Source of the DNA: Patescibacteria group bacterium
GTDB lineage: Bacteria; Patescibacteriota; Minisyncoccia; Phycocordibacterales; Phycocordibacteraceae
Assembly: GCA_030837225.1 (NCBI GenBank)
Contig: JAUPKX010000005.1
Coordinates: 8,049-72,048 of the forward strand
Direction of reading: 5' to 3'
Length of the DNA stretch: 64,000 bases
Part shown: in pieces, positions 1-64,000 of the stretch
Layout: each line of letters starts with the position of its first letter
How positions within the stretch are numbered: position 1 is the stretch's first letter
Notes under the pieces: generated by a model
What the model was told of the DNA's origin: nothing
What the model saw: the letters and a program-made list of their open reading frames with translations, nothing else
Databases searched by the model: none
Position numbers and translations under genes: made by a program

Positions 1-36
1 AGGATACGTTTTGGGTGGCTTTCCCTCGCAACTTCC

Positions 37-1440
37 GTGTTTGTGGCCATGTTCTATAGTATAACTGCAAGCATGATATATGGCGGCACGCGCGCTCCGG
101 CGCTCCTCTTTTTCGGTGATATCGCCGTTTTTGCTATTTCACTCTGGATAACGCTGTTTATTCGTACTGGTGCACTCCCGAAGAGTACGCTGCTTGAGGA
201 CCACTTGGGTCCCTTCGCACTCTTGTTCCTTGTATGGGTACTCGTGTTCTACATGTCAGGTCTCTACGGGAAGGGAACTATTCTTCTGAAGAGCCACTTG
301 CCGCAGGCCTTGCTTCGTACACAGGTAGCGAACATCGTACTCGCAGCGCTCTTCTTTTTCTTGGTGCCTGGCGTTGGTATCGCGCCAAAGACGAATCTCG
401 CGATTTATCTCGCGGTGTCACTCCTCTTGATCTTCCTATGGCGCCTCGCGATATATCCGCGCATCTCCGTGAGCAACACCCGTTCGCGTGCTGTACTTAT
501 CGCCGAAGGGCCCGACGCAGAGTATCTTATGAGCGAGGTGAATGGAAACGTACGGTACCCGCTCACGTTCGTCGACAAACTCTCACCGTCTGATTTCCTC
601 GCACTTTCTGACGAAGGTCGTCGAGCACTCATACCGGACGACGTTGATGCGGTTGTCGCGGACATTCCTGCCTGCAATGCACACGGACTCTTGCCGGTGC
701 TCTACGATTTGCCGCGCGGTATCGGCAACTACGATATTGTTGATTTCACCGATCTTTACGAGGAAGTCTTCGACCGTATCCCACTCTCGCTTCTCGATCA
801 GGGTTGGTTTATAGAACACGTCGCCGAAGAGGATCCGCTTTGGTATACGCTTCCTAAGCGACTCATAGATATTCTTGGCGGACTTGGTATGGGACTAGTG
901 ACAGTCCTAGCCGTCCCGTTCGTCTGGCTCGCGCTTAGGCTTGAAGGACCTGGCGCACTCCTTATCTCGCAGGATCGCATGGGCAAGCATGGCACTCGAA
1001 TGCGCGTCTACAAGTTCCGGAGCATGTCTGGCAACAATCGCGCATCTGGAGCGTGGGTAGGGGAGGAAGAGCTGCGTGTCACAAAGGTTGGTGCAATCCT
1101 GCGTCAGACCTCGCTCGACGAGTTCCCGCAGTTCTGGAATATCTTGAAGGGCGACATCTCCCTCATTGGTCCGCGGAACGATATTGTGGGCCTGGGGAAG
1201 CGCCTTGAGGCTGAGCTTCCGTACTACGCTATGCGCTATTCCGTTACGCCAGGTATCACGGGATGGGCGCAGATAAACCAGCAGTACGAGCAGGGGAACC
1301 TTTCACCACAGTCGGTAGAGGAGACCAAAGTGCGTCTCGCGTATGATTTTTACTATCTGAAGCATCGCTCGCTCGGTCTTGATCTCGTGATTGCGCTCAA
1401 GACTATAAAGCGCATGTTCTTTAGGCTTTCTAACTGGTAG
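37..1440 (+). CDS. Polyprenyl-phosphate sugar phosphotransferase (bacterial sugar transferase, WbaP/WcaJ-like priming enzyme). It has multiple N-terminal TM helices and a C-terminal catalytic domain.
   Basis: Translation shows hydrophobic N-terminal helices. The C-terminal motifs 'DRMGKHG', 'KFRSM' and 'DEFPQFWNILKGDISLIGPR' are typical of the exopolysaccharide/O-antigen priming sugar transferase family. Confidence 0.8.
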   Translation: MFVAMFYSITASMIYGGTRAPALLFFGDIAVFAISLWITLFIRTGALPKSTLLEDHLGPFALLFLVWVLVFYMSGLYGKGTILLKSHLPQALLRTQVANIVLAALFFFLVPGVGIAPKTNLAIYLAVSLLLIFLWRLAIYPRISVSNTRSRAVLIAEGPDAEYLMSEVNGNVRYPLTFVDKLSPSDFLALSDEGRRALIPDDVDAVVADIPACNAHGLLPVLYDLPRGIGNYDIVDFTDLYEEVFDRIPLSLLDQGWFIEHVAEEDPLWYTLPKRLIDILGGLGMGLVTVLAVPFVWLALRLEGPGALLISQDRMGKHGTRMRVYKFRSMSGNNRASGAWVGEEELRVTKVGAILRQTSLDEFPQFWNILKGDISLIGPRNDIVGLGKRLEAELPYYAMRYSVTPGITGWAQINQQYEQGNLSPQSVEETKVRLAYDFYYLKHRSLGLDLVIALKTIKRMFFRLSNW

Positions 1441-1449
1441 TCTTTATAT

Positions 1450-2520
1450 ATGAAGCACACCGTACTCGTCACAGGTGCCGCAGGATACGTGGGCTCTATG
1501 CTCGTGCGCAAATTTGCGTCACGTGAGGACGTTGAGTGCGTCATCGGACTCGACAAGGAACCGGTACCCGATCTCATCAAAGACGAAGCAAAGCTCGTCT
1601 ATCTTGAGACGAACACTGCAGACGACGGGTGGGAAGAGAAAGTTGCCGCCTATGCGCCGACGGTTGTTGTGCACACGGCGTGGCAGATTCGTGAGATCTA
1701 TGGAAACCGCCCGCTCTCCTGGAAATGGAATATCGACGGTTCGGATCGTGTCTTCCGGTTCGCGTACAACACACCATCAGTTACGCGATTGGTGCACTTC
1801 TCAACCGTTGCCTCGTACGGAGCATTCTCAACGAACACAATCGAGTACCGCTTTACAGAGGAGGATCCGTTCCGAGAAACAGACTATTTATATGCAGAAG
1901 AGAAACGCATCGCTGAGGAGCACCTTGAGGCGTGCTTTGCAGAAGCGTCGCGTAAGGTGCCTACGGCTATTGTTCGTCCCGCAGCGATAACCGGTCCCCG
2001 GGGTCGCTACATGCGCATACGCTTCGGACTTCAGGCTGCACTCGCGGGCCAGCTTAAGGATTCTTTCGCGTACCGGTTGGTTTCTATGATGACGAGGTTC
2101 GTACCGGTTACACCGAAATGGGTACGGCAGTTCATCCATGAGGATGACGTCGTACGCCTTGTGGAGCTGCTCGCGTTTTCAGAGCCTAAGGGCGAGTATG
2201 AGGTCTTCAATATCTGCCCGCCGGGAGAGGTGGTACTCGGGAACGATATGGCCGCGGCCGTAGGCAAGAAAGCACTCCTAATTCAGCCGTGGATGACTCG
2301 TGTTCCGTTCGCGTTCCTGTGGCATGCGACACGAGGCAAAATTCCAACGGCGAAGGGAAGCTGGAAGGGGTACTCCTATCCAATTGCGGTAGACGGCTCT
2401 AAGCTTTCGAAGGTCTACGGATACGAGTACAAGTACCCGAGTCTCGACGCATTCCGTTACACTGACGGCGAGTACGAAGTGTTCGTGCCGGAAGGAGAGC
2501 GCCGCTCTAAAACCACATGA
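1450..2520 (+). CDS. NAD-dependent epimerase/dehydratase family protein (SDR, Rossmann fold).
   Basis: N-terminal 'VLVTGAAGYVGSMLV' Gly-rich NAD(P)-binding motif. The length and later motifs are consistent with sugar-nucleotide epimerases. Confidence 0.7.
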   Translation: MKHTVLVTGAAGYVGSMLVRKFASREDVECVIGLDKEPVPDLIKDEAKLVYLETNTADDGWEEKVAAYAPTVVVHTAWQIREIYGNRPLSWKWNIDGSDRVFRFAYNTPSVTRLVHFSTVASYGAFSTNTIEYRFTEEDPFRETDYLYAEEKRIAEEHLEACFAEASRKVPTAIVRPAAITGPRGRYMRIRFGLQAALAGQLKDSFAYRLVSMMTRFVPVTPKWVRQFIHEDDVVRLVELLAFSEPKGEYEVFNICPPGEVVLGNDMAAAVGKKALLIQPWMTRVPFAFLWHATRGKIPTAKGSWKGYSYPIAVDGSKLSKVYGYEYKYPSLDAFRYTDGEYEVFVPEGERRSKTT

Positions 2521-3329
2521 TTGTAGACGGACGAGCTATCGCCTCAGAGATCCTCAAGGAGGTGCGTGCGAGGAGTACTCGTGCGGCTATTGTCCGTGCG
2601 GTTGTTGTCATGCCGTCTCCTGCAACAGAGTCGTATCTTGCAATTAAAGAGGCGCGAGCTGAAGAGGCGGGTATGTATCTTGAGGTGATTCGTCTTTCAG
2701 AGTCTGCGACAAATACTGACGTGATCGAAGCGATTGAGAAGCCTGGTGCTGATGCGGTTATCGTTCAGCTTCCGCTGCCTGAACACCTAGACAGCAAGGT
2801 GATACTCGACAAGATTCCGGTTGGACTTGATGCTGATGTCCTTTCCGCGCTCGCGTACTCCCGTTTCAAGGCGGATGAAGACAATGCGATCCTGCCGCCC
2901 GTTGTTGCTAGTATCGCTGAAGTACTCGAGCGCTCGAAGGTGTTTGTTGCTGGGAAGGGAGTAACGGTTATAGGGCAAGGCCGGCTCGTTGGTATACCGG
3001 CAGCTGCGTGGCTCGTTAACCAGGGCGCTGAAGTTATGGTTGTAACGCGCGAAGAAGGGGACCTCTCAAGGCTAGAAGAAGCTGACGTTATCATTGCTGG
3101 TGCTGGAAGTCCGGCCTTGATTCAGCCGCACCATATTCAGGAAGGGGTAGTGCTCATCGATGCAGGAACCTCTGAATCCGGGGGTGCCATCGTTGGCGAT
3201 GTGGATCCAGCGTGCGCTCACAAGGCTTCAGTGTTCACACCGGTTCCTGGCGGTATTGGCCCTATCGCCGTCGCCTGTCTATTTCGCAATGTGATGCTCC
3301 TAATGGAAAGGGGATTGCAGGAAGGCTGA
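2517..3329 (+). CDS. folD: Bifunctional 5,10-methylene-tetrahydrofolate dehydrogenase/cyclohydrolase.
   Basis: The 'DGRAIA...IL' N-terminus and the C-terminal 'PVPGGIGPIAVACLFRNV' motif are characteristic of FolD. There is a 4-nt overlap with the upstream gene. Confidence 0.85.
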   Translation: MIVDGRAIASEILKEVRARSTRAAIVRAVVVMPSPATESYLAIKEARAEEAGMYLEVIRLSESATNTDVIEAIEKPGADAVIVQLPLPEHLDSKVILDKIPVGLDADVLSALAYSRFKADEDNAILPPVVASIAEVLERSKVFVAGKGVTVIGQGRLVGIPAAAWLVNQGAEVMVVTREEGDLSRLEEADVIIAGAGSPALIQPHHIQEGVVLIDAGTSESGGAIVGDVDPACAHKASVFTPVPGGIGPIAVACLFRNVMLLMERGLQEG

Positions 3330-3342
3330 AACCCAGTAGACT

Positions 3343-4662
3343 TTGCATACTATGCGTTACATCCCTGCGGTCCTTGTGCTCCTCGTGTCGGGTTTCCTCG
3401 GCTGGTACGTTCTCTCTCCGGGCCATCCAATCAAACTTGGTCTTGATCTTGCCGGCGGTACTGAGCTTATCTACCGTGCGGACACGAGTCTCGTACAGAC
3501 CGACAAGCAAGGAGCCCTTAATGCACTGCGCGAGGTTATCGAACGACGCGTTAATCTCTTCGGTGTCGCGGAGCCGCTTGTGCAGCTCGAACAATCGAGC
3601 GCGGTTGCGGGTGCGGTTGAAGACAGACTCCTCGTTGAGCTTCCGGGAGTTACTGATGTGCAGGCGGCCGTTGATGCTATTGGCGCGACGCCGTCACTCG
3701 AGTTCCGTCTTGCTGCCGAATCAACAACCGCGACAAGTACGTTTGATTTCATGCCGACAGAACTCACGGGCCGGTACCTCGAGAAGGCTGATCTCCAGTT
3801 CGGTTCTCAAAGCGGAGCAGGTGTCGCTAACGAGCCGATCGTGGTGCTTACGTTCACCGCTGAAGGCGCAGCGCTCTTTGAACAGATAACCCGCGACAAT
3901 GTTGGCAATACCCTTGCGATCTATCTTGATGGCGAGCCAATCTCTACACCGGTTATTCGTGAAGCAATCGCTGGAGGCACTGCGACGGTTTCCGGAGGCT
4001 TTACGCCAGAGGAGGCGCGCAATCTCGTACGGAACTTAAACTTTGGCGCGCTTCCCGTTCCTATTGAGCTTGTGGGAAGCGGTACGGTTGGACCAACCTT
4101 GGGAGCAGAAGCGTATGAAGCGGGACTTATAGCGTCTGCGCTCGGGTTCCTCTTAGTCGCACTCTTCATGATCCTTTGGTACCGCCTCCCGGGATTTATC
4201 GCTTCCGTAGCACTCGTTATTTACATGCTCATCACCGTAGCGGTTATTAAGTTCATGCCAATAACCCTTACGACGTCCGGTATCGCAGCGCTCATACTCT
4301 CGATTGGTATGGCGGTGGATGCAAACGTGCTTATCTTCGAGCGCATGAAAGAGGAGCTCCGAAGAGGGGAAGGAGCACATGACGCGGTACGTATCGGATT
4401 CGCACGTGCATGGACCGCAATTAGAGATGGTCACTTCACGATGCTTATCTCGAGTGTCATTCTCTTCTGGATAGGTACGCCGCTCGTGCAGGGCTTCGCG
4501 CTCGTCTTCGGATTCGGTGTGATCGCGTCTCTTATTTCCGCAGTGTCCATCACACGCGTATTCCTTCTCGCGATCGTGCCTGAAGAGGCGAGTCCGCTCT
4601 GGCGCTTCCTTCTTGGGACCGGGCTTTATCGGCATAACCGCTCCGAGGGAGCCTCCACCTAA
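3343..4662 (+). CDS. secD: Protein translocase subunit SecD.
   Basis: 'LGLDLAGGTELIYRAD' and 'GALPVPIELVGSGTVGPTLG' are SecD hallmark periplasmic and TM motifs. It is followed directly by SecF. Confidence 0.85.
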   Translation: MHTMRYIPAVLVLLVSGFLGWYVLSPGHPIKLGLDLAGGTELIYRADTSLVQTDKQGALNALREVIERRVNLFGVAEPLVQLEQSSAVAGAVEDRLLVELPGVTDVQAAVDAIGATPSLEFRLAAESTTATSTFDFMPTELTGRYLEKADLQFGSQSGAGVANEPIVVLTFTAEGAALFEQITRDNVGNTLAIYLDGEPISTPVIREAIAGGTATVSGGFTPEEARNLVRNLNFGALPVPIELVGSGTVGPTLGAEAYEAGLIASALGFLLVALFMILWYRLPGFIASVALVIYMLITVAVIKFMPITLTTSGIAALILSIGMAVDANVLIFERMKEELRRGEGAHDAVRIGFARAWTAIRDGHFTMLISSVILFWIGTPLVQGFALVFGFGVIASLISAVSITRVFLLAIVPEEASPLWRFLLGTGLYRHNRSEGAST

Positions 4663-4663
4663 T

Positions 4664-5599
4664 ATGTTTGTTGTACGTCATCGCAAATTCTTCTTCATTC
4701 TGACGGGAGTATTGCTCGCAGGCTCCATCCTTGCGACGATTATAGTTCCGCCGAAACTCTCGATTGAGTTCACGGGAGGGTCGCTTCTTGAGGTTGCCTA
4801 CGAAGGCGAGCGGCCTGAGCTCGAAACTGTTCGCGAGCGCATCAGTGTCGTTGATTTAGGCGAGCCATCCGTTCGTGAGAGCGGCGAGAACGCCATTACA
4901 CTCCGCACGCGTACGCTTTCTCCTGAGGAGCGCACAACGCTTCTCTCAGCGCTATCCGTTAACGGTGCAGAGCCCGTTACTGAGCTCCGTTTTAATTCAA
5001 TCGGTCCGTCACTTGGAAATGAGCTCGCCATAAAAGCGCTCTACGCTATCCTCGCCGTTACACTCGCTATTGTGCTCTATATTGCGTTCGCGTTCCGTGG
5101 TGTGTCACGTCCGGTACCCGGCTGGGGCTACGGACTTATTGCGGTGTTCATGCTCGCGATTGATATCATCGTACCGACTGGCTTCTATGCGATTTACGCA
5201 TACTTCACGGGAGCGCAGTTCGACTCCTTGTTTGTTATCGCGCTCCTAGCGCTTCTTGGATACTGCGTGAATGACGTGATTGTTATCTTCGATCGTGTCC
5301 GCGAACACTTGAGGAACAATGTAGAGGACAAGGTGAAGGAATCGTTTGAGGTGACGGTTGGGAAGTCGATCGACGAGACCATGGGCCGTTCAATTAATAC
5401 CGGTATGACGGTTGTCCTTGCACTCCTTGCTCTCGTTATCTTCGGCAGTGAAGCAACGCGCAACTTCGCACTCGTTATGATGGTGGGCGTCGCTGCAGGA
5501 ACGTTCTCTTCAATTACTCGGTCTGCACCACTTTTGATTCCTATTGCGTCCTGGCTCGAGAAGAAGCGCGCGCTCAAAGAAGCTAACGAGAAGAAATAA
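4664..5599 (+). CDS. secF: Protein translocase subunit SecF. The likely start is the ATG at 4664; the listed ORF extends upstream to 4613.
   Basis: 'LSIEFTGGSLLEV' N-terminal motif and a multi-TM C-terminus. It sits immediately after secD in the usual secDF arrangement. Confidence 0.8.
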   Translation: MFVVRHRKFFFILTGVLLAGSILATIIVPPKLSIEFTGGSLLEVAYEGERPELETVRERISVVDLGEPSVRESGENAITLRTRTLSPEERTTLLSALSVNGAEPVTELRFNSIGPSLGNELAIKALYAILAVTLAIVLYIAFAFRGVSRPVPGWGYGLIAVFMLAIDIIVPTGFYAIYAYFTGAQFDSLFVIALLALLGYCVNDVIVIFDRVREHLRNNVEDKVKESFEVTVGKSIDETMGRSINTGMTVVLALLALVIFGSEATRNFALVMMVGVAAGTFSSITRSAPLLIPIASWLEKKRALKEANEKK

Positions 5600-6153
5600 T
5601 GATCATTGGGATTACGGGATCATTCGGGGCAGGGAAGGGTGCGGTTGTTGATTATCTCGTTCGTGAGAAAGGATTCGGTGACTTCTCCGCGCGTTCATTC
5701 ATAACGAAAGAAATTAAGCATCGCGACCTACCTATAAATCGCGACAGCATGATCGAAGTCGCCAATGACCTGCGTCAAAAGCATGGAGCGACCTATATCA
5801 TTGAGTCTCTGTATAACGAGGCGAAGGAGCGGGGAGGTGACGCGGTTGTGGAGAGTCTTCGTGCGGTTGCTGAAGTTCGCCTCATTAAGAAACTCGGTGG
5901 CGTCGTTTTGGGCATTACCGCACAGCCAGAGATTAGGTATGAGCGAGCGCTCGCGCGTGGGAGCGAGACAGACAAGGTAACGTATGAGGAGTGGATCCAA
6001 CAGGAAGTGAAGGAATCGAATCCTGACGATCCAACCAAGCAAGATATATTTGGTGCGCTCAGTGAATCGAGTGTTTTAATAGAGAACAACGGCTCTTTGC
6101 AGGATTTGTACGCAGCAGTGGAGAAGATGCTCAAAGAGCAGCGACTTGGTTAA
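5599..6153 (+). CDS. Small P-loop nucleotide/nucleoside kinase (dephospho-CoA kinase / NMP-kinase-like).
   Basis: N-terminal Walker A 'IIGITGSFGAGKG' with a short about 180-aa kinase-like fold. The specific substrate is not determinable from sequence alone. Confidence 0.4.
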   Translation: MIIGITGSFGAGKGAVVDYLVREKGFGDFSARSFITKEIKHRDLPINRDSMIEVANDLRQKHGATYIIESLYNEAKERGGDAVVESLRAVAEVRLIKKLGGVVLGITAQPEIRYERALARGSETDKVTYEEWIQQEVKESNPDDPTKQDIFGALSESSVLIENNGSLQDLYAAVEKMLKEQRLG

Positions 6154-6935
6154 GAGATAATCGTTCCTTTGAACGGCTTTCCGTCGAGATAATCAGAGAA
6201 GGATTCCAAATTAGCGCCGTTGATGATGGCAACCTCAAGGCCGAGCGACTCGGCTTCTTTCGCAGCTATAGGATCGAACGGGGAAGAGAGACCCGGATCC
6301 CATTCGGACGGGATGAGCTTTCTGAAGTCTGCCCAATTAATATTCTCGATCTTTTCTGCATCCGGATTCTTTCGGGGGTCTGCGGTGTATACGTAATCAA
6401 TGTTGGAGAGGTTCACGAGCTTCTTGGCACCCAGTGTCTTCGCTGCCATAACTGCGCAGTAGTCAGTTGAGCGACCAGGCTTCCAGCCAGCCCCAATAAC
6501 CACACTCTCGCGACCACGGAACCTGCTCGTTGGATTCTTTATGATGCGTGCCTGCGCTTCTTCAATGAAGATGGTGCGGAGGAGATGTGCGTTAAGGCGC
6601 GTGGAGTGAATGCCAAGCCAGTCGACGTCCTCTCGATTAAGTATTTCGCCCCCGCGGATCTCGGCTGCCGCTTCCTGGTAGTCACGAGACAGACGGCCGC
6701 CCCCCGCGATTATATAAAAAGAAGACCCTTCTTGGGTCTTCTCGAGCACGAGCGTACGGAAATTCTGGAGGAAGCTAACGTCAATGCCCTTAGGAACGAG
6801 AAGCGAGCCTCCAACGGAGACGACAATATATTCACGTTTGTTTCTGAGCGAACGCATTGCAAAGCTTGACGGCTGTTTCCATTCTACGCTCATGAGAGGG
6901 GAGTGCAATCTAGAAAAGTCTGATATCGGTGTCAT
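6150..6935 (-). CDS. pyrH: UMP kinase-like protein (amino-acid kinase fold). The probable true start is the internal Met giving 'MRSLRNKREYIVVSVGGSL', near 6857.
   Basis: 'IVVSVGGSL', 'IIAGGGRLSRDY', 'GWKPGRSTDYCA', 'VYTADPRKNPDA' and 'INGANLE...GTII' match conserved UMP kinase motifs. It is divergent from the rRNA gene. Confidence 0.6.
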   Translation of the reverse strand: MTPISDFSRLHSPLMSVEWKQPSSFAMRSLRNKREYIVVSVGGSLLVPKGIDVSFLQNFRTLVLEKTQEGSSFYIIAGGGRLSRDYQEAAAEIRGGEILNREDVDWLGIHSTRLNAHLLRTIFIEEAQARIIKNPTSRFRGRESVVIGAGWKPGRSTDYCAVMAAKTLGAKKLVNLSNIDYVYTADPRKNPDAEKIENINWADFRKLIPSEWDPGLSSPFDPIAAKEAESLGLEVAIINGANLESFSDYLDGKPFKGTIIS

Positions 6936-7047
6936 AAGAGGCTTGAAGGTAGAGTCTGGTTGGTCTCAAAAACCTGGTCATACCGTCTCTCAGAATTGCC
7001 ACAACTTCGGACCCAAAGCGACCTTATTGTACGCCTTAGATTCACGC

Positions 7048-7076
7048 TTGACGCCCCCTATCCCTTCCTATAGTAT
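7048..7076 (+). promoter_or_regulatory. Candidate sigma-70-like promoter for the 16S rRNA gene: -35 TTGACG (7048-7053) and -10 TATAGT/TAGTAT (7069-7076).
   Basis: Seen directly in sequence about 115 nt upstream of the 16S 5' end and upstream of the processing stem. The spacer is 15-17 nt depending on the -10 choice. Confidence 0.35.
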
Positions 7077-7128
7077 GTCTTTACTGCCCTCATGTGAGGG
7101 CGGGGTTTGTTTTCGCTCTTCGAAAGCT

Positions 7129-7184
7129 GAATAGTTAGAATGAAATTGGTAAGAACATGAGTTTTCTTGTGTTCCGCCTATTCT
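7129..7184 (+). repeat. 5' arm of a long rRNA processing stem (inverted repeat partner at 10936-10986).
   Basis: 'tagttagaatgaaattg...aacatg...ttcttgtgttccgcctattc' is the reverse complement of 'gaataggcggaacacaag...catgtt...catttcattctaacta' downstream of the 16S. Confidence 0.75.
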
Positions 7185-7642
7185 TAATGAGAGTTTGATC
7201 CTAGCTCAGGATGAATGCTGGCTGTATGGATAAGGCATGCAAGTCGAACGGACCGCAAGGTCAGTGGCAGACGAGGTAGTAACACGTAGGTACGTACTCC
7301 GAAGTCGGGCATAGCCAACCGAAAGGTTGGGTAATTCCCGATAGTCCCGTAAGGGTAAAGATTTATCGCTTCGGAAGCGGCCTGCGTAGTATCAGCTTGT
7401 TGGTAAGGTAACGGCTTACCAAGGCTACGACGCTTAGGGGAGCTGAGAGGCTGACCCCCACCGATGGGACTGAGACACGGCCCATACTCCTACGGGAGGC
7501 CGCAGTCGAGAATCTTCCGCAATGGACGCAAGTCTGACGGAGCGATACAGCGTGATGGACGAAGTGCTTCGGTACGTAAACATCTTTTATGTGGGACGAA
7601 ATTATTGACGGTACCACATGAATAAGGGGCTCCTAACTCTGT

Positions 7643-8555
7643 AGAGTTAACGGTTAGGAATACCACAGCAAAGAATTCTGTAATTACTGGTGCAGCGTAG
7701 GTGAGCAATCGCCTACGAGAAAACTTGGCTATATGCTGGAAATCTCAAGGGACTGCGTCCTATAAAACTTAGGTTTTATAGGATCCCTTGAGACAATCAG
7801 CAGGGAAGTCGGGTATACTTAGTGAATGATCTGTGCTTTCTCTAATACGCAACGAGATATACTTGTTGGTCTTATGCTCGGAGATGGAAATCTCGAGTTT
7901 AATGGCTACCGAGGTACTCGATTGCAAATAAAGCAATCGGAGGAGAAAGAAGGGTATGTGCTCTGGCTTCACAGCCAGTTTGCAGATCTCGTACGGACTC
8001 CTCCGCAGCAACGAATGGATACACGTCAATGGTATTTCGGGACGCGCTTCTTCGAGAATTTAGAAGATCTAAGAAAGATTTTCTATAGCGATCGAAAGAA
8101 AGTTGTTCCTGCAAATATCAATGATCTGTTCCAGTCACCGCTCACGCTCGCGGTGTGGTTCATGGATGATGGACGGCTCGATTATCGAGCAAAGTCGCAT
8201 TATGCGTACCGTATAAGCACTGATTCCTTTACGGAATCAGAAGTGAAGCAGTTGCAAACATTGTTGTTAGAGAGATTTGGCATAGTGGCAAAAACGTATT
8301 TGTCACTGTGTCGAGGAAAACGCTATCCAAAGCTTTATATCGGAAAGGAAGGACGTGATCAGTTTACAAAGACTGTCGCTCCCTATATCCTTCCGTGCTT
8401 TGGATACAAGCTTCCTCCAGATTATCGCCAATATATCTTGACCCCTCAGAGACTACACGCCGAGCCCCGCATACGAACATAAGCGGGTGATGATATAGTC
8501 CGATCCCTACCGTGAGGTAGGTGGTCTCCTTACAAGAGACCTCTAAAACTGAATG
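7643..8555 (+). mobile_element. Group I intron 1 in 16S, inserted in the 'CTAACTCCGTG|CCAGCAGCCGCGG' region. It carries a homing endonuclease ORF.
   Basis: The upstream exon ends in T (U) and the insertion ends in G, as expected for group I splicing. The flanks reconstitute the conserved 16S sequence. Confidence 0.7.
7826..8482 (+). CDS. LAGLIDADG homing endonuclease (intron-encoded).
   Basis: Two LAGLIDADG-type motifs are present: 'LVGLMLGDGNL' and 'LAVWFMDDGRLD'. The ORF is located entirely inside the 16S insertion. Confidence 0.8.
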   Translation: MICAFSNTQRDILVGLMLGDGNLEFNGYRGTRLQIKQSEEKEGYVLWLHSQFADLVRTPPQQRMDTRQWYFGTRFFENLEDLRKIFYSDRKKVVPANINDLFQSPLTLAVWFMDDGRLDYRAKSHYAYRISTDSFTESEVKQLQTLLLERFGIVAKTYLSLCRGKRYPKLYIGKEGRDQFTKTVAPYILPCFGYKLPPDYRQYILTPQRLHAEPRIRT

Positions 8556-9418
8556 GCCAGCAGGAGCGGTAATACAGAGGCCCCAAGCATTATCCGGAAT
8601 CACTGGGCGTAAAGGGTGTCAAGGCGGTTATGTTAGTCGTTCGTTAAATCTGGGGGCTCAACCTCCAGCCTGCGAGCGAAACGGCATAACTTGAGGTCGG
8701 GAGAGGTATGTGGAACTCATGGTGTAGGGGTGAAATCCGTTGATATCATGGGGAACACCAAAGGCGAAGGCAGCATACTGGCCCGAATCTGACGCTCACA
8801 CACGAAAGCCAGGGTAGCGAATGGGATTAGATACCCCAGTAGTCCTGGCCCTAAACGTTGCTCGCTCGCTTTACGGAGTATCGACCCTCTGTGAGGCTAA
8901 GCTAACGCGGTAAGCGAGCCGCCTGGGTAGTACGATCGCAAGATTAAAACTCAAAGGAATAGACGGGGACTCGCACAAGTGGTGGATGATGTGGCTTAAT
9001 TCGTCGATAAGCGAAAAACCTTACCAAGGCTAGAAACCATGCTGCACGCTCCCAGAAACGGGAGAAGCCTTCGAGGGTGCATGGCAGGTGATGCATGGTC
9101 GTCGTCAGTTCGTGGCTTGAGCTGTTCCCTTCAGTGGGGTAACGAACGCAACCCCCGTTGTCTGTTAAATTTTCAGGCGAGACTGCCCCCTCACGGGGGA
9201 GGAAGGTGGGGATGACGCCAGATCAGCATGTCCCTTGATGCCTTGGGCTGCACACGTCATACAATGGGTGGTACAGAAGGACGCAATACGGTAACGTGGA
9301 GCAAATCCCAAAAACCACCCCCAGTACGGATCGAGGTCTGCAATCGACCTCGTGAAGCCGGAATCACTAGTAATCGTGGGTCAGCACACCACGGTGAATA
9401 CGTTCTCGAGTCTTGTAC

Positions 9419-9843
9419 TCATTCAAAAAAGTGCTCGGCAGGTATATAATCCAGTCCGTTAAAATCGGACCCAGATCTCTGAACGTGATCTGCGTAGCAA
9501 ACGGACAGTCGGAGAACCGCGAGGTTCACGGCAGAGGGTCCTAGTAGCAAAAAGCAGCCCTCCTGTAGTGATACAGGTAATGAAGCGTTCGCGACCCATC
9601 CTGGTGAGTGATGGGGAAGCGGGCCACTGAAAAGCTTCGAGCGGATGCAAGGAACGGAATATATACTGACCCGAGGAGATCTCATGAGGGTAGAGGTTAT
9701 ACACACCTCATGAGAAGTCAGCTGCGTCGTAGTAAGTATTGCAAAATACTGAAGGACAAAACCGGTATCAGTAAGATACTGGGCTCGCGTAGTACGAGAA
9801 ATTCGTACGCTACGTGGGAACGCGAAATTGACCTCAATTATCG
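9419..9843 (+). mobile_element. ORF-less group I-like intron 2 in 16S, inserted in the 'TTGTACACACCGCCCGTCA' region. The boundaries are within +/-3 nt.
   Basis: The 16S signature 'cttgtac' at 9411-9417 is separated from 'ccgcccgtcaagtcagg' at 9847 by about 425 nt. This insertion has no long ORF. Confidence 0.5.
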
Positions 9844-9934
9844 CAATCCGCCCGTCAAGTCAGGGAAGTTGGGGGTACCCGAAATCTTGGTTTATCCAGG
9901 ACTACGGTAAATTCAATGACAAGGACTAAGTCGT

Positions 9935-10738
9935 AGGGGCAATCTGCCCTAGTTGCGACTCTAAGCGAGTAATCGCTTTGCAATCAATTCGGCTATATGC
10001 TGGAACATCTGAGTATCCCTCGCTACGAGGTATAATAATAATTATGCCCGTGACAATGCGTAGGGTGCAGAAAATCAGCAGGGAAGGCCCTGGGGGACAG
10101 CAACTCAGCTCGTCCTCTAGGGAACCCTCAGAGACTACACGCCGAACTCCTCGGTGGACAAAGCGGCAACGCATCGCTCTTGCATACCTTAATGGTGCGC
10201 TTGGTGACGCGAGCCGCAATAAGAGATCACGCATCCGCTATGCGCAAAAGTATCCAGAATGGCTTCGAATGCTTCAGCAGTTACTTGCTGAACTTGGAGC
10301 GAAATCCTGGATGTATAAGGAGGGAAAACAGCGCTCAGTATTCGTACTTGAGACTTGCTGTCCTCAACTTGATTTTGCATGTAACGGAGAGCATCTTGAA
10401 ACGCGAGACGAAAGAATCGCCTACCTTCAAGGGTTCTTCGATGCTGAAGGTGGTGTTCCGCATGGGATACACGCACGCTTCTATATTCAGTTAGTCCAAA
10501 AAGACCGACCGAAAGTAGAGATGCTTGCTCGCATGCTGGACACACTCAGTATCAAGACTGGTGTCGTACATAATCCAAGTGTTCGTGTTGATCCTGAATA
10601 CTGGAGAGTATTCGTATCGACCCGTTCGCATGCTGCGTTCGCGCAGATAATTGGTTCGCGACATCCGGTCAAAGGACCGATCCTCCAGACGAGGATGAAG
10701 ATATAGTCCATGCCGCATGGCGACATGCGGGAAATCAT
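9935..10738 (+). mobile_element. Group I intron 3 in 16S, inserted inside 'AAGTCGT|AACAAGG'. It carries a second homing endonuclease ORF.
   Basis: Exon junction 'aagtcgt'+'aacaaggcacgg' restores the conserved helix-45 sequence. The exon ends in T and the intron ends in G. It shares the motifs 'ggctatatgctggaa' and 'gatatagtcc' with intron 1. Confidence 0.7.
9978..10706 (+). CDS. LAGLIDADG homing endonuclease (intron-encoded), a paralog of the first.
   Basis: 'LAYLNGALGDAS' and 'LQGFFDAEGGV' are LAGLIDADG-type motifs. The ORF is wholly inside the third 16S insertion. Confidence 0.75.
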   Translation: MQSIRLYAGTSEYPSLRGIIIIMPVTMRRVQKISREGPGGQQLSSSSREPSETTRRTPRWTKRQRIALAYLNGALGDASRNKRSRIRYAQKYPEWLRMLQQLLAELGAKSWMYKEGKQRSVFVLETCCPQLDFACNGEHLETRDERIAYLQGFFDAEGGVPHGIHARFYIQLVQKDRPKVEMLARMLDTLSIKTGVVHNPSVRVDPEYWRVFVSTRSHAAFAQIIGSRHPVKGPILQTRMKI

Positions 10739-10935
10739 GAACAAGGCACGGCTAGCGGAAGCTGGTCGTGGAACATATCCAATCGGAATGAGAAGTCAGA
10801 AATGACTCTCTCCGGTCGATTATCGCTCTTCGGAGAGATAGGGAGATGGCGCTGCGTCCCTAAACGCGCGCACGGACGCCGGAAAAACGCACCGGTAGTT
10901 TGGTAGGAGCGCTCAATTGACGCTCGTACTGGACT

Positions 10936-10986
10936 GAATAGGCGGAACACAAGAGTACGTCATGTTCAACATTTCATTCTAACTAT
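10936..10986 (+). repeat. 3' arm of the rRNA processing stem (pairs with 7129-7184).
   Basis: Reverse-complementary to the 5' arm across roughly 45 of 50 positions. Confidence 0.75.
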
Positions 10987-10989
10987 CTG

Positions 10990-11045
10990 AAAAACCCCGT
11001 GCGGAACGATTCTCCTTGGAGTATCGTTCCGCACGGGGTTTTTCT
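10990..11045. terminator. Strong GC hairpin flanked by A-run and T-run; a rho-independent, potentially bidirectional terminator after the 16S unit.
   Basis: 'aaaaaccccgtgcggaacgat-tctccttggagt-atcgttccgcacggggttttt' has a 20-bp perfect stem. Confidence 0.6.
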
Positions 11046-11118
11046 GTAGTAGGCCAAAGCTGGAAGGAAACCCAGGATTCTGGTAGTATCCTCTAGTTCA
11101 GGGAGACAGAAGAAACAG

Positions 11119-11194
11119 GCAAGCGTAGCTCAGTTGGTAGAGCACTCGACTGATACTCGAGCGGTCGTAGGTTCGAATCCTACCGCTTGCACCA
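11119..11194 (+). tRNA. tRNA-Ile (anticodon GAU).
   Basis: Manual cloverleaf: acceptor gcaagcg/cgcttgc, D-arm gctc-agttggta-gagc, anticodon stem ctcga/tcgag with loop 'ctGATac', T-arm gtagg-ttcgaat-cctac, discriminator A and encoded CCA. Confidence 0.85.
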
Positions 11195-11196
11195 AG

Positions 11197-11231
11197 AGAA
11201 GAAGCCGGTCCCTGGGGACCGGCTTCTTCTA
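11197..11231 (+). terminator. Hairpin terminator immediately after tRNA-Ile.
   Basis: 'agaagaagccggtcccc-tgg-ggaccggcttcttct' followed by 'at'. The stem is perfect and 15-16 bp long. Confidence 0.55.
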
Positions 11232-11282
11232 TACCCACCTTATGTTCACGGAGACTCACTCGTCCCGGTATACTGCATCTAT

Positions 11283-11819
11283 ATGCGACACATGCTCATT
11301 GTGCTTGGGATCTCTCTCGCTGCCATCGTGGTTGGTGCGGGTCTCTATTTCTACGGACCGTCTGAATTGCGCGAGACACCGGTGCTGAATGGAACAGAAG
11401 CCTCAGCGCTTAGTGCAGACCAGGCCGTCCCTGTTTCGTTTGCGGTACTTGCAGAAGGTACGAATGCGTCGAGCGTTTCCGAACGCAAGAACTTCGCGGT
11501 ATATACCGAAGAAGATTTCGCACGTCTATGGGCTATGGCGTATGACACAGACGGAGAAACGATGCCATCGATTGATTTCGATACCCAGTACGTAATTGGG
11601 GTGTTCGCTGGCGAGAAGTCGAGCGGAGGACACACTATCGAGGTGGCGAGCGTTACGGACGCGAGCTCAATCCGAACGGTCTCCATGGCCCTCACGCGTC
11701 CAGGGGAGGGCTGTATGGTGTCAGAGGCTCTCACGAGCCCATTCCAGCTTATTTCCGTGCCGGTATCAGACCGGGAGCTCGCACGCACCGAGACCGAGGT
11801 CGTGACTGTCTGCCAGTAG
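11283..11819 (+). CDS. Hypothetical membrane-anchored protein (N-terminal TM helix plus extracytoplasmic domain). The listed ORF extends upstream to 11187, into the terminator.
   Basis: 'MLIVLGISLAAIVVGAGLYFYG' hydrophobic N-terminus. No confident family assignment. Confidence 0.45.
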   Translation: MRHMLIVLGISLAAIVVGAGLYFYGPSELRETPVLNGTEASALSADQAVPVSFAVLAEGTNASSVSERKNFAVYTEEDFARLWAMAYDTDGETMPSIDFDTQYVIGVFAGEKSSGGHTIEVASVTDASSIRTVSMALTRPGEGCMVSEALTSPFQLISVPVSDRELARTETEVVTVCQ

Positions 11820-11850
11820 CCGTATTGTGAGAATGCGCTAGGATTCCAGA

Positions 11851-13173
11851 GTGGAACTACAGAGCTATTTCTCCGGGAAGAAGATAACCGTTATGGGACT
11901 CGGCCTTTTGGGTCGGGGGGTTGGCGATGCACGCTACCTGGCTTCCCAAGGGGCTGAGCTCATTGTTTCGGACCTCAAGTCCAAAGAGGACCTTGTAACG
12001 TCTGTTGAGGCACTTTCCAGCTTCCCGAACATAACCTTTGTCCTTGGCGAGCACCGGCTCGAGGATTTCCAGGACCGGGATTTCATACTTAAGGCCGCAG
12101 GCGTACCACTCGATTCAATCTATATAGATGAAGCGAGGAAGGCAGGGGTACCGATCAAAATGAGCGCCTCCTGGTTCAAGGAGCTTTCTGGTATTCCGCT
12201 CATCGGCATCACGGGCACGCGCGGCAAGTCCACCGTTACCCACATGCTCCACGACATACTTTCGGCTGCAGGCGGAAAGATTCTTCTTGGCGGGAACGTG
12301 CGGGGCGTTTCAACGCTCGCGCTTCTTGAAGAGGCGACGCCTGAGCACACCGCACTCTTCGAGCTCGACTCCTGGCAGCTTCAGGGATTCGGGGAAGACC
12401 GTATGAGTCCAGAACTTTCACTCTTCACAACGTTCTACCCAGACCATCTTTCGTATTACAAGGACGATATCGATGCGTACCTAGCAGATAAGGCAAACAT
12501 TTTCCTGTACCAGAAGCCAAGCGATACACTCATTCTCGGCGAGCAGATGGCACTTACCGTTATAGACAAGTATGAGAACCAGATTGCGTCAAAGGTTCAA
12601 GTTGCCGGAGAGAAGACGCTTCCGGAAGGTCTCGAGCTCTTGGTACCAGGCGAGCACAACCGGTACGATGCGGCGCTTGCGCTTGCGGCAGCGCGTGCGC
12701 TTGGTGTGGACGACAGCATAAGCGTGAAGGCGCTTGAAGCCTTCCTTGGTATTCCGGGCAGGTTGGAGCTCGTTGCGCTCAAAGACGGTGTTTCCTTCTA
12801 CAACGATACGAACTCAACTACACCAGAGGCGACAATCGTAGCGCTCCATGCGCTCGCAGAAGAGGGAGGTGCGCGCATCAATCTCATCTTGGGCGGGCAT
12901 GACAAGGGACTCGAAATGAAGAACCTTCTTGAGCTTATCGGCGAGAGTACGAAGCATGTTTCGCTACTTGCCGGGAGCGGTACAGATCGCATCACGGAGT
13001 CTCTTCCGGATGCGCCTATTTTTGATTCGCTTGAGGAAGCGGTTACCGATGCGAGGAGTCATGCAGAGCCCGGAGACACAGTACTCCTTTCTCCGGCCTT
13101 TGCGTCCTTTGGTATGTTTACGAACGAGTATGATCGCGGCGACCAGTTTACTGCTATCGTTAAGGGTCTATGA
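11851..13173 (+). CDS. murD: UDP-N-acetylmuramoyl-L-alanine--D-glutamate ligase.
   Basis: N-terminal 'GLGLLGRGVG' Rossmann-like motif, 'GITGTRGKSTVTHML' P-loop and C-terminal Mur ligase domain. Confidence 0.85.
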   Translation: MELQSYFSGKKITVMGLGLLGRGVGDARYLASQGAELIVSDLKSKEDLVTSVEALSSFPNITFVLGEHRLEDFQDRDFILKAAGVPLDSIYIDEARKAGVPIKMSASWFKELSGIPLIGITGTRGKSTVTHMLHDILSAAGGKILLGGNVRGVSTLALLEEATPEHTALFELDSWQLQGFGEDRMSPELSLFTTFYPDHLSYYKDDIDAYLADKANIFLYQKPSDTLILGEQMALTVIDKYENQIASKVQVAGEKTLPEGLELLVPGEHNRYDAALALAAARALGVDDSISVKALEAFLGIPGRLELVALKDGVSFYNDTNSTTPEATIVALHALAEEGGARINLILGGHDKGLEMKNLLELIGESTKHVSLLAGSGTDRITESLPDAPIFDSLEEAVTDARSHAEPGDTVLLSPAFASFGMFTNEYDRGDQFTAIVKGL

Positions 13174-13664
13174 CCAGTATCTATCAGCATACGGTTGAGA
13201 ATCCATTCCATATTTCGGTTGGGGCGGTGTTGGTAAACGAAAAAGGAGAGATATGCGTGCATACGTTTCCGGTCAGTGAGCTAGCACAAGATTTGCAGGC
13301 TACTCTTTCTGTTGAGCGACTCCACATTCTTATGCGGGAATCGGTCGAAGAAGGGGAGACCTTGAGTGAGGCAGTACTACGAGGTCTTCAAGAAGAGTTC
13401 GGCGCCACGGGTACGGTTAAGCGCTATCTAGGGTCGTTGTGTGGGCGAGCTTTCTCGCCGAAGGGAAGTTTTGAGAAAACTACTCTTTATTTTTTGGTGG
13501 AGCTCGATCAGATGGGCGAGCGACCAGAAGATCTCGAGTCCTCCTCGGAGCTTCGGTGGATTGAGCCCGGCTTTCTTATGGAAAAGATGCGCGCCCAAAG
13601 GAGCGACATACGAGACGATTTAGATGAGTCAGGGATAATCGAAAACTATGTCAAATATCGCTAG
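13170..13664 (+). CDS. NUDIX hydrolase family protein.
   Basis: Nudix-box-like segment 'RESVEEGETLSEAVLRGLQEEFG' (Gx5Ex7REUxEExGU pattern). Confidence 0.55.
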   Translation: MTSIYQHTVENPFHISVGAVLVNEKGEICVHTFPVSELAQDLQATLSVERLHILMRESVEEGETLSEAVLRGLQEEFGATGTVKRYLGSLCGRAFSPKGSFEKTTLYFLVELDQMGERPEDLESSSELRWIEPGFLMEKMRAQRSDIRDDLDESGIIENYVKYR

Positions 13665-14937
13665 TGTAAAGAAGGTTCACTTCGTCGGTATTGGCGGGAT
13701 TGGTATGTCTGCACTTGCGCAGTACCTCGTTGATCTTGGCATTGAGGTTACGGGGTCTGATCGCGACGCAAGTCCCGTTACCGATCTCCTCGAGAGTCGG
13801 GGAATTTCCGTGATGCTCACGCAGGTAGCAGAAAACGTGCCAAAAGATGCTGACCTCATTGTTTATTCTGAGGCGGTATGGGCAGATAATCCTGAACGAG
13901 CACGAGCAACGGAGCTCGGTATACCGCAGAAGTCATACTTTGAGGTGCTCGGGGACGCGTCAGAAGCGAAGCGCACCGTTGCCGTATCTGGAACGCACGG
14001 GAAGACCACAACCACCGGCATGCTGGCGCGGATCCTTCGCGATGCACAGGTGTCTCCAACGGCTATCGTTGGAAGCCTGGTACGGGACTTCGGCTCGAAC
14101 TATCTCCCCGGCTCGTCCGACTGGCTCGTGGTTGAGGCATGTGAATACAAGCGTGACTTCCTTACGCTTGCTCCGGAGATTTTGGTTATAACGAATATCG
14201 AGCTCGACCACACCGATTACTACAAGGACCTCGAGGACGTGCAGAACGCGTTCAGGACGCTTGCTGAGAAACTACCACCCAACGGCACTATCATTACGGA
14301 CGCTACGCACCCGAACATTGCGCCAGTACTCGAGGGTCTTTCAGCAAAGATTGTCGACTATACGCTCGAGCCGTCATATGAGACGCGTTTCCCGGGCGAG
14401 TACAACAAGATGAATGCACGTGCTGCCGCTGCCGCTGCTCGTATTGTTCTTCCAAGCATCACTGAGTCACAGATTGCCGATGCACTTGCAGCGTTCGAAG
14501 GTACCTGGCGCAGGTTTGAATACAAAGGAACAACAAAGAAGGGTGCCGGTGTGTATGACGACTATGCGCATCATCCAACCGCAGTCCGCAAGACTATTAC
14601 GGAGCTGCGTGCAAAGACAAACGGACAGGTGTTTGTTGCGTTCCATCCACATCTCTTCAGTCGCACCCGTGATCTGCTCGACGACTTCGCAACTGCATTT
14701 GAAGGAGCGGACAGGGTGCTTATTGCACCAATCTTTGCGGCACGAGAGATCGATGACGGTACCGTATCGAACGCCATACTTGCAGAACGCATTCGAGAAA
14801 ACGGCGTCGTTGCGGACGCCATGAGTCTTGAGGAGATCAATGACGTTCTTGAAAGCGAGCCGGGAGACCAGGATCTCATCATGACCATGGGTGCAGGGAA
14901 TATATATAAGATTGCTGACCAGCTCGTGAAGCACTAG
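13648..14937 (+). CDS. murC: UDP-N-acetylmuramate--L-alanine ligase.
   Basis: 'VHFVGIGGIGMSALAQYLVDLGIEVTGSD' N-terminus and 'GTHGKTTTTGMLA' P-loop are MurC signatures. Confidence 0.85.
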   Translation: MSNIASVKKVHFVGIGGIGMSALAQYLVDLGIEVTGSDRDASPVTDLLESRGISVMLTQVAENVPKDADLIVYSEAVWADNPERARATELGIPQKSYFEVLGDASEAKRTVAVSGTHGKTTTTGMLARILRDAQVSPTAIVGSLVRDFGSNYLPGSSDWLVVEACEYKRDFLTLAPEILVITNIELDHTDYYKDLEDVQNAFRTLAEKLPPNGTIITDATHPNIAPVLEGLSAKIVDYTLEPSYETRFPGEYNKMNARAAAAAARIVLPSITESQIADALAAFEGTWRRFEYKGTTKKGAGVYDDYAHHPTAVRKTITELRAKTNGQVFVAFHPHLFSRTRDLLDDFATAFEGADRVLIAPIFAAREIDDGTVSNAILAERIRENGVVADAMSLEEINDVLESEPGDQDLIMTMGAGNIYKIADQLVKH

Positions 14938-14968
14938 GGTTCCGGGCGTATTCTGATACAGTCTTTCC

Positions 14969-15655
14969 ATGCAGGGCACTCTCTCCGTTGTCGCCACCCC
15001 GATCGGCAATCTCGCCGATATCACGCTCCGTGCGCTCGATACCCTGAAAGCCGCTGACGCCATCGCTTGCGAGGATACGCGCGTAACCGCAAAGCTTCTG
15101 GCTCGCTACGACATTCAGAAGCCGCTCCTTATCTTCCATGCGCAGAGCGGCCGCCATGCCTCGACCCGTATTCTCCAAATGCTCGCGGAAGGGAAGCATA
15201 TCGCGCTCGTGACGGACGCCGGGACCCCGGGCATCTCGGACCCAGGAAGTGCGCTCGTGCGCGAGGTCCGCGATACGCTTCGCGAGGACGCCCGAATCGA
15301 GGTTATCCCAGGACCTGCTGCGGTAACGGCTGCACTTTCGATTGCAGGCGTGCCTACCGACGAATTCACGTTCCTCGGCTTCCTCCCCCATAAGAAGGGA
15401 AGGCAAACGCTCTTCAAGGAAATTGCCGACTCAACTCGGACCATGGTCTTCTACGAGTCCCCGCACCGTATCGAGAAGGCGCTCGCCTCGCTTTCTGACG
15501 TCCTCGAGGATGACCGAAAGGTTATTATCCTTCGCGAGCTCACGAAGATGTTCGAGTCCTTTGTTGAGGGTACGGCTGCTGAGGTTGCCGCCCATTTCGC
15601 CGAGAAGCAGGACCAGGTACGCGGCGAATTCGTCGTTATCGTCACGCCTGCGTAG
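14969..15655 (+). CDS. rsmI: 16S rRNA (cytidine1402-2'-O)-methyltransferase.
   Basis: 'LSVVATPIGNLADITLRALDTLKAADAIACEDTR' is the RsmI tetrapyrrole-methylase-like N-terminus. The length, about 228 aa, is typical. Confidence 0.8.
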   Translation: MQGTLSVVATPIGNLADITLRALDTLKAADAIACEDTRVTAKLLARYDIQKPLLIFHAQSGRHASTRILQMLAEGKHIALVTDAGTPGISDPGSALVREVRDTLREDARIEVIPGPAAVTAALSIAGVPTDEFTFLGFLPHKKGRQTLFKEIADSTRTMVFYESPHRIEKALASLSDVLEDDRKVIILRELTKMFESFVEGTAAEVAAHFAEKQDQVRGEFVVIVTPA

Positions 15656-15687
15656 CGCTCTACGAGGGGCAGGGTATACTGTCCTCA

Positions 15688-15876
15688 ATGTCTCGAAGCC
15701 TTATGCTCATTGTGCTTGGCGCACTCACCGTGCTCTCACCCTTTTCAGGACTCCCTATGAGTATCCTTACCTGGATACTGCCGCTCTTCGGTCTTGCGGT
15801 TGTGGCAATTGGCGTGTCGTATCGCAGACAGCCTGCCCGAGCCTCGCATGAAGCATCTCTCTCCACATCTTCGTAA
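15688..15876 (+). CDS. Possible small two-TM membrane protein. It overlaps the start of the next ORF in another frame, so it is uncertain.
   Basis: The 62-aa ORF has two hydrophobic segments. There is no other support. Confidence 0.25.
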   Translation: MSRSLMLIVLGALTVLSPFSGLPMSILTWILPLFGLAVVAIGVSYRRQPARASHEASLSTSS

Positions 15877-16927
15877 TCCGCTGGTCCTCATCGTAGGGCT
15901 CGGTGTCCTGATACTCCTTCTCGGCCTCCTCGTTATCCCGCACGCAGCCGCGACGCGCTTTGATCGTAGTAGCGAGACCGCTACCTCTACACTCGATACG
16001 CTCTTCAACAAGGAGCCGGAGAAGCCAGTCTTTGATAACGCGGCGTATGACGCGAAGATGCTCTCGATGGCGAATTATGCGTCTACCACCTCGACGACTA
16101 CTGAGCGTATCTGGCCCGTAAAGGCTGCCTATCCAAAGGAAGGTGCTTTGCTGCCGTTCAATCGCATCATCGCGTACTACGGAAACTTCTACTCAACGAA
16201 GATGGGTGTCCTCGGCGAGTACCCCGAGGCACAGATGCTCCAAATGTTAGCTAGCGAGCAAAAGAAATGGGAGACGGCTGACCCGAAAACTCCAACAGTC
16301 CCTGCGATCAACTACATTGCCATAACGGCGCAGGAGCTTCCTGGAAAGGAAGGGAAGTATATCTTGCGCATGCCCGACACGGAGATTGATAAGGCGGTAG
16401 AGCTTGCGAAGAAAATCGACGGTATCGTTATCCTCGATATCCAGATCGGGTTCTCAACACTCGAGCATGAACTCCCGATGCTTGAGAAGTATCTTGCGAT
16501 GCCGAATGTGCACCTCGGGCTCGATCCGGAATTCCATATGATTGGCGAAGATCCACCGGGTCACGTCATTGGTTCGTTTGATGCACGAGATATTAACTAC
16601 GCGGCAGAGTACATGGCAGAGCTCGTACGGAAGCATAATCTACCGCCAAAGGTTTTGATTGTGCATCGCTTTACACAGCGCATGGTTACGAATTACCAGA
16701 ACATCACACCGCTTCCTGAAGTGCAGGTGGTCATGGACATGGATGGCTGGGGCCCACCACTGAAGAAGATCAATACCTATAAGGCGTTCGTGGCACCAGA
16801 ACCGGTCCAATTCACAGGATTCAAGATCTTCTACAAGAACGACCTGAAGCCGCCGTCTGAGCGCTTGCTTACACCAGGCGACCTCCTGAAGCTCACGCCG
16901 CAGCCAATGTTCATCCAGTATCAGTAA
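15845..16927 (+). CDS. Hypothetical membrane-anchored protein, possibly a TIM-barrel glycoside-hydrolase-like domain. The start is taken at 'MKHLSPHL'.
   Basis: N-terminal TM 'LVLIVGLGVLILLLGLLVI'. The remainder is a soluble domain with no confident family call. Confidence 0.45.
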   Translation, partial: RMKHLSPHLRNPLVLIVGLGVLILLLGLLVIPHAAATRFDRSSETATSTLDTLFNKEPEKPVFDNAAYDAKMLSMANYASTTSTTTERIWPVKAAYPKEGALLPFNRIIAYYGNFYSTKMGVLGEYPEAQMLQMLASEQKKWETADPKTPTVPAINYIAITAQELPGKEGKYILRMPDTEIDKAVELAKKIDGIVILDIQIGFSTLEHELPMLEKYLAMPNVHLGLDPEFHMIGEDPPGHVIGSFDARDINYAAEYMAELVRKHNLPPKVLIVHRFTQRMVTNYQNITPLPEVQVVMDMDGWGPPLKKINTYKAFVAPEPVQFTGFKIFYKNDLKPPSERLLTPGDLLKLTPQPMFIQYQ

Positions 16928-16963
16928 TCAAGGCTTGGTCGGCGGCCCATGGTCTGAGGATTG

Positions 16964-16972
16964 TGGTATAAT
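16964..16972 (+). promoter_or_regulatory. Extended -10 promoter element (TGgTATAAT) just upstream of hicB.
   Basis: 'ttgtggtataatg' read directly. It ends 6-7 nt before the hicB ATG at 16979, suggesting a very short or absent leader. Confidence 0.35.
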
Positions 16973-16978
16973 GTGGCT

Positions 16979-17191
16979 ATGAAGCACGGAACATTTCCTA
17001 TCATTCTCCAGAAAGAGCAGGAAGGCGGCTACTCCGTCTCAAATGTTGCGCTGGAAGGCTGCTACTCTCAGGGCGAGACCGTAGAAGAAGCGCTCGAGAA
17101 CATCAAAGAGGCAACGCTCTTGTGTCTGGAGGATGCTGACTCAGCCACTGCCAAGAGCAAGGACGTGAGTCTTCACATGGTCACGGTCTAG
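16979..17191 (+). CDS. hicB: HicB-family antitoxin (type II toxin-antitoxin).
   Basis: 'GTFPIILQKEQEGGYSVSNVALEGCYSQGETVEEALENIKEA' matches the HicB/UPF0150 RNase-H-like fold consensus. It is immediately followed by a HicA-like gene. Confidence 0.7.
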   Translation: MKHGTFPIILQKEQEGGYSVSNVALEGCYSQGETVEEALENIKEATLLCLEDADSATAKSKDVSLHMVTV

Positions 17192-17194
17192 TAT

Positions 17195-17419
17195 ATGCCG
17201 AAGCTCCCTATCCTCTCGGGAGCGGAATTGATACGCATACTCGAACGACATGGATACGAACAGGTTAGGGTACGAGGGAGTCACGTGCGCCTGTACCCTT
17301 CGGTGCCTACTTCTGGCTTGAAAAAAGTGACTGTCCCGCTCCATAAGGAGATCAGGCCAGGTACACTCCTGAGCATCATGAGGGATGCAGGACTAGGTGT
17401 CGAAGATGTTGATGACTAA
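17195..17419 (+). CDS. hicA: HicA-family mRNA interferase toxin.
   Basis: 'ELIRILERHGYEQVRVRGSHVRL...VPLHKEIRPGTLLSIMRDAGL' matches the HicA (YcfA-like) consensus, including the GSH catalytic motif. Confidence 0.75.
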   Translation: MPKLPILSGAELIRILERHGYEQVRVRGSHVRLYPSVPTSGLKKVTVPLHKEIRPGTLLSIMRDAGLGVEDVDD

Positions 17420-17448
17420 TCCAAAGGAGAGACCGATCGGAAGAGTCG

Positions 17449-19173
17449 GTGTTCGAGTATAATCCTTATATGGAGAATCCGGATCGCGTCACCTATTTTG
17501 CGGCCACTGATGCACGCGGAAAGCGCGTACCGTTTGGCATAAAGGCGAAAGACCGCTCGAAGCACATGTACGTCATCGGGAAGACGGGTATGGGTAAGTC
17601 GACAATGCTTGAGAACATGGCCATTCAGGACATACGGAACGGAGAGGGTATGGCCTTCATCGATCCGCACGGCAGCGCGGTTGATAAGCTGCTCGATTTC
17701 ATACCAGAAGATCGCGTGAAGGACGTTGTGTACTTCGCACCGTTCGATCTCGAAAACCCTATCGCATTCAACGTGATGGAGGACGTTGGCTATGACAAGC
17801 GACACCTCGTGGTGTCAGGGCTCATGGCTACCTTCAAGAAGATCTGGGTTGATGCGTGGTCGGCACGTATGGAGTACATCCTTACGAACACCTTGCTCGC
17901 GCTCCTTGAATATCCAGGCGCGACGTTGCTCGGGGTGAATCGTATGTACACCGACAAGAACTATCGCAAGAAGGTGGTTGAGAACATCAAGGATCCGGTT
18001 GTGAAGGACTTCTGGGTAAGCGAGTTCGCGAACTATGGAGACCGCTATACCCAGGAGGCGACACCGGCCATTCAGAACAAGATCGGCCAGTTCACCTCAA
18101 ACCCTCTTATTCGAAACATCATCGGACAGCCACACTCGTCCTTTGATATCCGTGACCTCATGGATAACCGAAAGATTCTCCTTGTGAATCTGTCGAAGGG
18201 ACTTGTGGGCGACACCAACATGCAGCTACTCGGCTCCATGCTCACCACGCGTATCTTCCTCGGTGCGATGAGTCGTGCGGACCTGCCGTCCCATGAGCTC
18301 GCAAAGACGCCAAGCTTCTATTTCTACGTGGACGAGTTCCAGAACTTCGCGAACGAGAGCTTCTCGGAGATTTTGTCCGAGGCTCGCAAGTACCAGTTGA
18401 GCCTCATTATCGCGCATCAGTATGTGGCACAAATGGAAGAAGAGGTGCAGGCAGCGGTGTTCGGCAACGTGGGAAGTACGGTGTCCTTCCGCGTGGGTCC
18501 ACTCGATGCGGAGCTTCTTGAGAAAGTATTCATGCCGAAGTTCCTGCAGGAGGATCTCGTTAATCTCGGATTCACGCAGATATACCTATCTCTCATGATC
18601 GATGGCGTTGGTTCGCAGCCATTCTCTGCGGTTACGATTCCTGGTATCGAACCGCCGCCACGTTCCTATCGTCTTGAAGTGCTCGAGAATTCACGCCAGC
18701 AGTTCGCAACCAAGCGTGCTGGTATCGAGAATGCCATCCTCACAGAACTCTCTCAGGCAGCTGAAGAAGCGGCCATGAATCACAAGGCAGCGTCTGCGGG
18801 TCCGGCCAATAAGAAGCCGGGCATGGGTGCGCCCCGTAGGGAAGACCGACCAGCTCCGAGAGTAGAGGCATCGCGCAGGGAAGAGCGTCCTGCACCCCGG
18901 CCTGAGCGAGTAGAGCGTCCAGCGCCTCCGCAAGCCGCAAAGACCGCAGACGATCTTAAGGCAATCTTGCGCGCAACTGTTGCGAACGTTGAGAAGAACA
19001 AGCAGAAGAAGCAGGGAGGGAAACAAGAATCCTTAAAGGATGCGCTCCGCACTACGATTGGGAACGTACCGCAGGCGCCAGTGCCACCTGCGCCTAAGAG
19101 TCCCGCTCAAGAACCGAAGCCCGTGTTCGAAGTCCCGGAAGAAACACTGCGCTCCCTTTTTAAAGATGTATAA
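17449..19173 (+). CDS. FtsK/HerA/VirD4-superfamily P-loop ATPase (type IV secretion coupling-protein-like). It has a long disordered Pro/Arg/Ala-rich C-terminal tail.
   Basis: Walker A 'GKTGMGKST', 'FIDPHG', Walker B 'FYFYVDEFQNFA'. The tail contains degenerate repeats 'REDRPAPRVE / REERPAPRPE / RVERPAPP'. Confidence 0.55.
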   Translation: MFEYNPYMENPDRVTYFAATDARGKRVPFGIKAKDRSKHMYVIGKTGMGKSTMLENMAIQDIRNGEGMAFIDPHGSAVDKLLDFIPEDRVKDVVYFAPFDLENPIAFNVMEDVGYDKRHLVVSGLMATFKKIWVDAWSARMEYILTNTLLALLEYPGATLLGVNRMYTDKNYRKKVVENIKDPVVKDFWVSEFANYGDRYTQEATPAIQNKIGQFTSNPLIRNIIGQPHSSFDIRDLMDNRKILLVNLSKGLVGDTNMQLLGSMLTTRIFLGAMSRADLPSHELAKTPSFYFYVDEFQNFANESFSEILSEARKYQLSLIIAHQYVAQMEEEVQAAVFGNVGSTVSFRVGPLDAELLEKVFMPKFLQEDLVNLGFTQIYLSLMIDGVGSQPFSAVTIPGIEPPPRSYRLEVLENSRQQFATKRAGIENAILTELSQAAEEAAMNHKAASAGPANKKPGMGAPRREDRPAPRVEASRREERPAPRPERVERPAPPQAAKTADDLKAILRATVANVEKNKQKKQGGKQESLKDALRTTIGNVPQAPVPPAPKSPAQEPKPVFEVPEETLRSLFKDV

Positions 19174-20488
19174 AACACTCGCCGTGTGTCTTGTTGGTGT
19201 AGGAGCACTCGCCCCGATGCCAACGCATGCGGCAGTAACCATAAGCGAGATTGCCTGGATGGGAACTTCCGTTGATAGCGGGAGTTTTTGCGAATGGGTA
19301 GAGCTCGCAAATGATGGTCTTGAATCAGTGTCTCTCTCGGGATGGACCCTGAAGACTACTGATGGCGGCATGTCAGTATCGCTTGCGGGCAGCATAGATG
19401 CTGGAGGTTTCTATCTAATAGAGCGCTCAACACCAACGGCATGTCCTGATCCAGTTCCAGGCATTAGTGCTGACCTGAGTCGTACGTTCGGTGGCGGTCT
19501 TTCAAATGCCGGAGAAGTATTGGTGCTTGCATCCGGAAGTACTGAGATGGATCGGATAGATGCATCCCTAGGATGGGAGGGATCGGTGGGTGGTGATAGT
19601 GCCCTTAAATACACAGCTCAGAGGAACGGGACAGCATGGGTTACAGCCGTAGCGACACCGCGGGCACTGAATGCAACTGAATCAGTTGCGGTAGTTACGA
19701 GCTCTTCAGAGACAACTACTTCCTCATCAAAGAAGACTGTCGGGAATCCCGTACCAACGCTCCTCATTGAAACGGGCGGAGATCGTGTTGTCTCTACGAA
19801 AGCGCATACGAAGTACCAACCGATTGTCTATGACAGTACTGGGCGCCATGTGCGGCAGCCGTATCTCACGTGGGCGTTCGGGGACGGCGGAAGACACGTA
19901 GGAACTAATGTTGAGCATGCGTATCGAGAACCTGGAGAATACCTCGTCGTTGTCCGTGCACAAGACCGCTACAGTCAGGGCACTGCATCGTTCATTGTTA
20001 CGGCAGACCCAGCAGACATACACATTACGGGTCTCTCTGAGAAGGGAGTAACTCTCAAGAATAGCGACACCCGTATTCTCGATCTTTCTCGATACCAGCT
20101 TGTATCAGGAAAGCAACAATTCAAGATTCCTGAAGACACCCAGATACTTCCGGGCCGCGCGGTTATCTTTCCGCCAGAGACAACCAGGCTTGCAACGACA
20201 ACATCCTCTATAAGTCTGTTGTATCCGAGTGGGGAGGTAGCGTCTGTCTATACGCATGCCACGACGACGCCAGCAGTGCTACCTAAGACCTCTGAGCCCA
20301 GTACTAATGTATTGAGAGCGGTCGAAGTACCAGCCAAAGCAGCGCCTCAGAATGATCAGACTATGATGGTCCCTGCCCAGACAATTGAACCTGTCGGGGC
20401 AGGGACGCTTTCTGCACTTCGAGCCTTTCTGGCGCCACTCTGGCCTCCTGTCCCGGAATATCGTAGGCTTTCCATAGTACTTCCATGA
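19166..20488 (+). CDS. Secreted protein with a signal peptide, two lamin-tail-domain-like modules and a central PKD domain. The start is taken at 'MYKTLAV', overlapping the upstream stop by 8 nt.
   Basis: Signal peptide 'MYKTLAVCLVGVGALAPMPTHA'. LTD-like 'ISEIAWMG...CEWVELANDG...SGWTLK'. PKD motif 'WAFGDGGRHVGTNVEHAYREPGEYLVVVRAQD'. Confidence 0.65.
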   Translation: MYKTLAVCLVGVGALAPMPTHAAVTISEIAWMGTSVDSGSFCEWVELANDGLESVSLSGWTLKTTDGGMSVSLAGSIDAGGFYLIERSTPTACPDPVPGISADLSRTFGGGLSNAGEVLVLASGSTEMDRIDASLGWEGSVGGDSALKYTAQRNGTAWVTAVATPRALNATESVAVVTSSSETTTSSSKKTVGNPVPTLLIETGGDRVVSTKAHTKYQPIVYDSTGRHVRQPYLTWAFGDGGRHVGTNVEHAYREPGEYLVVVRAQDRYSQGTASFIVTADPADIHITGLSEKGVTLKNSDTRILDLSRYQLVSGKQQFKIPEDTQILPGRAVIFPPETTRLATTTSSISLLYPSGEVASVYTHATTTPAVLPKTSEPSTNVLRAVEVPAKAAPQNDQTMMVPAQTIEPVGAGTLSALRAFLAPLWPPVPEYRRLSIVLP

Positions 20489-21927
20489 GCAAACTCATTC
20501 TCGTAACCGGGGGCGCCGGCTTTGTCGGTTCGCACCTCGTGAAGCGTCTCGTTGCTGAAGGGCACCGAGTTATTTCGCTTGATAACTATTTCGCGGGATC
20601 GAGAGAGACTCATGTAGCTGGTGTCGATTATCGCGAAGGGCACACTAAAGATATCGAATCTCACGTGCCTGAGTCGCCAGACCTCGTGTTCCACCTTGGA
20701 GAGTACTCGCGTGTAGAGAAGAGCTTCGAAGACATTGAGACAGTGTGGGACCTTAATAAGACAGGAACGTTTGCTGTCCTTGAGTTTGTGCGTCGTCGAG
20801 GATCTAAGATCGTCTATGCCGGTTCCTCTACGAAGTTCGGTGACGATGGCGCGGGGCGCGATCAGAGTCCGTATGCATGGGCCAAGGCTACCAATACCGA
20901 GCTCGTAAAGAACTACTCATCGTGGTTCGGTATTCCGTACGCTATTACGTATTTCTATAACGTGTACGGACCGGGAGAGCGTGCCGGAAGTTTTGGAACA
21001 GTAATCGAGATTTTCCGCCAGAACTATTTGTCGGGACGACCTTTTACTATTACTGCGCCAGGAACGCAGCGACGCAACTTTACGCACGTAGAAGACATTG
21101 TTGAAGGCCTAGTGCTCGTTGGAGAGAAAGGAGAAGGTGACGAGTATGGTCTAGGTGACGAGCGTGCGTATGCGATTAAGGAGGTTGCAGAGCTTTTCGG
21201 TAGCTCGATAATTATGCTCCCGGAACGTCCCGGGAATCGTATGGGATCGAGTCTTGAGACTGCAAAAGCGCGTGCTCTTGGTTGGGAACCAAAGCGTCAT
21301 CTCGCAGACTATATCAAGAGTATTAAGGAGAGCGGTGAGATACGCATAAAGAAAGAAGCTCGAGTGCTTGTCTTCACTACAACCTTCTATCCAGTTGAGG
21401 GTCCTGCAGAAGAAGCGCTCTGCGAACTTATGAAGCAGTTGCCCGACGTACAGTTCGATATCGTAACGACCCTTTACACAAAGAAAGCAAAGGACGTGCA
21501 GTGTCCTGCAGCCAACGCAACGCTCCATCGTGTTGGGTGGGGAACACCGTTTGATAAGCTGCTTCTTCCGTTCCTGGGCGGAAGCATTGCCCGCAGGCTT
21601 GCACGGGAACACGAGTACCTATTTTCCTGGTCTGTCATGGCAAGCTACGGTACGCTCGCAGCACTTTCGGTGCGCAGGGACCGTAAGCTTCCGCTTTTGG
21701 TAACACTTGCCGACCAGTCTCTCGCTTTCCATGAGCGTCTCTTCCTCAGACTCGTTATAGGCAGTGTCGATCAGGTATATGCTTCCAAGCCCGAACAAGG
21801 ACAAAGGTTGGGATCGCTAGAGTCCCGTATGCGCGCACGCAGGACCTTGGGTGAGGGAGATGCGTTCGCGAACCAGATTCGTTTTGCTTACTCCCAGATC
21901 TTAAATAAGCGAGAGCGGAAGATATGA
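20485..21927 (+). CDS. NAD-dependent sugar-nucleotide epimerase/dehydratase, about 300 aa. It is fused to a roughly 180-aa C-terminal domain resembling the N-terminal half of a GT-B (GT4) glycosyltransferase.
   Basis: 'LVTGGAGFVGSHLVKRLVAEGHRVISLDNYFAGS' is UDP-xylose-synthase/4-epimerase-like. C-terminal 'RVLVFTTTFYPVEGPAEEA...' is paralogous to the N-terminus of the next gene, 'RVLIFSLNYYPRFIGGAEVA...'. Confidence 0.65.
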   Translation: MSKLILVTGGAGFVGSHLVKRLVAEGHRVISLDNYFAGSRETHVAGVDYREGHTKDIESHVPESPDLVFHLGEYSRVEKSFEDIETVWDLNKTGTFAVLEFVRRRGSKIVYAGSSTKFGDDGAGRDQSPYAWAKATNTELVKNYSSWFGIPYAITYFYNVYGPGERAGSFGTVIEIFRQNYLSGRPFTITAPGTQRRNFTHVEDIVEGLVLVGEKGEGDEYGLGDERAYAIKEVAELFGSSIIMLPERPGNRMGSSLETAKARALGWEPKRHLADYIKSIKESGEIRIKKEARVLVFTTTFYPVEGPAEEALCELMKQLPDVQFDIVTTLYTKKAKDVQCPAANATLHRVGWGTPFDKLLLPFLGGSIARRLAREHEYLFSWSVMASYGTLAALSVRRDRKLPLLVTLADQSLAFHERLFLRLVIGSVDQVYASKPEQGQRLGSLESRMRARRTLGEGDAFANQIRFAYSQILNKRERKI

Positions 21928-23132
21928 GACGAGTTCTGATTTTTTCGCTCAACTACTACCCGCGCTTCATTGGGGGAGCAGAGGTTGCCATTAAGGAGAT
22001 AACGGATCGTATCTCTCCAGAAGAGATTGAGTTCCATATGGTAACGCTCCGTATGGACTCCGAACTTCCAAAGACCGAGCAGATTGGGAATGTGATTGTG
22101 CATCGTATCGGACCAACCAAAAAGAACCCGAGCATCGCTGACCTACAGAAAGCACCACTCCATTTCAATAAACACCTTTATCAGTTCCTTGCTGCATGGG
22201 AGGCGCAGAGGCTCCATGCGAAGTTTCGCTTTGATGGAGTGTGGGCGATGATGGCTCATTCATGTGGTATTCCAGCTGGAATCTTCAAGACCTTGAATCC
22301 TAAGGTTACGTACCTGCTCACCCTTCAAGAAGGCGATCCACCTGAGCATATCGAACGTCTCGCAAAGCCGGTTTGGCCGCTCTTCAAGCAAGGATTTACG
22401 AGCGCAGATCATCTCCAGCCTATCTCGAACTTTCTTCTTGCATGGGGGAGACGTATGGGATTTGCGGGAGACGCTGCAGTTATACCGAATGCCGTAGATA
22501 CGGCAAAGTTCATGCAGTCCTATAGTCCTGAGGAAGTTTCGGAAATGAAACAGAATCTTTCAAAGAAGACTGACGACGTCTTTCTTGTAACAACCTCACG
22601 CCTCGTGCACAAGAACGCTGTTGATGATGTTATTCGTGCACTGCCACTCCTTCCTGAGAATGTCTCATTCCTTATCTATGGCATTGGTCCGGACGAAGAG
22701 AAGCTTCAGGTCCTTGCGAAGGAACTCAATGTATCTGAACGAACTCGCTTCATGGGGCAGATTGCGCATGCAGAAATGCCGCTGATGCTCGCTGCATGCG
22801 ATATCTTCATCCGTCCATCGCGGTCTGAGGGAATGGGTAATTCTTTTGTTGAAGCGATGGCCGCTGGGCTCCCCGTTATCGCAACACAAGAAGGTGGTAT
22901 TGCAGACTTCCTCTATGACGAAACTCGCAATCCGGACAAAGAGACTACTGGCTGGGCCGTTGATAGCGATAGTCCTGAACAGATAGCGGCAGCGGTAACT
23001 GATATTCTGACGCGCCCTGAGAAGGTCTCGAAGGTTCGTGACACCGCCCTTACGATGGTGCAGAAGCGCTACGACTGGGATACGGTCGCTAAAGATATGA
23101 AAGCCCTGTTTGTACGCATGTTCGCGGGTTAG
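21924..23132 (+). CDS. GT4-family glycosyltransferase (GT-B fold).
   Basis: N-terminal 'YYPRFIGGAEV' and C-terminal 'SRSEGMGNSFVEAMAAGLPVIATQEGGIADFL' (E-x7-E region). Confidence 0.75.
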   Translation: MRRVLIFSLNYYPRFIGGAEVAIKEITDRISPEEIEFHMVTLRMDSELPKTEQIGNVIVHRIGPTKKNPSIADLQKAPLHFNKHLYQFLAAWEAQRLHAKFRFDGVWAMMAHSCGIPAGIFKTLNPKVTYLLTLQEGDPPEHIERLAKPVWPLFKQGFTSADHLQPISNFLLAWGRRMGFAGDAAVIPNAVDTAKFMQSYSPEEVSEMKQNLSKKTDDVFLVTTSRLVHKNAVDDVIRALPLLPENVSFLIYGIGPDEEKLQVLAKELNVSERTRFMGQIAHAEMPLMLAACDIFIRPSRSEGMGNSFVEAMAAGLPVIATQEGGIADFLYDETRNPDKETTGWAVDSDSPEQIAAAVTDILTRPEKVSKVRDTALTMVQKRYDWDTVAKDMKALFVRMFAG

Positions 23133-23133
23133 A

Positions 23134-24243
23134 ATGGCCTCTATGCGGCTCCTCATAGCCACCCCGTTATATCCACCCGATCCTGGGGGTCCTGCTACCT
23201 ATGCAAAGATACTTGAGCAGGAATTGCCCGGTCGGGGGATCCAGGTAGCGCTTCTAAAGTTCAGCGATGTGCGACGCTATCCAAAGATAGTGAGACATAT
23301 CGCGTATTTCATTCTCCTTGTACGTGCAGGAAAAGACTCTGATGCAATTCTCGCACTCGATCCGGTCTCAACGGGTTTCCCGGCAATGCTCGCAGCGAGA
23401 CTACTCAAGAAACCCTTCTTCGTGAAAGTAGTAGGGGACTATGCATGGGAACAAGGAACGCAGCGCTTCGGTATACGCGTCTCGCTCGACGAGTTCGTAC
23501 GCACGAAGCATGTACCGTTCTCAGTAGAGATTTTTAGAATGATACAAACATACGTTGCGCAATCAGCACGGACGGTTATTGTGCCGAGCGAATACCTTCG
23601 TGGCATCGTATCGCGCTGGGGTATCGATACGGAGTGTGTAACCGTTATCTACAACGCCATGCAAGAAGAGGAGGAAGGGGTACTTCCTCCTTCGGTGGAA
23701 GGTCTAACGCGTCCGCGCATTGTTTCTGTTGGAAGGCTCGTGCCATGGAAGGGGATGCCAGGACTCATCGATGCAATGACAACGGTACAAGAAGAGTTCC
23801 CGGATGCGGTGCTTCTTATTGCTGGAGACGGTCCCGATCTCGACGCACTCGAACGCTTCAGTCACGCGCGGCTCAAGAAGGGAGGGTTGTTACTCGGTCC
23901 GCTTCCGCACCCTGATACGCTTGCACTCATACGGGACGCTGACATCTTTGTCCTTAACTCAACATACGAAGGACTCTCGCATCTACTTATAGAGGCACTC
24001 GCGCTCGGCAAGCCGGTTATCGCAACCAATGTTGGAGGAAATCCTGAGCTTATCGAGGACGGGAAGAATGGCCTTTTGGTCCCTGTGGGGGACCGTACCG
24101 CTCTCGCTGAGGCGATCGTGCACGTGCTTAAGAACCAAAGTCACAGAGACCTTCTTGCGAATACTGCGAAAGAATCAGCGAAGCGATTCTCAACCGCAGC
24201 CATGGCAGATGCAACCGCTGCTACACTTACGCGTTACGTATGA
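23134..24243 (+). CDS. GT4-family glycosyltransferase.
   Basis: 'LLIATPLYPPDPGGPATYA' N-terminus and 'EGLSHLLIEALALGKPVIATNVGGNPELI' C-terminus. The listed ORF begins at 23110, so an alternative start exists. Confidence 0.75.
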   Translation: MASMRLLIATPLYPPDPGGPATYAKILEQELPGRGIQVALLKFSDVRRYPKIVRHIAYFILLVRAGKDSDAILALDPVSTGFPAMLAARLLKKPFFVKVVGDYAWEQGTQRFGIRVSLDEFVRTKHVPFSVEIFRMIQTYVAQSARTVIVPSEYLRGIVSRWGIDTECVTVIYNAMQEEEEGVLPPSVEGLTRPRIVSVGRLVPWKGMPGLIDAMTTVQEEFPDAVLLIAGDGPDLDALERFSHARLKKGGLLLGPLPHPDTLALIRDADIFVLNSTYEGLSHLLIEALALGKPVIATNVGGNPELIEDGKNGLLVPVGDRTALAEAIVHVLKNQSHRDLLANTAKESAKRFSTAAMADATAATLTRYV

Positions 24244-25364
24244 AGGTCCTCTTTATATCAAACGACCCAGCACTCTTTGTTGAAGGAAGCGAGGTACGTG
24301 CCCGCATGCGTTCCTACGCAGAAGCGATAGGGGAGTTGTCGATTATTAGCCGCGCACCAAAGCCCCAAGAGATTCATGAGGGCTCGCTTCATCTCTATGG
24401 CGTACGTACAGGCAAGCTCTTCTCGCCCTTTACCCTCGCGTCCCGAGCGCGCACGTTAATTCTGAAGCAGGGTATAGAGATTGTTTCAGCGCAAGATCCG
24501 TTCGAGCACGGATGGGCAGCGCTTCGGGCAGTACGAGGAACGTCGGCTCGACTACACGTACAGGTACACACCGACTTCTTGTCTCCGTGGTTCCGAAGCT
24601 CGCTTGGTGTCTCGTCGTTTCCGATGCGTGTCTTGAATCGGATTCGCGTGCATATTGCAGACCATGTGATTCCTCGAGCGGCAGGGGTTCGCGCGGTATC
24701 AAAGCGAATTCAGTCTTCACTTTTGAAGCGGTACGCATCTCGCATCAAGGAGGTCCGTGTTGTACCGATTGCAATCCCGAGCGATGTACAAGAAGAGGTA
24801 CCGCTTCCTCCTGCATCGTTTACGTTTAAACTTCTGGCTGTTGGAAGACTAGAATCCGAGAAGCGTCTTCCCGATGTGCTTAAAGCTCTTCATCATATCC
24901 ATCCCCAGTATCCAAGTATTGGTCTGTATATAGCTGGATCGGGCAGGGAGGAAGCACCTCTCAAGAATATGGTTCGAGAGCTCGGTCTCACTGAACGTGT
25001 GGTATTCCTTGGTGCTCGTACGGACGCACAGGGACTCATGCGAAACGCGCATGCATTCATTCAGGCGAGCGCATACGAAGGATACGGCAGGACACTTGTC
25101 GAAGCGGCGCTTGCGCGCGTGCCAATCATCACGACCGACGTGGGCGTTGTGGGAGAAATATTCGAAGGGTATCGAGACGTGCTTTCGGTGCCTCCTGGTG
25201 ATTCTGCTGCAATTGCGGTGCAGATCGTGGGACTCATAGAAGACGAATCCGCTCGACACTCTCTTGTTATTAATGCCGAGATCGCAGCGCGGAAGCACCT
25301 TGCCTCGAGTGAAGAGACCGTACAGGCACTATGCGACGATCTGAGAAGGACGCTTGCCCCCTGA
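24240..25364 (+). CDS. GT4-family glycosyltransferase.
   Basis: 'EGYGRTLVEAALARVPIITTDVGVVGEIF' C-terminal motif. There is a 4-nt overlap with the upstream gene. Confidence 0.75.
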   Translation: MKVLFISNDPALFVEGSEVRARMRSYAEAIGELSIISRAPKPQEIHEGSLHLYGVRTGKLFSPFTLASRARTLILKQGIEIVSAQDPFEHGWAALRAVRGTSARLHVQVHTDFLSPWFRSSLGVSSFPMRVLNRIRVHIADHVIPRAAGVRAVSKRIQSSLLKRYASRIKEVRVVPIAIPSDVQEEVPLPPASFTFKLLAVGRLESEKRLPDVLKALHHIHPQYPSIGLYIAGSGREEAPLKNMVRELGLTERVVFLGARTDAQGLMRNAHAFIQASAYEGYGRTLVEAALARVPIITTDVGVVGEIFEGYRDVLSVPPGDSAAIAVQIVGLIEDESARHSLVINAEIAARKHLASSEETVQALCDDLRRTLAP

Positions 25365-25398
25365 TACCCCAGGAAGAGATTCAGGGTTATCCTAGAGT

Positions 25399-26367
25399 AT
25401 GGTCAATATCGTAACGATAGGCGGCGGAACGGGTACGTTCGTGGTCCTTTCAGGCCTCAGGAGGCTTCCAGAGGTCTCTCTTTCGGCTATCGTCACAGCC
25501 GCGGACGACGGGGGCTCTACGGGGCACCTACGAGACGCATACGGGTTTCTTCCTGCGGGGGATGCCCGCCAGGCCCTTGTGGCGCTTGCAGAGGACGGGA
25601 ACGTCCTGCGAGACCTCTTTGCGTACCGGTTCGAGAAGAGCGAGGTTGCTGGGCATAATCTCGGGAACCTGTTCTTAACTGCCCTCACTGATCTTCTCGG
25701 TTCAGACGCAGCAGCGCTTGAAGAAGCATCACGGATTTTGCGAGTAGCAGGGAAGGTAATCATGGCAACTGACACACCTGCCACCCTTAAGGCTACGCTC
25801 GAAGATGGAAGCGTCGTTATGAATGAGCGAGAGATTGATGAGCGTATTGCGGGACGTTCTCGTATTGCTGAGCTCGCACTCGAGACATCGCTGTCGGTGT
25901 CGCTTGCTGCACGTACTGCCATAGAAGAGGCCGATCTAATTATTCTTGGACCAGGAGATCTCTACACGTCGAGCATTGCTGCACTCTTGCCAAGCGGTAT
26001 GAAGGAGACGATTGCGGGCTCAAAGGCTCGTCTTGTATATGTCACGAACCTGTTTACGAAGACGGGCCAGACTAATGGCTATAGCGTTAGCGATCATGTA
26101 CGCGAGATTGCGCGGTACGCCGGGCGCGAACCGGACGTTATATTCTTGAATGATGGTAGGCTATCGCAAGAGCTTCTTGATCGCTATGCCGAGGAAGAGG
26201 AGTATCCGCCCGTTGACGATTCCATTGATTTAGATGCGCGCGTGCAGCGCATGCCACTTGTTTCGGTCTATCAGGTTCCTGCCGTTCCGGGAGACCCGCT
26301 CCTTCGCTCCCTGGTTCGCCATGACCCGGCAAAGCTTGCTGCTGCCATTAGCACTCTTTTTGTATGA
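25399..26367 (+). CDS. YvcK / CofD-like family protein (gluconeogenesis factor / 2-phospho-L-lactate transferase-like, UPF0052).
   Basis: 'IVTIGGGTGTFVVLSGL...AADDGGSTGHLRD' and 'NLGNLFL' are family hallmarks. Confidence 0.7.
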   Translation: MVNIVTIGGGTGTFVVLSGLRRLPEVSLSAIVTAADDGGSTGHLRDAYGFLPAGDARQALVALAEDGNVLRDLFAYRFEKSEVAGHNLGNLFLTALTDLLGSDAAALEEASRILRVAGKVIMATDTPATLKATLEDGSVVMNEREIDERIAGRSRIAELALETSLSVSLAARTAIEEADLIILGPGDLYTSSIAALLPSGMKETIAGSKARLVYVTNLFTKTGQTNGYSVSDHVREIARYAGREPDVIFLNDGRLSQELLDRYAEEEEYPPVDDSIDLDARVQRMPLVSVYQVPAVPGDPLLRSLVRHDPAKLAAAISTLFV

Positions 26368-26882
26368 GGTACTATCTCGATTTCGATCGCACGCTCTTCG
26401 ATACGGATTCGTTCTATGAGTATCTCGCAAACCGGCCGGGTCTTGAAAGGACTAGAGGGCTTCCTGCGGTAGAGCTTGTGGAAGCTCTTAATCAGATGGC
26501 GATGGACAGCACGCTTACATTCGCTCCTGGCGAACTCTCGCAGTTCTTGTTTCAGGATGCGGCAAGCTTTCTACGCGAGAAGGAGAATGCGGTTACGATT
26601 ATCACCTATGGGAATGCGACGTTCCAGGAGATAAAGGTGAAGAGTGCACTTACGAGTATACCCCGTATGTCGGTTATGTATACGAATGAAGTCCGGAAGG
26701 GTATCTATCTTGCGCCGCACACCCACCTTCATGCGGGCGCGGTGCTCGCTGACGACGCTGTTGTTGAGCTTGAGATTCTTGCGGAGAAGTGTCCTTCCTT
26801 AACACTGTACGAAATGCGACGTGACGGCGGGGAAGGGGATGGACGCTGGCCGGTTATCAGGTCACTCGCAGAACTACCATGA
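26364..26882 (+). CDS. Small HAD-like hydrolase/phosphatase (tentative).
   Basis: N-terminal 'YLDFDRTLFDT' resembles HAD motif I (DxDxT). Confidence 0.4.
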   Translation: MRYYLDFDRTLFDTDSFYEYLANRPGLERTRGLPAVELVEALNQMAMDSTLTFAPGELSQFLFQDAASFLREKENAVTIITYGNATFQEIKVKSALTSIPRMSVMYTNEVRKGIYLAPHTHLHAGAVLADDAVVELEILAEKCPSLTLYEMRRDGGEGDGRWPVIRSLAELP

Positions 26883-27916
26883 GAGTCCTCTTCGTAACGC
26901 AGGCACTTGATCTGGATGAGCCAGTTCTGAGCACGTATCACGAGTGGGTCTCTGCGCTCGCTAACCGTGTCGATCATGTCGAAGCGATCTGCCTTAAGGA
27001 GGGAAGGCACGAACTCCCAAAGAACGTGAGAGTTCATTCGTTAGGAAAAGAGGATGGAAGGCAGTCGAAGATGCAGTATGCACTACGCTTTTTCTTGCTC
27101 TCGTGGAAGCTACGCAATGAGTATGACGTAGTGTTCGTACATATGAATCAGGAATATATCCTCATTTCTGGATGGCTATGGAAACTTCTAGGGAAACGGG
27201 TGTATCTCTGGAGAAACCATTACGCTGGTTCATTCCTCACAGACGTTACATCTTTCTTCTGTACGAAGATTTTTTGTACCTCGAGATACTCTTATACTGC
27301 GCGGTATAAGAAGACAGTGTTCATGCCGGTTGGTGTTGATGTTGGGCGGTTTATCGCTCGTGCTGGTGTTGTTCGCAAACCACAGTCAATTCTTTTCTTC
27401 TCGCGCATGTCCCCGTCTAAGCGACCCGAGATTCTCCTTGAGGTGCTCGCGTTACTTAAAGAAAAGGATGTGTCATTTACGGCATCCTTTTATGGAAGTC
27501 CGCTTCCGGAAGACGTGCCGTATTACGAGGGTCTAAAAAGGTTAGCGGAAGAAAAGGATCTTAACGATGTCGTTTCGTTCTTTTCGGGTGTTGTGAACAA
27601 AGAGGCGCCGGACGTGTTCCAGGCGCACGAAATATTCGTAAACTGTTCTCGGTCCGGCATGTTCGACAAGGTGTTGTTTGAAGCTGCGGCGTCGGGGTGC
27701 TTAGTACTTGCGGTGAGCGAGGACCTCGGAAGGGAGGCAGGGTCCGAGTTCATCTTTGATGAGGCTGATCCTACAGACCTTGCTGAAAAGATTGAGAAAT
27801 GGCTCGCGATAGACCTGGTAGGAGGTACGGAAGCCCTTGAGACCTTGATGGCTATGGCGAAGCGCCATAGTTCGGGAACACTCTTTGATACGCTCTACGC
27901 CGAGATGGGCACTTAG
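26879..27916 (+). CDS. Glycosyltransferase, GT-B fold (GT4/GT1-like).
   Basis: The domain layout and the C-terminal 'FEAAASGCLVLAVSEDLG' region are consistent with a GT-B nucleotide-sugar-binding half. Confidence 0.55.
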   Translation: MRVLFVTQALDLDEPVLSTYHEWVSALANRVDHVEAICLKEGRHELPKNVRVHSLGKEDGRQSKMQYALRFFLLSWKLRNEYDVVFVHMNQEYILISGWLWKLLGKRVYLWRNHYAGSFLTDVTSFFCTKIFCTSRYSYTARYKKTVFMPVGVDVGRFIARAGVVRKPQSILFFSRMSPSKRPEILLEVLALLKEKDVSFTASFYGSPLPEDVPYYEGLKRLAEEKDLNDVVSFFSGVVNKEAPDVFQAHEIFVNCSRSGMFDKVLFEAAASGCLVLAVSEDLGREAGSEFIFDEADPTDLAEKIEKWLAIDLVGGTEALETLMAMAKRHSSGTLFDTLYAEMGT

Positions 27917-27977
27917 GCCCTCCTGCATCCTTGCTTTCCCAACGCGAGTTATAAGCATATGCTAGTGTCATACTGCT

Positions 27978-30035
27978 ATGAATACTCCTAAAATCGTCAT
28001 TACCGGCGGCCTCGGCTTCATTTTCTCCTACGTCACAGAGTACTTCGTTCGGAAGGGCTGGCAGGTGGTGGTCATCGATAATCTGTCTGCGGGGGCTAAT
28101 CCGGACATTATCGACGGCTCCTTTGTCCACCATAACGTCCATACGAGCAATCCGGACATCGTACCTCTCATCATAAAGGAGAACCCTGACTATCTAATCC
28201 ACGCAGCGGCGATCACGGACGTCGATTACTCGACGCTCGAGCCGCATCGTACGATGACCAAGAATACGCTGGGTACGCTGCATGCATTTGAGGCTGCGCG
28301 CAGACTTCCGAACCTCAAAAAGTTCATGTACGTGGCGACTGACGAGATATACGGAGAGTGCGACCGTCCCATGACGGAAGAGGACCTTATTCAACCGAGA
28401 AATCCGTACTCGTGTTCGAAGGCGGTAGGATCCCTGGTGCGGGTCGCGTACGACAACACCTTTCCGATACTAAAGGGTAAGACCGTCGAGACGAGAATGT
28501 GTAACATCTTTGGTGCACGCCAGGATACGCGCAAGATCATGCCGCAGATAAAGAAAAGCCTCGAGGAAGGGTACTCTATCCCACTGCATCAAGACGGGAC
28601 GGGATACCGAGAGTATTTGTATGTAAAGAACGTCGCACCAGCAGTCGACCTCATATTGCGCGAGGGGACCGGCGCGTACAACATCTCGCTCGGGAACGGA
28701 CTTACAGTCCGCGAGCTCATACAGAGAGCAGAGACGCTCACGGGAAAAAAGGTCACGACGCACGAGGCAAATCGTCCGGGTATGGACATGCAGTATCAGG
28801 CTGATGCAACGCGCCTTCTAGATCTCGGCTGGAAGCCGCTCTACACCTTCGACGAAGGACTCAAGGAATATCTCACCGAGCATTCAGAGGAGCAGCAGAA
28901 GAAAACTCTTATTATCGGTACGAACGATCTGCTCATGGCAGGTGCGCAACGACTGGCTATAGATCAGTTGAACGCGGTAGACCGGACTGTGTTCGATGTT
29001 CACCTCGTCGTACTCATGGAGTTTCGGGGTCAGGCAACCTTCGATGATCTGATACCCGACGACGTAACAGTTCACCGCATCCGATACTCAGGACTTGCGG
29101 ATATCGCTGCGTGGCAGCGCCTATATCGAGTCCTTTCTCGCGTACGTCCTGACATCGTTAAGACTGCGACGTTCTTCAGTAACATCACCTTCCTTATTTT
29201 GAAGGTGTTCTTCGGCTATGCAGTTATCGCGGCAGAGCATAATACTGTCCGCGCGAAGCCCACATGGCAGCGTTTCGTTGATCGACTCCTCCTTCCAAGG
29301 GCGTTTACGGTAGTGGCCGATTCGAAGGCGGTGGTTGATTTCGTGAGTTCAACCGAAGGCATCGCACCAGAGAACTTCACCATTATTTACAACGGTGTCG
29401 ATCTTGATGCGGTCCGCTCGAGCAAGGAGCTCTATGCAAGAGATCGCGCAAGCATCCGTGCCGAATACGATATTCCTTCTGACGCGTTTGTTATCTTCAC
29501 TGCGTCAAGGTTGGTCCACCAGAAGAACCATCACCTCATGCTCGAAGGCTTCGCTAAGGTGCGCGATCGAGAGAAGACATACCTCGTTATCGCTGGAGGA
29601 GGGAAGTATGCTGAAGAACTAAAAGTGCTTGCAGAGGAACGAAATATCAGTGATCGTGTCCTCTTCCTTGGTGAGCAGAAGAATCTTCATCGTCTCTATG
29701 CGACTGCTGATATGTTCTTACTCACCTCGAGACACGAGGGTTTCTGCATCGCGGCCATGGAAGGACTTGCGTTCGGTTTGCCGCTCGTGTCCACTCGCGT
29801 GGCAGGAGTGTCCGAATATCTACGGGATGGGGAGAATGGCTTCTTTATCGAGGCAACACCCGAGGACATTGCAGCGAAGATCGAACGAGTTGTTGATTTC
29901 TCTAGCGAAGAGCGCTCAGGCTTTTCGAGGGCTGCAGAGGAGACCGCAGAAAACTACAGCCTTGCGAAGTATGCTGATGAATTCACATCGCTCCTAAAGC
30001 GCATTGTGGGCGATATGGACTATTCGAATGAGTAA
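27978..30035 (+). CDS. Bifunctional fusion of an N-terminal NAD-dependent epimerase/dehydratase (about aa 1-310) and a C-terminal complete GT4 glycosyltransferase (about aa 315-685).
   Basis: 'IVITGGLGFIFSYVTEYFVRKGWQVVVIDNLSAG' and 'YSCSKAVGSL' are SDR epimerase motifs. 'SRHEGFCIAAMEGLAFGLPLVSTRVAGVSEYL' is the GT4 E-x7-E motif. Confidence 0.7.
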   Translation: MNTPKIVITGGLGFIFSYVTEYFVRKGWQVVVIDNLSAGANPDIIDGSFVHHNVHTSNPDIVPLIIKENPDYLIHAAAITDVDYSTLEPHRTMTKNTLGTLHAFEAARRLPNLKKFMYVATDEIYGECDRPMTEEDLIQPRNPYSCSKAVGSLVRVAYDNTFPILKGKTVETRMCNIFGARQDTRKIMPQIKKSLEEGYSIPLHQDGTGYREYLYVKNVAPAVDLILREGTGAYNISLGNGLTVRELIQRAETLTGKKVTTHEANRPGMDMQYQADATRLLDLGWKPLYTFDEGLKEYLTEHSEEQQKKTLIIGTNDLLMAGAQRLAIDQLNAVDRTVFDVHLVVLMEFRGQATFDDLIPDDVTVHRIRYSGLADIAAWQRLYRVLSRVRPDIVKTATFFSNITFLILKVFFGYAVIAAEHNTVRAKPTWQRFVDRLLLPRAFTVVADSKAVVDFVSSTEGIAPENFTIIYNGVDLDAVRSSKELYARDRASIRAEYDIPSDAFVIFTASRLVHQKNHHLMLEGFAKVRDREKTYLVIAGGGKYAEELKVLAEERNISDRVLFLGEQKNLHRLYATADMFLLTSRHEGFCIAAMEGLAFGLPLVSTRVAGVSEYLRDGENGFFIEATPEDIAAKIERVVDFSSEERSGFSRAAEETAENYSLAKYADEFTSLLKRIVGDMDYSNE

Positions 30036-30813
30036 GCAGTACCGACCGGTGCGCTCAGTACTTCTCGCGATCCTTGCAATCGTATCTCATCTTGTGCCCG
30101 CGAGGCCTCGTATGACTGTGCTGGTATATCACGGGATTACGTCGGGTACGGATTTCTTCGCAGTTAAGCCAAAGGAGTTTGAACGCCAGCTTGAACACCT
30201 CACGAAGCGATACACGGTTGTTCCACTTGAACGCGCATTCCGGCATGCGGCGGGCGAGCCCGCAACGGAAGACAGTGTCGCACTGACGTTCGATGATGGG
30301 TACAAGAACTTCTTAACTGATGCGGTGCCGCTTCTCTGTGCGCATAACGCCCCGGCAACTGTCTTCGTACTCTCAGGTACGCCTGGCGCAGCAGACATCG
30401 GCAACGACGCTCCACTCCTTGCTACTGAGGACTTTGCGTCCGTCGCCTCCTCAACGATAGGGGTTGGTTCGCATGGAGAGACACACAAAAAACTTGCAAA
30501 GCTGTCCTACGAGGAAGCGCTCCGTGAGATGCGAGATTCAAAGCGCGTCATCGAGACTCAGTATGGGGTACCAGTGCGTTACCTTGCGTATCCGAAGGGG
30601 AGCTATAACGCTCAGACTATGCAAGCAGCGGAGCGTGCAGGCTACAAGGGTGCGGTTTCGGTAGTCGAGCGTAGCGTTAAGGTGGGAGATCTGGCGTACG
30701 CCCTGCCGCGCGTGCAGATCGACGCATCGACCTCACTCGCCGATTTCAAGGCCAAGCTCACGCCCGCCGCTGACTGGTATTATTGGCTCTGGAGTACATT
30801 TAAACGACATTAA
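30004..30813 (+). CDS. Polysaccharide deacetylase (NodB homology domain). An alternative start at 'MSKQY' lies near 30028.
   Basis: 'LTFDDGYKNFLTDAVPLL...ATVFV' and 'HGETH' NodB-type motifs. Confidence 0.7.
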   Translation: MWAIWTIRMSKQYRPVRSVLLAILAIVSHLVPARPRMTVLVYHGITSGTDFFAVKPKEFERQLEHLTKRYTVVPLERAFRHAAGEPATEDSVALTFDDGYKNFLTDAVPLLCAHNAPATVFVLSGTPGAADIGNDAPLLATEDFASVASSTIGVGSHGETHKKLAKLSYEEALREMRDSKRVIETQYGVPVRYLAYPKGSYNAQTMQAAERAGYKGAVSVVERSVKVGDLAYALPRVQIDASTSLADFKAKLTPAADWYYWLWSTFKRH

Positions 30814-30828
30814 GCGAGATACGGTATC

Positions 30829-31488
30829 ATGTACCCAATGTTCATCGGCGTATGGAAACAGCTTGCAGCGGGGAAGACGCCGCTCCGGGCACTCATGAAT
30901 CAGGCGCTTTCTGCGCATACACTCTCGACCGGAGTAGTGGTTGATCTCGGTGGCGGTAAAAATCCAAGCTACCTCAACTTCCTAAAAGGAGTAAAAGAAG
31001 CGACGTTACAGACGATCGATATGCAGCACGGGGTAGGCGAAGCACGGCTCATCGACTTCGAGAAGGATATGCTCCCTTACGTAGACAACAGTGTCGACCA
31101 GGTGCTCATGCTGAACGTGCTCGAGCATATCTATAATCATGAGTTCTTTGTCCAAGAGACACGTCGTATCCTGAAGGACGGTTCGACTGTCATAGGATTC
31201 GTCCCGTTCCTCATCAATTATCATGCGGACCCGCATGATTATTTCCGCTACACGCACGAGGCTCTGAAGCGCATATTTGCCGACACAGGATTCACCGAGA
31301 GTCGTATCGAGACGATCGGTGGCGGCCCTATGCTTCTGAATTTCAATACTATCGCGTCCTTCGCTCCACGCCTCGTTACGACGATACTTTGGCCCTTCTA
31401 CTACGCGCTCGATTGCTCCCTGCTTCGTATAAAGCCAGGCTTCAAGAAGCGGTTCCCGCTCGGGTACCTGTTCGTACTTACGAAGTAG
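30829..31488 (+). CDS. Class I SAM-dependent methyltransferase.
   Basis: 'VVDLGGGKNP' motif I and 'VLMLNVLEHI' motif are typical of Methyltransf_11/23. Confidence 0.65.
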   Translation: MYPMFIGVWKQLAAGKTPLRALMNQALSAHTLSTGVVVDLGGGKNPSYLNFLKGVKEATLQTIDMQHGVGEARLIDFEKDMLPYVDNSVDQVLMLNVLEHIYNHEFFVQETRRILKDGSTVIGFVPFLINYHADPHDYFRYTHEALKRIFADTGFTESRIETIGGGPMLLNFNTIASFAPRLVTTILWPFYYALDCSLLRIKPGFKKRFPLGYLFVLTK

Positions 31489-31492
31489 CACC

Positions 31493-32299
31493 ATGGAAAA
31501 GATACAGGCAACGGTCGGCATCCTGACCTTCAATTCAGGAAATACGCTCGCCCGCGCGCTAGAGTCTGTGCAGAATTTTGCTGATATCGTCATCTGCGAT
31601 GGAGGGTCTGCTGATGACACGCTCGACATCGCGGCGTCCTTTGGTGCTCGCGTAATAACGCAAGACAGAAACTTCCAAAACGGGAACGGCGTGTTGCGGG
31701 ACTATGCAGGAGTCCGTAACCAATGCCTCGATACTGCGGTCTTCGATTGGTTTCTGTATATCGATTCGGACGAGCAAGCGACGCCCGAGCTTGTTGCGGA
31801 GATTTGCAGGATTACTGAACAGAGAGAGCCCGTATTCCTTGTCTACAATGTCTCGCCTCGTATCGTGCTCGATGGTGTTCGGATACAACACTCATCGAAT
31901 TACCCTGGCTGGCAGAACCGTTTCTTCAATAAGAGAAGTGGTGCTCGGTTCCGTAAGGCTGTGCACGAGCGCATCGATTACGACAAAGCGGAGTATCCGG
32001 CAGGCTTTCTAAAGGGGCACTGGCTCTACTTCATCTCAAACAATCAGGACGGGGTGAAGAACAGGAAGTATGCGTATATGGACGCGACGCATCATGCTAC
32101 GAAGAAGTCTTCCGTGTTCCTTGTTCTCGTAGGGAAGCGGCTCATTGTGCTCCTGAAGGCAGTGCTGAAGATCCTTTATAACCGCGTGCGCTATGGTAAC
32201 AAGGCTAATCTTCCTCTCGTGCTCGAGTTCACGCGCGTGCAGTACCATATCTATTTCTTACAAGCGCTTGCAAGACACTTCTTTAACCGAACATCATGA
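31493..32299 (+). CDS. GT2-family glycosyltransferase.
   Basis: 'VGILTFNSGNTLARALESV...IVICDGGSADDTLDIA' and the 'DSDE' DxD region. Confidence 0.7.
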   Translation: MEKIQATVGILTFNSGNTLARALESVQNFADIVICDGGSADDTLDIAASFGARVITQDRNFQNGNGVLRDYAGVRNQCLDTAVFDWFLYIDSDEQATPELVAEICRITEQREPVFLVYNVSPRIVLDGVRIQHSSNYPGWQNRFFNKRSGARFRKAVHERIDYDKAEYPAGFLKGHWLYFISNNQDGVKNRKYAYMDATHHATKKSSVFLVLVGKRLIVLLKAVLKILYNRVRYGNKANLPLVLEFTRVQYHIYFLQALARHFFNRTS

Positions 32300-33396
32300 G
32301 GATCGCCTACCTCGCTAACGTGCGGATACCAACGGAGCGTGCCTACGGCCTGCAGATCATGAAGACCTGCGAGGCGCTCGCGAACGCAGGTGCAGATGTG
32401 ACGCTTGTGACACCGTTTCGCCGGAACACGCTTACAGATGAAGCTTTCTCGTATTACAACGTTTCCCCTGTTTTCAGGCTACTTACATTGCGCACGCCGG
32501 ACTTGGTGAGCTTCGGACCTCTCGGCTTCTTATTATCGACCTTCTTTTTCGCCGAAGCAGCGCGATGGAAGAAGGAGTTCTTCGAAGCTGATCTCGTCTA
32601 CTCACGCGATGCTCTCGTGCTTATACAGTACGTGCTCCTGCAAAAGCCGTTCGTGTTCGAAGCGCATGCGAAGCCTTCGTTCGCGTCTCGCGTTGTAGCC
32701 AAAAAGGCCCGAAATGTCGTGGTGATCTCCAACGGTCTACGCCGTGCATATGAAGCGGCAGGAATCCCTCCTGAGCGCATTACCGTTGCGCCGGATGCTG
32801 TCGATGAGCATCTATTCGACGGGGTGCCGGACCGTTTTGCGGCGAGAATAGCCCTCAAGCTTCCTTCGGAAGCCAGTATCGTAGTGTACGCAGGCCATCT
32901 TTATCCTCGTAAGGGAGCGGTAACGCTGGCTCGAGCAGCGACACACCTTTCTGGGATTGAGATTGTATTTGTCGGAGGCACATCGACTGATATAGCAGCC
33001 TTCAAGAAGGAGTGGGGAGTCCAGAAGAACATACGTATCGTTGGGCACGTGCCGCACGCGCAAGTAGCGTGGTATTTGCGTGCTGCTGACGTGCTTGTGC
33101 TGCCGAATTCTGGTAAGGACACGGATTCTGCGGAGTTCACCTCACCCATGAAGCTCTTCGAGTACATGGCATCCGGCACGCCGATCGTCGCATCAGATGT
33201 GCTCTCCTTGAGAGAGGTACTCAATGACGGAACCGCTATGCTCGTATCGCCTGACGATGCTCAGGCGCTTGCTGAAGCAGTGTCAGGGGCGCTTTCGAAT
33301 CGGGAGGCTATGGGGGAAAAAGCAGAAAAAGCTCTCGCGCGGGTCAAAGACTATACGTGGACCGAGCGCGCCAAAAGAATCCTTACGACGTGTTAG
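32296..33396 (+). CDS. GT4-family glycosyltransferase.
   Basis: GT-B organisation with the C-terminal 'FTSPMKLFEYMASGTPIVASDV' motif. Confidence 0.75.
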   Translation: MRIAYLANVRIPTERAYGLQIMKTCEALANAGADVTLVTPFRRNTLTDEAFSYYNVSPVFRLLTLRTPDLVSFGPLGFLLSTFFFAEAARWKKEFFEADLVYSRDALVLIQYVLLQKPFVFEAHAKPSFASRVVAKKARNVVVISNGLRRAYEAAGIPPERITVAPDAVDEHLFDGVPDRFAARIALKLPSEASIVVYAGHLYPRKGAVTLARAATHLSGIEIVFVGGTSTDIAAFKKEWGVQKNIRIVGHVPHAQVAWYLRAADVLVLPNSGKDTDSAEFTSPMKLFEYMASGTPIVASDVLSLREVLNDGTAMLVSPDDAQALAEAVSGALSNREAMGEKAEKALARVKDYTWTERAKRILTTC

Positions 33397-34672
33397 TGGA
33401 GCCTGCGCGTAGGAAATAACCACGGACCAGGAACGCGCTTGTTGCGAGCGAGAATCCGCGCGCGATGATGCGCGCCACAATCGCGCCAACAAGGCCAAAA
33501 AGGATTGTAAAGACGATCAGTGCTGCGATCTGGATAATCGGCGTCGCGATATTGAATATGTAGAGCTCGCGTTTGGCAGCGTGTGCTTGAAGAAGGGCGG
33601 TCGGTATGGTCGCCGAAGTCATGATGAGCGATAGTGCGAAGAACTGGGAGTACCCGACAGCGTTCATATAGGTCGGCAGGAAGAGCGAGAAGGCGAATGG
33701 AGCGATAACGATATAGGCGAGCGACGCTACGCCGAGTACGCCAGTGAACGCCCATAGACGGCTCCAGAAATTACTGCGTATCTCGTCGATGCTTCGGTTA
33801 GCGAACTTCGGCATCGCGAGGGTGGAGACCGCACTGAAGAGGCCGCGTACCTGTTCTGGCATCGCTGTCGCAATCGCGTAGACAGCGAGCTGTACCGCGC
33901 CGAGGAAATGGAACACCACGAGCTTGTCGATCTGTGCCGCTATGGTCGTCAAGAGATTCATTGCACTGAAGTGCCCGATCAGCGAGCGAAGGTCTGGACT
34001 TAGGCGATCGTTCGGGCGGTAGACAACGTAGGTGTACGCGTACAGCGACATGCCAGTGAGCACTGTAAGACAGAGGTACATGAGGAGGAATACAACCGGG
34101 CTTTGGGTGTAGAACATGGCAATCCCAAGGCCGATAGCGGGGACGGCAGCGAACACGATTCCAAGCAAGGTCATCGCCTTGAAGTTTTTCTTGCCGGAGA
34201 GGTAGGCACCAAAGAGATAGGACGGCTGGAGAAGTGGACCTAGCAAGCCGATAACGAAGAAGCCGCTCGAAAGCAGCACGTTGTCCATGAAGAGATAGTA
34301 GAGGCTCGCGACAAAGGAGATGGCCATGAGGGGTAAACCACCAATGATGCTCCACAGAAAGGAGTGACGGAATGCACCTTCGAATCCGCGGGCAACGGCC
34401 TGGGAAAGGGCCGCAGGGAGCCCGGTCAGAGTGAATGCGGCAAGGATCCATAGGGCCGCGAGTAGGTAGCGGTAGGTGCCGTATACTTCCGGAGACACGA
34501 ACTGTGCGAACCCGATAACAAGAAGTAGCGCGATAAGACCGCTCGCGAGCTGGTCAATCGTGAGCCACAAGCCGCCGATGCTCAGGTATTTAAGATCTGT
34601 GCGCATAGTGCGCTCGAAGAAGCCGAAGATCCGGTTCCGTTTGGGCGAGGGCGTGCTAGGGTCAGGAGGCAT
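33383..34672 (-). CDS. Polysaccharide biosynthesis protein / oligosaccharide flippase (MOP superfamily, Wzx-like).
   Basis: About 12 predicted TM helices across 429 aa with a typical Wzx-like hydrophobic profile. Confidence 0.65.
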   Translation of the reverse strand: MPPDPSTPSPKRNRIFGFFERTMRTDLKYLSIGGLWLTIDQLASGLIALLLVIGFAQFVSPEVYGTYRYLLAALWILAAFTLTGLPAALSQAVARGFEGAFRHSFLWSIIGGLPLMAISFVASLYYLFMDNVLLSSGFFVIGLLGPLLQPSYLFGAYLSGKKNFKAMTLLGIVFAAVPAIGLGIAMFYTQSPVVFLLMYLCLTVLTGMSLYAYTYVVYRPNDRLSPDLRSLIGHFSAMNLLTTIAAQIDKLVVFHFLGAVQLAVYAIATAMPEQVRGLFSAVSTLAMPKFANRSIDEIRSNFWSRLWAFTGVLGVASLAYIVIAPFAFSLFLPTYMNAVGYSQFFALSLIMTSATIPTALLQAHAAKRELYIFNIATPIIQIAALIVFTILFGLVGAIVARIIARGFSLATSAFLVRGYFLRAGSTNTS

Positions 34673-34745
34673 GACTTCAGTACTCTTATGGTAACACCGC
34701 CCGTGTATTCATAGGTTTCAGTAATGCTCTGGTATAGTACGCGTC

Positions 34746-35537
34746 ATGGAAAGCTCCTATAATCGCACTGAGACCGCGCGCCGGTATGTGGAGTCGCGTT
34801 TCCCGAATGCTTCACCGGCTGAACGGGAGAAGATAATAAAGGACTGGGAGACGAAGCCGAAGCAGTCAGTAGGTATCGCTGCGGATTTCGAAGTGCGCGC
34901 TCATTCACTTAAAGATGCTCGGGTGCTCGATGCCGGATCAGGGAACGGAGGTATCGGTATTGCGTTCGCTGCACGTGGTGCCCTCGTCGAGGGTGTCGAC
35001 ATCGAGGAAGAGCTTGTCGAGGTTGCGCGTTCAGAAGCGCTGGCCGCTAACTCGTCTGCGGCATTCCGCTGGTACGAAGGGACCACGCTCCCGTTTACGG
35101 ACCATACATTTGATGCTGTGCTCTCCGTGAGTGTTATAGAGCATGTGAGTGATCCGGTGCGCTATTTCAGCGAGATCCTGCGAGTCGTAAAACCCGGAGG
35201 TGTACTGTATCTCGCGTTCCCGAATCGCTTGGTACCAGTGGAGACGCACACTGGCCTCTTTGGTCTCTCGTATCTGCCTGCACCACTCGCTCGGGTATAC
35301 GCGCGTGCAACCGGACACAATCCGATCGAGGATAATAATCTCCATTTCTATACGTACTGGGATATGCGTCGCTTGCTCGCGGCCGCTAGTGTTGAAGGGC
35401 GCGCTTGGAAGATACGTGAAGAAGAAGGGAAGAGTACGAGCGTCCGGGTGCGCTTCCTGAAGCATGTACTTGGCGTATTCGGTATTCCACACCAGGCTCT
35501 CTTGCCGCACGTGATGCTTCTAGTCGAAGCGACGTAG
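34746..35537 (+). CDS. Class I SAM-dependent methyltransferase.
   Basis: 'VLDAGSGNGGIGIAFAARGALVEGVDI' motif I/II and 'LSVSVIEHV'. Confidence 0.65.
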   Translation: MESSYNRTETARRYVESRFPNASPAEREKIIKDWETKPKQSVGIAADFEVRAHSLKDARVLDAGSGNGGIGIAFAARGALVEGVDIEEELVEVARSEALAANSSAAFRWYEGTTLPFTDHTFDAVLSVSVIEHVSDPVRYFSEILRVVKPGGVLYLAFPNRLVPVETHTGLFGLSYLPAPLARVYARATGHNPIEDNNLHFYTYWDMRRLLAAASVEGRAWKIREEEGKSTSVRVRFLKHVLGVFGIPHQALLPHVMLLVEAT

Positions 35538-36923
35538 CTCGGGAGGGGCGAAGAGTTTCCTGCCACGCATCCTGTTCTGGTTTATGAGCGATGCTGCGCC
35601 GAACGCTGTCATGAGGATGAATGGCTCAACCGGCATACGGTAGCGCGCGTGTGCGATAGGTCCCGTCACAAGTGCGAAGTACATCGTGAACGAAAACAGC
35701 ACCCAGGCAAGTCTCCGATTAGGAGAGCGCCACAAGCCGATGATCATCAGAAGGGTAATGATGCCCCAGAACATATTCTCTGCGAGGGTCCAGCCATGAT
35801 TCTCGAGTACGGTCAGGAGCATCGGAAGCGAGAAAGGATACAGCGCCTGGATTAGGGACGGCTCTGGCTCAGGATCGAAGGTCGGGTGGAGAGCCTCCGC
35901 GAAGAACCAATAGTTCTGGGCACCACTTGAGAGGAAGAACTGGAGGAAGGTCGAGAGATGGAAGATCGCGTAACGGACAGGATGCTCGCTGATGACTTCT
36001 ATCGCAACTTCTTTTAGTGCTGCGCCGCTCGCGAAGTCCATCGGTACGGGTCCTGGAGGGAAGCCCGCACGCTCGAGAAGGGTATAGCGCGCCTCTATGT
36101 TCGATACGTCGGTGAGTGATTCGTAGAACTGAACTGCATTCTGTCGGAAGAGCACGAAGGGTCCGGTTGATGCGAAGGAGAAGTGGTCGAACACTTCGTA
36201 GTTTCGGTAATACCACGGGAGAAGTGCGGCGACGAACACCACGGACAAGAGCGCGAGCGCGGTGAGATGTCGTCGCGTGATTGATCCCCACCCAATGAAG
36301 AAAACGAGGTAGGCACCGATGAAGAAAGGAATGATATACAAGGACGCCGGACGAATGTAGGTGGCGACAGCAAGAAGGAGTCCAGCAATCGCGAAGCGCA
36401 CGAACTCGCCTTGCCACCTCGAGAAGAAGCAGAGATACACCGCGAGCATAAAGCAGAAGATGAACAGGGTCTCGGTCAGGAGAGAGGCAACAGCAAGGAG
36501 TGTTCCAGGGAGAAGGAGATAGAGGAGGGTAAGTGCGAAGGCCCAGCGTCTGTCCATAAACTTCTGCGCCATGGCATTGAGCAGGAGAAGTGTGAGGTAA
36601 AGGATGATGACCTGAGCTATGAGTACCGGATAGAAGCTCCCTAACAAGGCGTAGAAGGGTGCAAGGAACGCAGGGTAGCCGGGCGTTCGCCACGCATCAG
36701 GCTCGAGTGGAGTGCTGGTGCTCAGAGAGAAGACCCTGGAGTCCACCATATTTCGAGCGAGAGTCCCGAACTCTCCTGACATGGTGCCGGTAAGTGCCGG
36801 AAATTCTGTAGAAACAGGTTCTCCTGCACTGTTTGCGACATTCGTGAGGTACAGAAGACTCGCTCCTGCAGCGAGCACAGTTACTATAAAAAGGAACAAG
36901 AATGGTCGTGATCCGGTGAGCAT
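35520..36923 (-). CDS. Integral-membrane GT-C-fold glycosyltransferase (ArnT/PMT/GtrC-like polyprenol-phosphate-sugar-dependent transferase).
   Basis: 467 aa with about 11 TM helices and loop regions. The operon context with the GT2 polyprenol-P-sugar synthase and GtrA supports the role. The family assignment is inferred, not motif-proven. Confidence 0.5.
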   Translation of the reverse strand: MLTGSRPFLFLFIVTVLAAGASLLYLTNVANSAGEPVSTEFPALTGTMSGEFGTLARNMVDSRVFSLSTSTPLEPDAWRTPGYPAFLAPFYALLGSFYPVLIAQVIILYLTLLLLNAMAQKFMDRRWAFALTLLYLLLPGTLLAVASLLTETLFIFCFMLAVYLCFFSRWQGEFVRFAIAGLLLAVATYIRPASLYIIPFFIGAYLVFFIGWGSITRRHLTALALLSVVFVAALLPWYYRNYEVFDHFSFASTGPFVLFRQNAVQFYESLTDVSNIEARYTLLERAGFPPGPVPMDFASGAALKEVAIEVISEHPVRYAIFHLSTFLQFFLSSGAQNYWFFAEALHPTFDPEPEPSLIQALYPFSLPMLLTVLENHGWTLAENMFWGIITLLMIIGLWRSPNRRLAWVLFSFTMYFALVTGPIAHARYRMPVEPFILMTAFGAASLINQNRMRGRKLFAPPELRRFD

Positions 36924-36928
36924 AAAGA

Positions 36929-37603
36929 TTAGTCTATAAAGCGATAGATAATAACGGCGAACAGAATGCGGAAGCCATCACGCCAGTTGATTTTCTTTCC
37001 TTCATTGTAGTCCCTAGGTGCGTAGGAAATAGGGACTTCAACCAGACGAAAGCGCTTCTTGAGGAGCTTCGCGATCAGTTCGTGCTCGTAGGCGAATCCG
37101 TCCGAACGAACCGTAACCGAGTCCACGCCCGTTTTCGTGAAGAGTTTGTAGCCTCCAGTGTATTCGGAGACGCGCGCCCCATACAACACGTTTGTGGCGA
37201 TGGTGATCGCATGATTCCCGAGCTTGTAGAAGAGTCCCCGTTTAGGGTTCCTTGGACGTACACCCGTTACTAAGTCTGCGCGTCCTGAAAATAATGGCTC
37301 GAGAAGCGCAGGGAAGTCGGCAGGATCGTACTCGAGATCAGCATCCTGAATGAGTAAGAAGTCTCCCGTGGCATGCTTGAAGCCGGTACGGACCGCCGCG
37401 CCTTTTCCGGGCCTCTTTTCTCTAAAGACACGAACGCCCGCAAAGGCGCTCGCGATAGCGTAGGTTTCGTCCGTGGAGTTATTATCGACGACGATAATTT
37501 CCTTGGTGGCGTTTCCGATAGTGGCGCGCTGTACCCGCTCAATTACCTCCTTGAGCGTCCGTTCTTCGTTAAAGGCAGGAATGACAATGGATACCGAGGA
37601 CAT
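36929..37603 (-). CDS. GT2 polyprenol-phosphate sugar synthase (dolichol-phosphate mannosyltransferase / GtrB-like).
   Basis: 'VSIVIPAFNEE', 'IIVVDNNSTDET' and 'IQDADLEYDP' are canonical DPM1/GtrB motifs. Confidence 0.75.
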   Translation of the reverse strand: MSSVSIVIPAFNEERTLKEVIERVQRATIGNATKEIIVVDNNSTDETYAIASAFAGVRVFREKRPGKGAAVRTGFKHATGDFLLIQDADLEYDPADFPALLEPLFSGRADLVTGVRPRNPKRGLFYKLGNHAITIATNVLYGARVSEYTGGYKLFTKTGVDSVTVRSDGFAYEHELIAKLLKKRFRLVEVPISYAPRDYNEGKKINWRDGFRILFAVIIYRFID

Positions 37604-37681
37604 TGGAGCGGTGAATTACCAAAACTATACCACGCGGTATTTCTTTGACGTGCCCGACCCCGTATACTCAGAGGTACTGCT

Positions 37682-38392
37682 ATGAGCGCTACTAAGTATG
37701 ATGGCCGCGACCTCGAGGCCATGTCGTTCGCGAAGAACTATCACGAGTGGATACTTGCGATGTTTCGTCCGTTCCTTCGAGGTAAGGTGGCAGAGGTGGG
37801 GGCTGGGTCAGGAAGCTTCTCCGAGCTTCTCTTAGAGGAGTCTATCGCCGAACTCGTCGCGATTGAACCGTCTGACGACATGTACCGTCTCCTCGTTGAT
37901 GAGACGAAGCATGACGAGCGCGTGCAAACGTACAACGGTTTCTTTTCAGGAATCGGTGCCGAGCGCCCTTCGTATTTCGATACGGTTGTATATGTGAACG
38001 TCCTTGAGCATGTCGAAGACGATCGGGGAGAGCTCATTGCGGTCTTCGAAGCGCTGCGGCCTGGGGGTCACCTGTGCATCTTCGTACCCGCATTGCCGTG
38101 GCTCTATAGCGCGCACGATGCGTCGATAGGTCATCATCGCCGGTATCTGAAGGGACTGCTTGTTGCAAGCGCGCGCAGTATCGGTTTTGAGATCGTAGAA
38201 GCACGGTATTTCGATTTCTTCGGGATAGTCCCATGGTTCGTACTCATGACGCTCCTCAAGACGAAGCCAGGGGCGGGAAAGGTGGCCTTCTACGATCGTC
38301 TGGTGGTCCCGGTAGCCCGTATGATCGAGTCGCTCGTTACGCCGCCCATCGGCAAGAACGTTCTGCTCGTCGTGAGAAAGCCGGAGGGGTAG
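37682..38392 (+). CDS. Class I SAM-dependent methyltransferase.
   Basis: 'VAEVGAGSGSFSELL' motif I and 'VNVLEHVEDD'. Confidence 0.6.
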   Translation: MSATKYDGRDLEAMSFAKNYHEWILAMFRPFLRGKVAEVGAGSGSFSELLLEESIAELVAIEPSDDMYRLLVDETKHDERVQTYNGFFSGIGAERPSYFDTVVYVNVLEHVEDDRGELIAVFEALRPGGHLCIFVPALPWLYSAHDASIGHHRRYLKGLLVASARSIGFEIVEARYFDFFGIVPWFVLMTLLKTKPGAGKVAFYDRLVVPVARMIESLVTPPIGKNVLLVVRKPEG

Positions 38393-38394
38393 CC

Positions 38395-38802
38395 TTAGGT
38401 CTTCTTGAAGACGAACGTCTGGTAGGCCACGTAGGCCGTAATCGCGATTACGCCGCCGCAGATGATCTGTGCCGCGATGTACCAGACGCCGAATGTCGAC
38501 ACGAGCACATACATGAGAGCCGTGTTGATGCAGAGGTTCCCGAATGTGACGAGAATGTATCCACCGAGCTGGATCCCCATCTGATTCGGCTCGCGATTCT
38601 GAAATGCCCAGAATTTCTGGAAGCTGAACCCGGCCGCAATGGAACCTATATAGGAGAGGATAGAGGCAAGGAGATAGTGCACCTCGCCGTACTGCACGAG
38701 AAGGAAAAGGATGAGGATGTTTACTCCCGCAGCCGACGTGCCGGCAATAAGGAAACGCAGGACTTTTTGGACCTGAGCAGAACGCAGTAGGGCGATAATC
38801 AT
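38395..38802 (-). CDS. GtrA-family small membrane protein (polyprenol-P-sugar flippase-like).
   Basis: 135 aa with four TM segments. N-terminal 'KVLRFLIAGTSAAGVNILILFLLV' matches the GtrA consensus. Confidence 0.7.
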   Translation of the reverse strand: MIIALLRSAQVQKVLRFLIAGTSAAGVNILILFLLVQYGEVHYLLASILSYIGSIAAGFSFQKFWAFQNREPNQMGIQLGGYILVTFGNLCINTALMYVLVSTFGVWYIAAQIICGGVIAITAYVAYQTFVFKKT

Positions 38803-38878
38803 GGCTTGTTGCCTTGGAGTATACCCTGTGTCATCCCGGATAGGCAGTTTGAATTAAGGCGTTTATACTAGCTGTACT

Positions 38879-41056
38879 ATGAAACAAGCTGCCCACTGGA
38901 TCGCGATTATTGCGCTCTTTACCATCCCGTTCCTGCCGCTCTATGTCTCAAGTGAGCTCTTCTTTCCATTCATAACAGGAAAGGGATTCGCTTTTAGAAT
39001 CTTGGTTGAGATTGCACTCGTCGCGTACGTAGTCCTTGCGGTACTCGACAAACGGTATCGTCCGAAATTCTCTTGGGTACTGGCGCTCTTCGGCGGGTTC
39101 GTTCTCTGGATGGCGGTGGCCAATTTCTTCGGCGTCCATCCTGCGAAAGCCTTCTGGAGCAACTACGAGCGTATGGATGGCTGGGTAACACTGGCACATC
39201 TCTTCGCGTTCTTTGTAGTTAGCGGATCAATTCTTGCGGTTGATAAACTGTGGCGCAGATGGTGGATGTATTTCATTTCGGTGGCCGTGGTGGTGTGCGG
39301 GTATGGTGTTCTGCAGCTTATGGGCGCTGCAGACATTCACCAGGGTGGGGTACGTGTTGATGCATCCTTCGGGAACGCTATCTACCTTGCGGTGTACCTC
39401 ATGTTCTCGATGTTTGTGGCTGGGTGGCTTGCAGTTCGATCGGGTAAACAGCTTAGGTACTGGCTGATTGCATTCATTGCGCTGGCGTTCGTCATACTCT
39501 TCTTTACTGCGTCACGTGGTGCGCTCATCGGTCTAGTTGCGGGAGCAAGTATTGCTGGCCTACTCTATCTCTATCTCGGTCTAAAGGATGGAAAGAGCGG
39601 GATTAAATCGGCAGGATTTAAGATCGTTGCTGGTCTGCTCGTGTCACTTGTTGTTGCGGGCGGAGCGTTCTACCTCCTCAGGGATTCCGCGCTTGTGCAG
39701 GGAGAGCCAGCGCTCGCTCGTCTTTCCACTGTCTTCTCTTTGAGTGGGGAGCTCAAGGTTCGTTCAACCATATGGGGTATGGCCTATGACGGCGTACAAG
39801 AAGATCCTCTAACGGGTTGGGGCCAGGAAGGCTTTAACCAGGTGTTCAACAAGTACTACGTGCCTGCGCTCTATGAGCAGGAGACCTGGTTTGATCGTGC
39901 GCACAACATGTACATCGACTGGCTGGTTGCGGGCGGATTCCCGGCGTTGCTTCTCTTCGTTGCGCTCCTTCTGGCGGGCATAGTTGCACTTGTTCGAGCG
40001 TCAGACGTGTCACGTACAGAACGCATGCTCCTTGTTGGCGCTTTAGTTGCGTATGCAGTTCAGGCGCTCGTTGTATTCGATAACCTCTTCAGCTACGTTC
40101 CTTTTGCTGTGCTTCTTGCTATGGCACACGCAGCATCGGGTAGACCAGTCGCTGTGCTCGAGGACCTGCCTGAAGTATCTAACCAGAACCATGCGGGTAT
40201 TTTGGGAGCGGGAGGAGTTGTAGCCCTCGTTGCTCTTGTGTGGATGATAAACGTGCCGAGCATACAGGCTGCGAATCATCTGGTATACGCGGTGTCTCCG
40301 CTCCCGCAGGGTGCAAAAGCAAACCTTGAGTACTTTAAGCAGGCGCTTGGGGACGGATCGTTCGGAAGCCAGGAAATACGTGAGCAACTATCCATTCATG
40401 CGGCTAAGGTGGCTGCAGACGAGAAGATCCCGAAAGGCCTACGAAAGGACTACGTTGAACTCGCACTTCTTGAGATGGGTAAGGAAATTGAGACCTCTCC
40501 AAACGACGCTCGTCTTCGCGCACAGTATGCAAGTATTTATGAAGCTACCGGAGACCTGGACGCGTCGCTTGCTCAGATAGAAAAGGCTATCGAGCTCTCG
40601 CCCCAGAAGCAGGCGTTGCATCTTAGTAAAGCTTTCAAGCTTATAGATATGGGACGCGTTGAGGAAGCGCGTGCAGTATTCCGCTATGCGTATGCGCTCG
40701 ACACCTCGTTCGAGCAGGTTGCGGTGACGGTGGCCTCTGGGTACCTATTGATGGGAGACAATGCCGAAGCGAAAGAGCTTCTCCTAGAAGCACTTGGTAC
40801 CACAACACCTGACAACGAGAGTCTCTTCTTTGCCTACTATCAGACAAAGCAATGGAATGAGCTTATAGCAGTGGCGCGTGCTCGTGTCGCAGCGACGAAC
40901 GATTCACCAGCAAGCAGACTAAGGCTCGGGCAAGCGCTTGCAGCAGCGGGTCGCTTTAGTGAGGCGCGCGCAGAAATAACCGCAACCATAGAGAAGTATC
41001 CTGAAGTCCGTGCAGAAGGGGAGGGACTTCTCACCCGCATACCTGTCTTACGATGA
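38879..41056 (+). CDS. O-antigen ligase/polymerase-like (Wzy_C) membrane protein with C-terminal TPR repeats.
   Basis: About 10-12 TM helices in the first 420 aa, followed by a soluble helical repeat region with TPR-like periodicity ('AQYASIYEATGDLDASLAQIEKAIELSP'). Confidence 0.6.
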   Translation: MKQAAHWIAIIALFTIPFLPLYVSSELFFPFITGKGFAFRILVEIALVAYVVLAVLDKRYRPKFSWVLALFGGFVLWMAVANFFGVHPAKAFWSNYERMDGWVTLAHLFAFFVVSGSILAVDKLWRRWWMYFISVAVVVCGYGVLQLMGAADIHQGGVRVDASFGNAIYLAVYLMFSMFVAGWLAVRSGKQLRYWLIAFIALAFVILFFTASRGALIGLVAGASIAGLLYLYLGLKDGKSGIKSAGFKIVAGLLVSLVVAGGAFYLLRDSALVQGEPALARLSTVFSLSGELKVRSTIWGMAYDGVQEDPLTGWGQEGFNQVFNKYYVPALYEQETWFDRAHNMYIDWLVAGGFPALLLFVALLLAGIVALVRASDVSRTERMLLVGALVAYAVQALVVFDNLFSYVPFAVLLAMAHAASGRPVAVLEDLPEVSNQNHAGILGAGGVVALVALVWMINVPSIQAANHLVYAVSPLPQGAKANLEYFKQALGDGSFGSQEIREQLSIHAAKVAADEKIPKGLRKDYVELALLEMGKEIETSPNDARLRAQYASIYEATGDLDASLAQIEKAIELSPQKQALHLSKAFKLIDMGRVEEARAVFRYAYALDTSFEQVAVTVASGYLLMGDNAEAKELLLEALGTTTPDNESLFFAYYQTKQWNELIAVARARVAATNDSPASRLRLGQALAAAGRFSEARAEITATIEKYPEVRAEGEGLLTRIPVLR

Positions 41057-42066
41057 TCGTTAGCGAGAACGTACCACTCTCTACACACACCACTTTGCGT
41101 GTAGGAGGCACCGCGCGATTCTTTATTGAATGCGAAAGCAAGGAAGATATCCAAAATGCTCTCGCTTTTGCGCTAGAGCACGGGCTCCTATGGAGCGTTC
41201 TCGGGGAAGGGAGCAATGTACTTGCCGGTGACGACGTCTATAACGGCGTCGTTATTGCGATACGTATTCCTGGTATAGCGTTCGTTGATGCAGGCGAAGA
41301 AGTACAGATAACCGCAGGAGCCGGTGTGGCGTGGGACGCGCTCGTGCTTGAGGCTGCCCGGTGTGGACTGTGGGGTCTTGAGAACCTAGCGGGCATTCCA
41401 GGAACTGTCGGCGCGGCACCGGTACAAAACATCGGCGCCTATGGGGCTGAGGTGAAAGACACCCTCAAGGAAGTGAGTGCTCTTGATACCCGCACCGGCC
41501 AAATACGCATCCTTGTACGAGACGAGTGTGCGTTCGGGTATCGGGACAGCATATTCAAATTTAGTGCCCGGTTCGTCATACTTTCCGTCACGTTCTGTCT
41601 ACAGAAAGCAGCGCAACCGAGCATCGAGTACAAAGACCTTAAGGAGGCTCTTGCGCAAGGAACGGACCTCTCTACACCAGCATCTATTGGGAACGCAGTG
41701 CGGACTATTCGTGGACGAAAGTTTCCTGACCTTTCACTGGTAGGAACTGCCGGTTCGTTTTTCAAGAACCCAACGATTTCAGAGGAAGCCTACGCTTCAC
41801 TTAAAGAGAAATTCAGTGATATGCCAGGATTCCCGAATGCACGAGGAGTAAAGATACCTACTGCTTTTATTCTCGATCATATGCTTGGTCTTCGCGGCTA
41901 TACAGAAGGGAATATTTCTCTCTTTGAGAATCAGCCGCTCGTCCTTGTTGCACGCAACGGAGCAACACAAAAAGAGATAGATACCTTTGCAAATAACATT
42001 GCAGCGCGCGTGCATGATGCAACAGGAATTTTTATTGAACGAGAAGTAAGAAATTTTCCAACGTAA
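41053..42066 (+). CDS. murB: UDP-N-acetylenolpyruvoylglucosamine reductase.
   Basis: 'NVPLSTHTTLRVGGTARFFIE' FAD-binding N-terminus and 'GSFFKNP' MurB motif. Confidence 0.8.
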   Translation: MIVSENVPLSTHTTLRVGGTARFFIECESKEDIQNALAFALEHGLLWSVLGEGSNVLAGDDVYNGVVIAIRIPGIAFVDAGEEVQITAGAGVAWDALVLEAARCGLWGLENLAGIPGTVGAAPVQNIGAYGAEVKDTLKEVSALDTRTGQIRILVRDECAFGYRDSIFKFSARFVILSVTFCLQKAAQPSIEYKDLKEALAQGTDLSTPASIGNAVRTIRGRKFPDLSLVGTAGSFFKNPTISEEAYASLKEKFSDMPGFPNARGVKIPTAFILDHMLGLRGYTEGNISLFENQPLVLVARNGATQKEIDTFANNIAARVHDATGIFIEREVRNFPT

Positions 42067-42146
42067 AACTTTTTTGAAAGAAATTTGTTGCTAACGTTTT
42101 AAAAAACTTATCCACACATAAATTATTTTTTGTAACAAATTATTTA

Positions 42147-42178
42147 TTATGCGCGCATAATATTTTATAGCGCGCATA
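42147..42178. promoter_or_regulatory. Two GC-rich boxes sharing the core GCGCGCATA. One is a perfect 14-bp palindrome, TTATGCGCGCATAA (42147-42160). They sit in an otherwise extremely AT-rich intergenic region upstream of the histone-like gene.
   Basis: Read directly: 'ttatgcgcgcataa' and 'tatagcgcgcatac', about 19 bp apart. Confidence 0.35.
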
Positions 42179-42254
42179 CGAAAGAAATTTTTCGTAAGAA
42201 AAACTTCTTCTATGCGGGTCGACAATACTAGTCATAGAAAATTTTCATTGACCT

Positions 42255-42443
42255 ATGGCCGCAAAGAAGAAGGCAGTAAAGAAGGCAGTTCGCAAGCCAG
42301 CTAAGAAGGCAGCTCCAAAGAGGAAGCCAGCTAAGAAGGCAGCTCCAAAGAGGAAGGCAGCTAAGAAGGCTGCGAAGAAGTCTGTCAAGAAAGTAGCTAA
42401 GAAGGCTCCTGCAAAGAAGCGCAAGGCTGCAAAGCGCAAGTAG
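42255..42443 (+). CDS. Lys/Ala-rich histone H1-like (Hc1/AlgP-like) basic DNA-binding protein.
   Basis: 62-aa product composed of K/A/P repeats ('AKKAAPKRKPAKKAAPKRK'). A strong terminator hairpin follows. Confidence 0.65.
   Translation: MAAKKKAVKKAVRKPAKKAAPKRKPAKKAAPKRKAAKKAAKKSVKKVAKKAPAKKRKAAKRK
42297..42356 (+). repeat. Perfect 30-bp tandem duplication (x2, plus a partial third copy) inside the histone-like gene.
   Basis: 'gccagctaagaaggcagctccaaagaggaa' at 42297-42326 and again at 42327-42356. Confidence 0.8.
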
Positions 42444-42462
42444 TCCTTAGGACTCTTGTTGT

Positions 42463-42488
42463 AAAAGCCTCCCTCACGGGAGGCTTTT
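42463..42488 (+). terminator. Rho-independent terminator after the histone-like gene.
   Basis: 'aaaagcctccc-tcac-gggaggctttt' followed by a T-rich tract. Confidence 0.6.
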
Positions 42489-42557
42489 ACGTTTTCTTTC
42501 CTGACTGTTACAGAGAGGGCGAATGCGGTATAGTGCCGATACCTATATAGAGTACGT

Positions 42558-45086
42558 ATGGCCAATATTCTCAGCAAAATTTTCTCCAAGAACCAGTCGC
42601 AGGGCTTCGTAAAACAGGCACAGCCTGTTGTTGATCATGCGAACAGTCTCTCGGAGGCGTTTGAGAGCCTTTCAGGAGATGAGATCAAAATACGCCTTGC
42701 GGATGTACGGGGCCGTACTAATGGCGTACCGACTGAAACCGCTGACATAGCCGAGGTATTCGCGCTCGTGCGTGAGGCAGCGCGCCGTACGCTCAACGAG
42801 CGTCACTACGACGTACAGCTCGTCGGGGGTCTTGCCCTTGGAAAGGGAAAGATTGCTGAGATGCGCACCGGAGAAGGAAAGACGCTTGTGGCAACCCTTC
42901 CTGTTTCGCTTTACGCCCTTGCCGGGAAGGGGGTGCATGTGGTGACCGTGAACGATTACCTCGCACGGCGTGATGCCGCATGGATGGGTCAGGTGTATGC
43001 CGCGGTCGGTCTTACGGTTGGTGTCGTTACCAGTGGAGGTGCGTATGTATACGATGCCTCTCATGTTGAGACTGAAGAAGATAAGGCACGTGACGAAGAA
43101 GGGTCCTTCCGTGTCTTCTATGACTTCCTTCGTCCGGCAACGAAGCAGGAGGCGTATGCGGCCGATATTACCTACGCTACCAACAACGAGCTCGGGTTTG
43201 ATTATCTGCGTGACAATACTGCGTACGACGCCTCGCAGATTGTGCAGCGTGGACACCACTACGCGATTGTTGATGAGATCGATTCGATCCTTATCGACGA
43301 GGCGCGTACGCCACTCATTATCTCAGGGCCTGCAGGAGACGCTGAGGGTCTGTACGAGCGCTTCGCGTCCATCGTGCGTAACTACGTACAGGAAGAGGAC
43401 TATACTGTCGACGAGAAGCAACGCGCTGTGCAGATAACAGAAGAAGGTATTTCTAAAGCGGAGAAGGCACTCGGTATCGAAAACTTGTACGCCGAGGGCG
43501 GTATGAAGTATGCGCATCACCTTGATACGGCCGTACGAGCAAAAGCCCTCTTCAGGGGAGACAAGGAGTACGTCGTTAAGGAAGGAGAGATCGTTATCGT
43601 TGACGAGTTCACGGGGCGCCTTCAGCCAGGGCGTCGCTGGAGCGAGGGTCTCCACCAGGCTATTGAGGCTAAGGAGGGTGTGCCGATCCAGAAAGAGACG
43701 CGCACGTATGCGTCAGTTACGTTCCAAAACTATTTCCGTATGTACGAGGCTGTTGCCGGCATGACGGGTACCGGTCTTTCTTCAGAAGAGGAGTTCTATA
43801 CGGTGTATGGGCTTGAGGTTGTGCAGGTACCTACACATCGTCCGATTGCCCGAAAGGATTATGACGATCTTATCTTTCAGAATGCACGCGGGAAGTACAC
43901 GGCGCTCGCGGCACACGTGAAGGAGGTGCATGAGAAGGGGCAACCAGTTCTTATTGGAACGGTATCTATTGAAGACAACGAGGTGGTGAGCGATGCGTTG
44001 CACGAGGTTGGCATTCCGCACGAAGTGCTGAACGCAAAGAATCATGAGCGCGAAGGAGAGATTATCGCGAGTGCCGGCAGGAAGGGCGGTGTTACGGTTG
44101 CAACCAACCTTGCAGGGCGCGGTGTCGACATTAAGCTCGGCGGCATCGGTGCATCTGAGGAAATGCGTGAAGAAGTCCGATCGTTTGGCGGCCTTGCGGT
44201 TATCGGTACCGAGCGCCACGAAGCACGCCGCATTGATGACCAGCTTCGCGGGCGTTCTGGGCGCCAGGGCGATCCGGGTGAGACACGGTTCTTTGTCTCG
44301 CTCGACGACAAGCTCATGCGCGTCTTCGCATCGGATATGGTCAAGAACGTTATGGGATCCTTCAAAATCCCTGAAGACGAGCCGATACAGAGCTCGTTAA
44401 TCACTAAGGCGCTTGAGACCGCCCAGAAGCGTATTGAAGGCTTCAACTTCGACTCACGCAAGCAGGTGCTCTCCTATGATGATGTGCTTAATACACAACG
44501 TCTGTCGGTATACCGCGAGCGCATGACTGCCCTCAAGGGAACTAACGAGGAGATCGAAGAGCTCATACGAATGATGATTGCTGGAAGCCCTGAAGCGGTT
44601 ACTGCCTTCGAGCAGAAGCGTGAGGAGTTTGGACCTGAAGCCGTTGCGATGCTTATGCGCCGCCTGCTACTCCAGGTTACGGATACCTTCTGGCTCGAGC
44701 ACCTCGAAACGATGGATTATCTTCGTCGCTCAGTGTCTCTGCGTGCGTACGGACAGCGCGATCCGCTTATTGAGTATCGAAGGGAGGGTCTTGTGCGTTT
44801 CCAGACAATGCAGGAAAGCATCGCTACAGCAGTTGCTGAAGCGATTCCCCGCATACGTCCGGCAGACGATGCTCGCATTCGAGCAGAAGAAGAGAAAACG
44901 CGCGCAAGACTCGTTGCAGCGTCAGAGGGGAGCGACACAAGCGCCGAAGCTCCAGAGCCGGTCCGGAACGAGAACGCGTACAACAGGAACGACGAGGTAA
45001 CAATTAAGAAGGGGGAAGAGACGCAGACTCTGAAATATAAGAAGGCAGAGCCACTTCTTTCAGATGGTTGGACGATCGTCTCGTAA
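42558..45086 (+). CDS. secA: Preprotein translocase ATPase SecA.
   Basis: 842-aa product with DEAD-motor motifs ('MRTGEGKTLVATL', 'DEIDSILIDEARTPLIISG') and the SecA scaffold. Confidence 0.9.
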   Translation: MANILSKIFSKNQSQGFVKQAQPVVDHANSLSEAFESLSGDEIKIRLADVRGRTNGVPTETADIAEVFALVREAARRTLNERHYDVQLVGGLALGKGKIAEMRTGEGKTLVATLPVSLYALAGKGVHVVTVNDYLARRDAAWMGQVYAAVGLTVGVVTSGGAYVYDASHVETEEDKARDEEGSFRVFYDFLRPATKQEAYAADITYATNNELGFDYLRDNTAYDASQIVQRGHHYAIVDEIDSILIDEARTPLIISGPAGDAEGLYERFASIVRNYVQEEDYTVDEKQRAVQITEEGISKAEKALGIENLYAEGGMKYAHHLDTAVRAKALFRGDKEYVVKEGEIVIVDEFTGRLQPGRRWSEGLHQAIEAKEGVPIQKETRTYASVTFQNYFRMYEAVAGMTGTGLSSEEEFYTVYGLEVVQVPTHRPIARKDYDDLIFQNARGKYTALAAHVKEVHEKGQPVLIGTVSIEDNEVVSDALHEVGIPHEVLNAKNHEREGEIIASAGRKGGVTVATNLAGRGVDIKLGGIGASEEMREEVRSFGGLAVIGTERHEARRIDDQLRGRSGRQGDPGETRFFVSLDDKLMRVFASDMVKNVMGSFKIPEDEPIQSSLITKALETAQKRIEGFNFDSRKQVLSYDDVLNTQRLSVYRERMTALKGTNEEIEELIRMMIAGSPEAVTAFEQKREEFGPEAVAMLMRRLLLQVTDTFWLEHLETMDYLRRSVSLRAYGQRDPLIEYRREGLVRFQTMQESIATAVAEAIPRIRPADDARIRAEEEKTRARLVAASEGSDTSAEAPEPVRNENAYNRNDEVTIKKGEETQTLKYKKAEPLLSDGWTIVS

Positions 45087-45099
45087 TATATAAAAAGAA

Positions 45100-45130
45100 G
45101 AGCCGTCCCGTTTCCAGGGCGGCTCCTTTT
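45100..45130. terminator. Bidirectional hairpin terminator between convergent secA (+) and aspartate kinase (-).
   Basis: 'gagccgtccc-gtttcca-gggcggctc' flanked by A-run and T-run. Confidence 0.55.
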
Positions 45131-45133
45131 CTG

Positions 45134-46474
45134 TCACAGGTGATTTCGAAGTATGTACTCATAGATGGTGCCGACCGTTTCTCGTAGGCGTACCTGTGCA
45201 ACGCCAATGATAAGGTTGGCGCGGTTTCCACCGAGTTCATAGAATATAGGTTCTATGCCTCGTACCGCGAGTACATTCAGGATATGGGTTACCTTCACGA
45301 AGCTTCTCCCGAGATCCTGGCCGACAATACAAACAATGCCGATTTCAGACGTTAGAGTCACCTCAGCGGAGCATGAGTCCCGGATCGCTTGCGCGATCGT
45401 CTCACGCTGGTCGCCAATTTTTTTGTCGGGAACGATGACGTCCAATGTATCGAGCCCGGTTGTTACGTGACAGTCTCCGAGTCCGTACCCAGAAAGCGCT
45501 GAGAGCGCGTCGAGGGTGTTTTGATACTTTGCATTCATTCCTGGCTTCGCGATGGTGAACATCGTGAATCCCGGCTTTTCGGTAATGCCCGTAAAGCAGT
45601 GATTGCTGGCGGCTCGTTTGTCGCCATCAGGGTACACATACGTCCCGGGGTTGTTCGGGGTCTCGAGACCGAAGAGCCTCGTGGAAATCCCAGACTCTCG
45701 AACCGGGCCGACTGCTTCGTGGCCGAGCACGTTTGTGTCGCGATAGGCCATTTCCTGCATCTGCGAGTACCCCATACGACCAATTAGAGTCGGCGGCATA
45801 GGAAGCATTTTTGGATTGGCCACGTACACACCGGGCATATCCGTCGCATACTCGTAGAGTTCAGCTTCAATCATTGCGGCAACAATCGCCCCGGTGTTAG
45901 CGGAACCGTCTCGCGGGAAAGTGTGAATCTTTCCGCGTGAATCGCCAGCGTAGTATGCAGGGACAACTACATTGCCAGAAAGTTTAGCTCGACGAATAGC
46001 ACGCTTGGTCATAATCGCGTCATACCGTCCTGAAATACTGTATCGAATCAGTTTTGTTGCATCGATACAGCGCCAGTTTGGCCCGAGCATTTCCGTGAAC
46101 ATGAGTGCGCTCAGATATGGGCCACGGCTTTCGATGTAGTCGAATCGATTCTCGCACCGAAGCTTGTTGAAGCGACCTTCAGCTTCACGAAGGTTTGCGA
46201 TAAGCGCGTCCACGAAGCCCTGTTTAAGTTCAAGGTCCTTTGCGATTTCGACGAAGAGCTCCTTCACGGCGCGCATCGTTTCGATTGGATGTTCTGTGTG
46301 TCGTAAGCTCTGGAGAAGCTCAGCAACACTCATGTCGTGCTCAAGGCGCCTTCCGGGGGCCGGCACAACGATGTACCGACGCTTCGGATCGCTGCGAATG
46401 ACTTTGGCGGCCTGCTTGAAACCTTCAGCAGATGCCAGACAGGAGTCGTCAATTTCTAGTACGGTGTCGCCCAT
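45134..46474 (-). CDS. lysC: Aspartate kinase (amino-acid kinase domain plus C-terminal ACT domains).
   Basis: Kinase-fold N-terminus and tandem ACT-like C-terminal region ('IVCIVGQDL...'). Confidence 0.65.
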   Translation of the reverse strand: MGDTVLEIDDSCLASAEGFKQAAKVIRSDPKRRYIVVPAPGRRLEHDMSVAELLQSLRHTEHPIETMRAVKELFVEIAKDLELKQGFVDALIANLREAEGRFNKLRCENRFDYIESRGPYLSALMFTEMLGPNWRCIDATKLIRYSISGRYDAIMTKRAIRRAKLSGNVVVPAYYAGDSRGKIHTFPRDGSANTGAIVAAMIEAELYEYATDMPGVYVANPKMLPMPPTLIGRMGYSQMQEMAYRDTNVLGHEAVGPVRESGISTRLFGLETPNNPGTYVYPDGDKRAASNHCFTGITEKPGFTMFTIAKPGMNAKYQNTLDALSALSGYGLGDCHVTTGLDTLDVIVPDKKIGDQRETIAQAIRDSCSAEVTLTSEIGIVCIVGQDLGRSFVKVTHILNVLAVRGIEPIFYELGGNRANLIIGVAQVRLRETVGTIYEYILRNHL

Positions 46475-46572
46475 GGCACACCTCCTATTCTGATGTGAGT
46501 GGATACGTTCTCAAGGAACGCCTGTTCGCATCATGCCTATAATACTAGGTAAAGTCAACGTTCTGTGGTACC

Positions 46573-47562
46573 ATGCATAAAATGGCTTTCGTTGATGAGA
46601 TGCACGTACACGCAGTAGCCGGACACGGGGGTCCGGGTGTTGTGCGATGGCTCCATATGAAAGGGCAAGACAAAGGCGGTCCCGCCGGAGGCGATGGTGG
46701 ACGCGGTGGCGACATTATCGTAGAGACCGTTCGCGATCTTGGTGCACTCGCTGCGTATCGTTACACGAAGCGCATCAAGGCAGAGAATGGAGGGCCGGGC
46801 GAGGGTAACGACCGTCACGGGAAGGATGGTGAGCCAGTAGTACTCAAGCTCCCGGTTGGGAGTACGGTAGCGGTCTCCTCAACAGGTGACGTGTTCGACC
46901 TTCTTAAGGAAGGGGAGCGTATCATCGTTCTCAAGGGAGGACCTGGAGGTTATGGCAATGCCCACTACAAAGGCCCGACAAATCAGAACCCGATGAACTC
47001 CATGCCGGGTCGAAACGGCCAGACTGGGGATATCCATATCACCCTTAAGCTCATCGCTGACGCGGGTCTTATCGGCTTCCCGAACGCAGGGAAGTCCTCC
47101 CTCTTGAACGAGCTCACCCGTGCGCGCTCTCGTGTCGGCGCCTATCCGTTTACGACGCTCGATCCTCATCTCGGAGATTTCTATGGGCGTATTCTTGCTG
47201 ATATTCCAGGACTTATCGAGGGTGCCTCGGAAGGGCGAGGTCTCGGTTCTCGGTTCCTCAAGCACATAGAACGTACTAAGTTTCTTGTACATCTCGTCTC
47301 GGTTGAACAAGAAGACGTTGTTGCAGCCTATAGGGCCATACGGGACGAACTAAGTGCGTTTGGTAACGGTCTGGACGAGAAGGAAGAGCTGGTGGTGCTC
47401 TCGAAAGTGGACCTCTTGACCCCAGAAGAGGCTGAAAAGCTCCGAATTGGCCTGGAGGAGGCAGCAGGGAAGCGGGTGCTCGCACTCTCCATTGCAGACG
47501 AGAATCTCCTGAAGGCATTTTCCGATACGCTCACGAAAGAGCTAACCCGGGACGAGGCGTAG
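46573..47562 (+). CDS. obg: GTPase Obg.
   Basis: Gly-rich Obg fold 'GGPAGGDGGRGGDII', G-domain 'GFPNAGKSSLLN' and 'DIPGLIEGA'. Confidence 0.85.
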   Translation: MHKMAFVDEMHVHAVAGHGGPGVVRWLHMKGQDKGGPAGGDGGRGGDIIVETVRDLGALAAYRYTKRIKAENGGPGEGNDRHGKDGEPVVLKLPVGSTVAVSSTGDVFDLLKEGERIIVLKGGPGGYGNAHYKGPTNQNPMNSMPGRNGQTGDIHITLKLIADAGLIGFPNAGKSSLLNELTRARSRVGAYPFTTLDPHLGDFYGRILADIPGLIEGASEGRGLGSRFLKHIERTKFLVHLVSVEQEDVVAAYRAIRDELSAFGNGLDEKEELVVLSKVDLLTPEEAEKLRIGLEEAAGKRVLALSIADENLLKAFSDTLTKELTRDEA

Positions 47563-47600
47563 GTGGCGGGGGAACTTGTGCCTGTGCTAGCATCACTCCT

Positions 47601-49031
47601 ATGAGCGAATACCGACCGACCATAGGCCTTGAGATCCATGCTGAGCTAAACACTTCAACGAAGATGTTCTGCTCCTGCAAGAACGAGCCTGAGGGCTCTG
47701 AACCAAACGTGCATGTCTGCCCGGTATGTATGGCTCACCCTGGAGCGCTACCGGTTGCGAACAAGGAGGCAGTGCGAAAGGTGCTTCAAGTCGGGACTGC
47801 TCTCGGCAGTACGCTCGCGGACTTTACTGAGTTCGATCGCAAGAGCTATTTCTATCCAGACATTCCGAAGGGATATCAGATCAGCCAGTACGAACATCCT
47901 CTCGTTTCAGGAGGTGAGCTCGCTGGCGTTGCGATCACGCGCGTGCATCTTGAAGAAGATACGGCACGCTCGTCGCATACAACAAGTGAAGGGGTTAGTC
48001 TTGTTGATTTTAATCGAGCCGGGGTGCCACTCATGGAGCTTGTTACAGAACCCGTTATCCATGACGCAGAAACAGCAGGAGTATTTGCGCGTGAGCTTCA
48101 GCTCCTCCTTCGAACCATTGGCGCGTCGCATGCAAATCTTGAAAAGGGAGAGATGCGAATCGAGGCTAATGTTTCGGTCTCAAAAGATGGCACCATGGCA
48201 AAGAAATATGTGGAGGTTAAAAATATAAACTCCTTCCGTTCGGTCGAACGTGCGATTGCATTTGAAATTGCACGACAGTCAAAGCTCATTGACGAGGGAG
48301 GTGTCGTTTTGCAAGAGACGCGCGGGTGGGACGAAGGAGGCCAGAAGACCTTCTCGCAGCGCCTTAAGGAAGGGAGTGCCGATTACCGCTATTTCCCGGA
48401 ACCAGATCTTCCGAAACTTATCCTCTCAGAGATACCTGAGTTTGCCGCCGAGGCATTGCGTGCGTCGTTACCCGAGCTGCCTTGGGAACGAAGAGCGCGA
48501 TACCGAGAACTCGGTCTCAAGGAAAACGACATAGTGTTTCTTGCGGGCTCAAAGGAACGAGGGGAATTTTTCGATGCTGTCATTACCGAAGTTGAGGGCG
48601 ACACCGATCTCCTCATCGCGTGTGCAAATTACCTCATCTCTGACGTAGCAGGTTGGTATACAAAAAGCAGCAAGGAGGAGTATGAAGGACTCGCTCCAAC
48701 TTCGTTAGTTTCGTTAATTCGGCTTGTGTCCAAGGGAGACCTTTCTTCCCGTGGTGCCAAGGATGTCCTCGTAGTCCTCTTAGAAGAGGGAGGTGATCCA
48801 GAGACCATCGCCAAGGATCGAGGATTAATCCAGGTTAGTGACGAGAACGCGCTTCATGTGGCGGTCCTAGGAGTCCTTAGAGAGCACGAGGGTCCTGTGG
48901 CGGAATATCGGTCAGGCAAGGAATCGTCCCTTCAATTCCTCATAGGTATGGGTATGAAGGCAACCCAAGGAGCCGGCAATCCCGGTACGCTTAAGAAGCT
49001 TCTCCTCGAGGAGCTCAACAAGGGGACGTAG
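47601..49031 (+). CDS. gatB: Asp-tRNA(Asn)/Glu-tRNA(Gln) amidotransferase subunit B.
   Basis: 'PTIGLEIHAELNTSTKMFCSC' N-terminus and the overall GatB motifs. Confidence 0.85.
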   Translation: MSEYRPTIGLEIHAELNTSTKMFCSCKNEPEGSEPNVHVCPVCMAHPGALPVANKEAVRKVLQVGTALGSTLADFTEFDRKSYFYPDIPKGYQISQYEHPLVSGGELAGVAITRVHLEEDTARSSHTTSEGVSLVDFNRAGVPLMELVTEPVIHDAETAGVFARELQLLLRTIGASHANLEKGEMRIEANVSVSKDGTMAKKYVEVKNINSFRSVERAIAFEIARQSKLIDEGGVVLQETRGWDEGGQKTFSQRLKEGSADYRYFPEPDLPKLILSEIPEFAAEALRASLPELPWERRARYRELGLKENDIVFLAGSKERGEFFDAVITEVEGDTDLLIACANYLISDVAGWYTKSSKEEYEGLAPTSLVSLIRLVSKGDLSSRGAKDVLVVLLEEGGDPETIAKDRGLIQVSDENALHVAVLGVLREHEGPVAEYRSGKESSLQFLIGMGMKATQGAGNPGTLKKLLLEELNKGT

Positions 49032-49048
49032 GTCGTGGTTGCTAAGTA

Positions 49049-49085
49049 GAAACCACCCGGGTTTGCTCCCGGGTGGTTTCTTTCT
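49049..49085 (+). terminator. Rho-independent terminator after gatB.
   Basis: 'gaaaccacccgg-gtttgctc-ccgggtggtttc' followed by tttctgttt. Confidence 0.6.
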
Positions 49086-49158
49086 GTTTAAATCAGGCTG
49101 GAGTTATGGGTGTTCATAACCTATTCGAAACGAGGCAAGAAAGTATTATAATCCATGC

Positions 49159-50067
49159 ATGGATGAGATAACTATTGGTGACAAGACATATGTCTCGTCA
49201 AAGCAGGCGGCAAAAATTACTGGTTACGCGAAAGACTATGTCGGTCAGCTTTGTCGAGAAGGGAGAGTAGAGGCTCGCTTAGTTGGCCGTAACTGGTATG
49301 TACTAGATTCAGCTATCCGAGAGCATAGATTTGGAAAGGAAGATGAAGTTGAGCTGGTAGTTAAACAGGAGCACGCCGTTACTGATAGAGCCTCAACATG
49401 GCAGAAGCCTCAGTATGTAGCTGAAACGCCTGTTTTAGTGCCTGAATTTAGCAATAAGGCAACAGAAACTGTGGGATCTCCGGCAATTGCTGATATGCAG
49501 TCTGCATGGAGAGAGTGGTTCGATGAGAAAAAGCCTCCACAGGTAGCGTTACCTGACGGGTCTGATGACTTTAAGGATGAGTATCTTCCAATAATCGTAC
49601 CAGAAACCGCTCCTGAGCCTGTTTTAGAGGCTCCAGCGATAGCGCAGACACAGAACGCTGACCAGGAAGAAATAGTCGCTATCTCACGAATTCGAAACCC
49701 TGAGCCAGAACCGCTAACAGTCGCAGAACAAGCAATACCGGAAGAAGAAAGAGTTGAGCTACATCGATCATATGCAACAGCGAACACTCCCCGCGAGGAA
49801 TACGAGGAAGTCTATCCAGAACAGCCGTTTGTTCGACAGGCACAGAGGCCAATAACTAAGCCAGCTGCTGTAGAGGTTAAGACATCGGGCAGCAGCATCG
49901 TCGTACGCGCACTCCTAGTCGTCGTATCTGTAGCTGCAATACTTACAGCGCTTATAGGAACAGGGAATGCGGAACAGCTTCTTTCAGGAACGAGCCTTGA
50001 TTACGGAGTGCAGAAGTCGATAGTAGACTTTCTCGGAGGAAAGAGCACGTATAAAAGTAGCTTATAA
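49159..50067 (+). CDS. Hypothetical protein with an N-terminal excisionase/MerR-like HTH-like domain, an acidic Pro/Glu-rich linker and a C-terminal TM helix. The N-domain is paralogous to the start of the downstream giant gene.
   Basis: 'SSKQAAKITGYAKDYVGQLCREGRVEARLVGRNWYV' fits the HTH_17-like pattern. C-terminal 'IVVRALLVVVSVAAILTALIG' is hydrophobic. Confidence 0.5.
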   Translation: MDEITIGDKTYVSSKQAAKITGYAKDYVGQLCREGRVEARLVGRNWYVLDSAIREHRFGKEDEVELVVKQEHAVTDRASTWQKPQYVAETPVLVPEFSNKATETVGSPAIADMQSAWREWFDEKKPPQVALPDGSDDFKDEYLPIIVPETAPEPVLEAPAIAQTQNADQEEIVAISRIRNPEPEPLTVAEQAIPEEERVELHRSYATANTPREEYEEVYPEQPFVRQAQRPITKPAAVEVKTSGSSIVVRALLVVVSVAAILTALIGTGNAEQLLSGTSLDYGVQKSIVDFLGGKSTYKSSL

Positions 50068-50175
50068 AATAACAGTTTCTCGTCTCGTATATACGAGATA
50101 GACCAATAAGATTCTAGTTAACGAGATTGGTGCAAATTAGGTAAGATCATCTACTCTAACCGATCTGTTAAAGAT

Positions 50176-50198
50176 AAAGCCCTCATTTGAGGGCTTTA
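50176..50198 (+). terminator. Hairpin terminator downstream of the 49159 gene.
   Basis: 'aaagccctca-ttt-gagggcttt' followed by AT-rich sequence. Confidence 0.5.
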
Positions 50199-50679
50199 TG
50201 TACATAAGGGGTCATGGCAAGCATCCAGATAAAGGGTGCAATATCCTCTATTGTAATGCGCTGCATGCACTTAACTGGTGAAAATACCTTTTTAAGTCTA
50301 ACAATCAGTAACTATACCTATATATAGGATACGTAAGTGCAATAGAGTCTAGCTATTTCAATCCGACTTACTAGGTAAGTACTAACTATAACGGATTGCC
50401 GACCTTACGTGCTTAATTAATGTATAGATACGATAGAGTTCGAGCTTTTTTGTTGAGTCGTGGCTCTTTGCACACAAACTTAAATACTCTAGGTATGAAA
50501 TGTTGATCATGGCGCCTAAATCTTCTGTGAGAATTTTGTTTTTCTTTATAAACAAATTCCTATGGTTGCGATCGATAACTTTGTGAACTTACGCTTAAGA
50601 CTATCCACAAATGAGTATGCGGTAAATGCTAAATAACAAGCTAAAATGTAGCTAATTCGGATATCCGACCTACTGCACC

Positions 50680-53600
50680 TTGAACTCTCTTCTCCAGAAA
50701 AATTTAATCTCAACGAAAGAGGCTTCTGCACTTTCTGGTTACAACGCCGACTACTTGTCGAGACTTTGTCGTGAGAAGAAAATTGCGAGTTCACAAGTTG
50801 GTCGCACGTGGCTGATTGAGAGAGCCTCACTCGAGGTTTTCATGGAGACTCAATTAGATAGGAAAATTGAGCTTGCTGAGAATCTTGCTCGGGAGAGGGA
50901 GCTTGAATATAGAAAGGCAAATAGTTCTGTCACCCAGGTTTTTGAGGCGGGGAATGATCTTGAGAATAAGATGCGCGTGGCAGCGAGTTCAATGCTTGGA
51001 GCTTTTTCCTCTGTACGCATACCACGTTCTATGCCAGTTATGAGTGGTCGTGCATTTGCTGCAGGACTTACTGCAGTCATACTCGGCGCTAGCGTAACAC
51101 TAGCGGGTAGTGGCGTTGTGGCACGCGCAGGTGAAATGTTATTGGCTTCAGCATTTGAGGTTCGCGCACTCGTTGTTACTGCTGTCTCCACATCAAACTC
51201 ACTTGCAGTAGAGAAGACTGCGGAATTTTCTAGAATTGCAGAAGATGAAATAAAAAAAGTAGACACATCGCTTGTTCGTGCGGCAGACACACGAGTGGCA
51301 ATGTTTCCCCTTACTCTCGGTGGAGTCATTGAGAATTCACACGAGCCGGTAGAGATGACTGAACTCGCGTATGCCCGTGCAAATGAAATCTTTGAAACGT
51401 ATCCCGAGCCTATTGCGTCCACGCAGACGGTTGAAAAAATCATGTATGCAGCAATGCACCCTAAAGAAGTGCTGGCAACAATTGCACGTGAGGCGATGTT
51501 TGCATACAGCCGACTTGGCGTGTACGCACTCAACGATATTCAAACCGTCCTCGCTCTTCACCTATATGGAGTTGAGGCGGCAGCGAACGGCCTCCTATCA
51601 GTTAGTGACAATACGAGGGATATCGCAGGACAGGCACCACTAGCTATCGGAAATGCATTTGTTACTACGTCCTCTGCAGTGCTGTCTTCGTACGAACATG
51701 CGGTCTACGCATATGTCGAGAACATTGATGTACTACCGAGCGCTATCACCGGTTTGGTATACGGGCTCGGGAACGGTATTGGCGGCTCAGTAGCGATGGG
51801 TGTACAGACTGCACCGGTTGCCTACGAAGAGAGCGTACTGGCCTTCGTAGAGGAGTCAGTATCTGCAGGATCGATGATCTCCGAAGGCTCGTTCGCCTTT
51901 GGAAAAGAAGCAGATAGAACGGTTTCAGGCCTTCTGGAAGCTGAGGACCGTGCCATAGTCCAGTCAGTAGAGAGTGTAAGGCTGGCCGTTACGAGTATTG
52001 AGAACACGACAGCAAGCGCAGCGCTCGCCATCGAATCAGTACCCTCAGTGGCTACTGACAAAGTCCTTGGAATTGTGGGAGGTATTGCACTTCGTATCGA
52101 GTCGACGGATACCAGCATGCTCTCAGCATCGCCGCTAGTTTCTCTTGATATTGATCGATTCATTCCGGGGTTCCTACGGAACGTAACTGCGGTTCTGGCG
52201 CATGCAGTGGGCAGCGCTTTCCACGGAATCTTCGGTCCGCTCGCTGGTTTCTTCGGCGCGTCGGAAGAAGTGGGACTCGCGGTTATCCCAAGCGATGGGA
52301 GTTCATTCTCTGGACCAAGTGGTGCAACCGGTACGGAAGAGGCAGTGAAAGGAAACACGACGGTCTATACCGGACCGGTAACCATCGTACGTAACGAATA
52401 CCCAACGGTGACGTACGGCGGGGTACCGCAGTCCTACGTCGACGAGCGCTACGAGTTCCTTCGCCGTACGCTTTATAACCGAATCGAAGATGTTTCAAAT
52501 GACGACACGTTCTACGGCGAGGTACGAGATAGCGGTATTTACGATAGCAGCATTGTTGATTCGACTTTTACCAATGGCGAAATCATCGATTCAACAATCA
52601 CTGGAGGAACTATCACGGGCGCTGCCCTCGATGTTTCGACCTCGACTATCACTGGCTCGCTAACTGTTAATGGAGACATCGCAGCTAATGCCATTGTCTC
52701 GACAAGCTCGACAAGTACGAACGCTACGTCAACGAATCTTTTTGCAACTAATGCATCCTTCACCAACCTTCTTGGCGGGAGTGCAACAATAACGAACGCA
52801 ACCTCGACATCGTTCTACGCAACACTCGCAACCATCGTTGATGGATTCTTCACGAACCTCACCGCGACACTCGCAACCATTACGAATGCGGTTATCACAA
52901 ACCTCACCGCAACGAACGCGACGCTCACGAATGCGACATCGACTAACGCTACGTCAACGAACCTCTTCGCCACCAACCTCACGGCTACGAGCGCAACCTC
53001 AACAAACCTCTTTGCTACAAGTGCACGCATCACGACCGGTATCATCGACGCGCTCACCTCACCGCTCGCAACCATAACCACTGCGATTGTCACAAACCTC
53101 ACGGCAACGAACTCAACGCTTACAAACGCAACCTCAACAAACTCGTTCGCACTTTCGTACCTCACCCCGTCCAGACTCTTGTCCGTCGGATCGAATGGCG
53201 TCGCAACCTCAACCAGCCTTTCCTCATGGGTTGCGGGTACCCTAAACCAACTCACCGTAACGGATAACGGTACCGGGGGAATCACACTCTCGCTCCCTTC
53301 GACCATTGCGATCGGCACCTCGCAGGTAACTACCATCCGAAGCGATGGTGCTACCTCGACCTTTGGTGGCGGTATTCAGGCCTCTATTGTCGAGGGAGGG
53401 CAGTATATCGCTGGTCCGTACGTCCTTGCTACCTCAACAACCGCTACCTCTGCATTCTCGGGCAATATTGCAGTTGGCAGGAATGCGACCTTTGGAACCA
53501 GTGCCTCTGATCTCCTTACGGTTAATAGCTCCGTAGCATCAAACCTCATTCCGACCACCAACAACACGTATGACTTCGGCTCAACCGCAAGCTACTGGCG

Positions 53601-56600
53601 CCGGGGCTATATAGACGACCTTACCGTTAACAATCTCTCGGCCGCATCGACTTCTATTGCAGGTACGGTTTCAAACTCGTTTACAATTAACGCCGACAAC
53701 GCGACGAACGACACGGAGGACGTAACACTCATTTTCAAGAGGGGCACCGCATCACCAAATGCGCTCATGACGTGGAATAGCTCAACGGATCGTTTTGAGT
53801 TCAACATGCCGGTATTCTCCGCAACCGGCCTCTTCACGAGCGCAACTTCGACAAACTTCGGCACCACGAACTTCACCCTTAACAGCAACACCTTCACGAG
53901 TCTTCTTGGTACGGGACTCTCGAACGTGAGCGGTGCACTTACGGTTGATTACGACGCCCTCGATTCCGACTTCTTCCGTCAGGGAGGGAACTCATACGCA
54001 ACTACTGCAATGCTCGGTACAAATGATGCTAACGATCTCGCGTTTGAGACGAATGGTACGACGAAGATGACGATCCTTTCGGGAGGGAATGTTGGTATCG
54101 GCACCACGACACCAACCGGCAGACTCTCCATTGTTGCGAGCACAACCGGGGACTCACTCGTGATAGCAAGCACTACGGGCGCCCGCATGCTCACCGTTAA
54201 TCCAGGCGGATCCCTCATCTTCTCTGCAACGGGCCAGTCATACAAAGTGGTGTCTGGCGCAGACGAATATGGCCCAGACATTTTCCTTAATCGCACAATA
54301 GGGACCGAAGCGACCGCGAACGAGCACGGCATCATCGATCGCAACCAATTTGGAAGGGCGACCAAGGCCTATAACTCGTACGATTCTCAAACATACTTCA
54401 CTGGTACGAGTAACTACGACCACTACGCCGGCTTCCAGGCGCGGGGCGTGATGAATTCATCCGGTACGCTGACGGACTACTACTCGTTCTACTCAGCGCC
54501 TCAAGCAAGTGCAGGAACCATAACGAACGTATACGGGCTCAAGGCAGCTAATCCAGCAGGTGCAGGTGCAGTTACGAACAACTACGGTGTCTATATTGAT
54601 AGTCAGACGAAGGGAACGAATAACTTTGCCATCTACACAGATGGCACCACGAAGTCCTATTTCGGAGGAAACGTCGGCATCGGTACAACGACACCATCTT
54701 CTCTCCTCGACCTGTATAAGAGCACGGACGGATACACCAAAATAACCGTACGGAACCCGAACACGGGTACTGATGCGTTAACTGGTATAGATTTCGTGCA
54801 GGACCTGGGCGGCGTGGGATCCTTGTACGCTACAGGAAATACCTTTGACGGAAATGCAGACTTTGGCGCAATGTCAGGCTTCTCGAATAGCCTCTGGTTA
54901 GACGCATCGTTTGAACTAACTGGAGGCTTGAAGCTCGTAGCACGCAATGGAGACATTGGCTTCTATGCAGGAAGTAGATCGACACAGAACGTAACAATAT
55001 CGGGTACGAATGGAAACTTAGGCGTTGGCTCAACCACGCCGTATGCAAGACTCTCTGTTAAGGGAGCAGGTACAACTACCGGTGTTAACTTCCAGACCAC
55101 CAACTCAAGCAACTCACCACTCTTTACGGTACTTGATAGCGGTAACGTTGGTATCGGTACTACAACACCTGCCGAGCTACTCACCATTGATAGCGGAAGT
55201 CTCCGTTTCGAGTCAGTAAGCGCAGGGAGAGGAATACTCGCCAGCAGTAACGGTGTTAACCAGGTGTTCTCACTTACGCGGCAGGATACGGTTGCGTCTG
55301 CCGACCTATCAATATCTGGGTACGGGGGGGTCGGTATTACGGGCGGAAGGACGTCATCTCCTGCTACATCTGCCTACCACTTGTACGTAAATAGTGCCGG
55401 CAACGTTGGTATCGGTTCTACCACTCCAGCTGAGAACCTCACGGTTAACGGAGCAATTCAGTGGGGTAACACAACTCCTTCTACAGGAACAGCAAATATC
55501 TATAACTCAGGACGGCTCGGCACATACAACAGTGGTGCGTCACCGCTTGCACAATACAATTACGTGCAACCAGCAACAGGGAAAGCGCTTGTTGTCTGGA
55601 ACGCAAACAGCAATATAGTTGCAGCGTTCGGTCAGACCGGTAGTGATACGAACACTAACTCCTATTTTGCAGGCAACGTGGGTATTGGTACTACAAGCCC
55701 AGCTCAGAATCTGCATATAGATCAGGGCACAGCAAGTACCCTCCCTATTATTCAGCTTAGCGGAGCAGGCGGAACCATCGCAAAAATTGGTCGGGCAAGT
55801 AATTTCATGAATGCCGGAACTGCCGCTGACCTAGGAATTAATGCTCCGACAAGTCAATCACTGTATCTCGGAGTGGGCGGCTCATCGTTTGTAACACTTA
55901 AATCGACAGGCAACGTGGGTATTGGAACAACGACGCCTATCGGCAAACTCACCGTCTACGAGGATTCTGACGCCGTGATGTACACCGCTAATCCTTCTGC
56001 CAATGTATTCTCAGAAAACTACATTGACACAACCAACAATGTTACCAACCACCGGTCCGTTGCGTACGCTCACCAGTTTTACACTTCTGGTAGCACGATA
56101 GCAGCAGCAACAGAGAAGATGCGTATACACCAAAATGGAAACGTCGGTATTGGTACTACCTCACCTGAAGCAGCGCTCACCGTTAATGGAGATATAAAGA
56201 CAAACGGTGGCTTTACGACATACGCAACAAATGAAGTGTTTAAGGCTATAAACGGCGGTACGAGTGCTGTGGCGGCTCGCTACGGCAATAGCAACAATGA
56301 TTTCTATGTCGGTACAGAAGGCAATACTGCGGGAGGCTACTTCACCGGTGCACTCGCAAATAGCTCTGTACTCTATAGTACCCGCGCAGTGCAGACCATC
56401 ATAGGAGGAGTATCGAGAATGATTATTGATACGTCAGGCAACGTTGGTATTGGTACGACCAGCCCAGAAGGGAAGCTTGATGTCAATGCTGGACTCGGGG
56501 TCTACTCATACATTGGAGGTTCAGTACTGGGACATAGAAGCATCCGTATGGGCGCTGACGCTAGTGGGTATGCAACGATTCAAGGCACAGGAAGAGGTAC

Positions 56601-59600
56601 ACAGATAGGGAGTTTCTTTAACATAACGCTACAGCCAGGCGGTGGCAACGTTGGTATTGGCACTGTGAGTCCTGGGGAAAAGTTAGAGGTTTCTGGAAAT
56701 ATAAAGCTTTCGACATCCGCTAGTTATCTAGCATTTGGCAATCCGAGTACTCCGCTTTACCTTGGTAGCGGAAACTCTTTATTGTTTTCTCCGGATAATA
56801 ATGAGCAATATGCAGTATTAAGGGGCTATGCTGGGGCTGTATTAGCGGTAGGAGGTAATCCGGGGCTGCTCTTAAACGCCAGTAGCAACGTCGGTATTGG
56901 CACGACGAACCCCGGGACCAAGCTCCATGTCCTCTCTACCAATGCCGGCGGAGACTCAAACACCCTCATGCTAGATAACGCTGGAGCATCCGGCATTACT
57001 ACCACGAGTCTCACGTTCGCGAACGGAGGAGCGGTAAAGGCAAGAATAACGGGTGCTGTGTATGGTGATGGATACCTCGCGTTCAACACGAATGACGATA
57101 CTGAGAAAATGCGTATTACCGCAGTAGGCAGGGTCGGTATTGGAACGACTACACCGCAAGGCAAATTCCACGTTAAGGGCTCAGATGGCGAATCCTTACT
57201 AAGAGTGTCTGGCGCAACAGGAGGTATAAGAATACGCCCGTATGTGGACGCAACCTCAGGCACCTACATTGAAAGTGTGAATACTGCAGAAAGTGCCTAT
57301 CTACCGTTGCGTCTTGAAGCCTCAACGACAATATTAGGCATAAACGGCAATGTCGGTATTGGTACAACCACACCGCTTTCTAAACTCCAGGTTTCAACAA
57401 GTGGTGCAGATGCGTTCAGTCTCGATCTTCTTACAGGAAGCTCTCACGATACCGGCATACGCATCGGACGTGGTAGTGGTGCTAATGGTGCAGGAATACA
57501 GATGGTGACTTCCGCTACAGACTATCTTAGTTTCTACGTAAATGGTTCCGCGCTCCCTGCTATTAATACAGCAGCTCAGATGGTGCTTACGGAGGGTGGC
57601 AACGTCGGTATTGGTACCACGGGACCGTTAGGAAAACTCCATGTCCTAACCTCTACCGACACCACACCAAACACCATTGCGGCGTTTGATGCACGGCACG
57701 CTGTCTTCGGTCCAGGCACTGTCGATGGTGTTTCTATCTCTAAGACAACGGGGGGTAGTGCCTACATCAGCTCCGTTCGTCCAGGTATTGCATGGGATCC
57801 GCTAGCTGTACAAGCAAGTACCTTTAGTGTTAATCCTAGTAGCGGTACCACAGCCTTCCATGTTACTGCGGCAAGCAACGTCGGTATCGGCACGGTATCT
57901 CCTGGAAGTAAATTACAAGTTAGTACGGGCAACTCTAGTTATGTAGCCAGCACAGCCGCCTTTTCTGTGCGGAAAAACGAAGAGGGGTACGGACTGTTTG
58001 TTGGTAATGCCAGCTCTGGCAACAGTTGGTTACAGGCAGGCTATTCCGACGGCTCACTACTCTATGACTTGATACTGCAACCTAATGGCGGAAAGGTTGG
58101 TATTGGTACTACGACGCCTTCGGAAAAGCTTTCGGTTGCAGGAGACATCTTTGTGAGTGATGCCACAGACCCAGAACTCAAACTCAATAAGACTAGCGGT
58201 ACTCAAAAAACATTCTCGTTTAATGTAAATAATGACAACGCATTTCAATGGCTAGACAGGACAGCAGGCCTTACGCGCTTGTACCTCACGACAGGCGGCA
58301 ACATGGGTATCGGGGACTACTACGGGGCAACTACCAATACCCCACAGAATAAGCTCTCAGTAGCAGGAAGTGCGTCGATCGGGTATGCCGTGGGTAGTGA
58401 TGTTGCGGCTCCTACCAATGGCCTCATCGTTAATGGCAACGTCGGTATTGGTACTACCACTCCACAGGAGGAACTATCAGTCTCGAAGAACGGCGTTCCA
58501 CAGATTAGCCTTGAAAATAGGAGCGGCACTACTCGTAACGCCCAAATCATATTCCGCAATACAGCGGGTCCTACGTGGCGGCTCGGTACGGACATGAGCA
58601 CCAATAACAATACGGACAACTTCCAAATCTATAAGGATGCCCTAGGTCTTCCGGTGCTTACTATCGACTCCGCGGGTGACGTCGGTATCGGTACCGGACA
58701 TACAAATCCACTCTACCCACTCGATGTAAATGGACTCGCTCTCATTCGCGGATACACGGTTGGTGTTACCGCCGCACTCGCTGATGCCTATAAGTTTACC
58801 CATGACGGCGGAACCTCATTCGTGAACAACCAAGGAGGGAGCTTTGGTGTCGGCACAACGACCCCAACAGTTGAAATGGAAATTGGTGGTAGCAGCTCGC
58901 CATCATTACGTTTGCGTCCGTATTTCGCAGGCGCTCCTGACGCAAGCGGGTACTACACAACAATTAATGCGGCGTACTCTGATGAGGCAATGAATCTTAG
59001 TGTTGGTGGCTACAAGGTGCTCTCAACACTCGGCTACGACACTCCGACTCAGTTGCTTCTCTACACAGGCAACACCGAGCGATTGCGCATTAATTCCTCA
59101 GGCAACGTTGGTATTGGTACCTCGAACCTCTTTAAGCCCCTTACGGTTGAAGTAGGAACTGCGGGAGGTGTTAATCAGGGAATTGTAATAAACAGCTCAC
59201 ACGCTTTCGGTAGCGGCCAGGGAACGGCTGCAGCAGCGCTTGTGTTCGCGCGCAATCGCACTATAGACACCTCATCTTTGTATGCTATGGCGCAGATCGA
59301 TGGAGGAAATGAGAGCGAAACCACGAGTGCATACGGCTACCTTGCGTTCTCAACTGCGAACAGTGGCGGAACGCTGGTGGAGCGAATGCGCACTTCGTCC
59401 TCAGGCAACGTCGGTATTGGTACCACCACTCCAGACTCAAAACTCAATATCCAGATGGCGGGAGATGGAACGGGACTTGCTATAAATTCGAGCTACTCAG
59501 CAGGAGGATACAAAAAAATCATTGACGCCGGTCAGACTGGTTCGGACGGGTATCTCAAAGTGAACGACGCGCTCGGTGCCACGGTGAGTTACTTGAGTGG

Positions 59601-62600
59601 CTACACTTCGAGTCCTTCATATTTCTTGAGTAGTGTCGGTATTGGTACAAGTACCCCGGTAAGTAAGTTCAGTGTGTATCAAGCATCAGGTGCAGGAAGG
59701 AGCATTGCCGAATTCTCCAATGGTAACAGGGACCGGATGCTCCAGGTCGTACATGATATTTCTGGAGACTCAACCTCTTACATCGGTCTCAATGCCCGAG
59801 AATTTGGATCGACTCTTGGACGTGACTTCGTCATTCAGACAGGAGGGACTGAAAGAATGCGCGTAGCGTATTCAACAGGCAACGTCGGTATTGGTACCGT
59901 GAATCCCGGCGCAACGCTCGACGTTAAGAGCCAGATCAACCTAACTAATGCAACCGGTAATTCGATGGTAGGAGTCAGGGGGACTGAGTTCGGATATGCT
60001 GCGGGCTACAAGGCGCTGCAGATAGGAGCTACATCTGGCACCTACACCGTAAGTATCGGCTACGATCCGTCGACCAACGCAAGCCCAGCATTCACGGGGG
60101 ACGGCAGTGAGGTTATCTTCAGGAACGGCGTGAAGTTCCTAACGCCGAACGCTGCGAATAATAGCTATCTCAGCACCATGACGATGCTGAATGGCAACGT
60201 CGGTATTGGCGAGACTGCTCCAAGTGAGAAACTCGTTGTTGCAGGGCAGGGAACAGGCAGGATGCTCGTTGGAGACGTAGGGTTCGGTGACGGGTACACG
60301 GGCCTTTCGATGAATGGCGTACTTTCCACCACGAATTACAACCTCTTAGGCTCGCCTGGTCAGGCGCACTTTTGGATTAATCGTGCAACAGGAGGGAATA
60401 TCAGCTTCCGTGAGAATAACGGTACCGACCAGATGACTATTGCGTCAGGTGGTAACGTTGGTATTGGTGTAACTGCCCCTGACGGCAAGCTTCATATTCT
60501 CAACAATACGGCCTCGCAAGCGTTAAGTAGCGGTAGTATTCGGCTCGCCGGTTCCGCATACGCATCTTCAGGATGGGCAATGCGCATACCTGATGACGGA
60601 TCTACGGGAAATTTGTACTTCGACAGGGAATACGCCGGCTGGGCTTCAACCCCTGTCCTTATGTTGCAACGATCTACAGGCAACGTAGGTATTGGCACAA
60701 CAAACCCTACCGCTAAGCTAACGTTGAATGGAACTGCCGGAGCTAATCCAAATGCTGGTGCAGAGATTGAGTATACAAATGCGCTTATTTTCCAATCAAG
60801 CAGCGCACATTCCGTTGGTGCAATTAAAACAGTGCAACCAACTGGGTACTATGTGGATGCTGCCGACATGACTTTCTCTACAGGATACGGCAGTTTAACT
60901 GAACGTATGCGTATTCAGGGCAGCACAGGCAACGTCGGTATTGGCACCACAACTCCATCCGGAACCCTTGATATATACAAAGCAGGCAATGCCACCCTTA
61001 ATATAACGGGTACTAACATCGCGGGCATAAACCTGAAGGGTGATAATGGTAGTGGATTTGCAAACATAAACACCTACAACGACGGTACCTTGCGTATAGG
61101 GGCAAGCGTCTCTGGATACAACTCAGGCACAACAGATCTTGTGATTAAGAATGGTTATGTTGGTATGGGTACTGCAAGTCCGCTAGCCAGGTTACAGGTT
61201 GGTGATAGTGCATCTCTCACTAATTATCAAGGTGCAACTGTAGGTATCGTACGGCCTGCCGGCTCAGGCTCATGGTTAGAGTTAGCTGACAACACAACTT
61301 ACGGCTCGGCGTTCCGTATTTCGCAGGATTCAAATAGTGGAATAGCTTTTAACTCTAATGGTCGTGATATTGGTTTTAGGGCAAGCGGCTATAGTACTGC
61401 CATTGCCGATGCGCAGCTTGTTTTGAAGTCGTCGGGTAATGTCGGTGTCGGCGCCCAAATTCCGCTGGCAAAATTACACGTACAGCAAGCGCTACCAACT
61501 AGCATTGGCAGTTTGCCATCAAATGTCGGCCTAATCTTAGATTCAAACACTCACAACTACTTGCTATTTAGAAACACCGCCGATAATAGTACGTATTCCG
61601 GACTTCAATTCCAAGATAATAATGTCGGGGGATATTTGGTATTCCAAAATTTTAGTGGCGGCGTCACAAGCGACAGCATGCTCTTTGGTACATATCAGGA
61701 CTTTGTCTTCCAAACTGGTACTTCGGAAACAGTTGGGGGCAAGAGCACAGTTATGACGATTAAACAGACTGGAAACGTTGGTATTGGTACAACCAATCCT
61801 CTCGCTATAGATGGCGGTGCTGCAACACGCTTTCACACTAAAGTTACGGGTGGAACAGGGAATATTGAAGTGGCTCGATTTGAAGGAGGCGACGATACCG
61901 ATAACACCTACGCAGTGTTGCGCGTAAACCATAACAACGATCGCGGTTTCTTTGTGAAAGGTGGGCGGCAGACAGGGGACACGGCCATAGCTACCATGGG
62001 ACTCACAAACAATGGAGGAGCAATGACAGACATCATGACATTCCTCGGCAGCAACGTTGGTATTGGAAATACCTCTCCAGGCGAAAAACTCACCATTGAA
62101 GGCAACAGTGCTGCCATGCTCATTCAGACGGCATCTGATCCTACGGTCTATCGAGCAAAGATCACTGCTAACTACAACTATACGAACTCAGTACTCTTCA
62201 CGGGACTCAACAACACGGAAATTATTGGCCAGTATGCGTATAACGTTACGGTAGGTAATTCGTCAGGTAACGTTGGTGTCGGTACAACAGGTCCAACTCA
62301 GAAGTTCTCTATTCTCGCCACGGGCATATCTAATCAATTCGAACTTCGCAATAATAATCAGGCCCTTTGGATTCGCCAAGGATACAAATCGGATGGAACC
62401 GCTACCCCCGCCGCAGACACAAATAATGTGCAGTTCCAGTCAAGTGGAAGCTCTAGCGGTACCTTCTCCTTCACTAGCGGAAACGATGAAGTGTTGCGTA
62501 TGACACTTGGTAGTAGTGGTATACGATTCAATGCCTATGGAGCAGGTACGCTCGTGACTGACGCTTCAGGAAATATAACCGCATCATCTGACGAACGTCT

Positions 62601-64000
62601 CAAGGACATAGAGGGGGAGTTCACTCGTGGTCTGGATGATCTCATGAACATCAACCCCATTAACTATCGCTGGAAAGCGTCAACTGGATTAGATACAGTT
62701 AATAGCTATAGCGGATTCTCAGCACAGGATGTTCAGAATGCTATTCCTGAGGCCATCGATACTGATCCTCAAGGGTATCTCACACTCTCTGATCGTCCGA
62801 TTCTTGCAGCATCCGTTAATGCCATTAAGGAGCTCAACCTTAGAACCCTTTCGCTCGCACCTAGTGCACAGAACCAGGAAGCACACTCGCTCGCTGTTTC
62901 AAGCGACGCCTCAATCGCTGGCATACTCACCGTTACTGGAATCGGAACCTTTAGCGACTCGCTTACTGCGGCAAGCGTGCTTACGGATGGTTCTGTAACA
63001 GCACTATCGTTCCTCACAGGAACGGACGGAACTCTTCCACAAGAAGTCCTTACGGGAGGCAACGCAGATCTCTTCAAGATGGCGAGCTACGCTATAACAG
63101 GTATACAGGCACTCTCCGAGCGTACTGACCTCCTTGCGACTCGTATTGATGAGATTGATGCCCGCGTAACAGCACTCGAGAACGGCTCTACAGCGGACGA
63201 GATATCCGGCGCCGTTGGCCTTACGGTTGCAACCATAAAGAGCGCACTCCAGACCCTCGGTATCTATCTTGAAAACGGGGTAGCTACATTCGAGACCCTC
63301 GTATTCCGCCAGCTTGCGGTTGCCAAGGACACCAATGGCGACTCCTCAGCAGGAAGCGAGACCATCCTTGCGGGCAACACGGTTGTTGAAGTAGAGAACC
63401 CCTACGTCCTTCCAACCTCAAAGATCTTTGTTACCTTCACGGGACCGATTCAAGGCGCTTGGTACATCAGCAACAAAGAGGAAGGGAAGTTCCGGGTAAC
63501 GCTTGCAACAGGCCAGTCCGCAGACGTATCCTTCGACTACTTCATCCTTCAGACTGAAGGCCAGCTAGCGTCCCCTGGCGCTGCGGCGCCAATACAGACT
63601 CCGAACGACCCAGCTCCATCGAACGATCCGCTCCCTCCTGTCTTCCCAGGTGAGGGAACAGGCACCACAACACCGGTTATGGGCTCTGGAGACACAACAC
63701 CGCCTTCTATCACCTTAAACGGCCCTGCAGCGCGCGAAATAGACCAAGGTGCCACTTGGATTGATCAAGGCGCTACTGCCTCAGATGAGACCGATGGCGA
63801 CCTCACAAGCTCCATACAGGTCCAAGGAACTGTTGATACGGGTACACCAGGCACCTATACGGTATCGTACTCGGTATCAGACGCAGCAGGGAATGAGGCG
63901 CATGTATCCAGGATAGTCTCAGTGCAGGTTGTATCAGAGCCAGCACCAAGTCCAGAACCGGCGCCAGAGCCAGCACCAAGCCCAGAACCGGCGCCAGCAC
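50680..64000 (+). CDS. Giant repeat-rich membrane-anchored surface / fibre-like protein, 5' partial: it runs off the window end, so at least 4,440 codons lie in the window. It is absent from the supplied ORF track because no stop codon occurs. The start is probably TTG at 50680; the first in-frame ATG is at 50842.
   Basis: Manual translation in the frame whose codon starts are congruent to 1 mod 3. A TAA lies at 50653-50655, then there is no stop through 64000. The frame was re-verified at 50992, 52441, 55441, 58441, 61441 and 63901. The product has a coherent domain architecture, detailed in the sub-features. Confidence 0.8.
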   Translation, partial: MNSLLQKNLISTKEASALSGYNADYLSRLCREKKIASSQVGRTWLIERASLEVFMETQLDRKIELAENLARERELEYRKANSSVTQVFEAGNDLENKMRVAASSMLGAFSSVRIPRSMPVMSGRAFAAGLTAVILGASVTLAGSGVVARAGEMLLASAFEVRALVVTAVSTSNSLAVEKTAEFSRIAEDEIKKVDTSLVRAADTRVAMFPLTLGGVIENSHEPVEMTELAYARANEIFETYPEPIASTQTVEKIMYAAMHPKEVLATIAREAMFAYSRLGVYALNDIQTVLALHLYGVEAAANGLLSVSDNTRDIAGQAPLAIGNAFVTTSSAVLSSYEHAVYAYVENIDVLPSAITGLVYGLGNGIGGSVAMGVQTAPVAYEESVLAFVEESVSAGSMISEGSFAFGKEADRTVSGLLEAEDRAIVQSVESVRLAVTSIENTTASAALAIESVPSVATDKVLGIVGGIALRIESTDTSMLSASPLVSLDIDRFIPGFLRNVTAVLAHAVGSAFHGIFGPLAGFFGASEEVGLAVIPSDGSSFSGPSGATGTEEAVKGNTTVYTGPVTIVRNEYPTVTYGGVPQSYVDERYEFLRRTLYNRIEDVSNDDTFYGEVRDSGIYDSSIVDSTFTNGEIIDSTITGGTITGAALDVSTSTITGSLTVNGDIAANAIVSTSSTSTNATSTNLFATNASFTNLLGGSATITNATSTSFYATLATIVDGFFTNLTATLATITNAVITNLTATNATLTNATSTNATSTNLFATNLTATSATSTNLFATSARITTGIIDALTSPLATITTAIVTNLTATNSTLTNATSTNSFALSYLTPSRLLSVGSNGVATSTSLSSWVAGTLNQLTVTDNGTGGITLSLPSTIAIGTSQVTTIRSDGATSTFGGGIQASIVEGGQYIAGPYVLATSTTATSAFSGNIAVGRNATFGTSASDLLTVNSSVASNLIPTTNNTYDFGSTASYWRRGYIDDLTVNNLSAASTSIAGTVSNSFTINADNATNDTEDVTLIFKRGTASPNALMTWNSSTDRFEFNMPVFSATGLFTSATSTNFGTTNFTLNSNTFTSLLGTGLSNVSGALTVDYDALDSDFFRQGGNSYATTAMLGTNDANDLAFETNGTTKMTILSGGNVGIGTTTPTGRLSIVASTTGDSLVIASTTGARMLTVNPGGSLIFSATGQSYKVVSGADEYGPDIFLNRTIGTEATANEHGIIDRNQFGRATKAYNSYDSQTYFTGTSNYDHYAGFQARGVMNSSGTLTDYYSFYSAPQASAGTITNVYGLKAANPAGAGAVTNNYGVYIDSQTKGTNNFAIYTDGTTKSYFGGNVGIGTTTPSSLLDLYKSTDGYTKITVRNPNTGTDALTGIDFVQDLGGVGSLYATGNTFDGNADFGAMSGFSNSLWLDASFELTGGLKLVARNGDIGFYAGSRSTQNVTISGTNGNLGVGSTTPYARLSVKGAGTTTGVNFQTTNSSNSPLFTVLDSGNVGIGTTTPAELLTIDSGSLRFESVSAGRGILASSNGVNQVFSLTRQDTVASADLSISGYGGVGITGGRTSSPATSAYHLYVNSAGNVGIGSTTPAENLTVNGAIQWGNTTPSTGTANIYNSGRLGTYNSGASPLAQYNYVQPATGKALVVWNANSNIVAAFGQTGSDTNTNSYFAGNVGIGTTSPAQNLHIDQGTASTLPIIQLSGAGGTIAKIGRASNFMNAGTAADLGINAPTSQSLYLGVGGSSFVTLKSTGNVGIGTTTPIGKLTVYEDSDAVMYTANPSANVFSENYIDTTNNVTNHRSVAYAHQFYTSGSTIAAATEKMRIHQNGNVGIGTTSPEAALTVNGDIKTNGGFTTYATNEVFKAINGGTSAVAARYGNSNNDFYVGTEGNTAGGYFTGALANSSVLYSTRAVQTIIGGVSRMIIDTSGNVGIGTTSPEGKLDVNAGLGVYSYIGGSVLGHRSIRMGADASGYATIQGTGRGTQIGSFFNITLQPGGGNVGIGTVSPGEKLEVSGNIKLSTSASYLAFGNPSTPLYLGSGNSLLFSPDNNEQYAVLRGYAGAVLAVGGNPGLLLNASSNVGIGTTNPGTKLHVLSTNAGGDSNTLMLDNAGASGITTTSLTFANGGAVKARITGAVYGDGYLAFNTNDDTEKMRITAVGRVGIGTTTPQGKFHVKGSDGESLLRVSGATGGIRIRPYVDATSGTYIESVNTAESAYLPLRLEASTTILGINGNVGIGTTTPLSKLQVSTSGADAFSLDLLTGSSHDTGIRIGRGSGANGAGIQMVTSATDYLSFYVNGSALPAINTAAQMVLTEGGNVGIGTTGPLGKLHVLTSTDTTPNTIAAFDARHAVFGPGTVDGVSISKTTGGSAYISSVRPGIAWDPLAVQASTFSVNPSSGTTAFHVTAASNVGIGTVSPGSKLQVSTGNSSYVASTAAFSVRKNEEGYGLFVGNASSGNSWLQAGYSDGSLLYDLILQPNGGKVGIGTTTPSEKLSVAGDIFVSDATDPELKLNKTSGTQKTFSFNVNNDNAFQWLDRTAGLTRLYLTTGGNMGIGDYYGATTNTPQNKLSVAGSASIGYAVGSDVAAPTNGLIVNGNVGIGTTTPQEELSVSKNGVPQISLENRSGTTRNAQIIFRNTAGPTWRLGTDMSTNNNTDNFQIYKDALGLPVLTIDSAGDVGIGTGHTNPLYPLDVNGLALIRGYTVGVTAALADAYKFTHDGGTSFVNNQGGSFGVGTTTPTVEMEIGGSSSPSLRLRPYFAGAPDASGYYTTINAAYSDEAMNLSVGGYKVLSTLGYDTPTQLLLYTGNTERLRINSSGNVGIGTSNLFKPLTVEVGTAGGVNQGIVINSSHAFGSGQGTAAAALVFARNRTIDTSSLYAMAQIDGGNESETTSAYGYLAFSTANSGGTLVERMRTSSSGNVGIGTTTPDSKLNIQMAGDGTGLAINSSYSAGGYKKIIDAGQTGSDGYLKVNDALGATVSYLSGYTSSPSYFLSSVGIGTSTPVSKFSVYQASGAGRSIAEFSNGNRDRMLQVVHDISGDSTSYIGLNAREFGSTLGRDFVIQTGGTERMRVAYSTGNVGIGTVNPGATLDVKSQINLTNATGNSMVGVRGTEFGYAAGYKALQIGATSGTYTVSIGYDPSTNASPAFTGDGSEVIFRNGVKFLTPNAANNSYLSTMTMLNGNVGIGETAPSEKLVVAGQGTGRMLVGDVGFGDGYTGLSMNGVLSTTNYNLLGSPGQAHFWINRATGGNISFRENNGTDQMTIASGGNVGIGVTAPDGKLHILNNTASQALSSGSIRLAGSAYASSGWAMRIPDDGSTGNLYFDREYAGWASTPVLMLQRSTGNVGIGTTNPTAKLTLNGTAGANPNAGAEIEYTNALIFQSSSAHSVGAIKTVQPTGYYVDAADMTFSTGYGSLTERMRIQGSTGNVGIGTTTPSGTLDIYKAGNATLNITGTNIAGINLKGDNGSGFANINTYNDGTLRIGASVSGYNSGTTDLVIKNGYVGMGTASPLARLQVGDSASLTNYQGATVGIVRPAGSGSWLELADNTTYGSAFRISQDSNSGIAFNSNGRDIGFRASGYSTAIADAQLVLKSSGNVGVGAQIPLAKLHVQQALPTSIGSLPSNVGLILDSNTHNYLLFRNTADNSTYSGLQFQDNNVGGYLVFQNFSGGVTSDSMLFGTYQDFVFQTGTSETVGGKSTVMTIKQTGNVGIGTTNPLAIDGGAATRFHTKVTGGTGNIEVARFEGGDDTDNTYAVLRVNHNNDRGFFVKGGRQTGDTAIATMGLTNNGGAMTDIMTFLGSNVGIGNTSPGEKLTIEGNSAAMLIQTASDPTVYRAKITANYNYTNSVLFTGLNNTEIIGQYAYNVTVGNSSGNVGVGTTGPTQKFSILATGISNQFELRNNNQALWIRQGYKSDGTATPAADTNNVQFQSSGSSSGTFSFTSGNDEVLRMTLGSSGIRFNAYGAGTLVTDASGNITASSDERLKDIEGEFTRGLDDLMNINPINYRWKASTGLDTVNSYSGFSAQDVQNAIPEAIDTDPQGYLTLSDRPILAASVNAIKELNLRTLSLAPSAQNQEAHSLAVSSDASIAGILTVTGIGTFSDSLTAASVLTDGSVTALSFLTGTDGTLPQEVLTGGNADLFKMASYAITGIQALSERTDLLATRIDEIDARVTALENGSTADEISGAVGLTVATIKSALQTLGIYLENGVATFETLVFRQLAVAKDTNGDSSAGSETILAGNTVVEVENPYVLPTSKIFVTFTGPIQGAWYISNKEEGKFRVTLATGQSADVSFDYFILQTEGQLASPGAAAPIQTPNDPAPSNDPLPPVFPGEGTGTTTPVMGSGDTTPPSITLNGPAAREIDQGATWIDQGATASDETDGDLTSSIQVQGTVDTGTPGTYTVSYSVSDAAGNEAHVSRIVSVQVVSEPAPSPEPAPEPAPSPEPAPA
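52560..53170 (+). repeat. Thr/Asn/Ala/Leu-rich low-complexity segment of the giant protein, with quasi-periodic 'ATSTNLFATN' / 'LTATNATLTN' units. It is dense in N-x-T/S sequons.
   Basis: Translation: '...TNATSTNLFATNASFTNLLGGSATITNATSTSFYATLATIVDGFFTNLTATLATITNAVITNLTATNATLTNATSTNATSTNLFATNLTATSATSTNLFATSA...'. Confidence 0.6.
54084..62300 (+). repeat. Array of about 30 divergent tandem protein repeats, about 70-100 aa each, within the giant gene. Each is marked by the motif (S/G)GNVGIGTTxP followed by xKL(x)V.
   Basis: The nucleotide word 'ggcaacgt(c/t)ggtat(t/c)gg' recurs near 54084, 54664, 55150, 55410, 55672, 55905, 56141, 56436, 56645, 56887, 57130, 57341, 57600, 57885, 58095, 58436, 58678, 59101, 59404, 59640, 59878, 60193, 60455, 60676, 60928, 61150, 61436, 61775, 62052 and 62270. 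Several copies share identical 20-23-nt stretches. Confidence 0.75.
62587..62856 (+). other. Peptidase S74 / intramolecular chaperone auto-processing domain (endosialidase-type CIMCD), internal to the giant protein.
   Basis: 'SSDERLKDIEGEFTRGLDDLMNINPINYRWKASTGLDTVNSYSGFSAQDVQNAIPEAIDTDPQGYLTLSDRPILAASVNAIKELN' matches the family consensus (S-D-x-R-L-K, Y-RWK, GF-AQ-V, P-E, GYL, AIKEL). Confidence 0.75.
63701..63921 (+). other. DUF5011/Ig-like surface domain within the giant protein, downstream of the S74 domain.
   Basis: 'PPSITLNGPAAREIDQGATWIDQGATASDETDGDLTSSIQVQGTVDTGTPGTYTVSYSVSDAAGNEAHVSRIVSV' follows the DUF5011 pattern (ItLnG...G..y.DpGatA.D..DGdlt..v...g.vdt...GtYtvtY.vtD.aGN.a...R.V.V). 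Confidence 0.5.
63937..64000 (+). repeat. Tandem 30-nt repeat encoding an (EPAPSPEPAP)n Pro/Glu linker. It continues past the window edge.
   Basis: 'gagccagcaccaagtccagaaccggcgcca' at 63937-63966 and 'gagccagcaccaagcccagaaccggcgcca' at 63967-63996. Confidence 0.7.

Follow-up and report, generated by a model that had tools for sequence, protein, structure and literature searches.

A conserved gene pair of Paceibacteria encodes a small and a giant predicted membrane protein with paralogous winged helix-turn-helix heads

Introduction

The window analysed here, a 64-kb stretch of DNA from a Patescibacteria group bacterium, contains two neighbouring genes, a short one (S) and a giant one (G), whose products carry similar helix-turn-helix (HTH) heads. 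The locus raises the question of why a domain of a DNA-binding type opens a giant surface fibre, and what part its small neighbour plays. We tentatively propose, at slightly less than even likelihood, that S and G are paralogous DNA-binding proteins tethered to the membrane, through which the locus regulates itself, and we describe candidate binding sites. Very large predicted membrane or surface proteins, thought to serve in attachment, are known from CPR or predatory bacteria with small cells and a dependence on hosts, namely Vampirococcus (PMC8080830) and Omnitrophota (bioRxiv 10.1101/2023.11.21.568195). They resemble G in being large surface proteins, but their domain content differs, and the two reports mention neither an N-terminal HTH nor a paralogous small partner gene. 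Our search of the literature found no description of the S-G HTH pair. The recurrence of this pair together with its flanking motifs, in at least 70 related species, suggests that a giant surface fibre is connected with the cell interior in a way not yet described.

Results and discussion

Extent of the two genes

49159..50067, + strand: S gene, ATG 49159 to TAA 50067; 302 aa; small protein, predicted to span the membrane once, winged HTH at the N-terminus
50680..64000, + strand: G gene, TTG start; about 4,441 aa; ends about 6 nt beyond the window

An ORF check confirmed the coordinates given earlier for S. The reading frame of G is preceded by a TAA at 50653-50655, has TTG 50680 as its first start codon, and stays open for 4,440 codons to the window end. 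In an overlapping Logan contig that encodes an identical S protein, the public gene call places the start of G at ATG 50842 and yields 4,387 aa. Because that call begins at an internal ATG, the true length of G from the TTG is about 4,441 aa, with the stop codon just beyond the window. The equivalent start is an ATG in most homologous loci, and the G homologues read M-N-x-L-L...ISTKEAS.LSGYNADYLSRLCR from this position.

If G truly began at ATG 50842 (Met 55), the HTH-like stretch would be untranslated, and its similarity to S would be due to chance or an annotation artefact. The choice of the public gene caller and a GAGG a few nucleotides upstream of ATG 50842 speak for this start, and TTG 50680 lacks a Shine-Dalgarno sequence. 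Nevertheless, the artefact explanation is effectively refuted by the protein-level conservation of the HTH frame in every homologous locus, mostly with an ATG at the equivalent start, by the profile alignment of S with G (hhalign E 1e-12), by the pLDDT of 92-96 for the G HTH model, and by the 6,739 proteins that contain the module, which is always N-terminal in the best 150 of them.

S and G share an N-terminal domain

49183..49332, + strand: S winged HTH, residues ~9-58; AF2 pLDDT ~90; Pfam HTH_17 20.1 bits; near-invariant in the family
50701..50850, + strand: G winged HTH, residues ~8-57; AF2 pLDDT 92-96; Pfam HTH_17 30.8 bits

S and G have an N-terminal domain of 40-50 residues in common. 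BLASTP aligned the two N-termini without gaps, with 16/40 identities (40%) and 28/40 positives (E 1e-10). Profiles of the two families, built from 22 S and 8 G sequences, were aligned by hhalign over 49 columns with a probability of 97.8% and an E-value of 1.1e-12, and did not align beyond the HTH. The peptides quoted in the preliminary description are present, and the N-terminal identity of about 40% holds. Cross-family HMMs match the other gene at 46 and 34 bits and none of the other ORFs in the window.

The HTH_17 score of G exceeds the gathering threshold of 27 bits when a 300-aa fragment is searched and drops to 25.8 bits for the full-length protein; the score of S lies under the threshold. 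TIGR01764 scores 21.5 on G against a threshold of 28.8. Precomputed PF12728 annotations are present on all retrieved G-type N-termini and on several S homologues. The domains of S and G have their own signature, SGY..DY[LV]..LCR.G.[IV]....VGR.W, and a net charge, counted on the sequences, of only about +2 to +3. An alignment of S homologues contains 42 invariant positions in the approximately 60 of the HTH.

The winged-HTH fold of both heads is predicted with high confidence (pLDDT ~90-96) and has a beta-alpha-alpha-beta-beta-alpha topology. In S, the modelled elements are strands 3-6 and 9-13, helices 14-21 and 25-34, strands 39-42 and 45-49, and helix 50-58. The models contain the winged-helix element order of the HTH_17 family, with a strand followed by the helix-turn-helix and a beta-hairpin wing. 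The Foldseek neighbours are Xis, BldC, and RdfS for the S HTH, and TraN (35% identity over 54 columns), Xis, BldC, and RacA for the G HTH; Tn916 Xis and CbpM are also among the matches. The models superpose on Pukovnik Xis (4j2n) with an rmsd of 1.5-1.7 A and a target TM of 0.68-0.71. The nearest solved folds (Xis, BldC, RdfS, TraN, RacA, and Tn916 Xis) are all DNA-binding winged HTHs. The excisionase/MerR-type HTH_17 fold proposed previously is borne out by AlphaFold models and structural neighbours, in agreement with the Pfam and TIGR01764 matches, which are mostly below threshold.

Xis and RdfS of phages and ICEs, Streptomyces BldC, pIP501 TraN, and B. subtilis RacA belong to the same fold and sequence family (PF12728, TIGR01764), and share with S and G the order of strand, helix-turn-helix, beta-hairpin wing, and C-terminal helix. 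TraN carries two tandem HTHs, as do some G homologues. However, the known excisionase/MerR-like proteins are small, soluble, and cytoplasmic, whereas the domain in S and G is the N-terminal head of a membrane-anchored protein, and the G polypeptide that it opens exceeds 4,000 aa.

Predicted membrane topology

49897..49959, + strand: S transmembrane helix, residues ~247-267; KD 2.66; AF2 helix 244-267; positive-inside bias in 21/22 homologues
50821..51006, + strand: long charged cytoplasmic helix of G, residues 48-109; AF2 helix H48-109
51049..51123, + strand: G transmembrane/signal-anchor segment, residues ~124-148; KD 1.88; AF2 helix 124-141

The protein S is composed of the HTH, a disordered acidic linker of about 185 aa, the transmembrane helix, and a conserved 35-aa tail that is predicted to be extracellular. 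The linker carries the short conserved motifs STWxxPxY, DMQSAWxEWF, LPDGSEDF, and ELHRSY. In G, the HTH is followed by the long charged helix, which includes the conserved QxxRKxExAExLARERxxEYR with invariant columns in the G alignment, and then by the signal-anchor, a conserved stalk of about 1,000 aa, a GNVGIG-repeat body, a Peptidase_S74 domain, and an Ig-like domain.

Hydropathy identifies a single hydrophobic segment in each protein, and 51 G homologues have no further window with KD>=2.0. A Sec signal peptide (n-h-c within the first ~30 residues) is absent from S and G, the N-termini of which are formed by the hydrophilic folded HTH. The proteins are without an N-terminal signal peptide and have a later putative transmembrane segment, as first described. 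The number of K+R in the 15-residue flanks of the segment is 2.55 on the N side versus 0.82 on the C side in 22 S proteins, and 2.20 versus 0.96 in 51 G proteins. The N side is enriched in 21/22 S and 35/51 G proteins, with the bias reversed in 4/51 G. Based on hydropathy and the positive-inside rule, the single segment and the N-side K+R bias predict a cytoplasmic HTH and an extracellular fibre, the orientation that the preliminary description had implied. That description also called the arrangement unusual. An HTH combined with one transmembrane pass is not, as ToxR/CadC and RodZ have it; the unusual features are the class of the HTH and a tail-fibre-like ectodomain of 4,000 aa.

The ectodomain of G

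54085..62283, + strand: variable fibre body of G, with 23 GN[VIL]G[IV]G repeat motifs (regex count)
62587..62757, + strand: Peptidase_S74 intramolecular chaperone domain, Pfam PF13884, 36.3 bits against a threshold of 22; SSDERLK motif
63709..63924, + strand: bacterial surface Ig-like domain, Pfam PF16403, 75.3 bits, followed by a Pro/Ala-rich tail

The centre of G is only 25-28% identical to that of relatives whose ends are 62-75% identical. The S74 motif, ASSDERLK at residue 3969, is conserved in homologues, and PHROG tail-fibre families match this region. The S74 domain, the surface Ig-like domain, and the tail-fibre matches are of an extracellular type and agree with the predicted position of G outside the cell. 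G resembles phage tail fibres and endosialidase tailspikes with a C-terminal Peptidase_S74 in its S-D-x-R-x-K motif, PHROG matches, and repeat-rich fibre. It differs from them in being a chromosomal cellular gene in a housekeeping neighbourhood, in its N-terminal membrane anchor, and in about 400 additional residues after S74, including the Ig-like domain. G is probably a giant, trimeric, tail-fibre-like surface fibre; judging by what is known of the S74 family, it would trimerise and cleave itself.

It is conceivable, if improbable, that the membrane segment of G is an internal signal sequence cut by signal peptidase at an AxA-like site, which would free the fibre. An HTH-helix-TM stub of about 150 aa would then stay behind for each exported fibre and could feed back on transcription, and it would share its layout with S. 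Many G homologues have a small-x-small motif directly after the hydrophobic core (AYA|ST, AQA, VQA; ARA|G in the window), but such motifs are expected by chance in a sequence rich in Ala, Gly, and Ser, and the hydrophobic segments of 19-25 residues have the typical length of an anchor. Cleavage would fit DNA binding and protein docking alike.

Conservation of the pair

For approximately 70 species-level Paceibacteria loci the available DNA extends far enough downstream, and in essentially every one of them a gene with an S-type HTH precedes a G-type HTH that opens a long ORF; the two share their strand and lie about 600 bp apart. The gene order Wzy_C-MurB-SecA-Obg-GatB-S-G is maintained down to 40% S identity. 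S and G are a conserved two-gene module of Paceibacteria (Patescibacteria/CPR). A search for S homologues returned 1,298 matches (E<=0.001), the best 120 of which align over most of their length, all those with a named source being from Patescibacteria/Paceibacterota. The G-type N-module matches 6,739 representative proteins at E<=1e-3. Among the best 150 of these, it is always N-terminal, starting at residue 1-15, or at about 60-100 where the HTH is duplicated, and 42 of the 150 are 2,000-7,275 aa long, so that the domain heads other giant proteins as well. Four roles had been suggested for S, those of a paralogous anchor, partner, decoy, or regulator. The order, strand, and spacing conserved in about 70 species lend support to the idea that S may be a partner or a regulator.

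The same conservation bears on a reading in which the HTHs are protein-docking modules: the heads of S and G would bind each other or a conserved secretion, division, or cytoskeletal component, with S as an assembly or anchoring partner of the fibre. The HTH of RodZ binds MreB, CbpM binds CbpA, and some HTH_17/MerR-like proteins, such as TorI, work through protein contacts. RodZ has an N-terminal cytoplasmic HTH, a single transmembrane helix, and an extracytoplasmic domain, as do S and G in our prediction, and illustrates that an HTH can act by protein binding; however, its HTH is of the XRE type (HTH_25) and its periplasmic domain is DUF4115, neither of which has a Pfam or NCBIfam match in S or G. 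Near-invariance of the S HTH over a class-level clade is what one would sooner expect of a domain that docks onto conserved machinery than of a local regulator. The conserved linear motifs of the disordered S linker and the conserved outer tail suggest protein partners, CbpM is a structural neighbour, S directly neighbours G in all loci examined, and the pair adjoins secA in a deeply conserved block. Nevertheless, we consider docking unlikely, as the best structural neighbours are DNA-bound proteins, and conserved locus-specific DNA motifs in both promoters would be left unexplained.

Conserved DNA motifs of the locus

49125..49152, + strand: putative S promoter, TCGAAA, 16 nt, TATAAT; 10/12 matches in promoter scan
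49131-49140, + strand: S-box-like CGAGGCAAGA in the spacer of the S promoter
50078..50098, + strand: inverted S-box/palindrome TCTCGTCTCGTATATACGAGA, beginning 11 nt past the S stop
50174..50199, + strand: terminator-like hairpin 3' of S, -19.7 kcal/mol, z -4.55, 0/200 shuffles as stable
50601..50609, + strand: DnaA-box-like motif CTATCCACA upstream of the G core promoter
50642-50647, + strand: G -10-like box TAAAAT, followed by a conserved block
50649-50669, + strand: G leader block TAGCTAATTCGGATATCCGAC, containing the palindrome TCGGATATCCGA (G-box)

A gap of 6 nt separates the -10 box of S from the ATG, a distance suggestive of a leaderless mRNA. Alignment of 82 loci on the S ATG gave the promoter consensus TTTCAA-ACGAGACGAGAAAGCCT-TATACT-ACATGC-ATG. 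The S-box CGAGACGAGA is present with at most one mismatch at -45..-10 of the S ATG in 48/82 loci; the window's own promoter box has 2 mismatches to the consensus. The box after the S stop, with the consensus GATATCTCGTCTCGTATAGACGAGAT, occurs as an exact 10-mer in 49/72 spacers, and with at most one mismatch within 45 nt of the stop in 66/82 loci. As RNA, the post-stop palindrome of the window folds at -9.5 kcal/mol (z -2.9), and this box could function as an RNA hairpin. Hairpins similar in strength to the terminator-like one were found in 58/71 homologous spacers versus 15/71 shuffled controls.

Upstream of the G start, TAGTTAATTCGGATATCCGAC is conserved as well as the TTATCCACA box. The latter (<=1 mismatch), usually in a single copy, is present in 67/72 S-G spacers, at a fixed site about 72 nt before the G start and on the + strand in 69/78 matches. 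The upstream consensus of 71 loci is GTTATAAT-TT-TAGTTAATTCGG(A/T)TATCCGAC-ATG, with a column conservation of 80-99%. Within the 64-kb window, the G block and its G-box each occur once (0.12 matches expected for the block), and the other elements are no more frequent there than by chance. A function of the conserved G block as leader RNA or in translation initiation is just as possible. Co-transcription of the two genes, which had been considered, is probably not the case: the stable hairpin 3' of S and the -10-like box of G itself make separate transcription likely.

The positions of the candidate sites invite a further reading, in which the HTHs tether DNA, be it the chromosome or the S-G locus, to the membrane where the fibre inserts, and transcription is not regulated. 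Anchoring of the RacA/Noc type would be a precedent, or else the tether could help to couple transcription and translation of a 13-kb gene to insertion into the membrane. In favour of this reading, the structural neighbours include RacA, a winged HTH that anchors the chromosome, the G HTH continues into a long helix as in RacA, and the candidate sites are found on either side of S and at the 5' end of G. We regard tethering as highly improbable, because there are few sites per locus, with those elsewhere in the 64 kb not above chance, and because their overlap with promoter elements is more in keeping with regulation.

Possible regulation from the membrane

In the regulatory mechanism that we tentatively propose, both S and G would be N-in single-pass proteins with paralogous excisionase/MerR-type winged HTHs as cytoplasmic heads. 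The S-type HTH would bind at two places, the CGAGA-CGAGA repeats that lie between the -35 and -10 boxes of the S promoter and the inverted copy directly behind the S stop codon, and the G-type HTH would bind the TCGGATATCCGA palindrome between the -10 box and the start codon of G. Fibre production might thus be controlled from the membrane, as in one-component regulators of the ToxR/CadC type. We infer DNA binding, the assignment of HTHs to motifs, and the direction of regulation from the locus-specific repeats and palindromes conserved in both promoters and from the joint conservation of the near-invariant S HTH and its candidate site. HTHs of the BldC and Xis type line up head to tail on direct repeats, which fits the CGAGA-CGAGA repeat. 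The sub-threshold HTH_17 scores of S and of full-length G and the low net charge of the domains argue against regulation, and no co-variation was found between the centre bases of the G-box and the first recognition-helix residue.

The ToxR-like regulators ToxR, TcpP, and CadC have the same layout as S and G, with a cytoplasmic N-terminal DNA-binding domain, one transmembrane helix, and an extracytoplasmic part; the single N-in helix is predicted for both S and G from the hydrophobic segment and the positive-inside bias. They regulate a nearby promoter from the membrane, and the same logic is likely for S and G. However, ToxR and CadC, the latter a ToxR-like transmembrane transcription regulator (PMC5430869), use an OmpR-type winged helix (Trans_reg_C) in place of HTH_17, and outside the membrane they have a small sensor domain, where G has a 4,000-aa fibre and S a 35-aa tail. 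Pfam matches HTH_17 but not Trans_reg_C in S and G, which therefore may work like the ToxR-like family but are not members of it.

We also speculate, as quite a long shot, that a one-component transmembrane signalling device uses the giant fibre as its sensor. If the 4,000-aa ectodomain contacted a host, were exported, or were cleaved, the G HTH would change its action at TCGGATATCCGA on its own gene, either directly or as a post-cleavage stub, which might come from signal-peptidase or intramembrane cleavage, and S would be a co-regulator or antagonist acting via the CGAGA repeats. If true, this would physically couple the attachment organelle of an episymbiont to transcription.

Two adjacent genes encode proteins with paralogous winged helix-turn-helix domains

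The small protein S and the giant, fibre-like protein G are encoded by neighboring genes, and both start with a helix-turn-helix (HTH) domain.

49159-50067: gene of S, from ATG to TAA, 302 aa
50680 to past the window end: gene of G, starting with TTG

The preliminary description claimed a common N-terminal domain with about 40% identity, and BLASTP recovers it with 16 identities and 28 positives in 40 positions, no gaps and an E-value of 1e-10. Profile-profile comparison of 22 S-family with 8 G-family sequences yielded a probability of 97.8% and an E-value of 1.1e-12 over 49 columns, and the family HMMs matched each the other gene with 46 and 34 bits. Hhalign of the two families produced no alignment outside the HTH, none of the BLASTP matches between the membrane regions of S and G were significant (E-values of 0.9-18), and the S- and G-family HMMs matched no other ORF of the window.

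In AlphaFold2 models, the domain is composed of a strand, a helix-turn-helix, a β-hairpin, and a helix, in this order in both proteins (pLDDT of about 90 for residues 1-58 of S, and 92-96 for residues 11-70 of G). Foldseek searches with the two domains retrieved winged-HTH neighbors, which belong to one family for both queries. The nearest solved structure is Xis of mycobacteriophage Pukovnik (rmsd 1.5-1.7 Å over 45-46 residues, target TM score 0.68-0.71), followed by BldC, the RdfS excisionase, TraN of pIP501, which has 35% identity to the HTH of G, RacA, and Xis of Tn916. The match probabilities are 0.9-1.0, with weak E-values of 0.03-0.8 because the domain has only about 50 residues. The assignment to HTH_17 (PF12728) thus stands by fold and is borderline by sequence, with scores around the Pfam threshold of 27: 30.8 bits for a 300-aa fragment of G, 25.8 for full-length G, and 20.1 for S. 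The TIGR01764 "excisionase family" model matched G weakly. A search of PDB sequences with the S profile retrieved nothing relevant, and PHROGs contain no match for S or for the N-terminus of G. The only NCBIfam match of S, to MamR, was weak (16.8 bits against a cut-off of 100) and was disregarded. The HTHs of S and G are paralogs, both winged and of the excisionase/MerR kind.

Some homologs of G have a tandem double HTH before the membrane segment (loci L058, L065, and L079; proteins P0139 and P0140), which recalls the two-repeat protein TraN.

Start codon and annotation of G

The frame of G contains a TAA at 50653-50655 and is open thereafter. Its first start codon is TTG 50680, from which 4,440 codons are open to the window end. 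A Logan contig from SRR24011159 that overlaps the window and encodes an identical S protein has G called as 4,387 aa from the internal ATG 50842. Therefore, G counted from the TTG has about 4,441 aa, with a stop just past the window. Its gene very likely ranks among the largest in the genome. Support for the TTG start comes from the retrieved homologs, which begin at the equivalent position with M-[NKT]-x-L-L...ISTKEAS.LSGYNADYLSRLCR. Two database homologs, P0129 and P0133, use an internal methionine inside the HTH as the start (MLSGYNADYLSRLCRE...).

Some automatic gene calls place the start of G inside or after the HTH, as does the Logan call, whose ATG lies after it. The HTH of G is hidden in many annotations by such downstream starts, and the architecture is therefore under-annotated. 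Public names of these proteins are "hypothetical", "helix-turn-helix domain-containing", and "excisionase family DNA binding protein"; the NCBI protein identical to S is a hypothetical protein of "Patescibacteria group bacterium".

G resembles phage tail fibres

G is composed of the HTH, a long charged helix, a membrane segment, a fibre, a Peptidase_S74 domain, a bacterial surface Ig-like domain, and a Pro/Ala-rich tail. AlphaFold models the charged helix as unbroken over residues 48-109, and it contains the conserved motif QxxRKxExAExLARERxxEYR. The fibre body carries a repeated motif.

54085-62283: fibre body of G, with 23 GN[VIL]G[IV]G motifs

The Peptidase_S74 intramolecular-chaperone domain contains the SSDERLK motif, and phage tail-fibre PHROG families match the C-terminal part of G. 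By these matches, the body of G is that of an S74-chaperone tail-fibre-like protein. Identity to relatives is 62-75% in the N-terminal ~1,090 and C-terminal ~560 residues, whereas the central ~2,700 residues differ in length and have only 25-28% identity. Close relatives span 3,484-4,524 aa. Such conserved ends around a divergent center match an adhesin or tail fibre whose business part is variable, and the fibre body looks cassette-like and variable.

The S-G pair is conserved across Paceibacteria

S has 1,298 homologs at E<=0.001. The alignments of the best 120 cover most of the protein, and all of those with a named source come from Patescibacteria or Paceibacterota. Relatives occur in at least 229 species-level genomes, as 229 stretches came up when one genome per species was scanned, and 80 loci were analyzed. 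Wherever the downstream DNA was long enough, essentially every locus has an S-type HTH gene and, behind it on the same strand, a long ORF opened by a G-type HTH, with a median spacer of 601 bp. The G ORF usually runs off the fetched sequence at >900-1,400 aa; in four longer contexts, the G genes have 4,097-4,387 aa.

The preliminary description proposed looking for the N-domain at the start of other giant CPR proteins, and it is indeed present at the start of further giant proteins. A profile of the N-terminal module of G matched 6,739 representative proteins with an E-value threshold of 1e-3, and 1,273 with a threshold of 1e-10. Among the best 150 of the 6,739, the match is always N-terminal, starting at residue 1-15, or at ~60-100 where the HTH is in tandem. 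Long proteins are found among these 150: 42 have 2,000-7,275 aa, and most of the remainder are probably truncated by contig ends. The whole architecture of G is common to the 30 long members inspected. Word-indexed searches with the N-terminus of G found only 5 and 8 matches because low-complexity words saturated the candidates; the family became visible by the exhaustive search of representative proteins.

S and G sit in a housekeeping block next to secA, where their neighbors are Wzy_C/TPR, MurB, SecA, an amino-acid kinase, Obg, and GatB.

38879-50067: Wzy_C/TPR, MurB, small ORF, SecA, Obg, GatB, and S, followed by G; same order in loci L006-L009
45134-46474, minus strand: amino-acid-kinase gene, absent from L006, L007, and L009

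The order Wzy_C-MurB-SecA-Obg-GatB-S-G is kept in the four longer contexts, down to 40% identity of S.

Both proteins are predicted to expose their HTH to the cytoplasm

Neither S nor G begins with a hydrophobic stretch, and each has exactly one such segment, which in S ends 35 residues from the C-terminus. The preliminary description had likewise seen no cleavable signal peptide, and placed a transmembrane helix C-terminally in S and after about 110 residues in G.

S, residues ~247-267: hydrophobic segment, Kyte-Doolittle 2.66, AlphaFold helix
G, residues ~124-148: hydrophobic segment, Kyte-Doolittle 1.88, AlphaFold helix

Lysines and arginines were counted in the 15 residues on each side of the segment in 22 S and 51 G proteins (the latter >1,500 aa).

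Charge bias around the membrane segments
S, n=22: mean K+R 2.55 on the N-side and 0.82 on the C-side; N>C in 21, N<C in 1, ties 0
G, n=51: mean K+R 2.20 on the N-side and 0.96 on the C-side; N>C in 35, N<C in 4, ties 12

Even where G proteins are as long as 7,275 aa, they have no second strongly hydrophobic window (Kyte-Doolittle >=2.0). In the absence of a signal peptide, a domain of 120-245 residues that folds at the N-terminus would not be expected to cross the membrane. Therefore, together with hydropathy and charge bias, the HTH is predicted to be cytoplasmic and the C-terminal part outside in both S and G, in line with the N-in orientation proposed earlier.

Conserved non-coding motifs flank S and precede G

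Short motifs upstream of S and in the S-G spacer remain conserved even between species that have only 32-40% identity in S.

49125-49152: S promoter, with the 10-nt S-box (motif CGAGACGAGA) in its -35/-10 spacer
50078-50098: post-stop S-box TCTCGTCTCG, part of the palindrome GATATCTCGTCTCGTATAGACGAGAT
50174-50199: hairpin 3' of S, -19.7 kcal/mol, z -4.6
50601-50609: DnaA-box-like motif, in the window CTATCCACA
50649-50669: 21-nt G block TAGCTAATTCGGATATCCGAC, 80-99% conserved in 71 species, containing the palindrome TCGGATATCCGA (G-box)

The consensus anchored at the ATG of S in 82 loci is TTTCAA-ACGAGACGAGAAAGCCT-TATACT/TATAAT-ACATGC-ATG. It is a sigma-70-like promoter whose 17-nt spacer holds CGAGACGAGA (<=1 mismatch in 48/82 loci). 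A gap of 6 nt separates the -10 box from the ATG, suggesting that the mRNA of S is leaderless. In 66/82 loci, TCTCGTCTCG follows the S stop as an inverted copy within 45 nt; it is exact in 49/72 spacers. Across the related loci, the S gene is flanked by inverted copies of one motif. A third conserved site was rejected, as most of the extra copies of TCTCGTCTCG, present ~1.9 kb upstream of S in nearly every locus, encode the conserved HLVS motif of Obg rather than a regulatory element. Beyond these and the two sites at S, matches are few and scattered, without a fixed position.

The hairpin after S has a comparable counterpart in 58/71 homologous spacers, and in 15/71 shuffled controls. Most likely, therefore, S and G are transcribed separately. 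No known RNA family was found in the S-G spacer at Rfam gathering thresholds.

The consensus upstream of G in 71 loci is TTATCCACAAA ... GTTATAAT-TT-TAGTTAATTCGG(A/T)TATCCGAC-ATG. A single DnaA-box-like TTATCCACA is fixed ~72 nt before the G start in 67/72 spacers, with a -10-like box 3' of it. The block before the start contains no Shine-Dalgarno sequence. The clade of the window lacks the usual CCGAC-ATG junction and has a 10-nt insert CTACTGCACC and the TTG start in its place. Within the 64-kb window, the G block is unique, and the other motifs occur at chance frequency. For TTATCCACA, about 0.5 exact matches are expected, and one was found elsewhere in the window.

42108-42116: exact TTATCCACA, MurB-SecA intergenic region

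The spacer was considered as oriC and ruled out, since it normally has one TTATCCACA box, in a fixed promoter-proximal position, and counts in the window are at chance.

Possible control of the locus from the membrane

From the paralogous HTHs, predicted N-in anchors, giant ectodomain, strict pairing, and conserved locus-specific motifs at both promoters, we infer that the HTHs of S and G may bind these motifs and regulate their locus from the membrane, much as ToxR and CadC do. We hold this tentatively, as possible if somewhat short of probable. CadC is a precedent for a membrane-bound regulator (PMC5430869). The layout of S and G would work as those of ToxR-type regulators and RodZ do; however, by tests for the defining domains of these systems, S and G belong to neither.

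The direct CGAGA-CGAGA repeat would suit head-to-tail binding of HTHs, a mode known for BldC and Xis. The linker behind the HTH of S, long and flexible, would allow this HTH to reach the DNA. The palindrome between the -10 box and the start codon of G is where repressors often bind, and would be a candidate site. The central bases of the G-box do not co-vary with the first recognition-helix residue (N/H/T/S).

The HTH of S is nearly invariant, with 42 invariant positions within ~60 residues at overall S identities down to 40%. The linker behind it is modelled mostly with low confidence by AlphaFold and is presumably disordered. It contains conserved islands: STWxxPxY, DMQSAWxEWF (modelled as a helix), LPDGSEDF, and ELHRSY. 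The transmembrane helix is followed by a conserved outer tail, GTGNAxxLLxGTSxDFGxQKxIIDFLGG. Protein docking of the HTHs, onto one another or onto conserved machinery of the cytoplasm, would fit the extremely conserved HTH of S and the linear motifs in its linker. This main rival is unlikely in our estimate, and the conserved DNA motifs do not favor it.

Many homologs of G have small-x-small motifs after the hydrophobic core (AYA|ST, AQA, VQA), which in the window read ARA|G.

~51100-51130: AxA-like motif region of G, residues ~140-150

Signal peptidase may cut at these motifs, or they may just reflect the composition of the region. In the former case, the membrane segment of G would be an internal signal sequence, behind which G could be cut, leaving a stub. 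Such cleavage, which partly overlaps with control from the membrane, appears distinctly unlikely. More improbable still is a DNA-tethering role like that of RacA, with the same partial overlap.

The anatomy of the S-G pair is solid and widespread, and its mechanism is a clear, cheaply testable hypothesis: the sharply conserved motifs translate directly into binding assays that pair two 60-aa domains with three short DNA sites. Should such binding occur, the pair would represent a new class of membrane-tethered regulator that joins an excisionase-type HTH to a tail-fibre-like giant, and would offer a handle on host-contact signalling in CPR bacteria. The searchable literature on CPR and giant proteins, of incomplete coverage, does not mention an HTH-headed giant protein or a paralogous small partner. 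Within CPR, Paceibacteria form a large group that is uncultured and whose lifestyle is thought to depend on attachment to other cells. To our knowledge, the construction and control of their surface structures have hardly been explored.

Other features of the window

The window derives from a Patescibacteria (CPR) bacterium and also contains a split 16S rRNA gene.

7183-7763 and 8361-9460: Rfam SSU matches
7826-8482: LAGLIDADG_2 endonuclease ORF, between and overlapping the SSU matches
9923-10730: group I intron, carrying a LAGLIDADG_3 ORF at 9978-10706
11119-11194: tRNA-Ile(GAT), after the intron

This arrangement, with endonuclease insertions and a group I intron, is typical for rRNA operons of CPR bacteria. 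Directly behind the rRNA/tRNA-Ile region lies an ORF with a PrcB_C domain (11187-11819).

Follow-up and report, generated by a model that had tools for sequence, protein, structure and literature searches.

The window, a stretch of 64,000 nucleotides from a Paceibacteria (Parcubacteria/CPR) bacterium, ends in a giant gene on the plus strand (50680–63999), the strand that also carries its parts, the partner gene and the upstream elements described below. In the six-frame translation, the frame whose codons start at positions congruent to 1 modulo 3 has its last stop codon at 50653–50655 and then runs through 4,448 sense codons from 50656 to 63999, which confirms the uninterrupted frame of more than 13.3 kb reported in the original prediction. 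The next-longest open stretch in all six frames of the window is 850 codons, and 4,448 open codons at ~52% GC rule out a chance origin of the frame. The choice of start, previously left between TTG 50680 and ATG 50842, is settled in favor of TTG, as both homolog N-termini and the alignment of this codon with the ATG of other loci show, so that 4,440 codons of the gene lie in the window. The C-terminus had been expected to lie well beyond the window; in fact all that is missing is one Pro codon followed by the stop (about 64000–64005), as judged from the length of the gene call described below and from a homolog (P0006) whose C-terminus reads ...PEPAPAP, and the 4,441-residue protein ends one residue past the window.

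Over their matches to the window, five independent Logan assemblies show 100% identity and neither gaps nor indels; the longest match covers 42327–60067. On the longest Logan contig, which reaches past the window, a gene of 4,387 amino acids is called from ATG 50842; this is the length predicted for that start with the frame open to 64002 and therefore supports the open frame. The independent DNA was compared up to 60067, and for the last 3.9 kb the evidence is the length of this gene call and a JGI homolog from a related strain. The DNA repeats within the gene are only 60–75% identical over at most 66 nt, which makes a collapse of the repeats implausible. Positions 50680–63999, with one further codon and the stop, are thus a single genuine gene.

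The protein begins with an excisionase/MerR-type HTH_17 domain (50707–50853; PF12728, E = 9.4e-7, 29.4 bits against the Pfam cut-off of 27), which occupies residues 18–66 of the frame or residues 10–58 counted from the TTG. It also matches TIGR01764 (E = 2.3e-5), under the cut-off of that model, and its motif LSGYNADYLSRLCR..GR.W is invariant among relatives (LSGY..DY..LCR..GR.W). A single transmembrane helix (51052–51123, residues 125–148), the sole 19-residue window with a Kyte–Doolittle hydropathy above 1.6 in 4,440 residues, is preceded by an arginine cluster, RIPRSMPVMSGR; because the positive charges sit on the N-terminal side, the helix is predicted to be an uncleaved, N-in signal anchor and the HTH domain to be cytoplasmic. 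The helix is followed by an Ala/Val/Ser/Glu-rich, lineage-specific stalk (51124–52359, residues 149–560) that matches nothing in Pfam, in NCBIfam, or among the PDB sequences at E ≤ 1 and has 22 relatives among 1.84 billion representatives. The next region (52600–53259) is rich in Thr (26%) and Asn (10%), keeps a strict five-residue (15-nt) period of the form N-[A/L]-[T/F]-[S/A]-T that includes the direct-repeat families D5–D7, and is dense in N-x-S/T sequons. This region does not match the pentapeptide-repeat family PF00805, whose repeats have the form A(D/N)LXX, there being no Pfam match at E ≤ 0.01, and it has no counterpart among the PDB sequences at E ≤ 1; NCBIfam profiles gave nothing useful in any slice of the protein. 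A conserved pre-array region (53260–54084, residues 861–1135) completes the N-terminal part.

The center of the protein is an array of ~31 fiber modules (54085–62586, residues 1136–3969), each delimited by a "capping-loop" motif, GNVGIGTTxPxxKLxV. We mapped 31 G-N-V-G-I-G motifs between nucleotides 54085 and 62266, 26 strict and five relaxed, with a median spacing of 83 residues and a range of 46–194. In phmmer searches of the PDB, the array matched the Bdellovibrio proteins Bd3182 (residues 632–922, E = 7.5e-8) and Bd2133 (residues 662–1031, E = 8.5e-8), and more weakly the Bd1334 structures (E = 5e-3 to 8e-3); the Bdellovibrio alignments pass through GRVGVGTTAPTSALHV-type motifs. PHROG tail-fiber families were matched with E-values of 1e-17 to 1e-28, and the modules have more than 1,600 metagenomic homologs at ~30% identity. 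An AF2 monomer model of a 361-residue stretch of the array is all-beta, at a confidence too low for interpretation (pLDDT 62). The homologies suggest that the modules are of the kind that forms the intertwined trimeric beta-helix and beta-sandwich shafts of phage tail fibers and of the Bdellovibrio MAT fibers.

The array runs into a Peptidase_S74 intramolecular chaperone/autoprotease domain (62587–62904; PF13884, 39.6 bits against a cut-off of 22, E = 6.3e-10), which conforms to the S74 chaperone-domain fold. Its predicted scissile and catalytic residue, Ser3970 (62587–62589), and Lys3975 lie in an intact catalytic dyad motif, S3970-D-E-R-L-K3975 (SDxxxK), and all 22 homologs that extend over this site keep both the Ser and the Lys. 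The domain is internal, with 472 residues following the Ser, ~300 of which lie past the chaperone domain. These comprise a long helix that is a coiled-coil candidate (63070–63183; residues 189–226 of the AF2 model, pLDDT about 65–80), a conserved beta-sandwich domain to which no family was assigned (63259–63555), and a bacterial surface Ig-like domain, PF16403, formerly DUF5011 (63709–63924; 80.7 bits against a cut-off of 27). The Pro/Glu/Ala-rich tail (63925–63999) contains a 30-nt tandem repeat (TRF, period 30, 2.1 copies), and a tail of this type ends all family members. A scan of 2.9 million viral contigs found no relative of the module after the S74 domain. The S74 domain itself is absent from four of the ten complete cassette orthologs, and S74 maturation is consequently not universal in the cassette; moreover, ~300 conserved residues past the domain, unlike in phage and MAT fibers, mean that cleavage here may differ in its consequence or may not occur.

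The architecture first proposed for the product is borne out by these data. The HTH-like domain, the membrane anchor, the Peptidase_S74 domain and the DUF5011 Ig-like domain all hold, the helical region corresponds to the stalk, whose helicity is putative, the Thr/Asn-rich region is recovered by composition and period, about 30 "GNVGIGTTxP" units had been anticipated where 31 motifs are found, and the coiled-coil segment and the PE-rich linker correspond to the long modeled helix and to the PE/PA-rich end. The domain order and the MAT and PHROG homologies support the proposal of one giant gene with a fiber- or adhesin-like product, and the PHROG matches, with E-values down to 1e-28, support a possible derivation from phage tail fibers.

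The giant gene is the second member of a two-gene cassette. Its partner (49159–50067) encodes a 302-residue protein with an HTH_17-like N-terminus, an acidic, Pro-rich linker, a transmembrane helix near the C-terminus and a short external tail. The Pfam match of the partner domain is weak (E = 7.8e-4, 20.1 bits, below the threshold of 27), and it aligns with the HTH domain of the giant protein by BLASTP at E = 7e-14. In 70 of 80 reference loci, an ortholog of the partner stands directly before a large HTH-TM gene, and the HTH columns are at least 70% identical across the 70 partner proteins. Upstream of the cassette, GatB is found in 76, Obg in 68 and SecA in 62 of the 80 loci, and the order Wzy/TPR, murB, secA, obg, gatB, small gene and giant gene is kept in about 76 of these 80 Paceibacteria reference loci; synteny is not conserved downstream. 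The giant gene had also been described as immediately downstream of a 20-kb glycan-biosynthesis island. The island lies at about 20.5–41 kb in the window, and 9.6 kb of housekeeping genes separate the two, the interval holding murB, secA, an amino-acid-kinase gene, obg, gatB and the small HTH gene (41053–50067). Any link between island and giant gene is weak, being one of co-location, and the Wzy_C/TPR gene alone belongs to the conserved synteny block.

The intergenic region suggests that the giant gene is its own transcription unit. A terminator-like hairpin, AAAGCCCTCATTTGAGGGCTTT, is seen after the small gene (50176–50197), and at the same position different inverted repeats occur in related loci: AAAACGCTC..GAGCGTTTT in L008, CACCCTCAA..TTGAGGGTG in L010 and ACCTATATATAGGT in L016 and L050. 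Comparative alignment further revealed a nearly invariant, extended −10-like box, G-n-TAAAAT (50640–50647), which in an anchored view of 57 loci has the consensus "aG.TA.aAT" 23–28 nt 5′ of the start codon and is a putative promoter. A consensus promoter and terminator scan of 49900–50900 returned no sites; its sigma-70 model needs a −35 box, and the hairpin was not called. The box is followed by a conserved leader element, TTCGGATATCCGAC (50656–50669), of the form TTCGG-N4-CCGAC, which holds a perfect 12-nt palindrome (50657–50668) equivalent to a 4-bp stem with a 4-nt loop and a calculated RNA hairpin energy of −4.2 kcal/mol. The 14-mer occurs once in the window and, in its exact form, once per locus in 27 reference loci; if up to three mismatches are allowed, 61 of 80 loci have it no more than 80 nt upstream of the large gene. 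Its arms are invariant and its central four nucleotides variable, and in most loci it directly adjoins the ATG. No Rfam family was found in the leader. A coding reading of the 45 invariant nucleotides before the TTG was rejected, as an in-frame TAA precedes them and a single nucleotide is deleted inside them in L016 and L050.

Comparison with relatives reveals a mosaic protein. Orthologs of like architecture have full lengths of 2,307–4,524 residues, and the N-terminal ~1,000–1,150 residues are 66–86% identical to the orthologs in L006 and L008, after which it falls away where the array begins. Measured against L006, identity is 81–86% over the N-terminal 1,000 residues and about 30% over the array; with L008 it is 16–30% over the array and 71–85% over the C-terminal module. 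Overall, the array shares 16–34% identity with its closest orthologs, while SecA is 95% identical to that of both L006 and L008. At the level of sequence, the array is thus hypervariable between conserved anchor and S74 modules. Such a pattern, a hypervariable array with conserved ends, would be the signature expected of a determinant of host specificity or of a major target of phages or of host defenses.

How Paceibacteria/Parcubacteria, one of the largest radiations of ultra-small bacteria that depend on hosts and are uncultivated, recognize and hold their hosts is unknown. Paceibacteria are described as episymbionts whose attachment structures are unknown, and the only culture-based studies ask for the attachment apparatus to be examined structurally (PMC10936435). 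In the CPR predator Vampirococcus lugosii, giant membrane proteins of 1,392–4,163 residues were proposed as host-attachment factors (PMC8080830). These proteins, from a different CPR lineage (Absconditabacteria), resemble the giant protein by description in being the largest proteins of their lineage and predicted to be membrane-located; neither an HTH anchor nor an S74 domain nor a syntenic cassette is described for them. In the literature searched, we found no prior description of HTH-anchored giant CPR fibers or of a membrane-anchored HTH_17 domain.

The closest known counterparts are the MAT (mosaic adhesive trimer) fibers of Bdellovibrio bacteriovorus, which are trimeric and carry capping-loop motifs of the form V-G-G/N-pi-x-x-P-x-x-x-L (Caulton et al. 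2024, PMC10769870). The S74 subgroup of the MATs, such as Bd3182, has in common with the giant protein the capping loop GxVGxGTxxPxxxL, the SDxxxK motif of S74 and a mosaic, diversifying architecture; the MATs, likewise, are cellular, non-phage proteins of a bacterium living on other cells. The two also differ. The MATs have ~1,000 residues, whereas the giant protein, with 4,441 residues and ~31 modules, is four to five times longer. All 21 MATs possess a conserved domain, beta-rich and ~130 residues long, after the signal peptide (PMC10769870), which, compared by description, does not occur in the giant protein, anchored instead by HTH_17 and a transmembrane helix. In the MAT S74 subgroup the protein terminates in the S74 domain, while here the domain is internal and is followed by the beta-sandwich and Ig-like domains. 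The distal tip is the part that varies in the MATs, and the conservation of both ends around a variable middle counts against the attachment-fiber reading. The giant gene is also paired with a small HTH-TM gene, and its CPR lineage, unlike Bdellovibrio, probably has no outer membrane.

We consider a membrane-rooted host-attachment fiber, encoded by a vertically inherited cassette as a giant bitopic protein, to be the best reading of the locus, with a probability of roughly 70%; trimerization, autocleavage, surface display, fiber length and the adhesive role are what we infer from the domains and homologies above. The giant gene would be transcribed from its own promoter-like box with a short, hairpin-bearing leader. 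The first 124 residues, comprising HTH_17 and a charged juxtamembrane segment, would remain in the cytoplasm, one signal-anchor helix would span the membrane, and ~4,290 residues would be exported in the order of stalk, Thr/Asn segment, ~31 modules, S74 domain, and conserved beta-sandwich with the Ig-like module. Three chains would trimerize under the control of the S74 domain, which would then cleave at Ser3970 and free the C-terminal 472 residues. In the membrane-rooted fiber that remains, the array alone would measure ~0.13–0.2 µm, as scaled from the dimensions of Bd3182, and the rapidly diversifying shaft and tip would touch the surface of the host or prey cell. The cassette is inherited vertically at its fixed position after secA, obg and gatB, with the giant gene as its variable member. 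As a means by which episymbionts grip their hosts, the cassette is a strong candidate.

A pure adhesin model does not account for the HTH domain, and an unlikely alternative makes the giant a membrane-tethered DNA-binding or signaling protein, in which the HTH_17 pair binds TTCGG-N4-CCGAC for autoregulation or for tethering the nucleoid to the envelope and the fiber is a sensor of host contact. The HTH_17 match of the giant protein exceeds the Pfam cut-off, and no other part of either protein is as well conserved as the HTH. The 12-nt palindrome, with invariant arms and a variable center, is typical of a dimeric HTH operator; it is present once per locus at the start of the giant gene in 61 of 80 loci and co-occurs with the HTH pair. 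The same element is equally explained, however, as a 5′-terminal mRNA hairpin in a leader of ~15 nt past the −10-like box, and because its arms never vary, neither covariation nor its absence can discriminate between operator and hairpin. Membrane-bound DNA-binding proteins have precedents in regulators of the ToxR/CadC type and in MyRF, which also has an S74/ICA domain. In MyRF (PDB 7DC3), the DNA-binding and ICA domains lie on the same, cytoplasmic side and cleavage frees the transcription factor; in the giant protein, HTH and S74 lie on predicted opposite sides of the membrane, ~3,800 residues apart, so the DNA-binding domain cannot be set free as it is in MyRF, and the Ndt80-like DNA-binding domain of MyRF is unrelated to HTH_17. 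In addition, RodZ uses its HTH for protein interaction and not for DNA binding, so that an HTH-TM protein need not bind DNA. This alternative is compatible with an adhesive fiber and differs in making signaling the key function. A slightly less probable form is a previously undescribed system of Paceibacteria that couples adhesion to DNA across the membrane: the nearly invariant cytoplasmic HTH_17 domains of the two bitopic proteins would bind the leader element, and the state of the fiber would feed back on transcription or tether the locus. If this were true, the assembly, tension or host contact of a fiber of ~0.1–0.2 µm would regulate its own gene or anchor a chromosomal locus.

The doubtful case that the protein is a structural component of the envelope, such as an S-layer-like sheath, a spacer or a glycocalyx scaffold, and not a host-binding adhesin, falls somewhat below these. 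The core syntenic position beside murB, secA and the Wzy_C/TPR gene in most related genomes would suit such a component, as would the N-x-S/T sequons of the Thr/Asn region with a glycosylation island 10–30 kb upstream. However, neither SLH nor other S-layer domains were found by Pfam or NCBIfam in any slice of the protein, which leaves the S-layer-like sheath suggested earlier unsupported, and the homology is to fibers rather than to lattice-forming proteins. The array diverges to an extreme degree between genomes that are almost identical, which is likewise typical of diversification driven by host or phage and not of a housekeeping scaffold.

It is very improbable that the gene was captured from a prophage, tailocin or mobile element. 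Although PHROG tail-fiber profiles and phage tailspike structures match both the repeats and the S74 domain, the gene keeps a fixed position after gatB in about 76 of 80 divergent genomes, its flanks are housekeeping genes, and no phage, prophage or tailocin cluster is found near it; the N-terminal HTH, the transmembrane helix and the stalk are cellular and lineage-specific, and the absence of relatives of the post-S74 module from the viral contigs argues in the same direction. In phage fibers with a chaperone domain (K1F endosialidase, 3GW6; T5 pb1, 4UW8; PF13884; PHROGs 9942 and 18345), this domain is terminal and discarded, whereas the giant protein is membrane-anchored, far longer and continues for ~300 residues after it. 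An assembly or frameshift artifact, a pseudogene or a mosaic of separate genes is scarcely credible, for although the gene is very long and repetitive and independent DNA was inspected to 60067, the identical, indel-free Logan assemblies, the 4,387-residue call on a separate contig, repeat units at most 75% identical in DNA, the shared colinear architecture of orthologs of 3,239–4,524 residues and 13.3 kb free of stops all speak against it.

With the membrane-rooted attachment fiber as the preferred reading, a single odd reading frame has become a defined, testable locus: a cassette at a fixed address, with conserved anchoring and maturation modules and a shaft homologous to the fibers by which Bdellovibrio recognizes its prey. 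What is new here is that the gene has a partner gene and a conserved synteny, that its array is hypervariable and that a conserved cis-element precedes it. Gene callers systematically miss the TTG start and thereby truncate the HTH domain, which has hidden this architecture in the databases. The predicted cleavage site at Ser3970 offers a handle for experiments, as do the conserved cis-element and the HTH pair for studies of regulation. The array diverges to about 25–30% identity while the SecA proteins of the genomes are 95% identical, and its conserved flanks could allow this variable part to be amplified and typed in environmental samples.

We translated frame 1 mod 3 of the plus strand and found a stop at 50653-50655 followed by 4,448 sense codons to 63999; no other open stretch of the window, in any frame, exceeds 850 codons. 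Since the G+C content of the window is ~52%, a chance origin is excluded, and the uninterrupted frame of more than 13.3 kb put forward in the original prediction is borne out. Five Logan contigs from other sequencing runs (SRR24011132/133/156/159/160), each assembled independently, are gap-free and 100% identical to the window, with the longest match at 42327-60067. Repeat collapse is implausible, as copies of the repeated DNA share no more than 60-75% identity over stretches of ≤66 nt. The giant-gene region is no assembly artefact, with independent DNA inspected to 60067. The longest Logan contig (22,649 bp) extends ~975 bp past the window, and the gene called on it from ATG 50842 has 4,387 residues, which is exactly what a frame open to 64002 would give. 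Across the final part of the protein, P0006, the nearest homolog of the C-terminus, shows no difference from the window; it ends ...PEPAPAP, one residue past the last codon of the window, which is consistent with this gene call. From both results, the giant protein has 4,441 amino acids. The full length and C-terminus had been placed beyond the window; the stop does lie outside, but only it and the last codon are missing.

The start codon, TTG 50680 or ATG 50842, was resolved as TTG 50680 by four lines of evidence. The HTH_17 Pfam match starts at frame residue 18 (nt 50707), 5' of ATG 50842; the N-termini of homologs coincide with the TTG position (MNxLL..NLISTKEAS.LSGYNADYLSRLCR); a Leu-codon start is called in two full-length orthologs (LNALLQKNF... 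and LNTLLNGNL...); and an anchored alignment places the TTG opposite the ATG that most of 57 related loci use. On these comparisons we regard the start as settled. The HTH is lost from gene calls that pick the ATG, and several database entries of the family are truncated in this way. Automatic calls often begin at an internal Met and lose the N-terminal HTH partly or wholly, such as the Logan call (ATG 50842) and the homologs P0246 (METQVDRK), P0247 (MLSGYNADY), P0249, and P0254, so that databases under-represent the HTH-TM-fibre architecture.

Except for the helical nature of the stalk, which is putative, everything originally listed, from the HTH to the Pro-rich end, was found in the giant protein (TTG numbering). 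HTH_17 (PF12728; 29.4 bits, cut-off 27) occupies aa 10-58, followed by a charged juxtamembrane segment (aa 59-124) and the sole hydrophobic helix of the protein (aa 125-148), whose Arg residues on the N-terminal side indicate an N-in signal anchor. The Ala/Val/Ser/Glu-rich stalk (aa 149-560) has no match in Pfam, NCBIfam, or the PDB. The Thr/Asn-rich segment (aa 641-860) keeps a strict 5-residue register, N-[A/L]-[T/F]-[S/A]-T, which shows as 15-nt repeats in the DNA, and is dense in N-x-S/T sequons. The array (aa 1136-3969) contains 31 modules with a median length of 83 aa (range 46-194), each opening with ...(M/L)xI...GNVGIGTTxPxxKLxV. Peptidase_S74 (PF13884; 39.6 bits, cut-off 22) begins at Ser3970-Asp-Glu-Arg-Leu-Lys3975 and is followed by two long helices, a β-sandwich modelled very confidently in the predicted structure, a Pro-rich linker, an Ig-like domain (PF16403, 80.7 bits), and a Pro/Glu/Ala tail. 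The only cysteine in the entire protein is located in the cytoplasmic HTH.

Searched against all PDB sequences with phmmer, the array matches exclusively proteins of Bdellovibrio bacteriovorus (8OJN/8ONB/8ONC, E 7.5e-8; 8OND, 8.5e-8; also 8ON4/8OML), which are Bd3182(632-922), Bd2133(662-1031), and Bd1334 fragments (PMC10769870). The alignments pass directly through the GRVGVGTTAPTSALHV-type motifs. These mosaic adhesive trimer (MAT) proteins are trimeric fibres on the cell surface with which the predatory bacterium recognizes prey; their shafts are intertwined β-helices between "capping loops" with the consensus V-G-G/N-pi-x-x-P-x-x-x-L, and 13 of the 21 members terminate in an autoproteolytic S74 domain with SDxxxK (PMC10769870). 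Phage tail-fibre PHROG profiles (phrog_18345, phrog_9942) also match the array (E 1e-17 to 1e-28), which supports the proposed fibre-like repeats and their possible relation to phage tail fibres. A word-indexed search of 5.8 billion proteins gave >1,600 proteins at ~30% identity from many phyla, often with S74. Given these homologs and the tail-fibre matches, the building block is common and its use here uncommon.

Global alignments to the closest orthologs, in the reference loci L006 and L008, show that identity breaks sharply at the array. The L006 ortholog is 81-86% identical in aa 1-1000, falls to 55% in aa 1001-1250, and stays at 26-34% across the array; for the L008 ortholog, the values are 66-84% (aa 1-1000), 16-30% (aa 1251-4000), and 71-85% (final 440 residues). 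SecA is 95% identical between the window and these genomes. The array thus forms a hypervariable cassette flanked by a conserved anchor and a conserved S74 maturation module, a signature expected of a molecule that hosts, phages, or competitors push to diversify.

The partner gene (49159-50067, 302 aa) lies just upstream of the giant gene. Its N-terminal HTH is of the same kind (BLASTP E 7e-14), and it continues into a long acidic/Pro-rich linker with a TM helix close to the C-terminus. Scanning an alignment of the N-terminal module against one genome per GTDB species gave 107 relatives, of which 80 loci were kept, all from metagenome-assembled genomes. Their taxon labels are nearly all Patescibacteria (Paceibacterota, Parcubacteria, Kaiserbacteria, Minisyncoccia); many are labelled "uncultured Candidatus Saccharibacteria", and the rest are unclassified except for one labelled archaeon. 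A small gene (~230-345 aa) followed by a same-strand large gene with an N-terminal HTH and a TM helix at ~aa 90-180 was found in 70 of the 80 loci. Most large genes leave the 10-kb flank at >1,000 to >3,800 aa, and the complete ones encode 825-3,704 aa. S74 is present in six of ten complete cassette orthologs, and four of these six also carry the Ig-like domain.

In the window, the upstream genes are all housekeeping (Wzy_C/TPR, murB, secA, an amino-acid-kinase gene on the minus strand, obg, and gatB). The conserved order is Wzy/TPR-murB-secA-obg-gatB-small-large, with GatB upstream of the cassette in 76/80 loci, Obg in 68/80, and SecA in 62/80. The closest loci (L006, L007, L008) share 95% identity in SecA, 97% in Obg, and 91-92% in GatB with the window, and the block persists down to ~56-60% SecA identity; downstream of the cassette, no conservation of genes was found among the reference loci. 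Because this order is kept, the cassette is an old, vertically inherited core locus. A mobile element was rejected: the upstream synteny is kept, the lack of conservation downstream and the absence of phage genes near the cassette fit vertical descent, and 2.9 million viral contigs contain no relative of the post-S74 module. The stalk is far narrower in distribution than the cassette: 1.84 billion representatives, scanned exhaustively with phmmer, yielded the window-type stalk in only 22 proteins, the full-length ones being 2,307-4,524 aa with identical colinear architecture.

Two variations were observed within the family. A second large HTH-TM gene immediately follows the first in one locus (L019:18566-21325), and extra HTH matches lie ~230 nt apart around the small gene in five others (L076, L077, L078, L083, L084), which suggests tandem duplication or alternative starts inside the cassette. 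Many Parcubacteria homologs of the β-sandwich and Ig module match Pfam Intein_splicing (PF14890, Hint-like; P0019, P0023, P0025, and P0027 among others; L066:17206-19605), beside S74 in some homologs and with S74 absent in others, hinting that a second autoprocessing domain may take this position.

The spacer between the two genes is unusually long, 612 nt in the window and 513 nt in the median of 70 loci. A hairpin follows the small-gene stop, its inverted repeat kept while its sequence differs between loci. The ~45 nt directly ahead of the start are near-invariant although the proteins of the compared loci are only 33-40% identical; coding constraint is ruled out by a preceding in-frame TAA and a 1-nt deletion in L016 and L050. 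The consensus of 57 loci anchored on the TTCGG-N4-CCGAC element is aG.TA.aAT.TAgtTAATTCGGaTATCCGAC followed by ATG, in which aG.TA.aAT reads as a putative extended -10-like box located 23-28 nt ahead of the start codon. The ~15-nt leader after this box is essentially the element itself, adjoining the start codon; in the clade of the window, 9-10 additional nt are present (10 in the window, CTACTGCACC) and the start is TTG. The arms are invariant and the centre variable. The exact 14-mer occurs once in the window and once per locus in 27 reference loci, and in 61/80 loci a copy with ≤3 mismatches is found no more than 80 nt upstream of the large gene. As RNA, it would form a 4-bp hairpin with a tetraloop (-4.2 kcal/mol). 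We read the region as the giant gene's own putative promoter and a short leader that lacks a Shine-Dalgarno sequence and carries a 5'-terminal hairpin, perhaps stabilising the 13-kb mRNA. Equally, the palindrome may be an operator for the cassette's own HTH domains, an odd combination that could prove to be more. Further conserved blocks in the spacer (50068-50679; compared in L006, L008-L011, L016, and L050) are TCTCGTCTCGTATATACGAGAT directly after the partner's stop, TTTAACTGGTGAAAAT at ~50270, the palindrome ACCTATATATAGG at ~50316-50330, half-site-like ATCCGAC repeats at ~50365 and ~50405, and CTATCCACAAA at ~50600.

The giant protein would be inserted N-in with its ~4,290-residue ectodomain exported; by analogy with phage fibres and Bd3182, S74 would bring three chains into register and then cleave before Ser3970. 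Cleavage would leave aa 1-3969 as a fibre rooted in the membrane and release 472 residues comprising chaperone, helices, β-sandwich, Ig-like domain, and tail. The presence of secA in the synteny block is no evidence of a specific link to this export. In Bd3182, a tip module of ~135 residues is 60 Å long and the entire fibre ~550 Å (PMC10769870); scaled from these values, the 2,834-residue array alone would span ~0.13-0.2 µm, about as much as an ultra-small cell. Contact with structures on the host surface would be made by the hypervariable modules. The Paceibacteria in culture live as episymbiotic parasites with an attachment apparatus that is still uncharacterised (PMC10936435), and giant membrane proteins of 1,392-4,163 aa in another CPR lineage are proposed attachment factors (PMC8080830). 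The fibre model leaves unexplained the near-invariant cytoplasmic HTH domains of both cassette proteins and the strong conservation of ~300 residues after S74.

The giant protein thus resembles MAT and tail-fibre-type S74 fibres in shaft homology and probably in working mode, but departs from them in several respects. It lacks one defining MAT feature, a conserved β-rich N-domain after a signal peptide, and differs from MAT fibres in which part varies and in being 4-5 times longer. Unlike MAT and tail fibres, it is anchored by an HTH and a TM helix and has a partner gene, and its S74 is internal with a conserved extension, whereas phage and MAT proteins lack the ~300 post-S74 residues. Size alone is unexceptional, since proteins >10,000 aa are known elsewhere. 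No description of the cassette was found in the library of literature searched. The cassette offers a concrete and conserved candidate, accessible to experiment, for the apparatus that sets host specificity in a major uncultivated radiation.

The predicted ~20-kb glycan-biosynthesis island upstream is present at 20485-41056 by its gene content: epimerases/dehydratases, six GT4-type and two GT2 glycosyltransferases, a polysaccharide deacetylase, a flippase-like Polysacc_synt protein, methyltransferases, a PMT_2-like GT-C enzyme, and a Wzy_C+TPR protein. Solely the Wzy_C/TPR gene lies inside the synteny block conserved with the cassette. Fibre glycosylation is conceivable given the many sequons of the Thr/Asn region. 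Just upstream of the island are a TrwB/TraG-like type IV coupling-protein homolog (17449-19173) and then a Lamin-tail and PKD domain protein (19040-20488). LAGLIDADG-encoding rRNA insertions and group I introns are typical of CPR bacteria. In the window, the 16S rRNA gene appears as two separate Rfam matches (7183-7763 and 8361-9460), divided by an insert encoding a LAGLIDADG_2 homing endonuclease (ORF 7826-8482), and a group I intron (9923-10730) encoding a LAGLIDADG_3 protein (ORF 9978-10706) is followed by tRNA-Ile(GAT) at 11119-11194.

Follow-up and report, generated by a model that had tools for sequence, protein, structure and literature searches.

A predicted pentad-repeat beta-helix in a giant tail-fibre-like surface protein of a Patescibacteria group bacterium, and an exchangeable glycan locus upstream of its gene

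Three-component systems that combine a family 2 glycosyltransferase (GT2), a GtrA protein and a GT-C-fold transferase are described for O-antigen (GtrA/GtrB/GtrC), teichoic acids (CsbB/GtcA/YfhO) and proteins (Ppm1/Pmt). Enzymes with a Wzy_C domain comprise O-oligosaccharyltransferases (PglL, PilO, WsaB/WsfB), which glycosylate S-layer proteins and pilins, and WaaL ligases. Among surface proteins, the closest described systems are the autotransporter and two-partner-secretion (TPS) adhesins Vag8, TibA, pertactin, Ag43 and EtpA, the phage tail fibres and tailspikes with an S74 domain (endosialidase tailspikes, the T5 L-shaped fibre), and the pentapeptide-repeat proteins with the Rfr fold (MfpA, Qnr). 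A literature search for Patescibacteria returned nothing on protein glycosylation or on S74-type filaments, and glycosylation in Saccharibacteria has been remarked upon as unexplored (PMC11623550).

Here we compare with these systems a stretch of 64,000 nucleotides from an uncultivated, Paceibacteria-like Patescibacteria group bacterium (contig JAUPKX010000005.1), referred to below as the window. The initial annotation had proposed that a GtrA/GT2/GT-C trio in the window glycosylates a giant protein with a Thr/Asn-rich segment encoded downstream. We give a probability of about 70% to a different joint reading, in which the Thr/Asn-rich repeat is a structural helix within a tail-fibre-like filament and the trio belongs to a separate glycan locus that is swapped between strains. 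The giant gene and the recognizable parts of its product are as follows.

50680..63999 and past the window end, plus strand: giant surface-protein gene, probable TTG start at 50680 (alternatives TTG 50755 and ATG 50842)
50707..50853, plus strand: HTH_17/excisionase-like N-terminal domain (PF12728, E=1.3e-5, 25.8 bits, just under the gathering score of 27)
51052..51126, plus strand: predicted transmembrane (TM) anchor, frame residues ~133-157, the sole strongly hydrophobic stretch
52714..53163, plus strand: pentad core, 30 pentads x-T-N-[A/L]-[T/F/S] in unbroken succession (frame residues 687-836), a right-handed beta-helix in the model
54085..62286, plus strand: central array with 27 or more 'GNVGIGT' modules at intervals of 46-194 residues (regular-expression search) and tail-fibre homology
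62587..62757, plus strand: Peptidase_S74 intramolecular chaperone domain (PF13884, 36.3 bits against a gathering score of 22), motif ITASSDERLKDIEG
63709..63924, plus strand: bacterial surface Ig-like domain (PF16403, 75.3 bits); a Pro-rich tail comes after it at the window end

The stop-free frame (50656-63999, plus strand) is still open at the window end and comprises at least 4,448 codons. The same architecture is seen in full-length relatives, which measure 3,484-4,524 aa; the longest (P0094, 4,524 aa) stops just past the position equivalent to the window end. From the N-terminus, the domain order is HTH, one TM helix, pentad helix, GNVGIGT modules, S74 chaperone and Ig-like domain. The HTH domain, presumed to be cytoplasmic, is kept in relatives and was the only part of the protein matched in the NCBIfam scan ('excise', 21.5 bits, under the cut-off). 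The Kyte-Doolittle average over a 19-residue window exceeds 1.6 at residues 133-138 only, and the pentad helix lies ~530 residues outside this single membrane anchor.

A relationship to phage tail fibres is indicated by three lines of evidence: matches to the PHROG tail-fibre families phrog_9942 (4.6e-60, 13 matched stretches) and phrog_18345 (1.8e-47, 11 stretches), the S74 domain with its S-D-x-R-x-K-type motif SSDERLK, and tblastn matches to annotated phage tail-fibre genes. Beyond the pentad helix, the greater part of the protein shows this homology. The S74 motif and the PHROG-homologous central modules are common to the giant protein and to phage fibres. In contrast to the latter, the giant protein of ~4,500 aa has its gene in a cellular genome, surrounded by housekeeping genes, relies for anchoring on an N-terminal HTH domain and one TM helix rather than on a virion adaptor, and continues beyond the chaperone for at least 410 conserved residues including the Ig-like domain, so that the chaperone is not at the extreme C-terminus. 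The GNVGIGT array is highly variable among relatives; in the comparison with the homologue at locus L090 it is 26% identical, against 62-82% at both ends of the protein. We infer that the giant protein is a cell-anchored and probably trimeric filament for surface or host contact, and it would represent a clear case of a phage-tail-fibre-derived filament anchored in the cell membrane.

The Thr/Asn-rich segment highlighted in the initial annotation (52560-53170) corresponds to residues 635-839 of the giant frame, where the string quoted there is indeed present, and its bias is real: its 205 residues are strongly enriched in Thr (57), Ala (30), Ser (25) and Asn (21). The bias follows a repeat. 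In the 30 pentads of the core, T occupies position 2 in 25, N occupies position 3 in 18, and A or L occupies position 4 in 24. The five-residue period is strict, with z-scores of 6-10 from lag 5 to lag 25 and the highest at lag 15, and the short indels inspected within the repeat in the homologue alignment are multiples of five, such as a five-residue insert in the relative P0002. At the DNA level, Thr is specified by a mixture of codons and a single imperfect repeat of 45 nt occurs, which implies that the period is maintained at the protein level.

AlphaFold2 returned an all-beta model of the segment with pLDDT ~90 and strand breaks ~15 residues apart; this is a monomer prediction from a five-sequence alignment, with pLDDT below 50 beyond residue ~833. 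The model predicts a compact right-handed beta-helix for the pentads, each turn probably taking up three of them (15 residues). Position 4, with its small or hydrophobic residue, would pack the helix core, Thr and Asn would form ladders, and the whole helix would serve as a rigid proximal shaft of the filament. A Foldseek search of the model against the PDB gave nothing at E<=0.001. The model is similar to passenger helices of autotransporter and TPS adhesins, and to beta-helices of phage receptor-binding proteins and tailspikes. Among 50,697 phage records, tblastn with the segment gave no match, possibly through low-complexity masking.

With the autotransporter and TPS adhesins the giant protein has in common a beta-helical repeat domain, predicted in the present case. 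It differs from them in having neither a beta-barrel nor a TPS domain, in a repeat unit of 5 residues (probably 15 per turn) as opposed to ~19, and in the lack of sequence similarity (9-17% identity). Patescibacteria are generally regarded as single-membrane bacteria.

Two other views of the helix were weighed. According to the first, the segment is a canonical pentapeptide-repeat domain (A(D/N)LXX) with the four-sided Rfr-type beta-helix. Both consist of tandem five-residue repeats in which Asn or Asp precedes a central residue that is hydrophobic or small, and the register T-N-[A/L]-[T/F]-x agrees at most positions with the standard pattern [S,T,A,V][D,N][L,F][S,T,R][X]. However, a Pfam hmmscan of the isolated segment at E<=10 returned neither a pentapeptide nor any other family, apart from a chance match to Baculo_PEP_C, and the helix is predicted to be three-sided with a 15-residue super-period instead of four pentads (20 residues) per turn; unlike the pentapeptide-repeat proteins, the segment is also extracellular and part of a giant filament. 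We therefore regard this assignment as highly unlikely. According to the second view, the Thr/Asn ladders form a functional face that binds ordered water, ice or a host glycan, comparable to ice-binding adhesins with a beta-helix, instead of a passive shaft. The motif apparently recurs in all three pentads of a turn and not on one flat face, the segment is proximal to the membrane rather than at the filament tip, and autotransporter and tailspike helices score higher in structure comparison, which leaves little probability for a binding role.

The same repeat register bears on the potential glycosylation sites. Dozens of N-x-T/S sequons had been claimed for the segment; the actual count is 12 (N-x-S/T, x not P), compared with 8.3±2.1 in 2,000 residue shuffles, in which the maximum was 16. 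The whole giant frame contains 70 sequons against 67.9±7.0 expected from composition, and only two PglB-type D/E-x-N-x-S/T sites. The density in the segment, ~6 per 100 aa, is no higher than composition predicts, although it would count as dense in absolute terms. All 12 sequons share one register of the five-residue repeat: with N at position 3 and a frequent T or S at position 5, they arise automatically. S/T at position 5 shows no association with N at position 3 (61% versus 57%, p=0.37, Pro-containing non-family pentads removed); with these Pro-containing pentads included, an apparent association (OR 1.6-2.5) arises, which comes from them and disappears upon their removal. On this pattern, the sequons are best read as a by-product of the structural repeat, and the segment as something other than a glycosylation cassette. 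More generally, before glycosylation is deduced from the number of sequons in a Thr/Asn-rich repeat, that number should be checked against what composition and repeat register would give. An antisense ORF of 173 aa (52815-53336) overlaps the segment and is probably an artefact of composition, the coding strand being rich in ACN and AAC.

The glycosylation genes of the window and the genes that separate them from the giant gene are listed below.

37-1440: priming Bac_transf gene
20467..35537: remaining polysaccharide locus with epimerases/dehydratases, six GT4 domains, GT2, deacetylase, methyltransferases and Wzx-type flippase (Pfam)
33383-34672, minus strand: Wzx-type flippase (Pfam)
35520..36923, minus strand: GT-C-fold membrane glycosyltransferase, 467 aa, all-helical, without a soluble domain
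36929..37603, minus strand: GT2, polyprenyl-phosphate-hexose-synthase-like (PF00535, 120.7 bits), 224 aa, soluble catalytic domain only
38395..38802, minus strand: GtrA-family small membrane protein (PF04138, 73.9 bits against a gathering score of 26.1)
38879..41056, plus strand: Wzy_C (O-antigen-ligase/polymerase-type) membrane protein with C-terminal TPR (PF04932, 70.5 bits, plus TPR families), 725 aa
41053..49031: housekeeping block of MurB, SecA, an AA_kinase-family gene (minus strand), Obg and GatB (Pfam)
49159..50067, plus strand: 302-aa protein with an N-terminal HTH_17-like domain (Pfam, E=7.8e-4), a conserved upstream neighbour of the giant gene

Pfam searches confirmed the coordinates and family assignments given earlier for GtrA, GT2, GT-C and the Wzy_C/TPR protein, the GT-C fold being confirmed as well. 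GT4 enzymes and SAM-methyltransferases abound in the surrounding cluster, which makes the suggestion that it builds a methylated glycan reasonable. The trio, contained within 3.3 kb, resembles the known three-component systems except that its GT2 has no TM segment of its own and that a methyltransferase gene on the opposite strand interrupts it. For the GT2, the best NCBIfam matches (AglJ, dolichyl-P-hexose transferase, PpgS) are all under equivalog cut-offs and allow a family-level call only.

In the proposal that the trio glycosylates the giant protein, the GT2 would make a polyprenyl-phosphate sugar, GtrA would aid its flipping, and the GT-C protein would transfer the sugar to Thr/Ser or Asn outside the membrane, in the manner of Ppm1/Pmt. 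For the GT-C protein, structure comparison confirmed the fold and left PMT, ArnT, AglB, ALG12 and PIG-M tied as subfamily; a PDB profile search gave a weak match to a GPI-mannosyltransferase only; Pfam gave no match to PF02366 (PMT), and PMT_2 scored 24.7 bits, below the gathering score of 26.1, which some homologues pass. The protein is almost entirely a helical membrane protein and is devoid of the soluble domain seen in its protein-acting matches Pmt4, AglB and PglB. It also lacks the luminal/extracytoplasmic MIR domain, but bacterial Pmt enzymes are not known to have MIR domains either, and this absence excludes the eukaryotic PMT type only. PMT-type enzymes act on unfolded chains, and a folded beta-helix would be a poor substrate for them. 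In every locus examined, the GT-C gene has as neighbours a Wzx flippase, methyltransferases, glycosyltransferases including GT4s, and Wzy_C/TPR. This conserved context points to a glycan rather than a protein acceptor, and the trio would attach a lipid-linked side-branch sugar to the locus glycan outside the membrane.

Gene order leads in the same direction. The distance of ~12 kb between trio and giant gene reported in the initial annotation is correct, but the genes in between were left out of that description: MurB, SecA, the amino-acid-kinase-family gene, Obg and GatB, five housekeeping genes, together with the 302-aa HTH gene. In L019, L090/L092 and L093, the giant gene is directly preceded by a homologue of the latter; in L008 such a homologue is present, and the gene next to it has no similarity to the giant gene. 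In L090/L092 and L093, relatives with SecA 93-94% identical, the order WzyTPR-MurB-SecA-Obg-GatB-HTH-giant is kept, while the trio is absent and a different set of glycan genes occupies the locus (within ±10 kb). On the contigs of these very close relatives, 674 kb and 405 kb long, the giant gene is retained and GT-C, GT2 and GtrA are absent at the locus; on the 674-kb contig the pentad segment is 70% identical. The trio appears to be missing from the remainder of these contigs too, and GT-C paralogues may exist elsewhere in the genomes.

The co-occurrence of trio and giant gene, for which a comparison of relatives had been suggested, breaks down in both directions: L092, L093 and L006 have the giant gene without the trio, whereas L084 and L088 have the trio followed by other genes after SecA, with no giant gene at that position. 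The glycan locus is exchanged between close relatives (strains ~94% identical in SecA) in the same way as an O-antigen or capsule locus, with the trio as part of it, and the proximity of trio and giant gene is inherited gene order and not functional coupling. With sequons at composition level, five housekeeping genes in between, a GT-C gene always within a Wzx/Wzy_C locus and no co-occurrence, the idea that the giant protein is a substrate of the trio is left with very little probability. A dedicated protein-glycosylation system with a giant substrate would, if true, be the first for Patescibacteria; the evidence does not bear it out. The glycan locus and the Wzy_C/TPR gene are always upstream in the lineage, and a looser link to the giant gene may exist.

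The filament might still be glycosylated by another route, either by the Wzy_C/TPR protein acting as an O-oligosaccharyltransferase (like PglL or WsaB/WsfB) that moves a glycan en bloc from undecaprenyl-pyrophosphate to Ser/Thr/Tyr, or by a cytoplasmic GT4 before export. The 725-aa protein has the Wzy_C domain in common with PglL, PilO, WsaB/WsfB and WaaL and adjoins a Wzx-dependent glycan cluster; it differs from these enzymes by a long C-terminal TPR domain, and no experimentally studied relative was found for it. It is a core gene of Paceibacteria that has the glycan cluster and MurB/SecA as neighbours in every relative examined, and its order with the giant gene is constant in the window, L019, L090/L092 and L093 despite differing glycan clusters upstream. 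Its best NCBIfam match is 'putative O-glycosylation ligase', far under the cut-off, and the window also encodes a priming transferase and a Wzx flippase. On the other hand, the housekeeping genes separate this gene as well from the giant gene, and a role as polymerase or ligase of a wall glycopolymer accounts for its position equally well. No protein-specific feature was detected in it; its matches in a PDB sequence search are confined to the TPR part and include neither WaaL nor PglL. Its homologues form more than 1,191 clusters at E<=1e-50 against 94 matches for the pentad family, a difference that, given the different databases and cut-offs, only suggests a wider spread.

TibA, EtpA and HMW1, structural analogues of the pentad helix, are themselves glycosylated beta-helices. 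The dedicated cytoplasmic glycosyltransferases of TibA/AIDA-I (heptosyltransferase, GT9-like) and of HMW1/EtpA (HMW1C-type, GT41-like) have no counterpart in the window, where a scan of ~42 ORFs detected no Glyco_transf_9 or GT41 domain. Glycosylation of the filament by Wzy_C/TPR or by a cytoplasmic GT4 seems improbable, and the structural helix next to a separate glycan locus is preferred.

The 94 pentad-family matches come from an exhaustive HMMER search with the segment; a word-indexed protein search recovered 5. Of 96 related proteins, 88 contain such pentads, one of them as many as 218, and across the family T occupies position 2 in 80% and N position 3 in 67% of the pentads. The pentads constitute a repeat family that is well defined and has no annotation, found again and again in the giant surface proteins of ultrasmall, probably host-dependent bacteria; together with the filament and the swapping of glycan genes, they bear on cell contact and surface variation in these organisms. 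A bolder interpretation is offered as a speculation that we ourselves consider doubtful: the array would be a minimal beta-helix of a kind not described before, absent from Pfam and made of 15-residue turns that each comprise three pentads x-T-N-[A/L]-[T/F], which builds giant membrane-tethered, tail-fibre-derived filaments of Paceibacteria for HTH-linked, contact-sensing host attachment, its ladders possibly decorated with glycan en bloc by Wzy_C/TPR. With a cytoplasmic HTH domain at the opposite end of the single TM helix, such filaments could be contact-sensing host-attachment organelles. A distant pentad-bearing giant protein, P0105, is located among housekeeping genes.

The Thr/Asn-rich segment at 52560-53170 corresponds to residues 635-839 of the giant frame, which is free of stop codons from 50656 (+ strand) to the end of the window (at least 4,448 codons), and the string quoted in the initial annotation is found there. 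Its composition is extreme (28% Thr, 15% Ala, 12% Ser, 10% Asn). Dozens of sequons had been reported for this segment; the count of N-x-S/T sites (x not Pro) is 12, compared with 8.3±2.1 after residue shuffling (maximum 16 in 2,000 shuffles). Over the whole giant protein there are 70 sequons where 67.9±7.0 are expected; D/E-x-N-x-S/T sites number just two. Since the observed counts are close to the shuffled and expected ones, sequon density is accounted for by composition.

Residues 687-836 constitute 30 pentads in an unbroken row with zero indels, having Thr at position 2 (25/30), Asn at position 3 (18/30), Ala or Leu at position 4 (24/30), and Thr or Phe at position 5 (22/30). Identity autocorrelation of the segment peaks at lags 5, 10, 15, 20 and 25 (z 6-10), the highest peak being at lag 15. 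All 12 sequons are N3-x4-[S/T]5 of the repeat, and Ser/Thr occupies position 5 of clean arrays in 61% of cases after N3 versus 57% after other residues (p=0.37); statistically, the sequons arise as a side effect of the pentad repeat. Thr codons are a mixture of ACG, ACC and ACA, and the DNA has one imperfect 45-nt repeat only, so the five-residue period is upheld at the protein level; the same two observations rule out a recent tandem duplication. Short indels inspected within the repeat in the homologue alignment are multiples of five, as in the five-residue insert of the homologous protein P0002. The segment matches no Pfam families, including the pentapeptide ones. The pentad module is present in 94 representative clusters; of 96 related proteins, 88 have detected arrays, the highest total for a single protein being 218 pentads.

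All structural conclusions are based on a single AlphaFold2 monomer model of residues 620-920, built from a five-sequence alignment. The model is all-beta, with pLDDT of ~90 at residues ~709-800 and strand breaks ~15 residues apart, suggesting a compact helix in which each turn takes three pentads. A Foldseek search against the PDB gave zero matches at E<=0.001; pertactin, Ag43 and many tailspikes are among the structural matches at lower Z, and pentapeptide-repeat proteins are absent from the matches listed.

The giant protein has the following features:

50707-50853, + strand: N-terminal HTH_17-like domain of excisionase type, weakly detected (E=1.3e-5)
residues ~133-157: sole strongly hydrophobic stretch
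between the hydrophobic stretch and the pentad helix: ~530 residues of unannotated sequence
54085-62286, after the pentad helix: at least 27 'GNVGIGT' modules
from 62587: Peptidase_S74 chaperone (motif SSDERLK), matching annotated tail-fibre genes

Among PHROGs, the GNVGIGT modules hit phage tail-fibre families (4.6e-60 and 1.8e-47). The pentads would form a rigid beta-helical shaft close to the membrane end of a filament derived from tail fibres and anchored to the cell; the filament is probably trimeric and would serve contact with surfaces or host cells. Fold class, tail-fibre homology and Gtr-type trio each have known precedents; the new element is an unannotated five-residue (3 × 5) Thr/Asn repeat family in giant HTH-TM-anchored filaments of Patescibacteria, the source organism being Paceibacteria-like.

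More than 400 residues lie C-terminal to S74 (a coiled-coil-like stretch, a surface Ig-like domain and a Pro-rich tail), and the region 62587-63999 is 82% identical in the close relative on a 674-kb contig (L090/L092); self-cleavage by S74, if it occurs, would therefore free a large conserved fragment. Full-length relatives (3,484-4,524 aa, differing in length by about 1,000 residues) have conserved ends and a highly variable middle: the GNVGIGT region is ~26% identical to L090 versus 62-82% at both ends, a pattern suggesting rapid module turnover like that of phage receptor-binding proteins. It is unusual for a DNA-binding-type domain to be joined, through a membrane anchor, to a ~4,500-aa extracellular filament; the HTH domain could signal like membrane-bound transcription factors or be a mere cytoplasmic anchor. 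The 302-aa neighbour (49159-50067), conserved upstream of the giant gene, likewise starts with an excisionase-type HTH_17-like domain.

The family calls made for the trio were right; GtrA matches PF04138 (73.9 bits), and GT2 scores 120.7 bits (nearest named models AglJ and Dol-P-hexose synthases). Fold comparison of the GT-C protein, which is without a soluble domain, left AglB, Pmt4, ArnT, ALG12 and GPI-MT-I tied and did not tell subfamilies apart. The trio belongs to a ~20-kb locus with epimerases, six GT4 domains, a deacetylase, several methyltransferases, a Wzx-type flippase and a Wzy_C+TPR protein, and a priming transferase gene is located at the window start; this content makes the proposed methylated envelope glycan a reasonable reading. 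Two extra PMT_2-type GT-C genes (567 and 370 aa) occur in the trio-bearing glycan locus of the relative L088 (203-3930), indicating that GT-C paralogues multiply within such clusters. At 17449-20488, immediately upstream of the glycan locus, genes for a TrwB/TraG-like coupling ATPase (17449-19173) and for a protein of secreted type carrying Lamin-tail and PKD domains (19040-20488) lie side by side.

The trio is separated from the giant gene by MurB, SecA, an AA_kinase-family gene on the opposite strand, Obg, GatB and the 302-aa HTH protein. Both close relatives, on the 674-kb and 405-kb (L093) contigs, retain the order Wzy_C/TPR-MurB-SecA-Obg-GatB-HTH-giant (SecA 93-94%, Obg 94-97% identical; giant proteins of 3,484 and 4,480 aa), and the pentad segment is 70% identical in the former. 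In the 10 kb upstream, both lack GT-C, GT2 and GtrA. Contigs of these two lengths carry no member of the GT-C homologue clusters, from which we infer that GT-C is absent from both entire contigs, direct inspection having covered ±10 kb per relative. L006, another relative, has a giant gene with pentads and lacks the trio, and a distant pentad-bearing giant gene sits among housekeeping genes. GT-C homologues in three other lineages are always found in a glycan locus of this type near Wzy_C/TPR and SecA, and in L084 and L088 SecA is followed by unrelated genes. Thus the co-occurrence set beforehand as the test of the giant protein being the trio's substrate fails, each being found without the other within the ±10 kb examined.

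Judging by this conserved gene context, the trio most plausibly decorates the glycan of its own locus, which varies between strains, with a side-branch sugar supplied in lipid-linked form. The glycan sets upstream of Wzy_C/TPR are wholly different (window 20467-38802 versus L092 1-9660 and L093 1-9863), with GT47, Glyphos_transf, CTP_transf_3 and a pyruvyl transferase in L092, and Asn_synthase, TylF and GT4s in L093; in its behaviour the locus resembles a swappable serotype cassette. The AA_kinase-family gene (45134-46474, - strand), missing in L090, has 28.5% identity to its positional counterpart in L093, with flanking genes at 94-97%, and appears to be fast-evolving or replaced within an otherwise conserved block.

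Glycosylation of the filament could alternatively proceed by another route, with Wzy_C/TPR acting by analogy with the established O-oligosaccharyltransferases of S-layers and pilins. The >1,191 clusters of homologues found for Wzy_C/TPR at E<=1e-50 suggest that it is a core envelope gene in this lineage; it shares a 4-base overlap with MurB (38879-42066), its neighbour in most relatives examined, and is possibly tied to cell-wall synthesis.

Members of this bacterial radiation are known for split rRNA genes. The 16S rRNA gene (7183-11050) is broken up by large insertions (pieces 7183-7763 and 8361-9460), two of which encode LAGLIDADG endonucleases (ORFs 7826-8482 and 9978-10706):

9923-10730: match of one 16S insertion to the group I intron family
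11119-11194: tRNA-Ile, after the 16S rRNA gene
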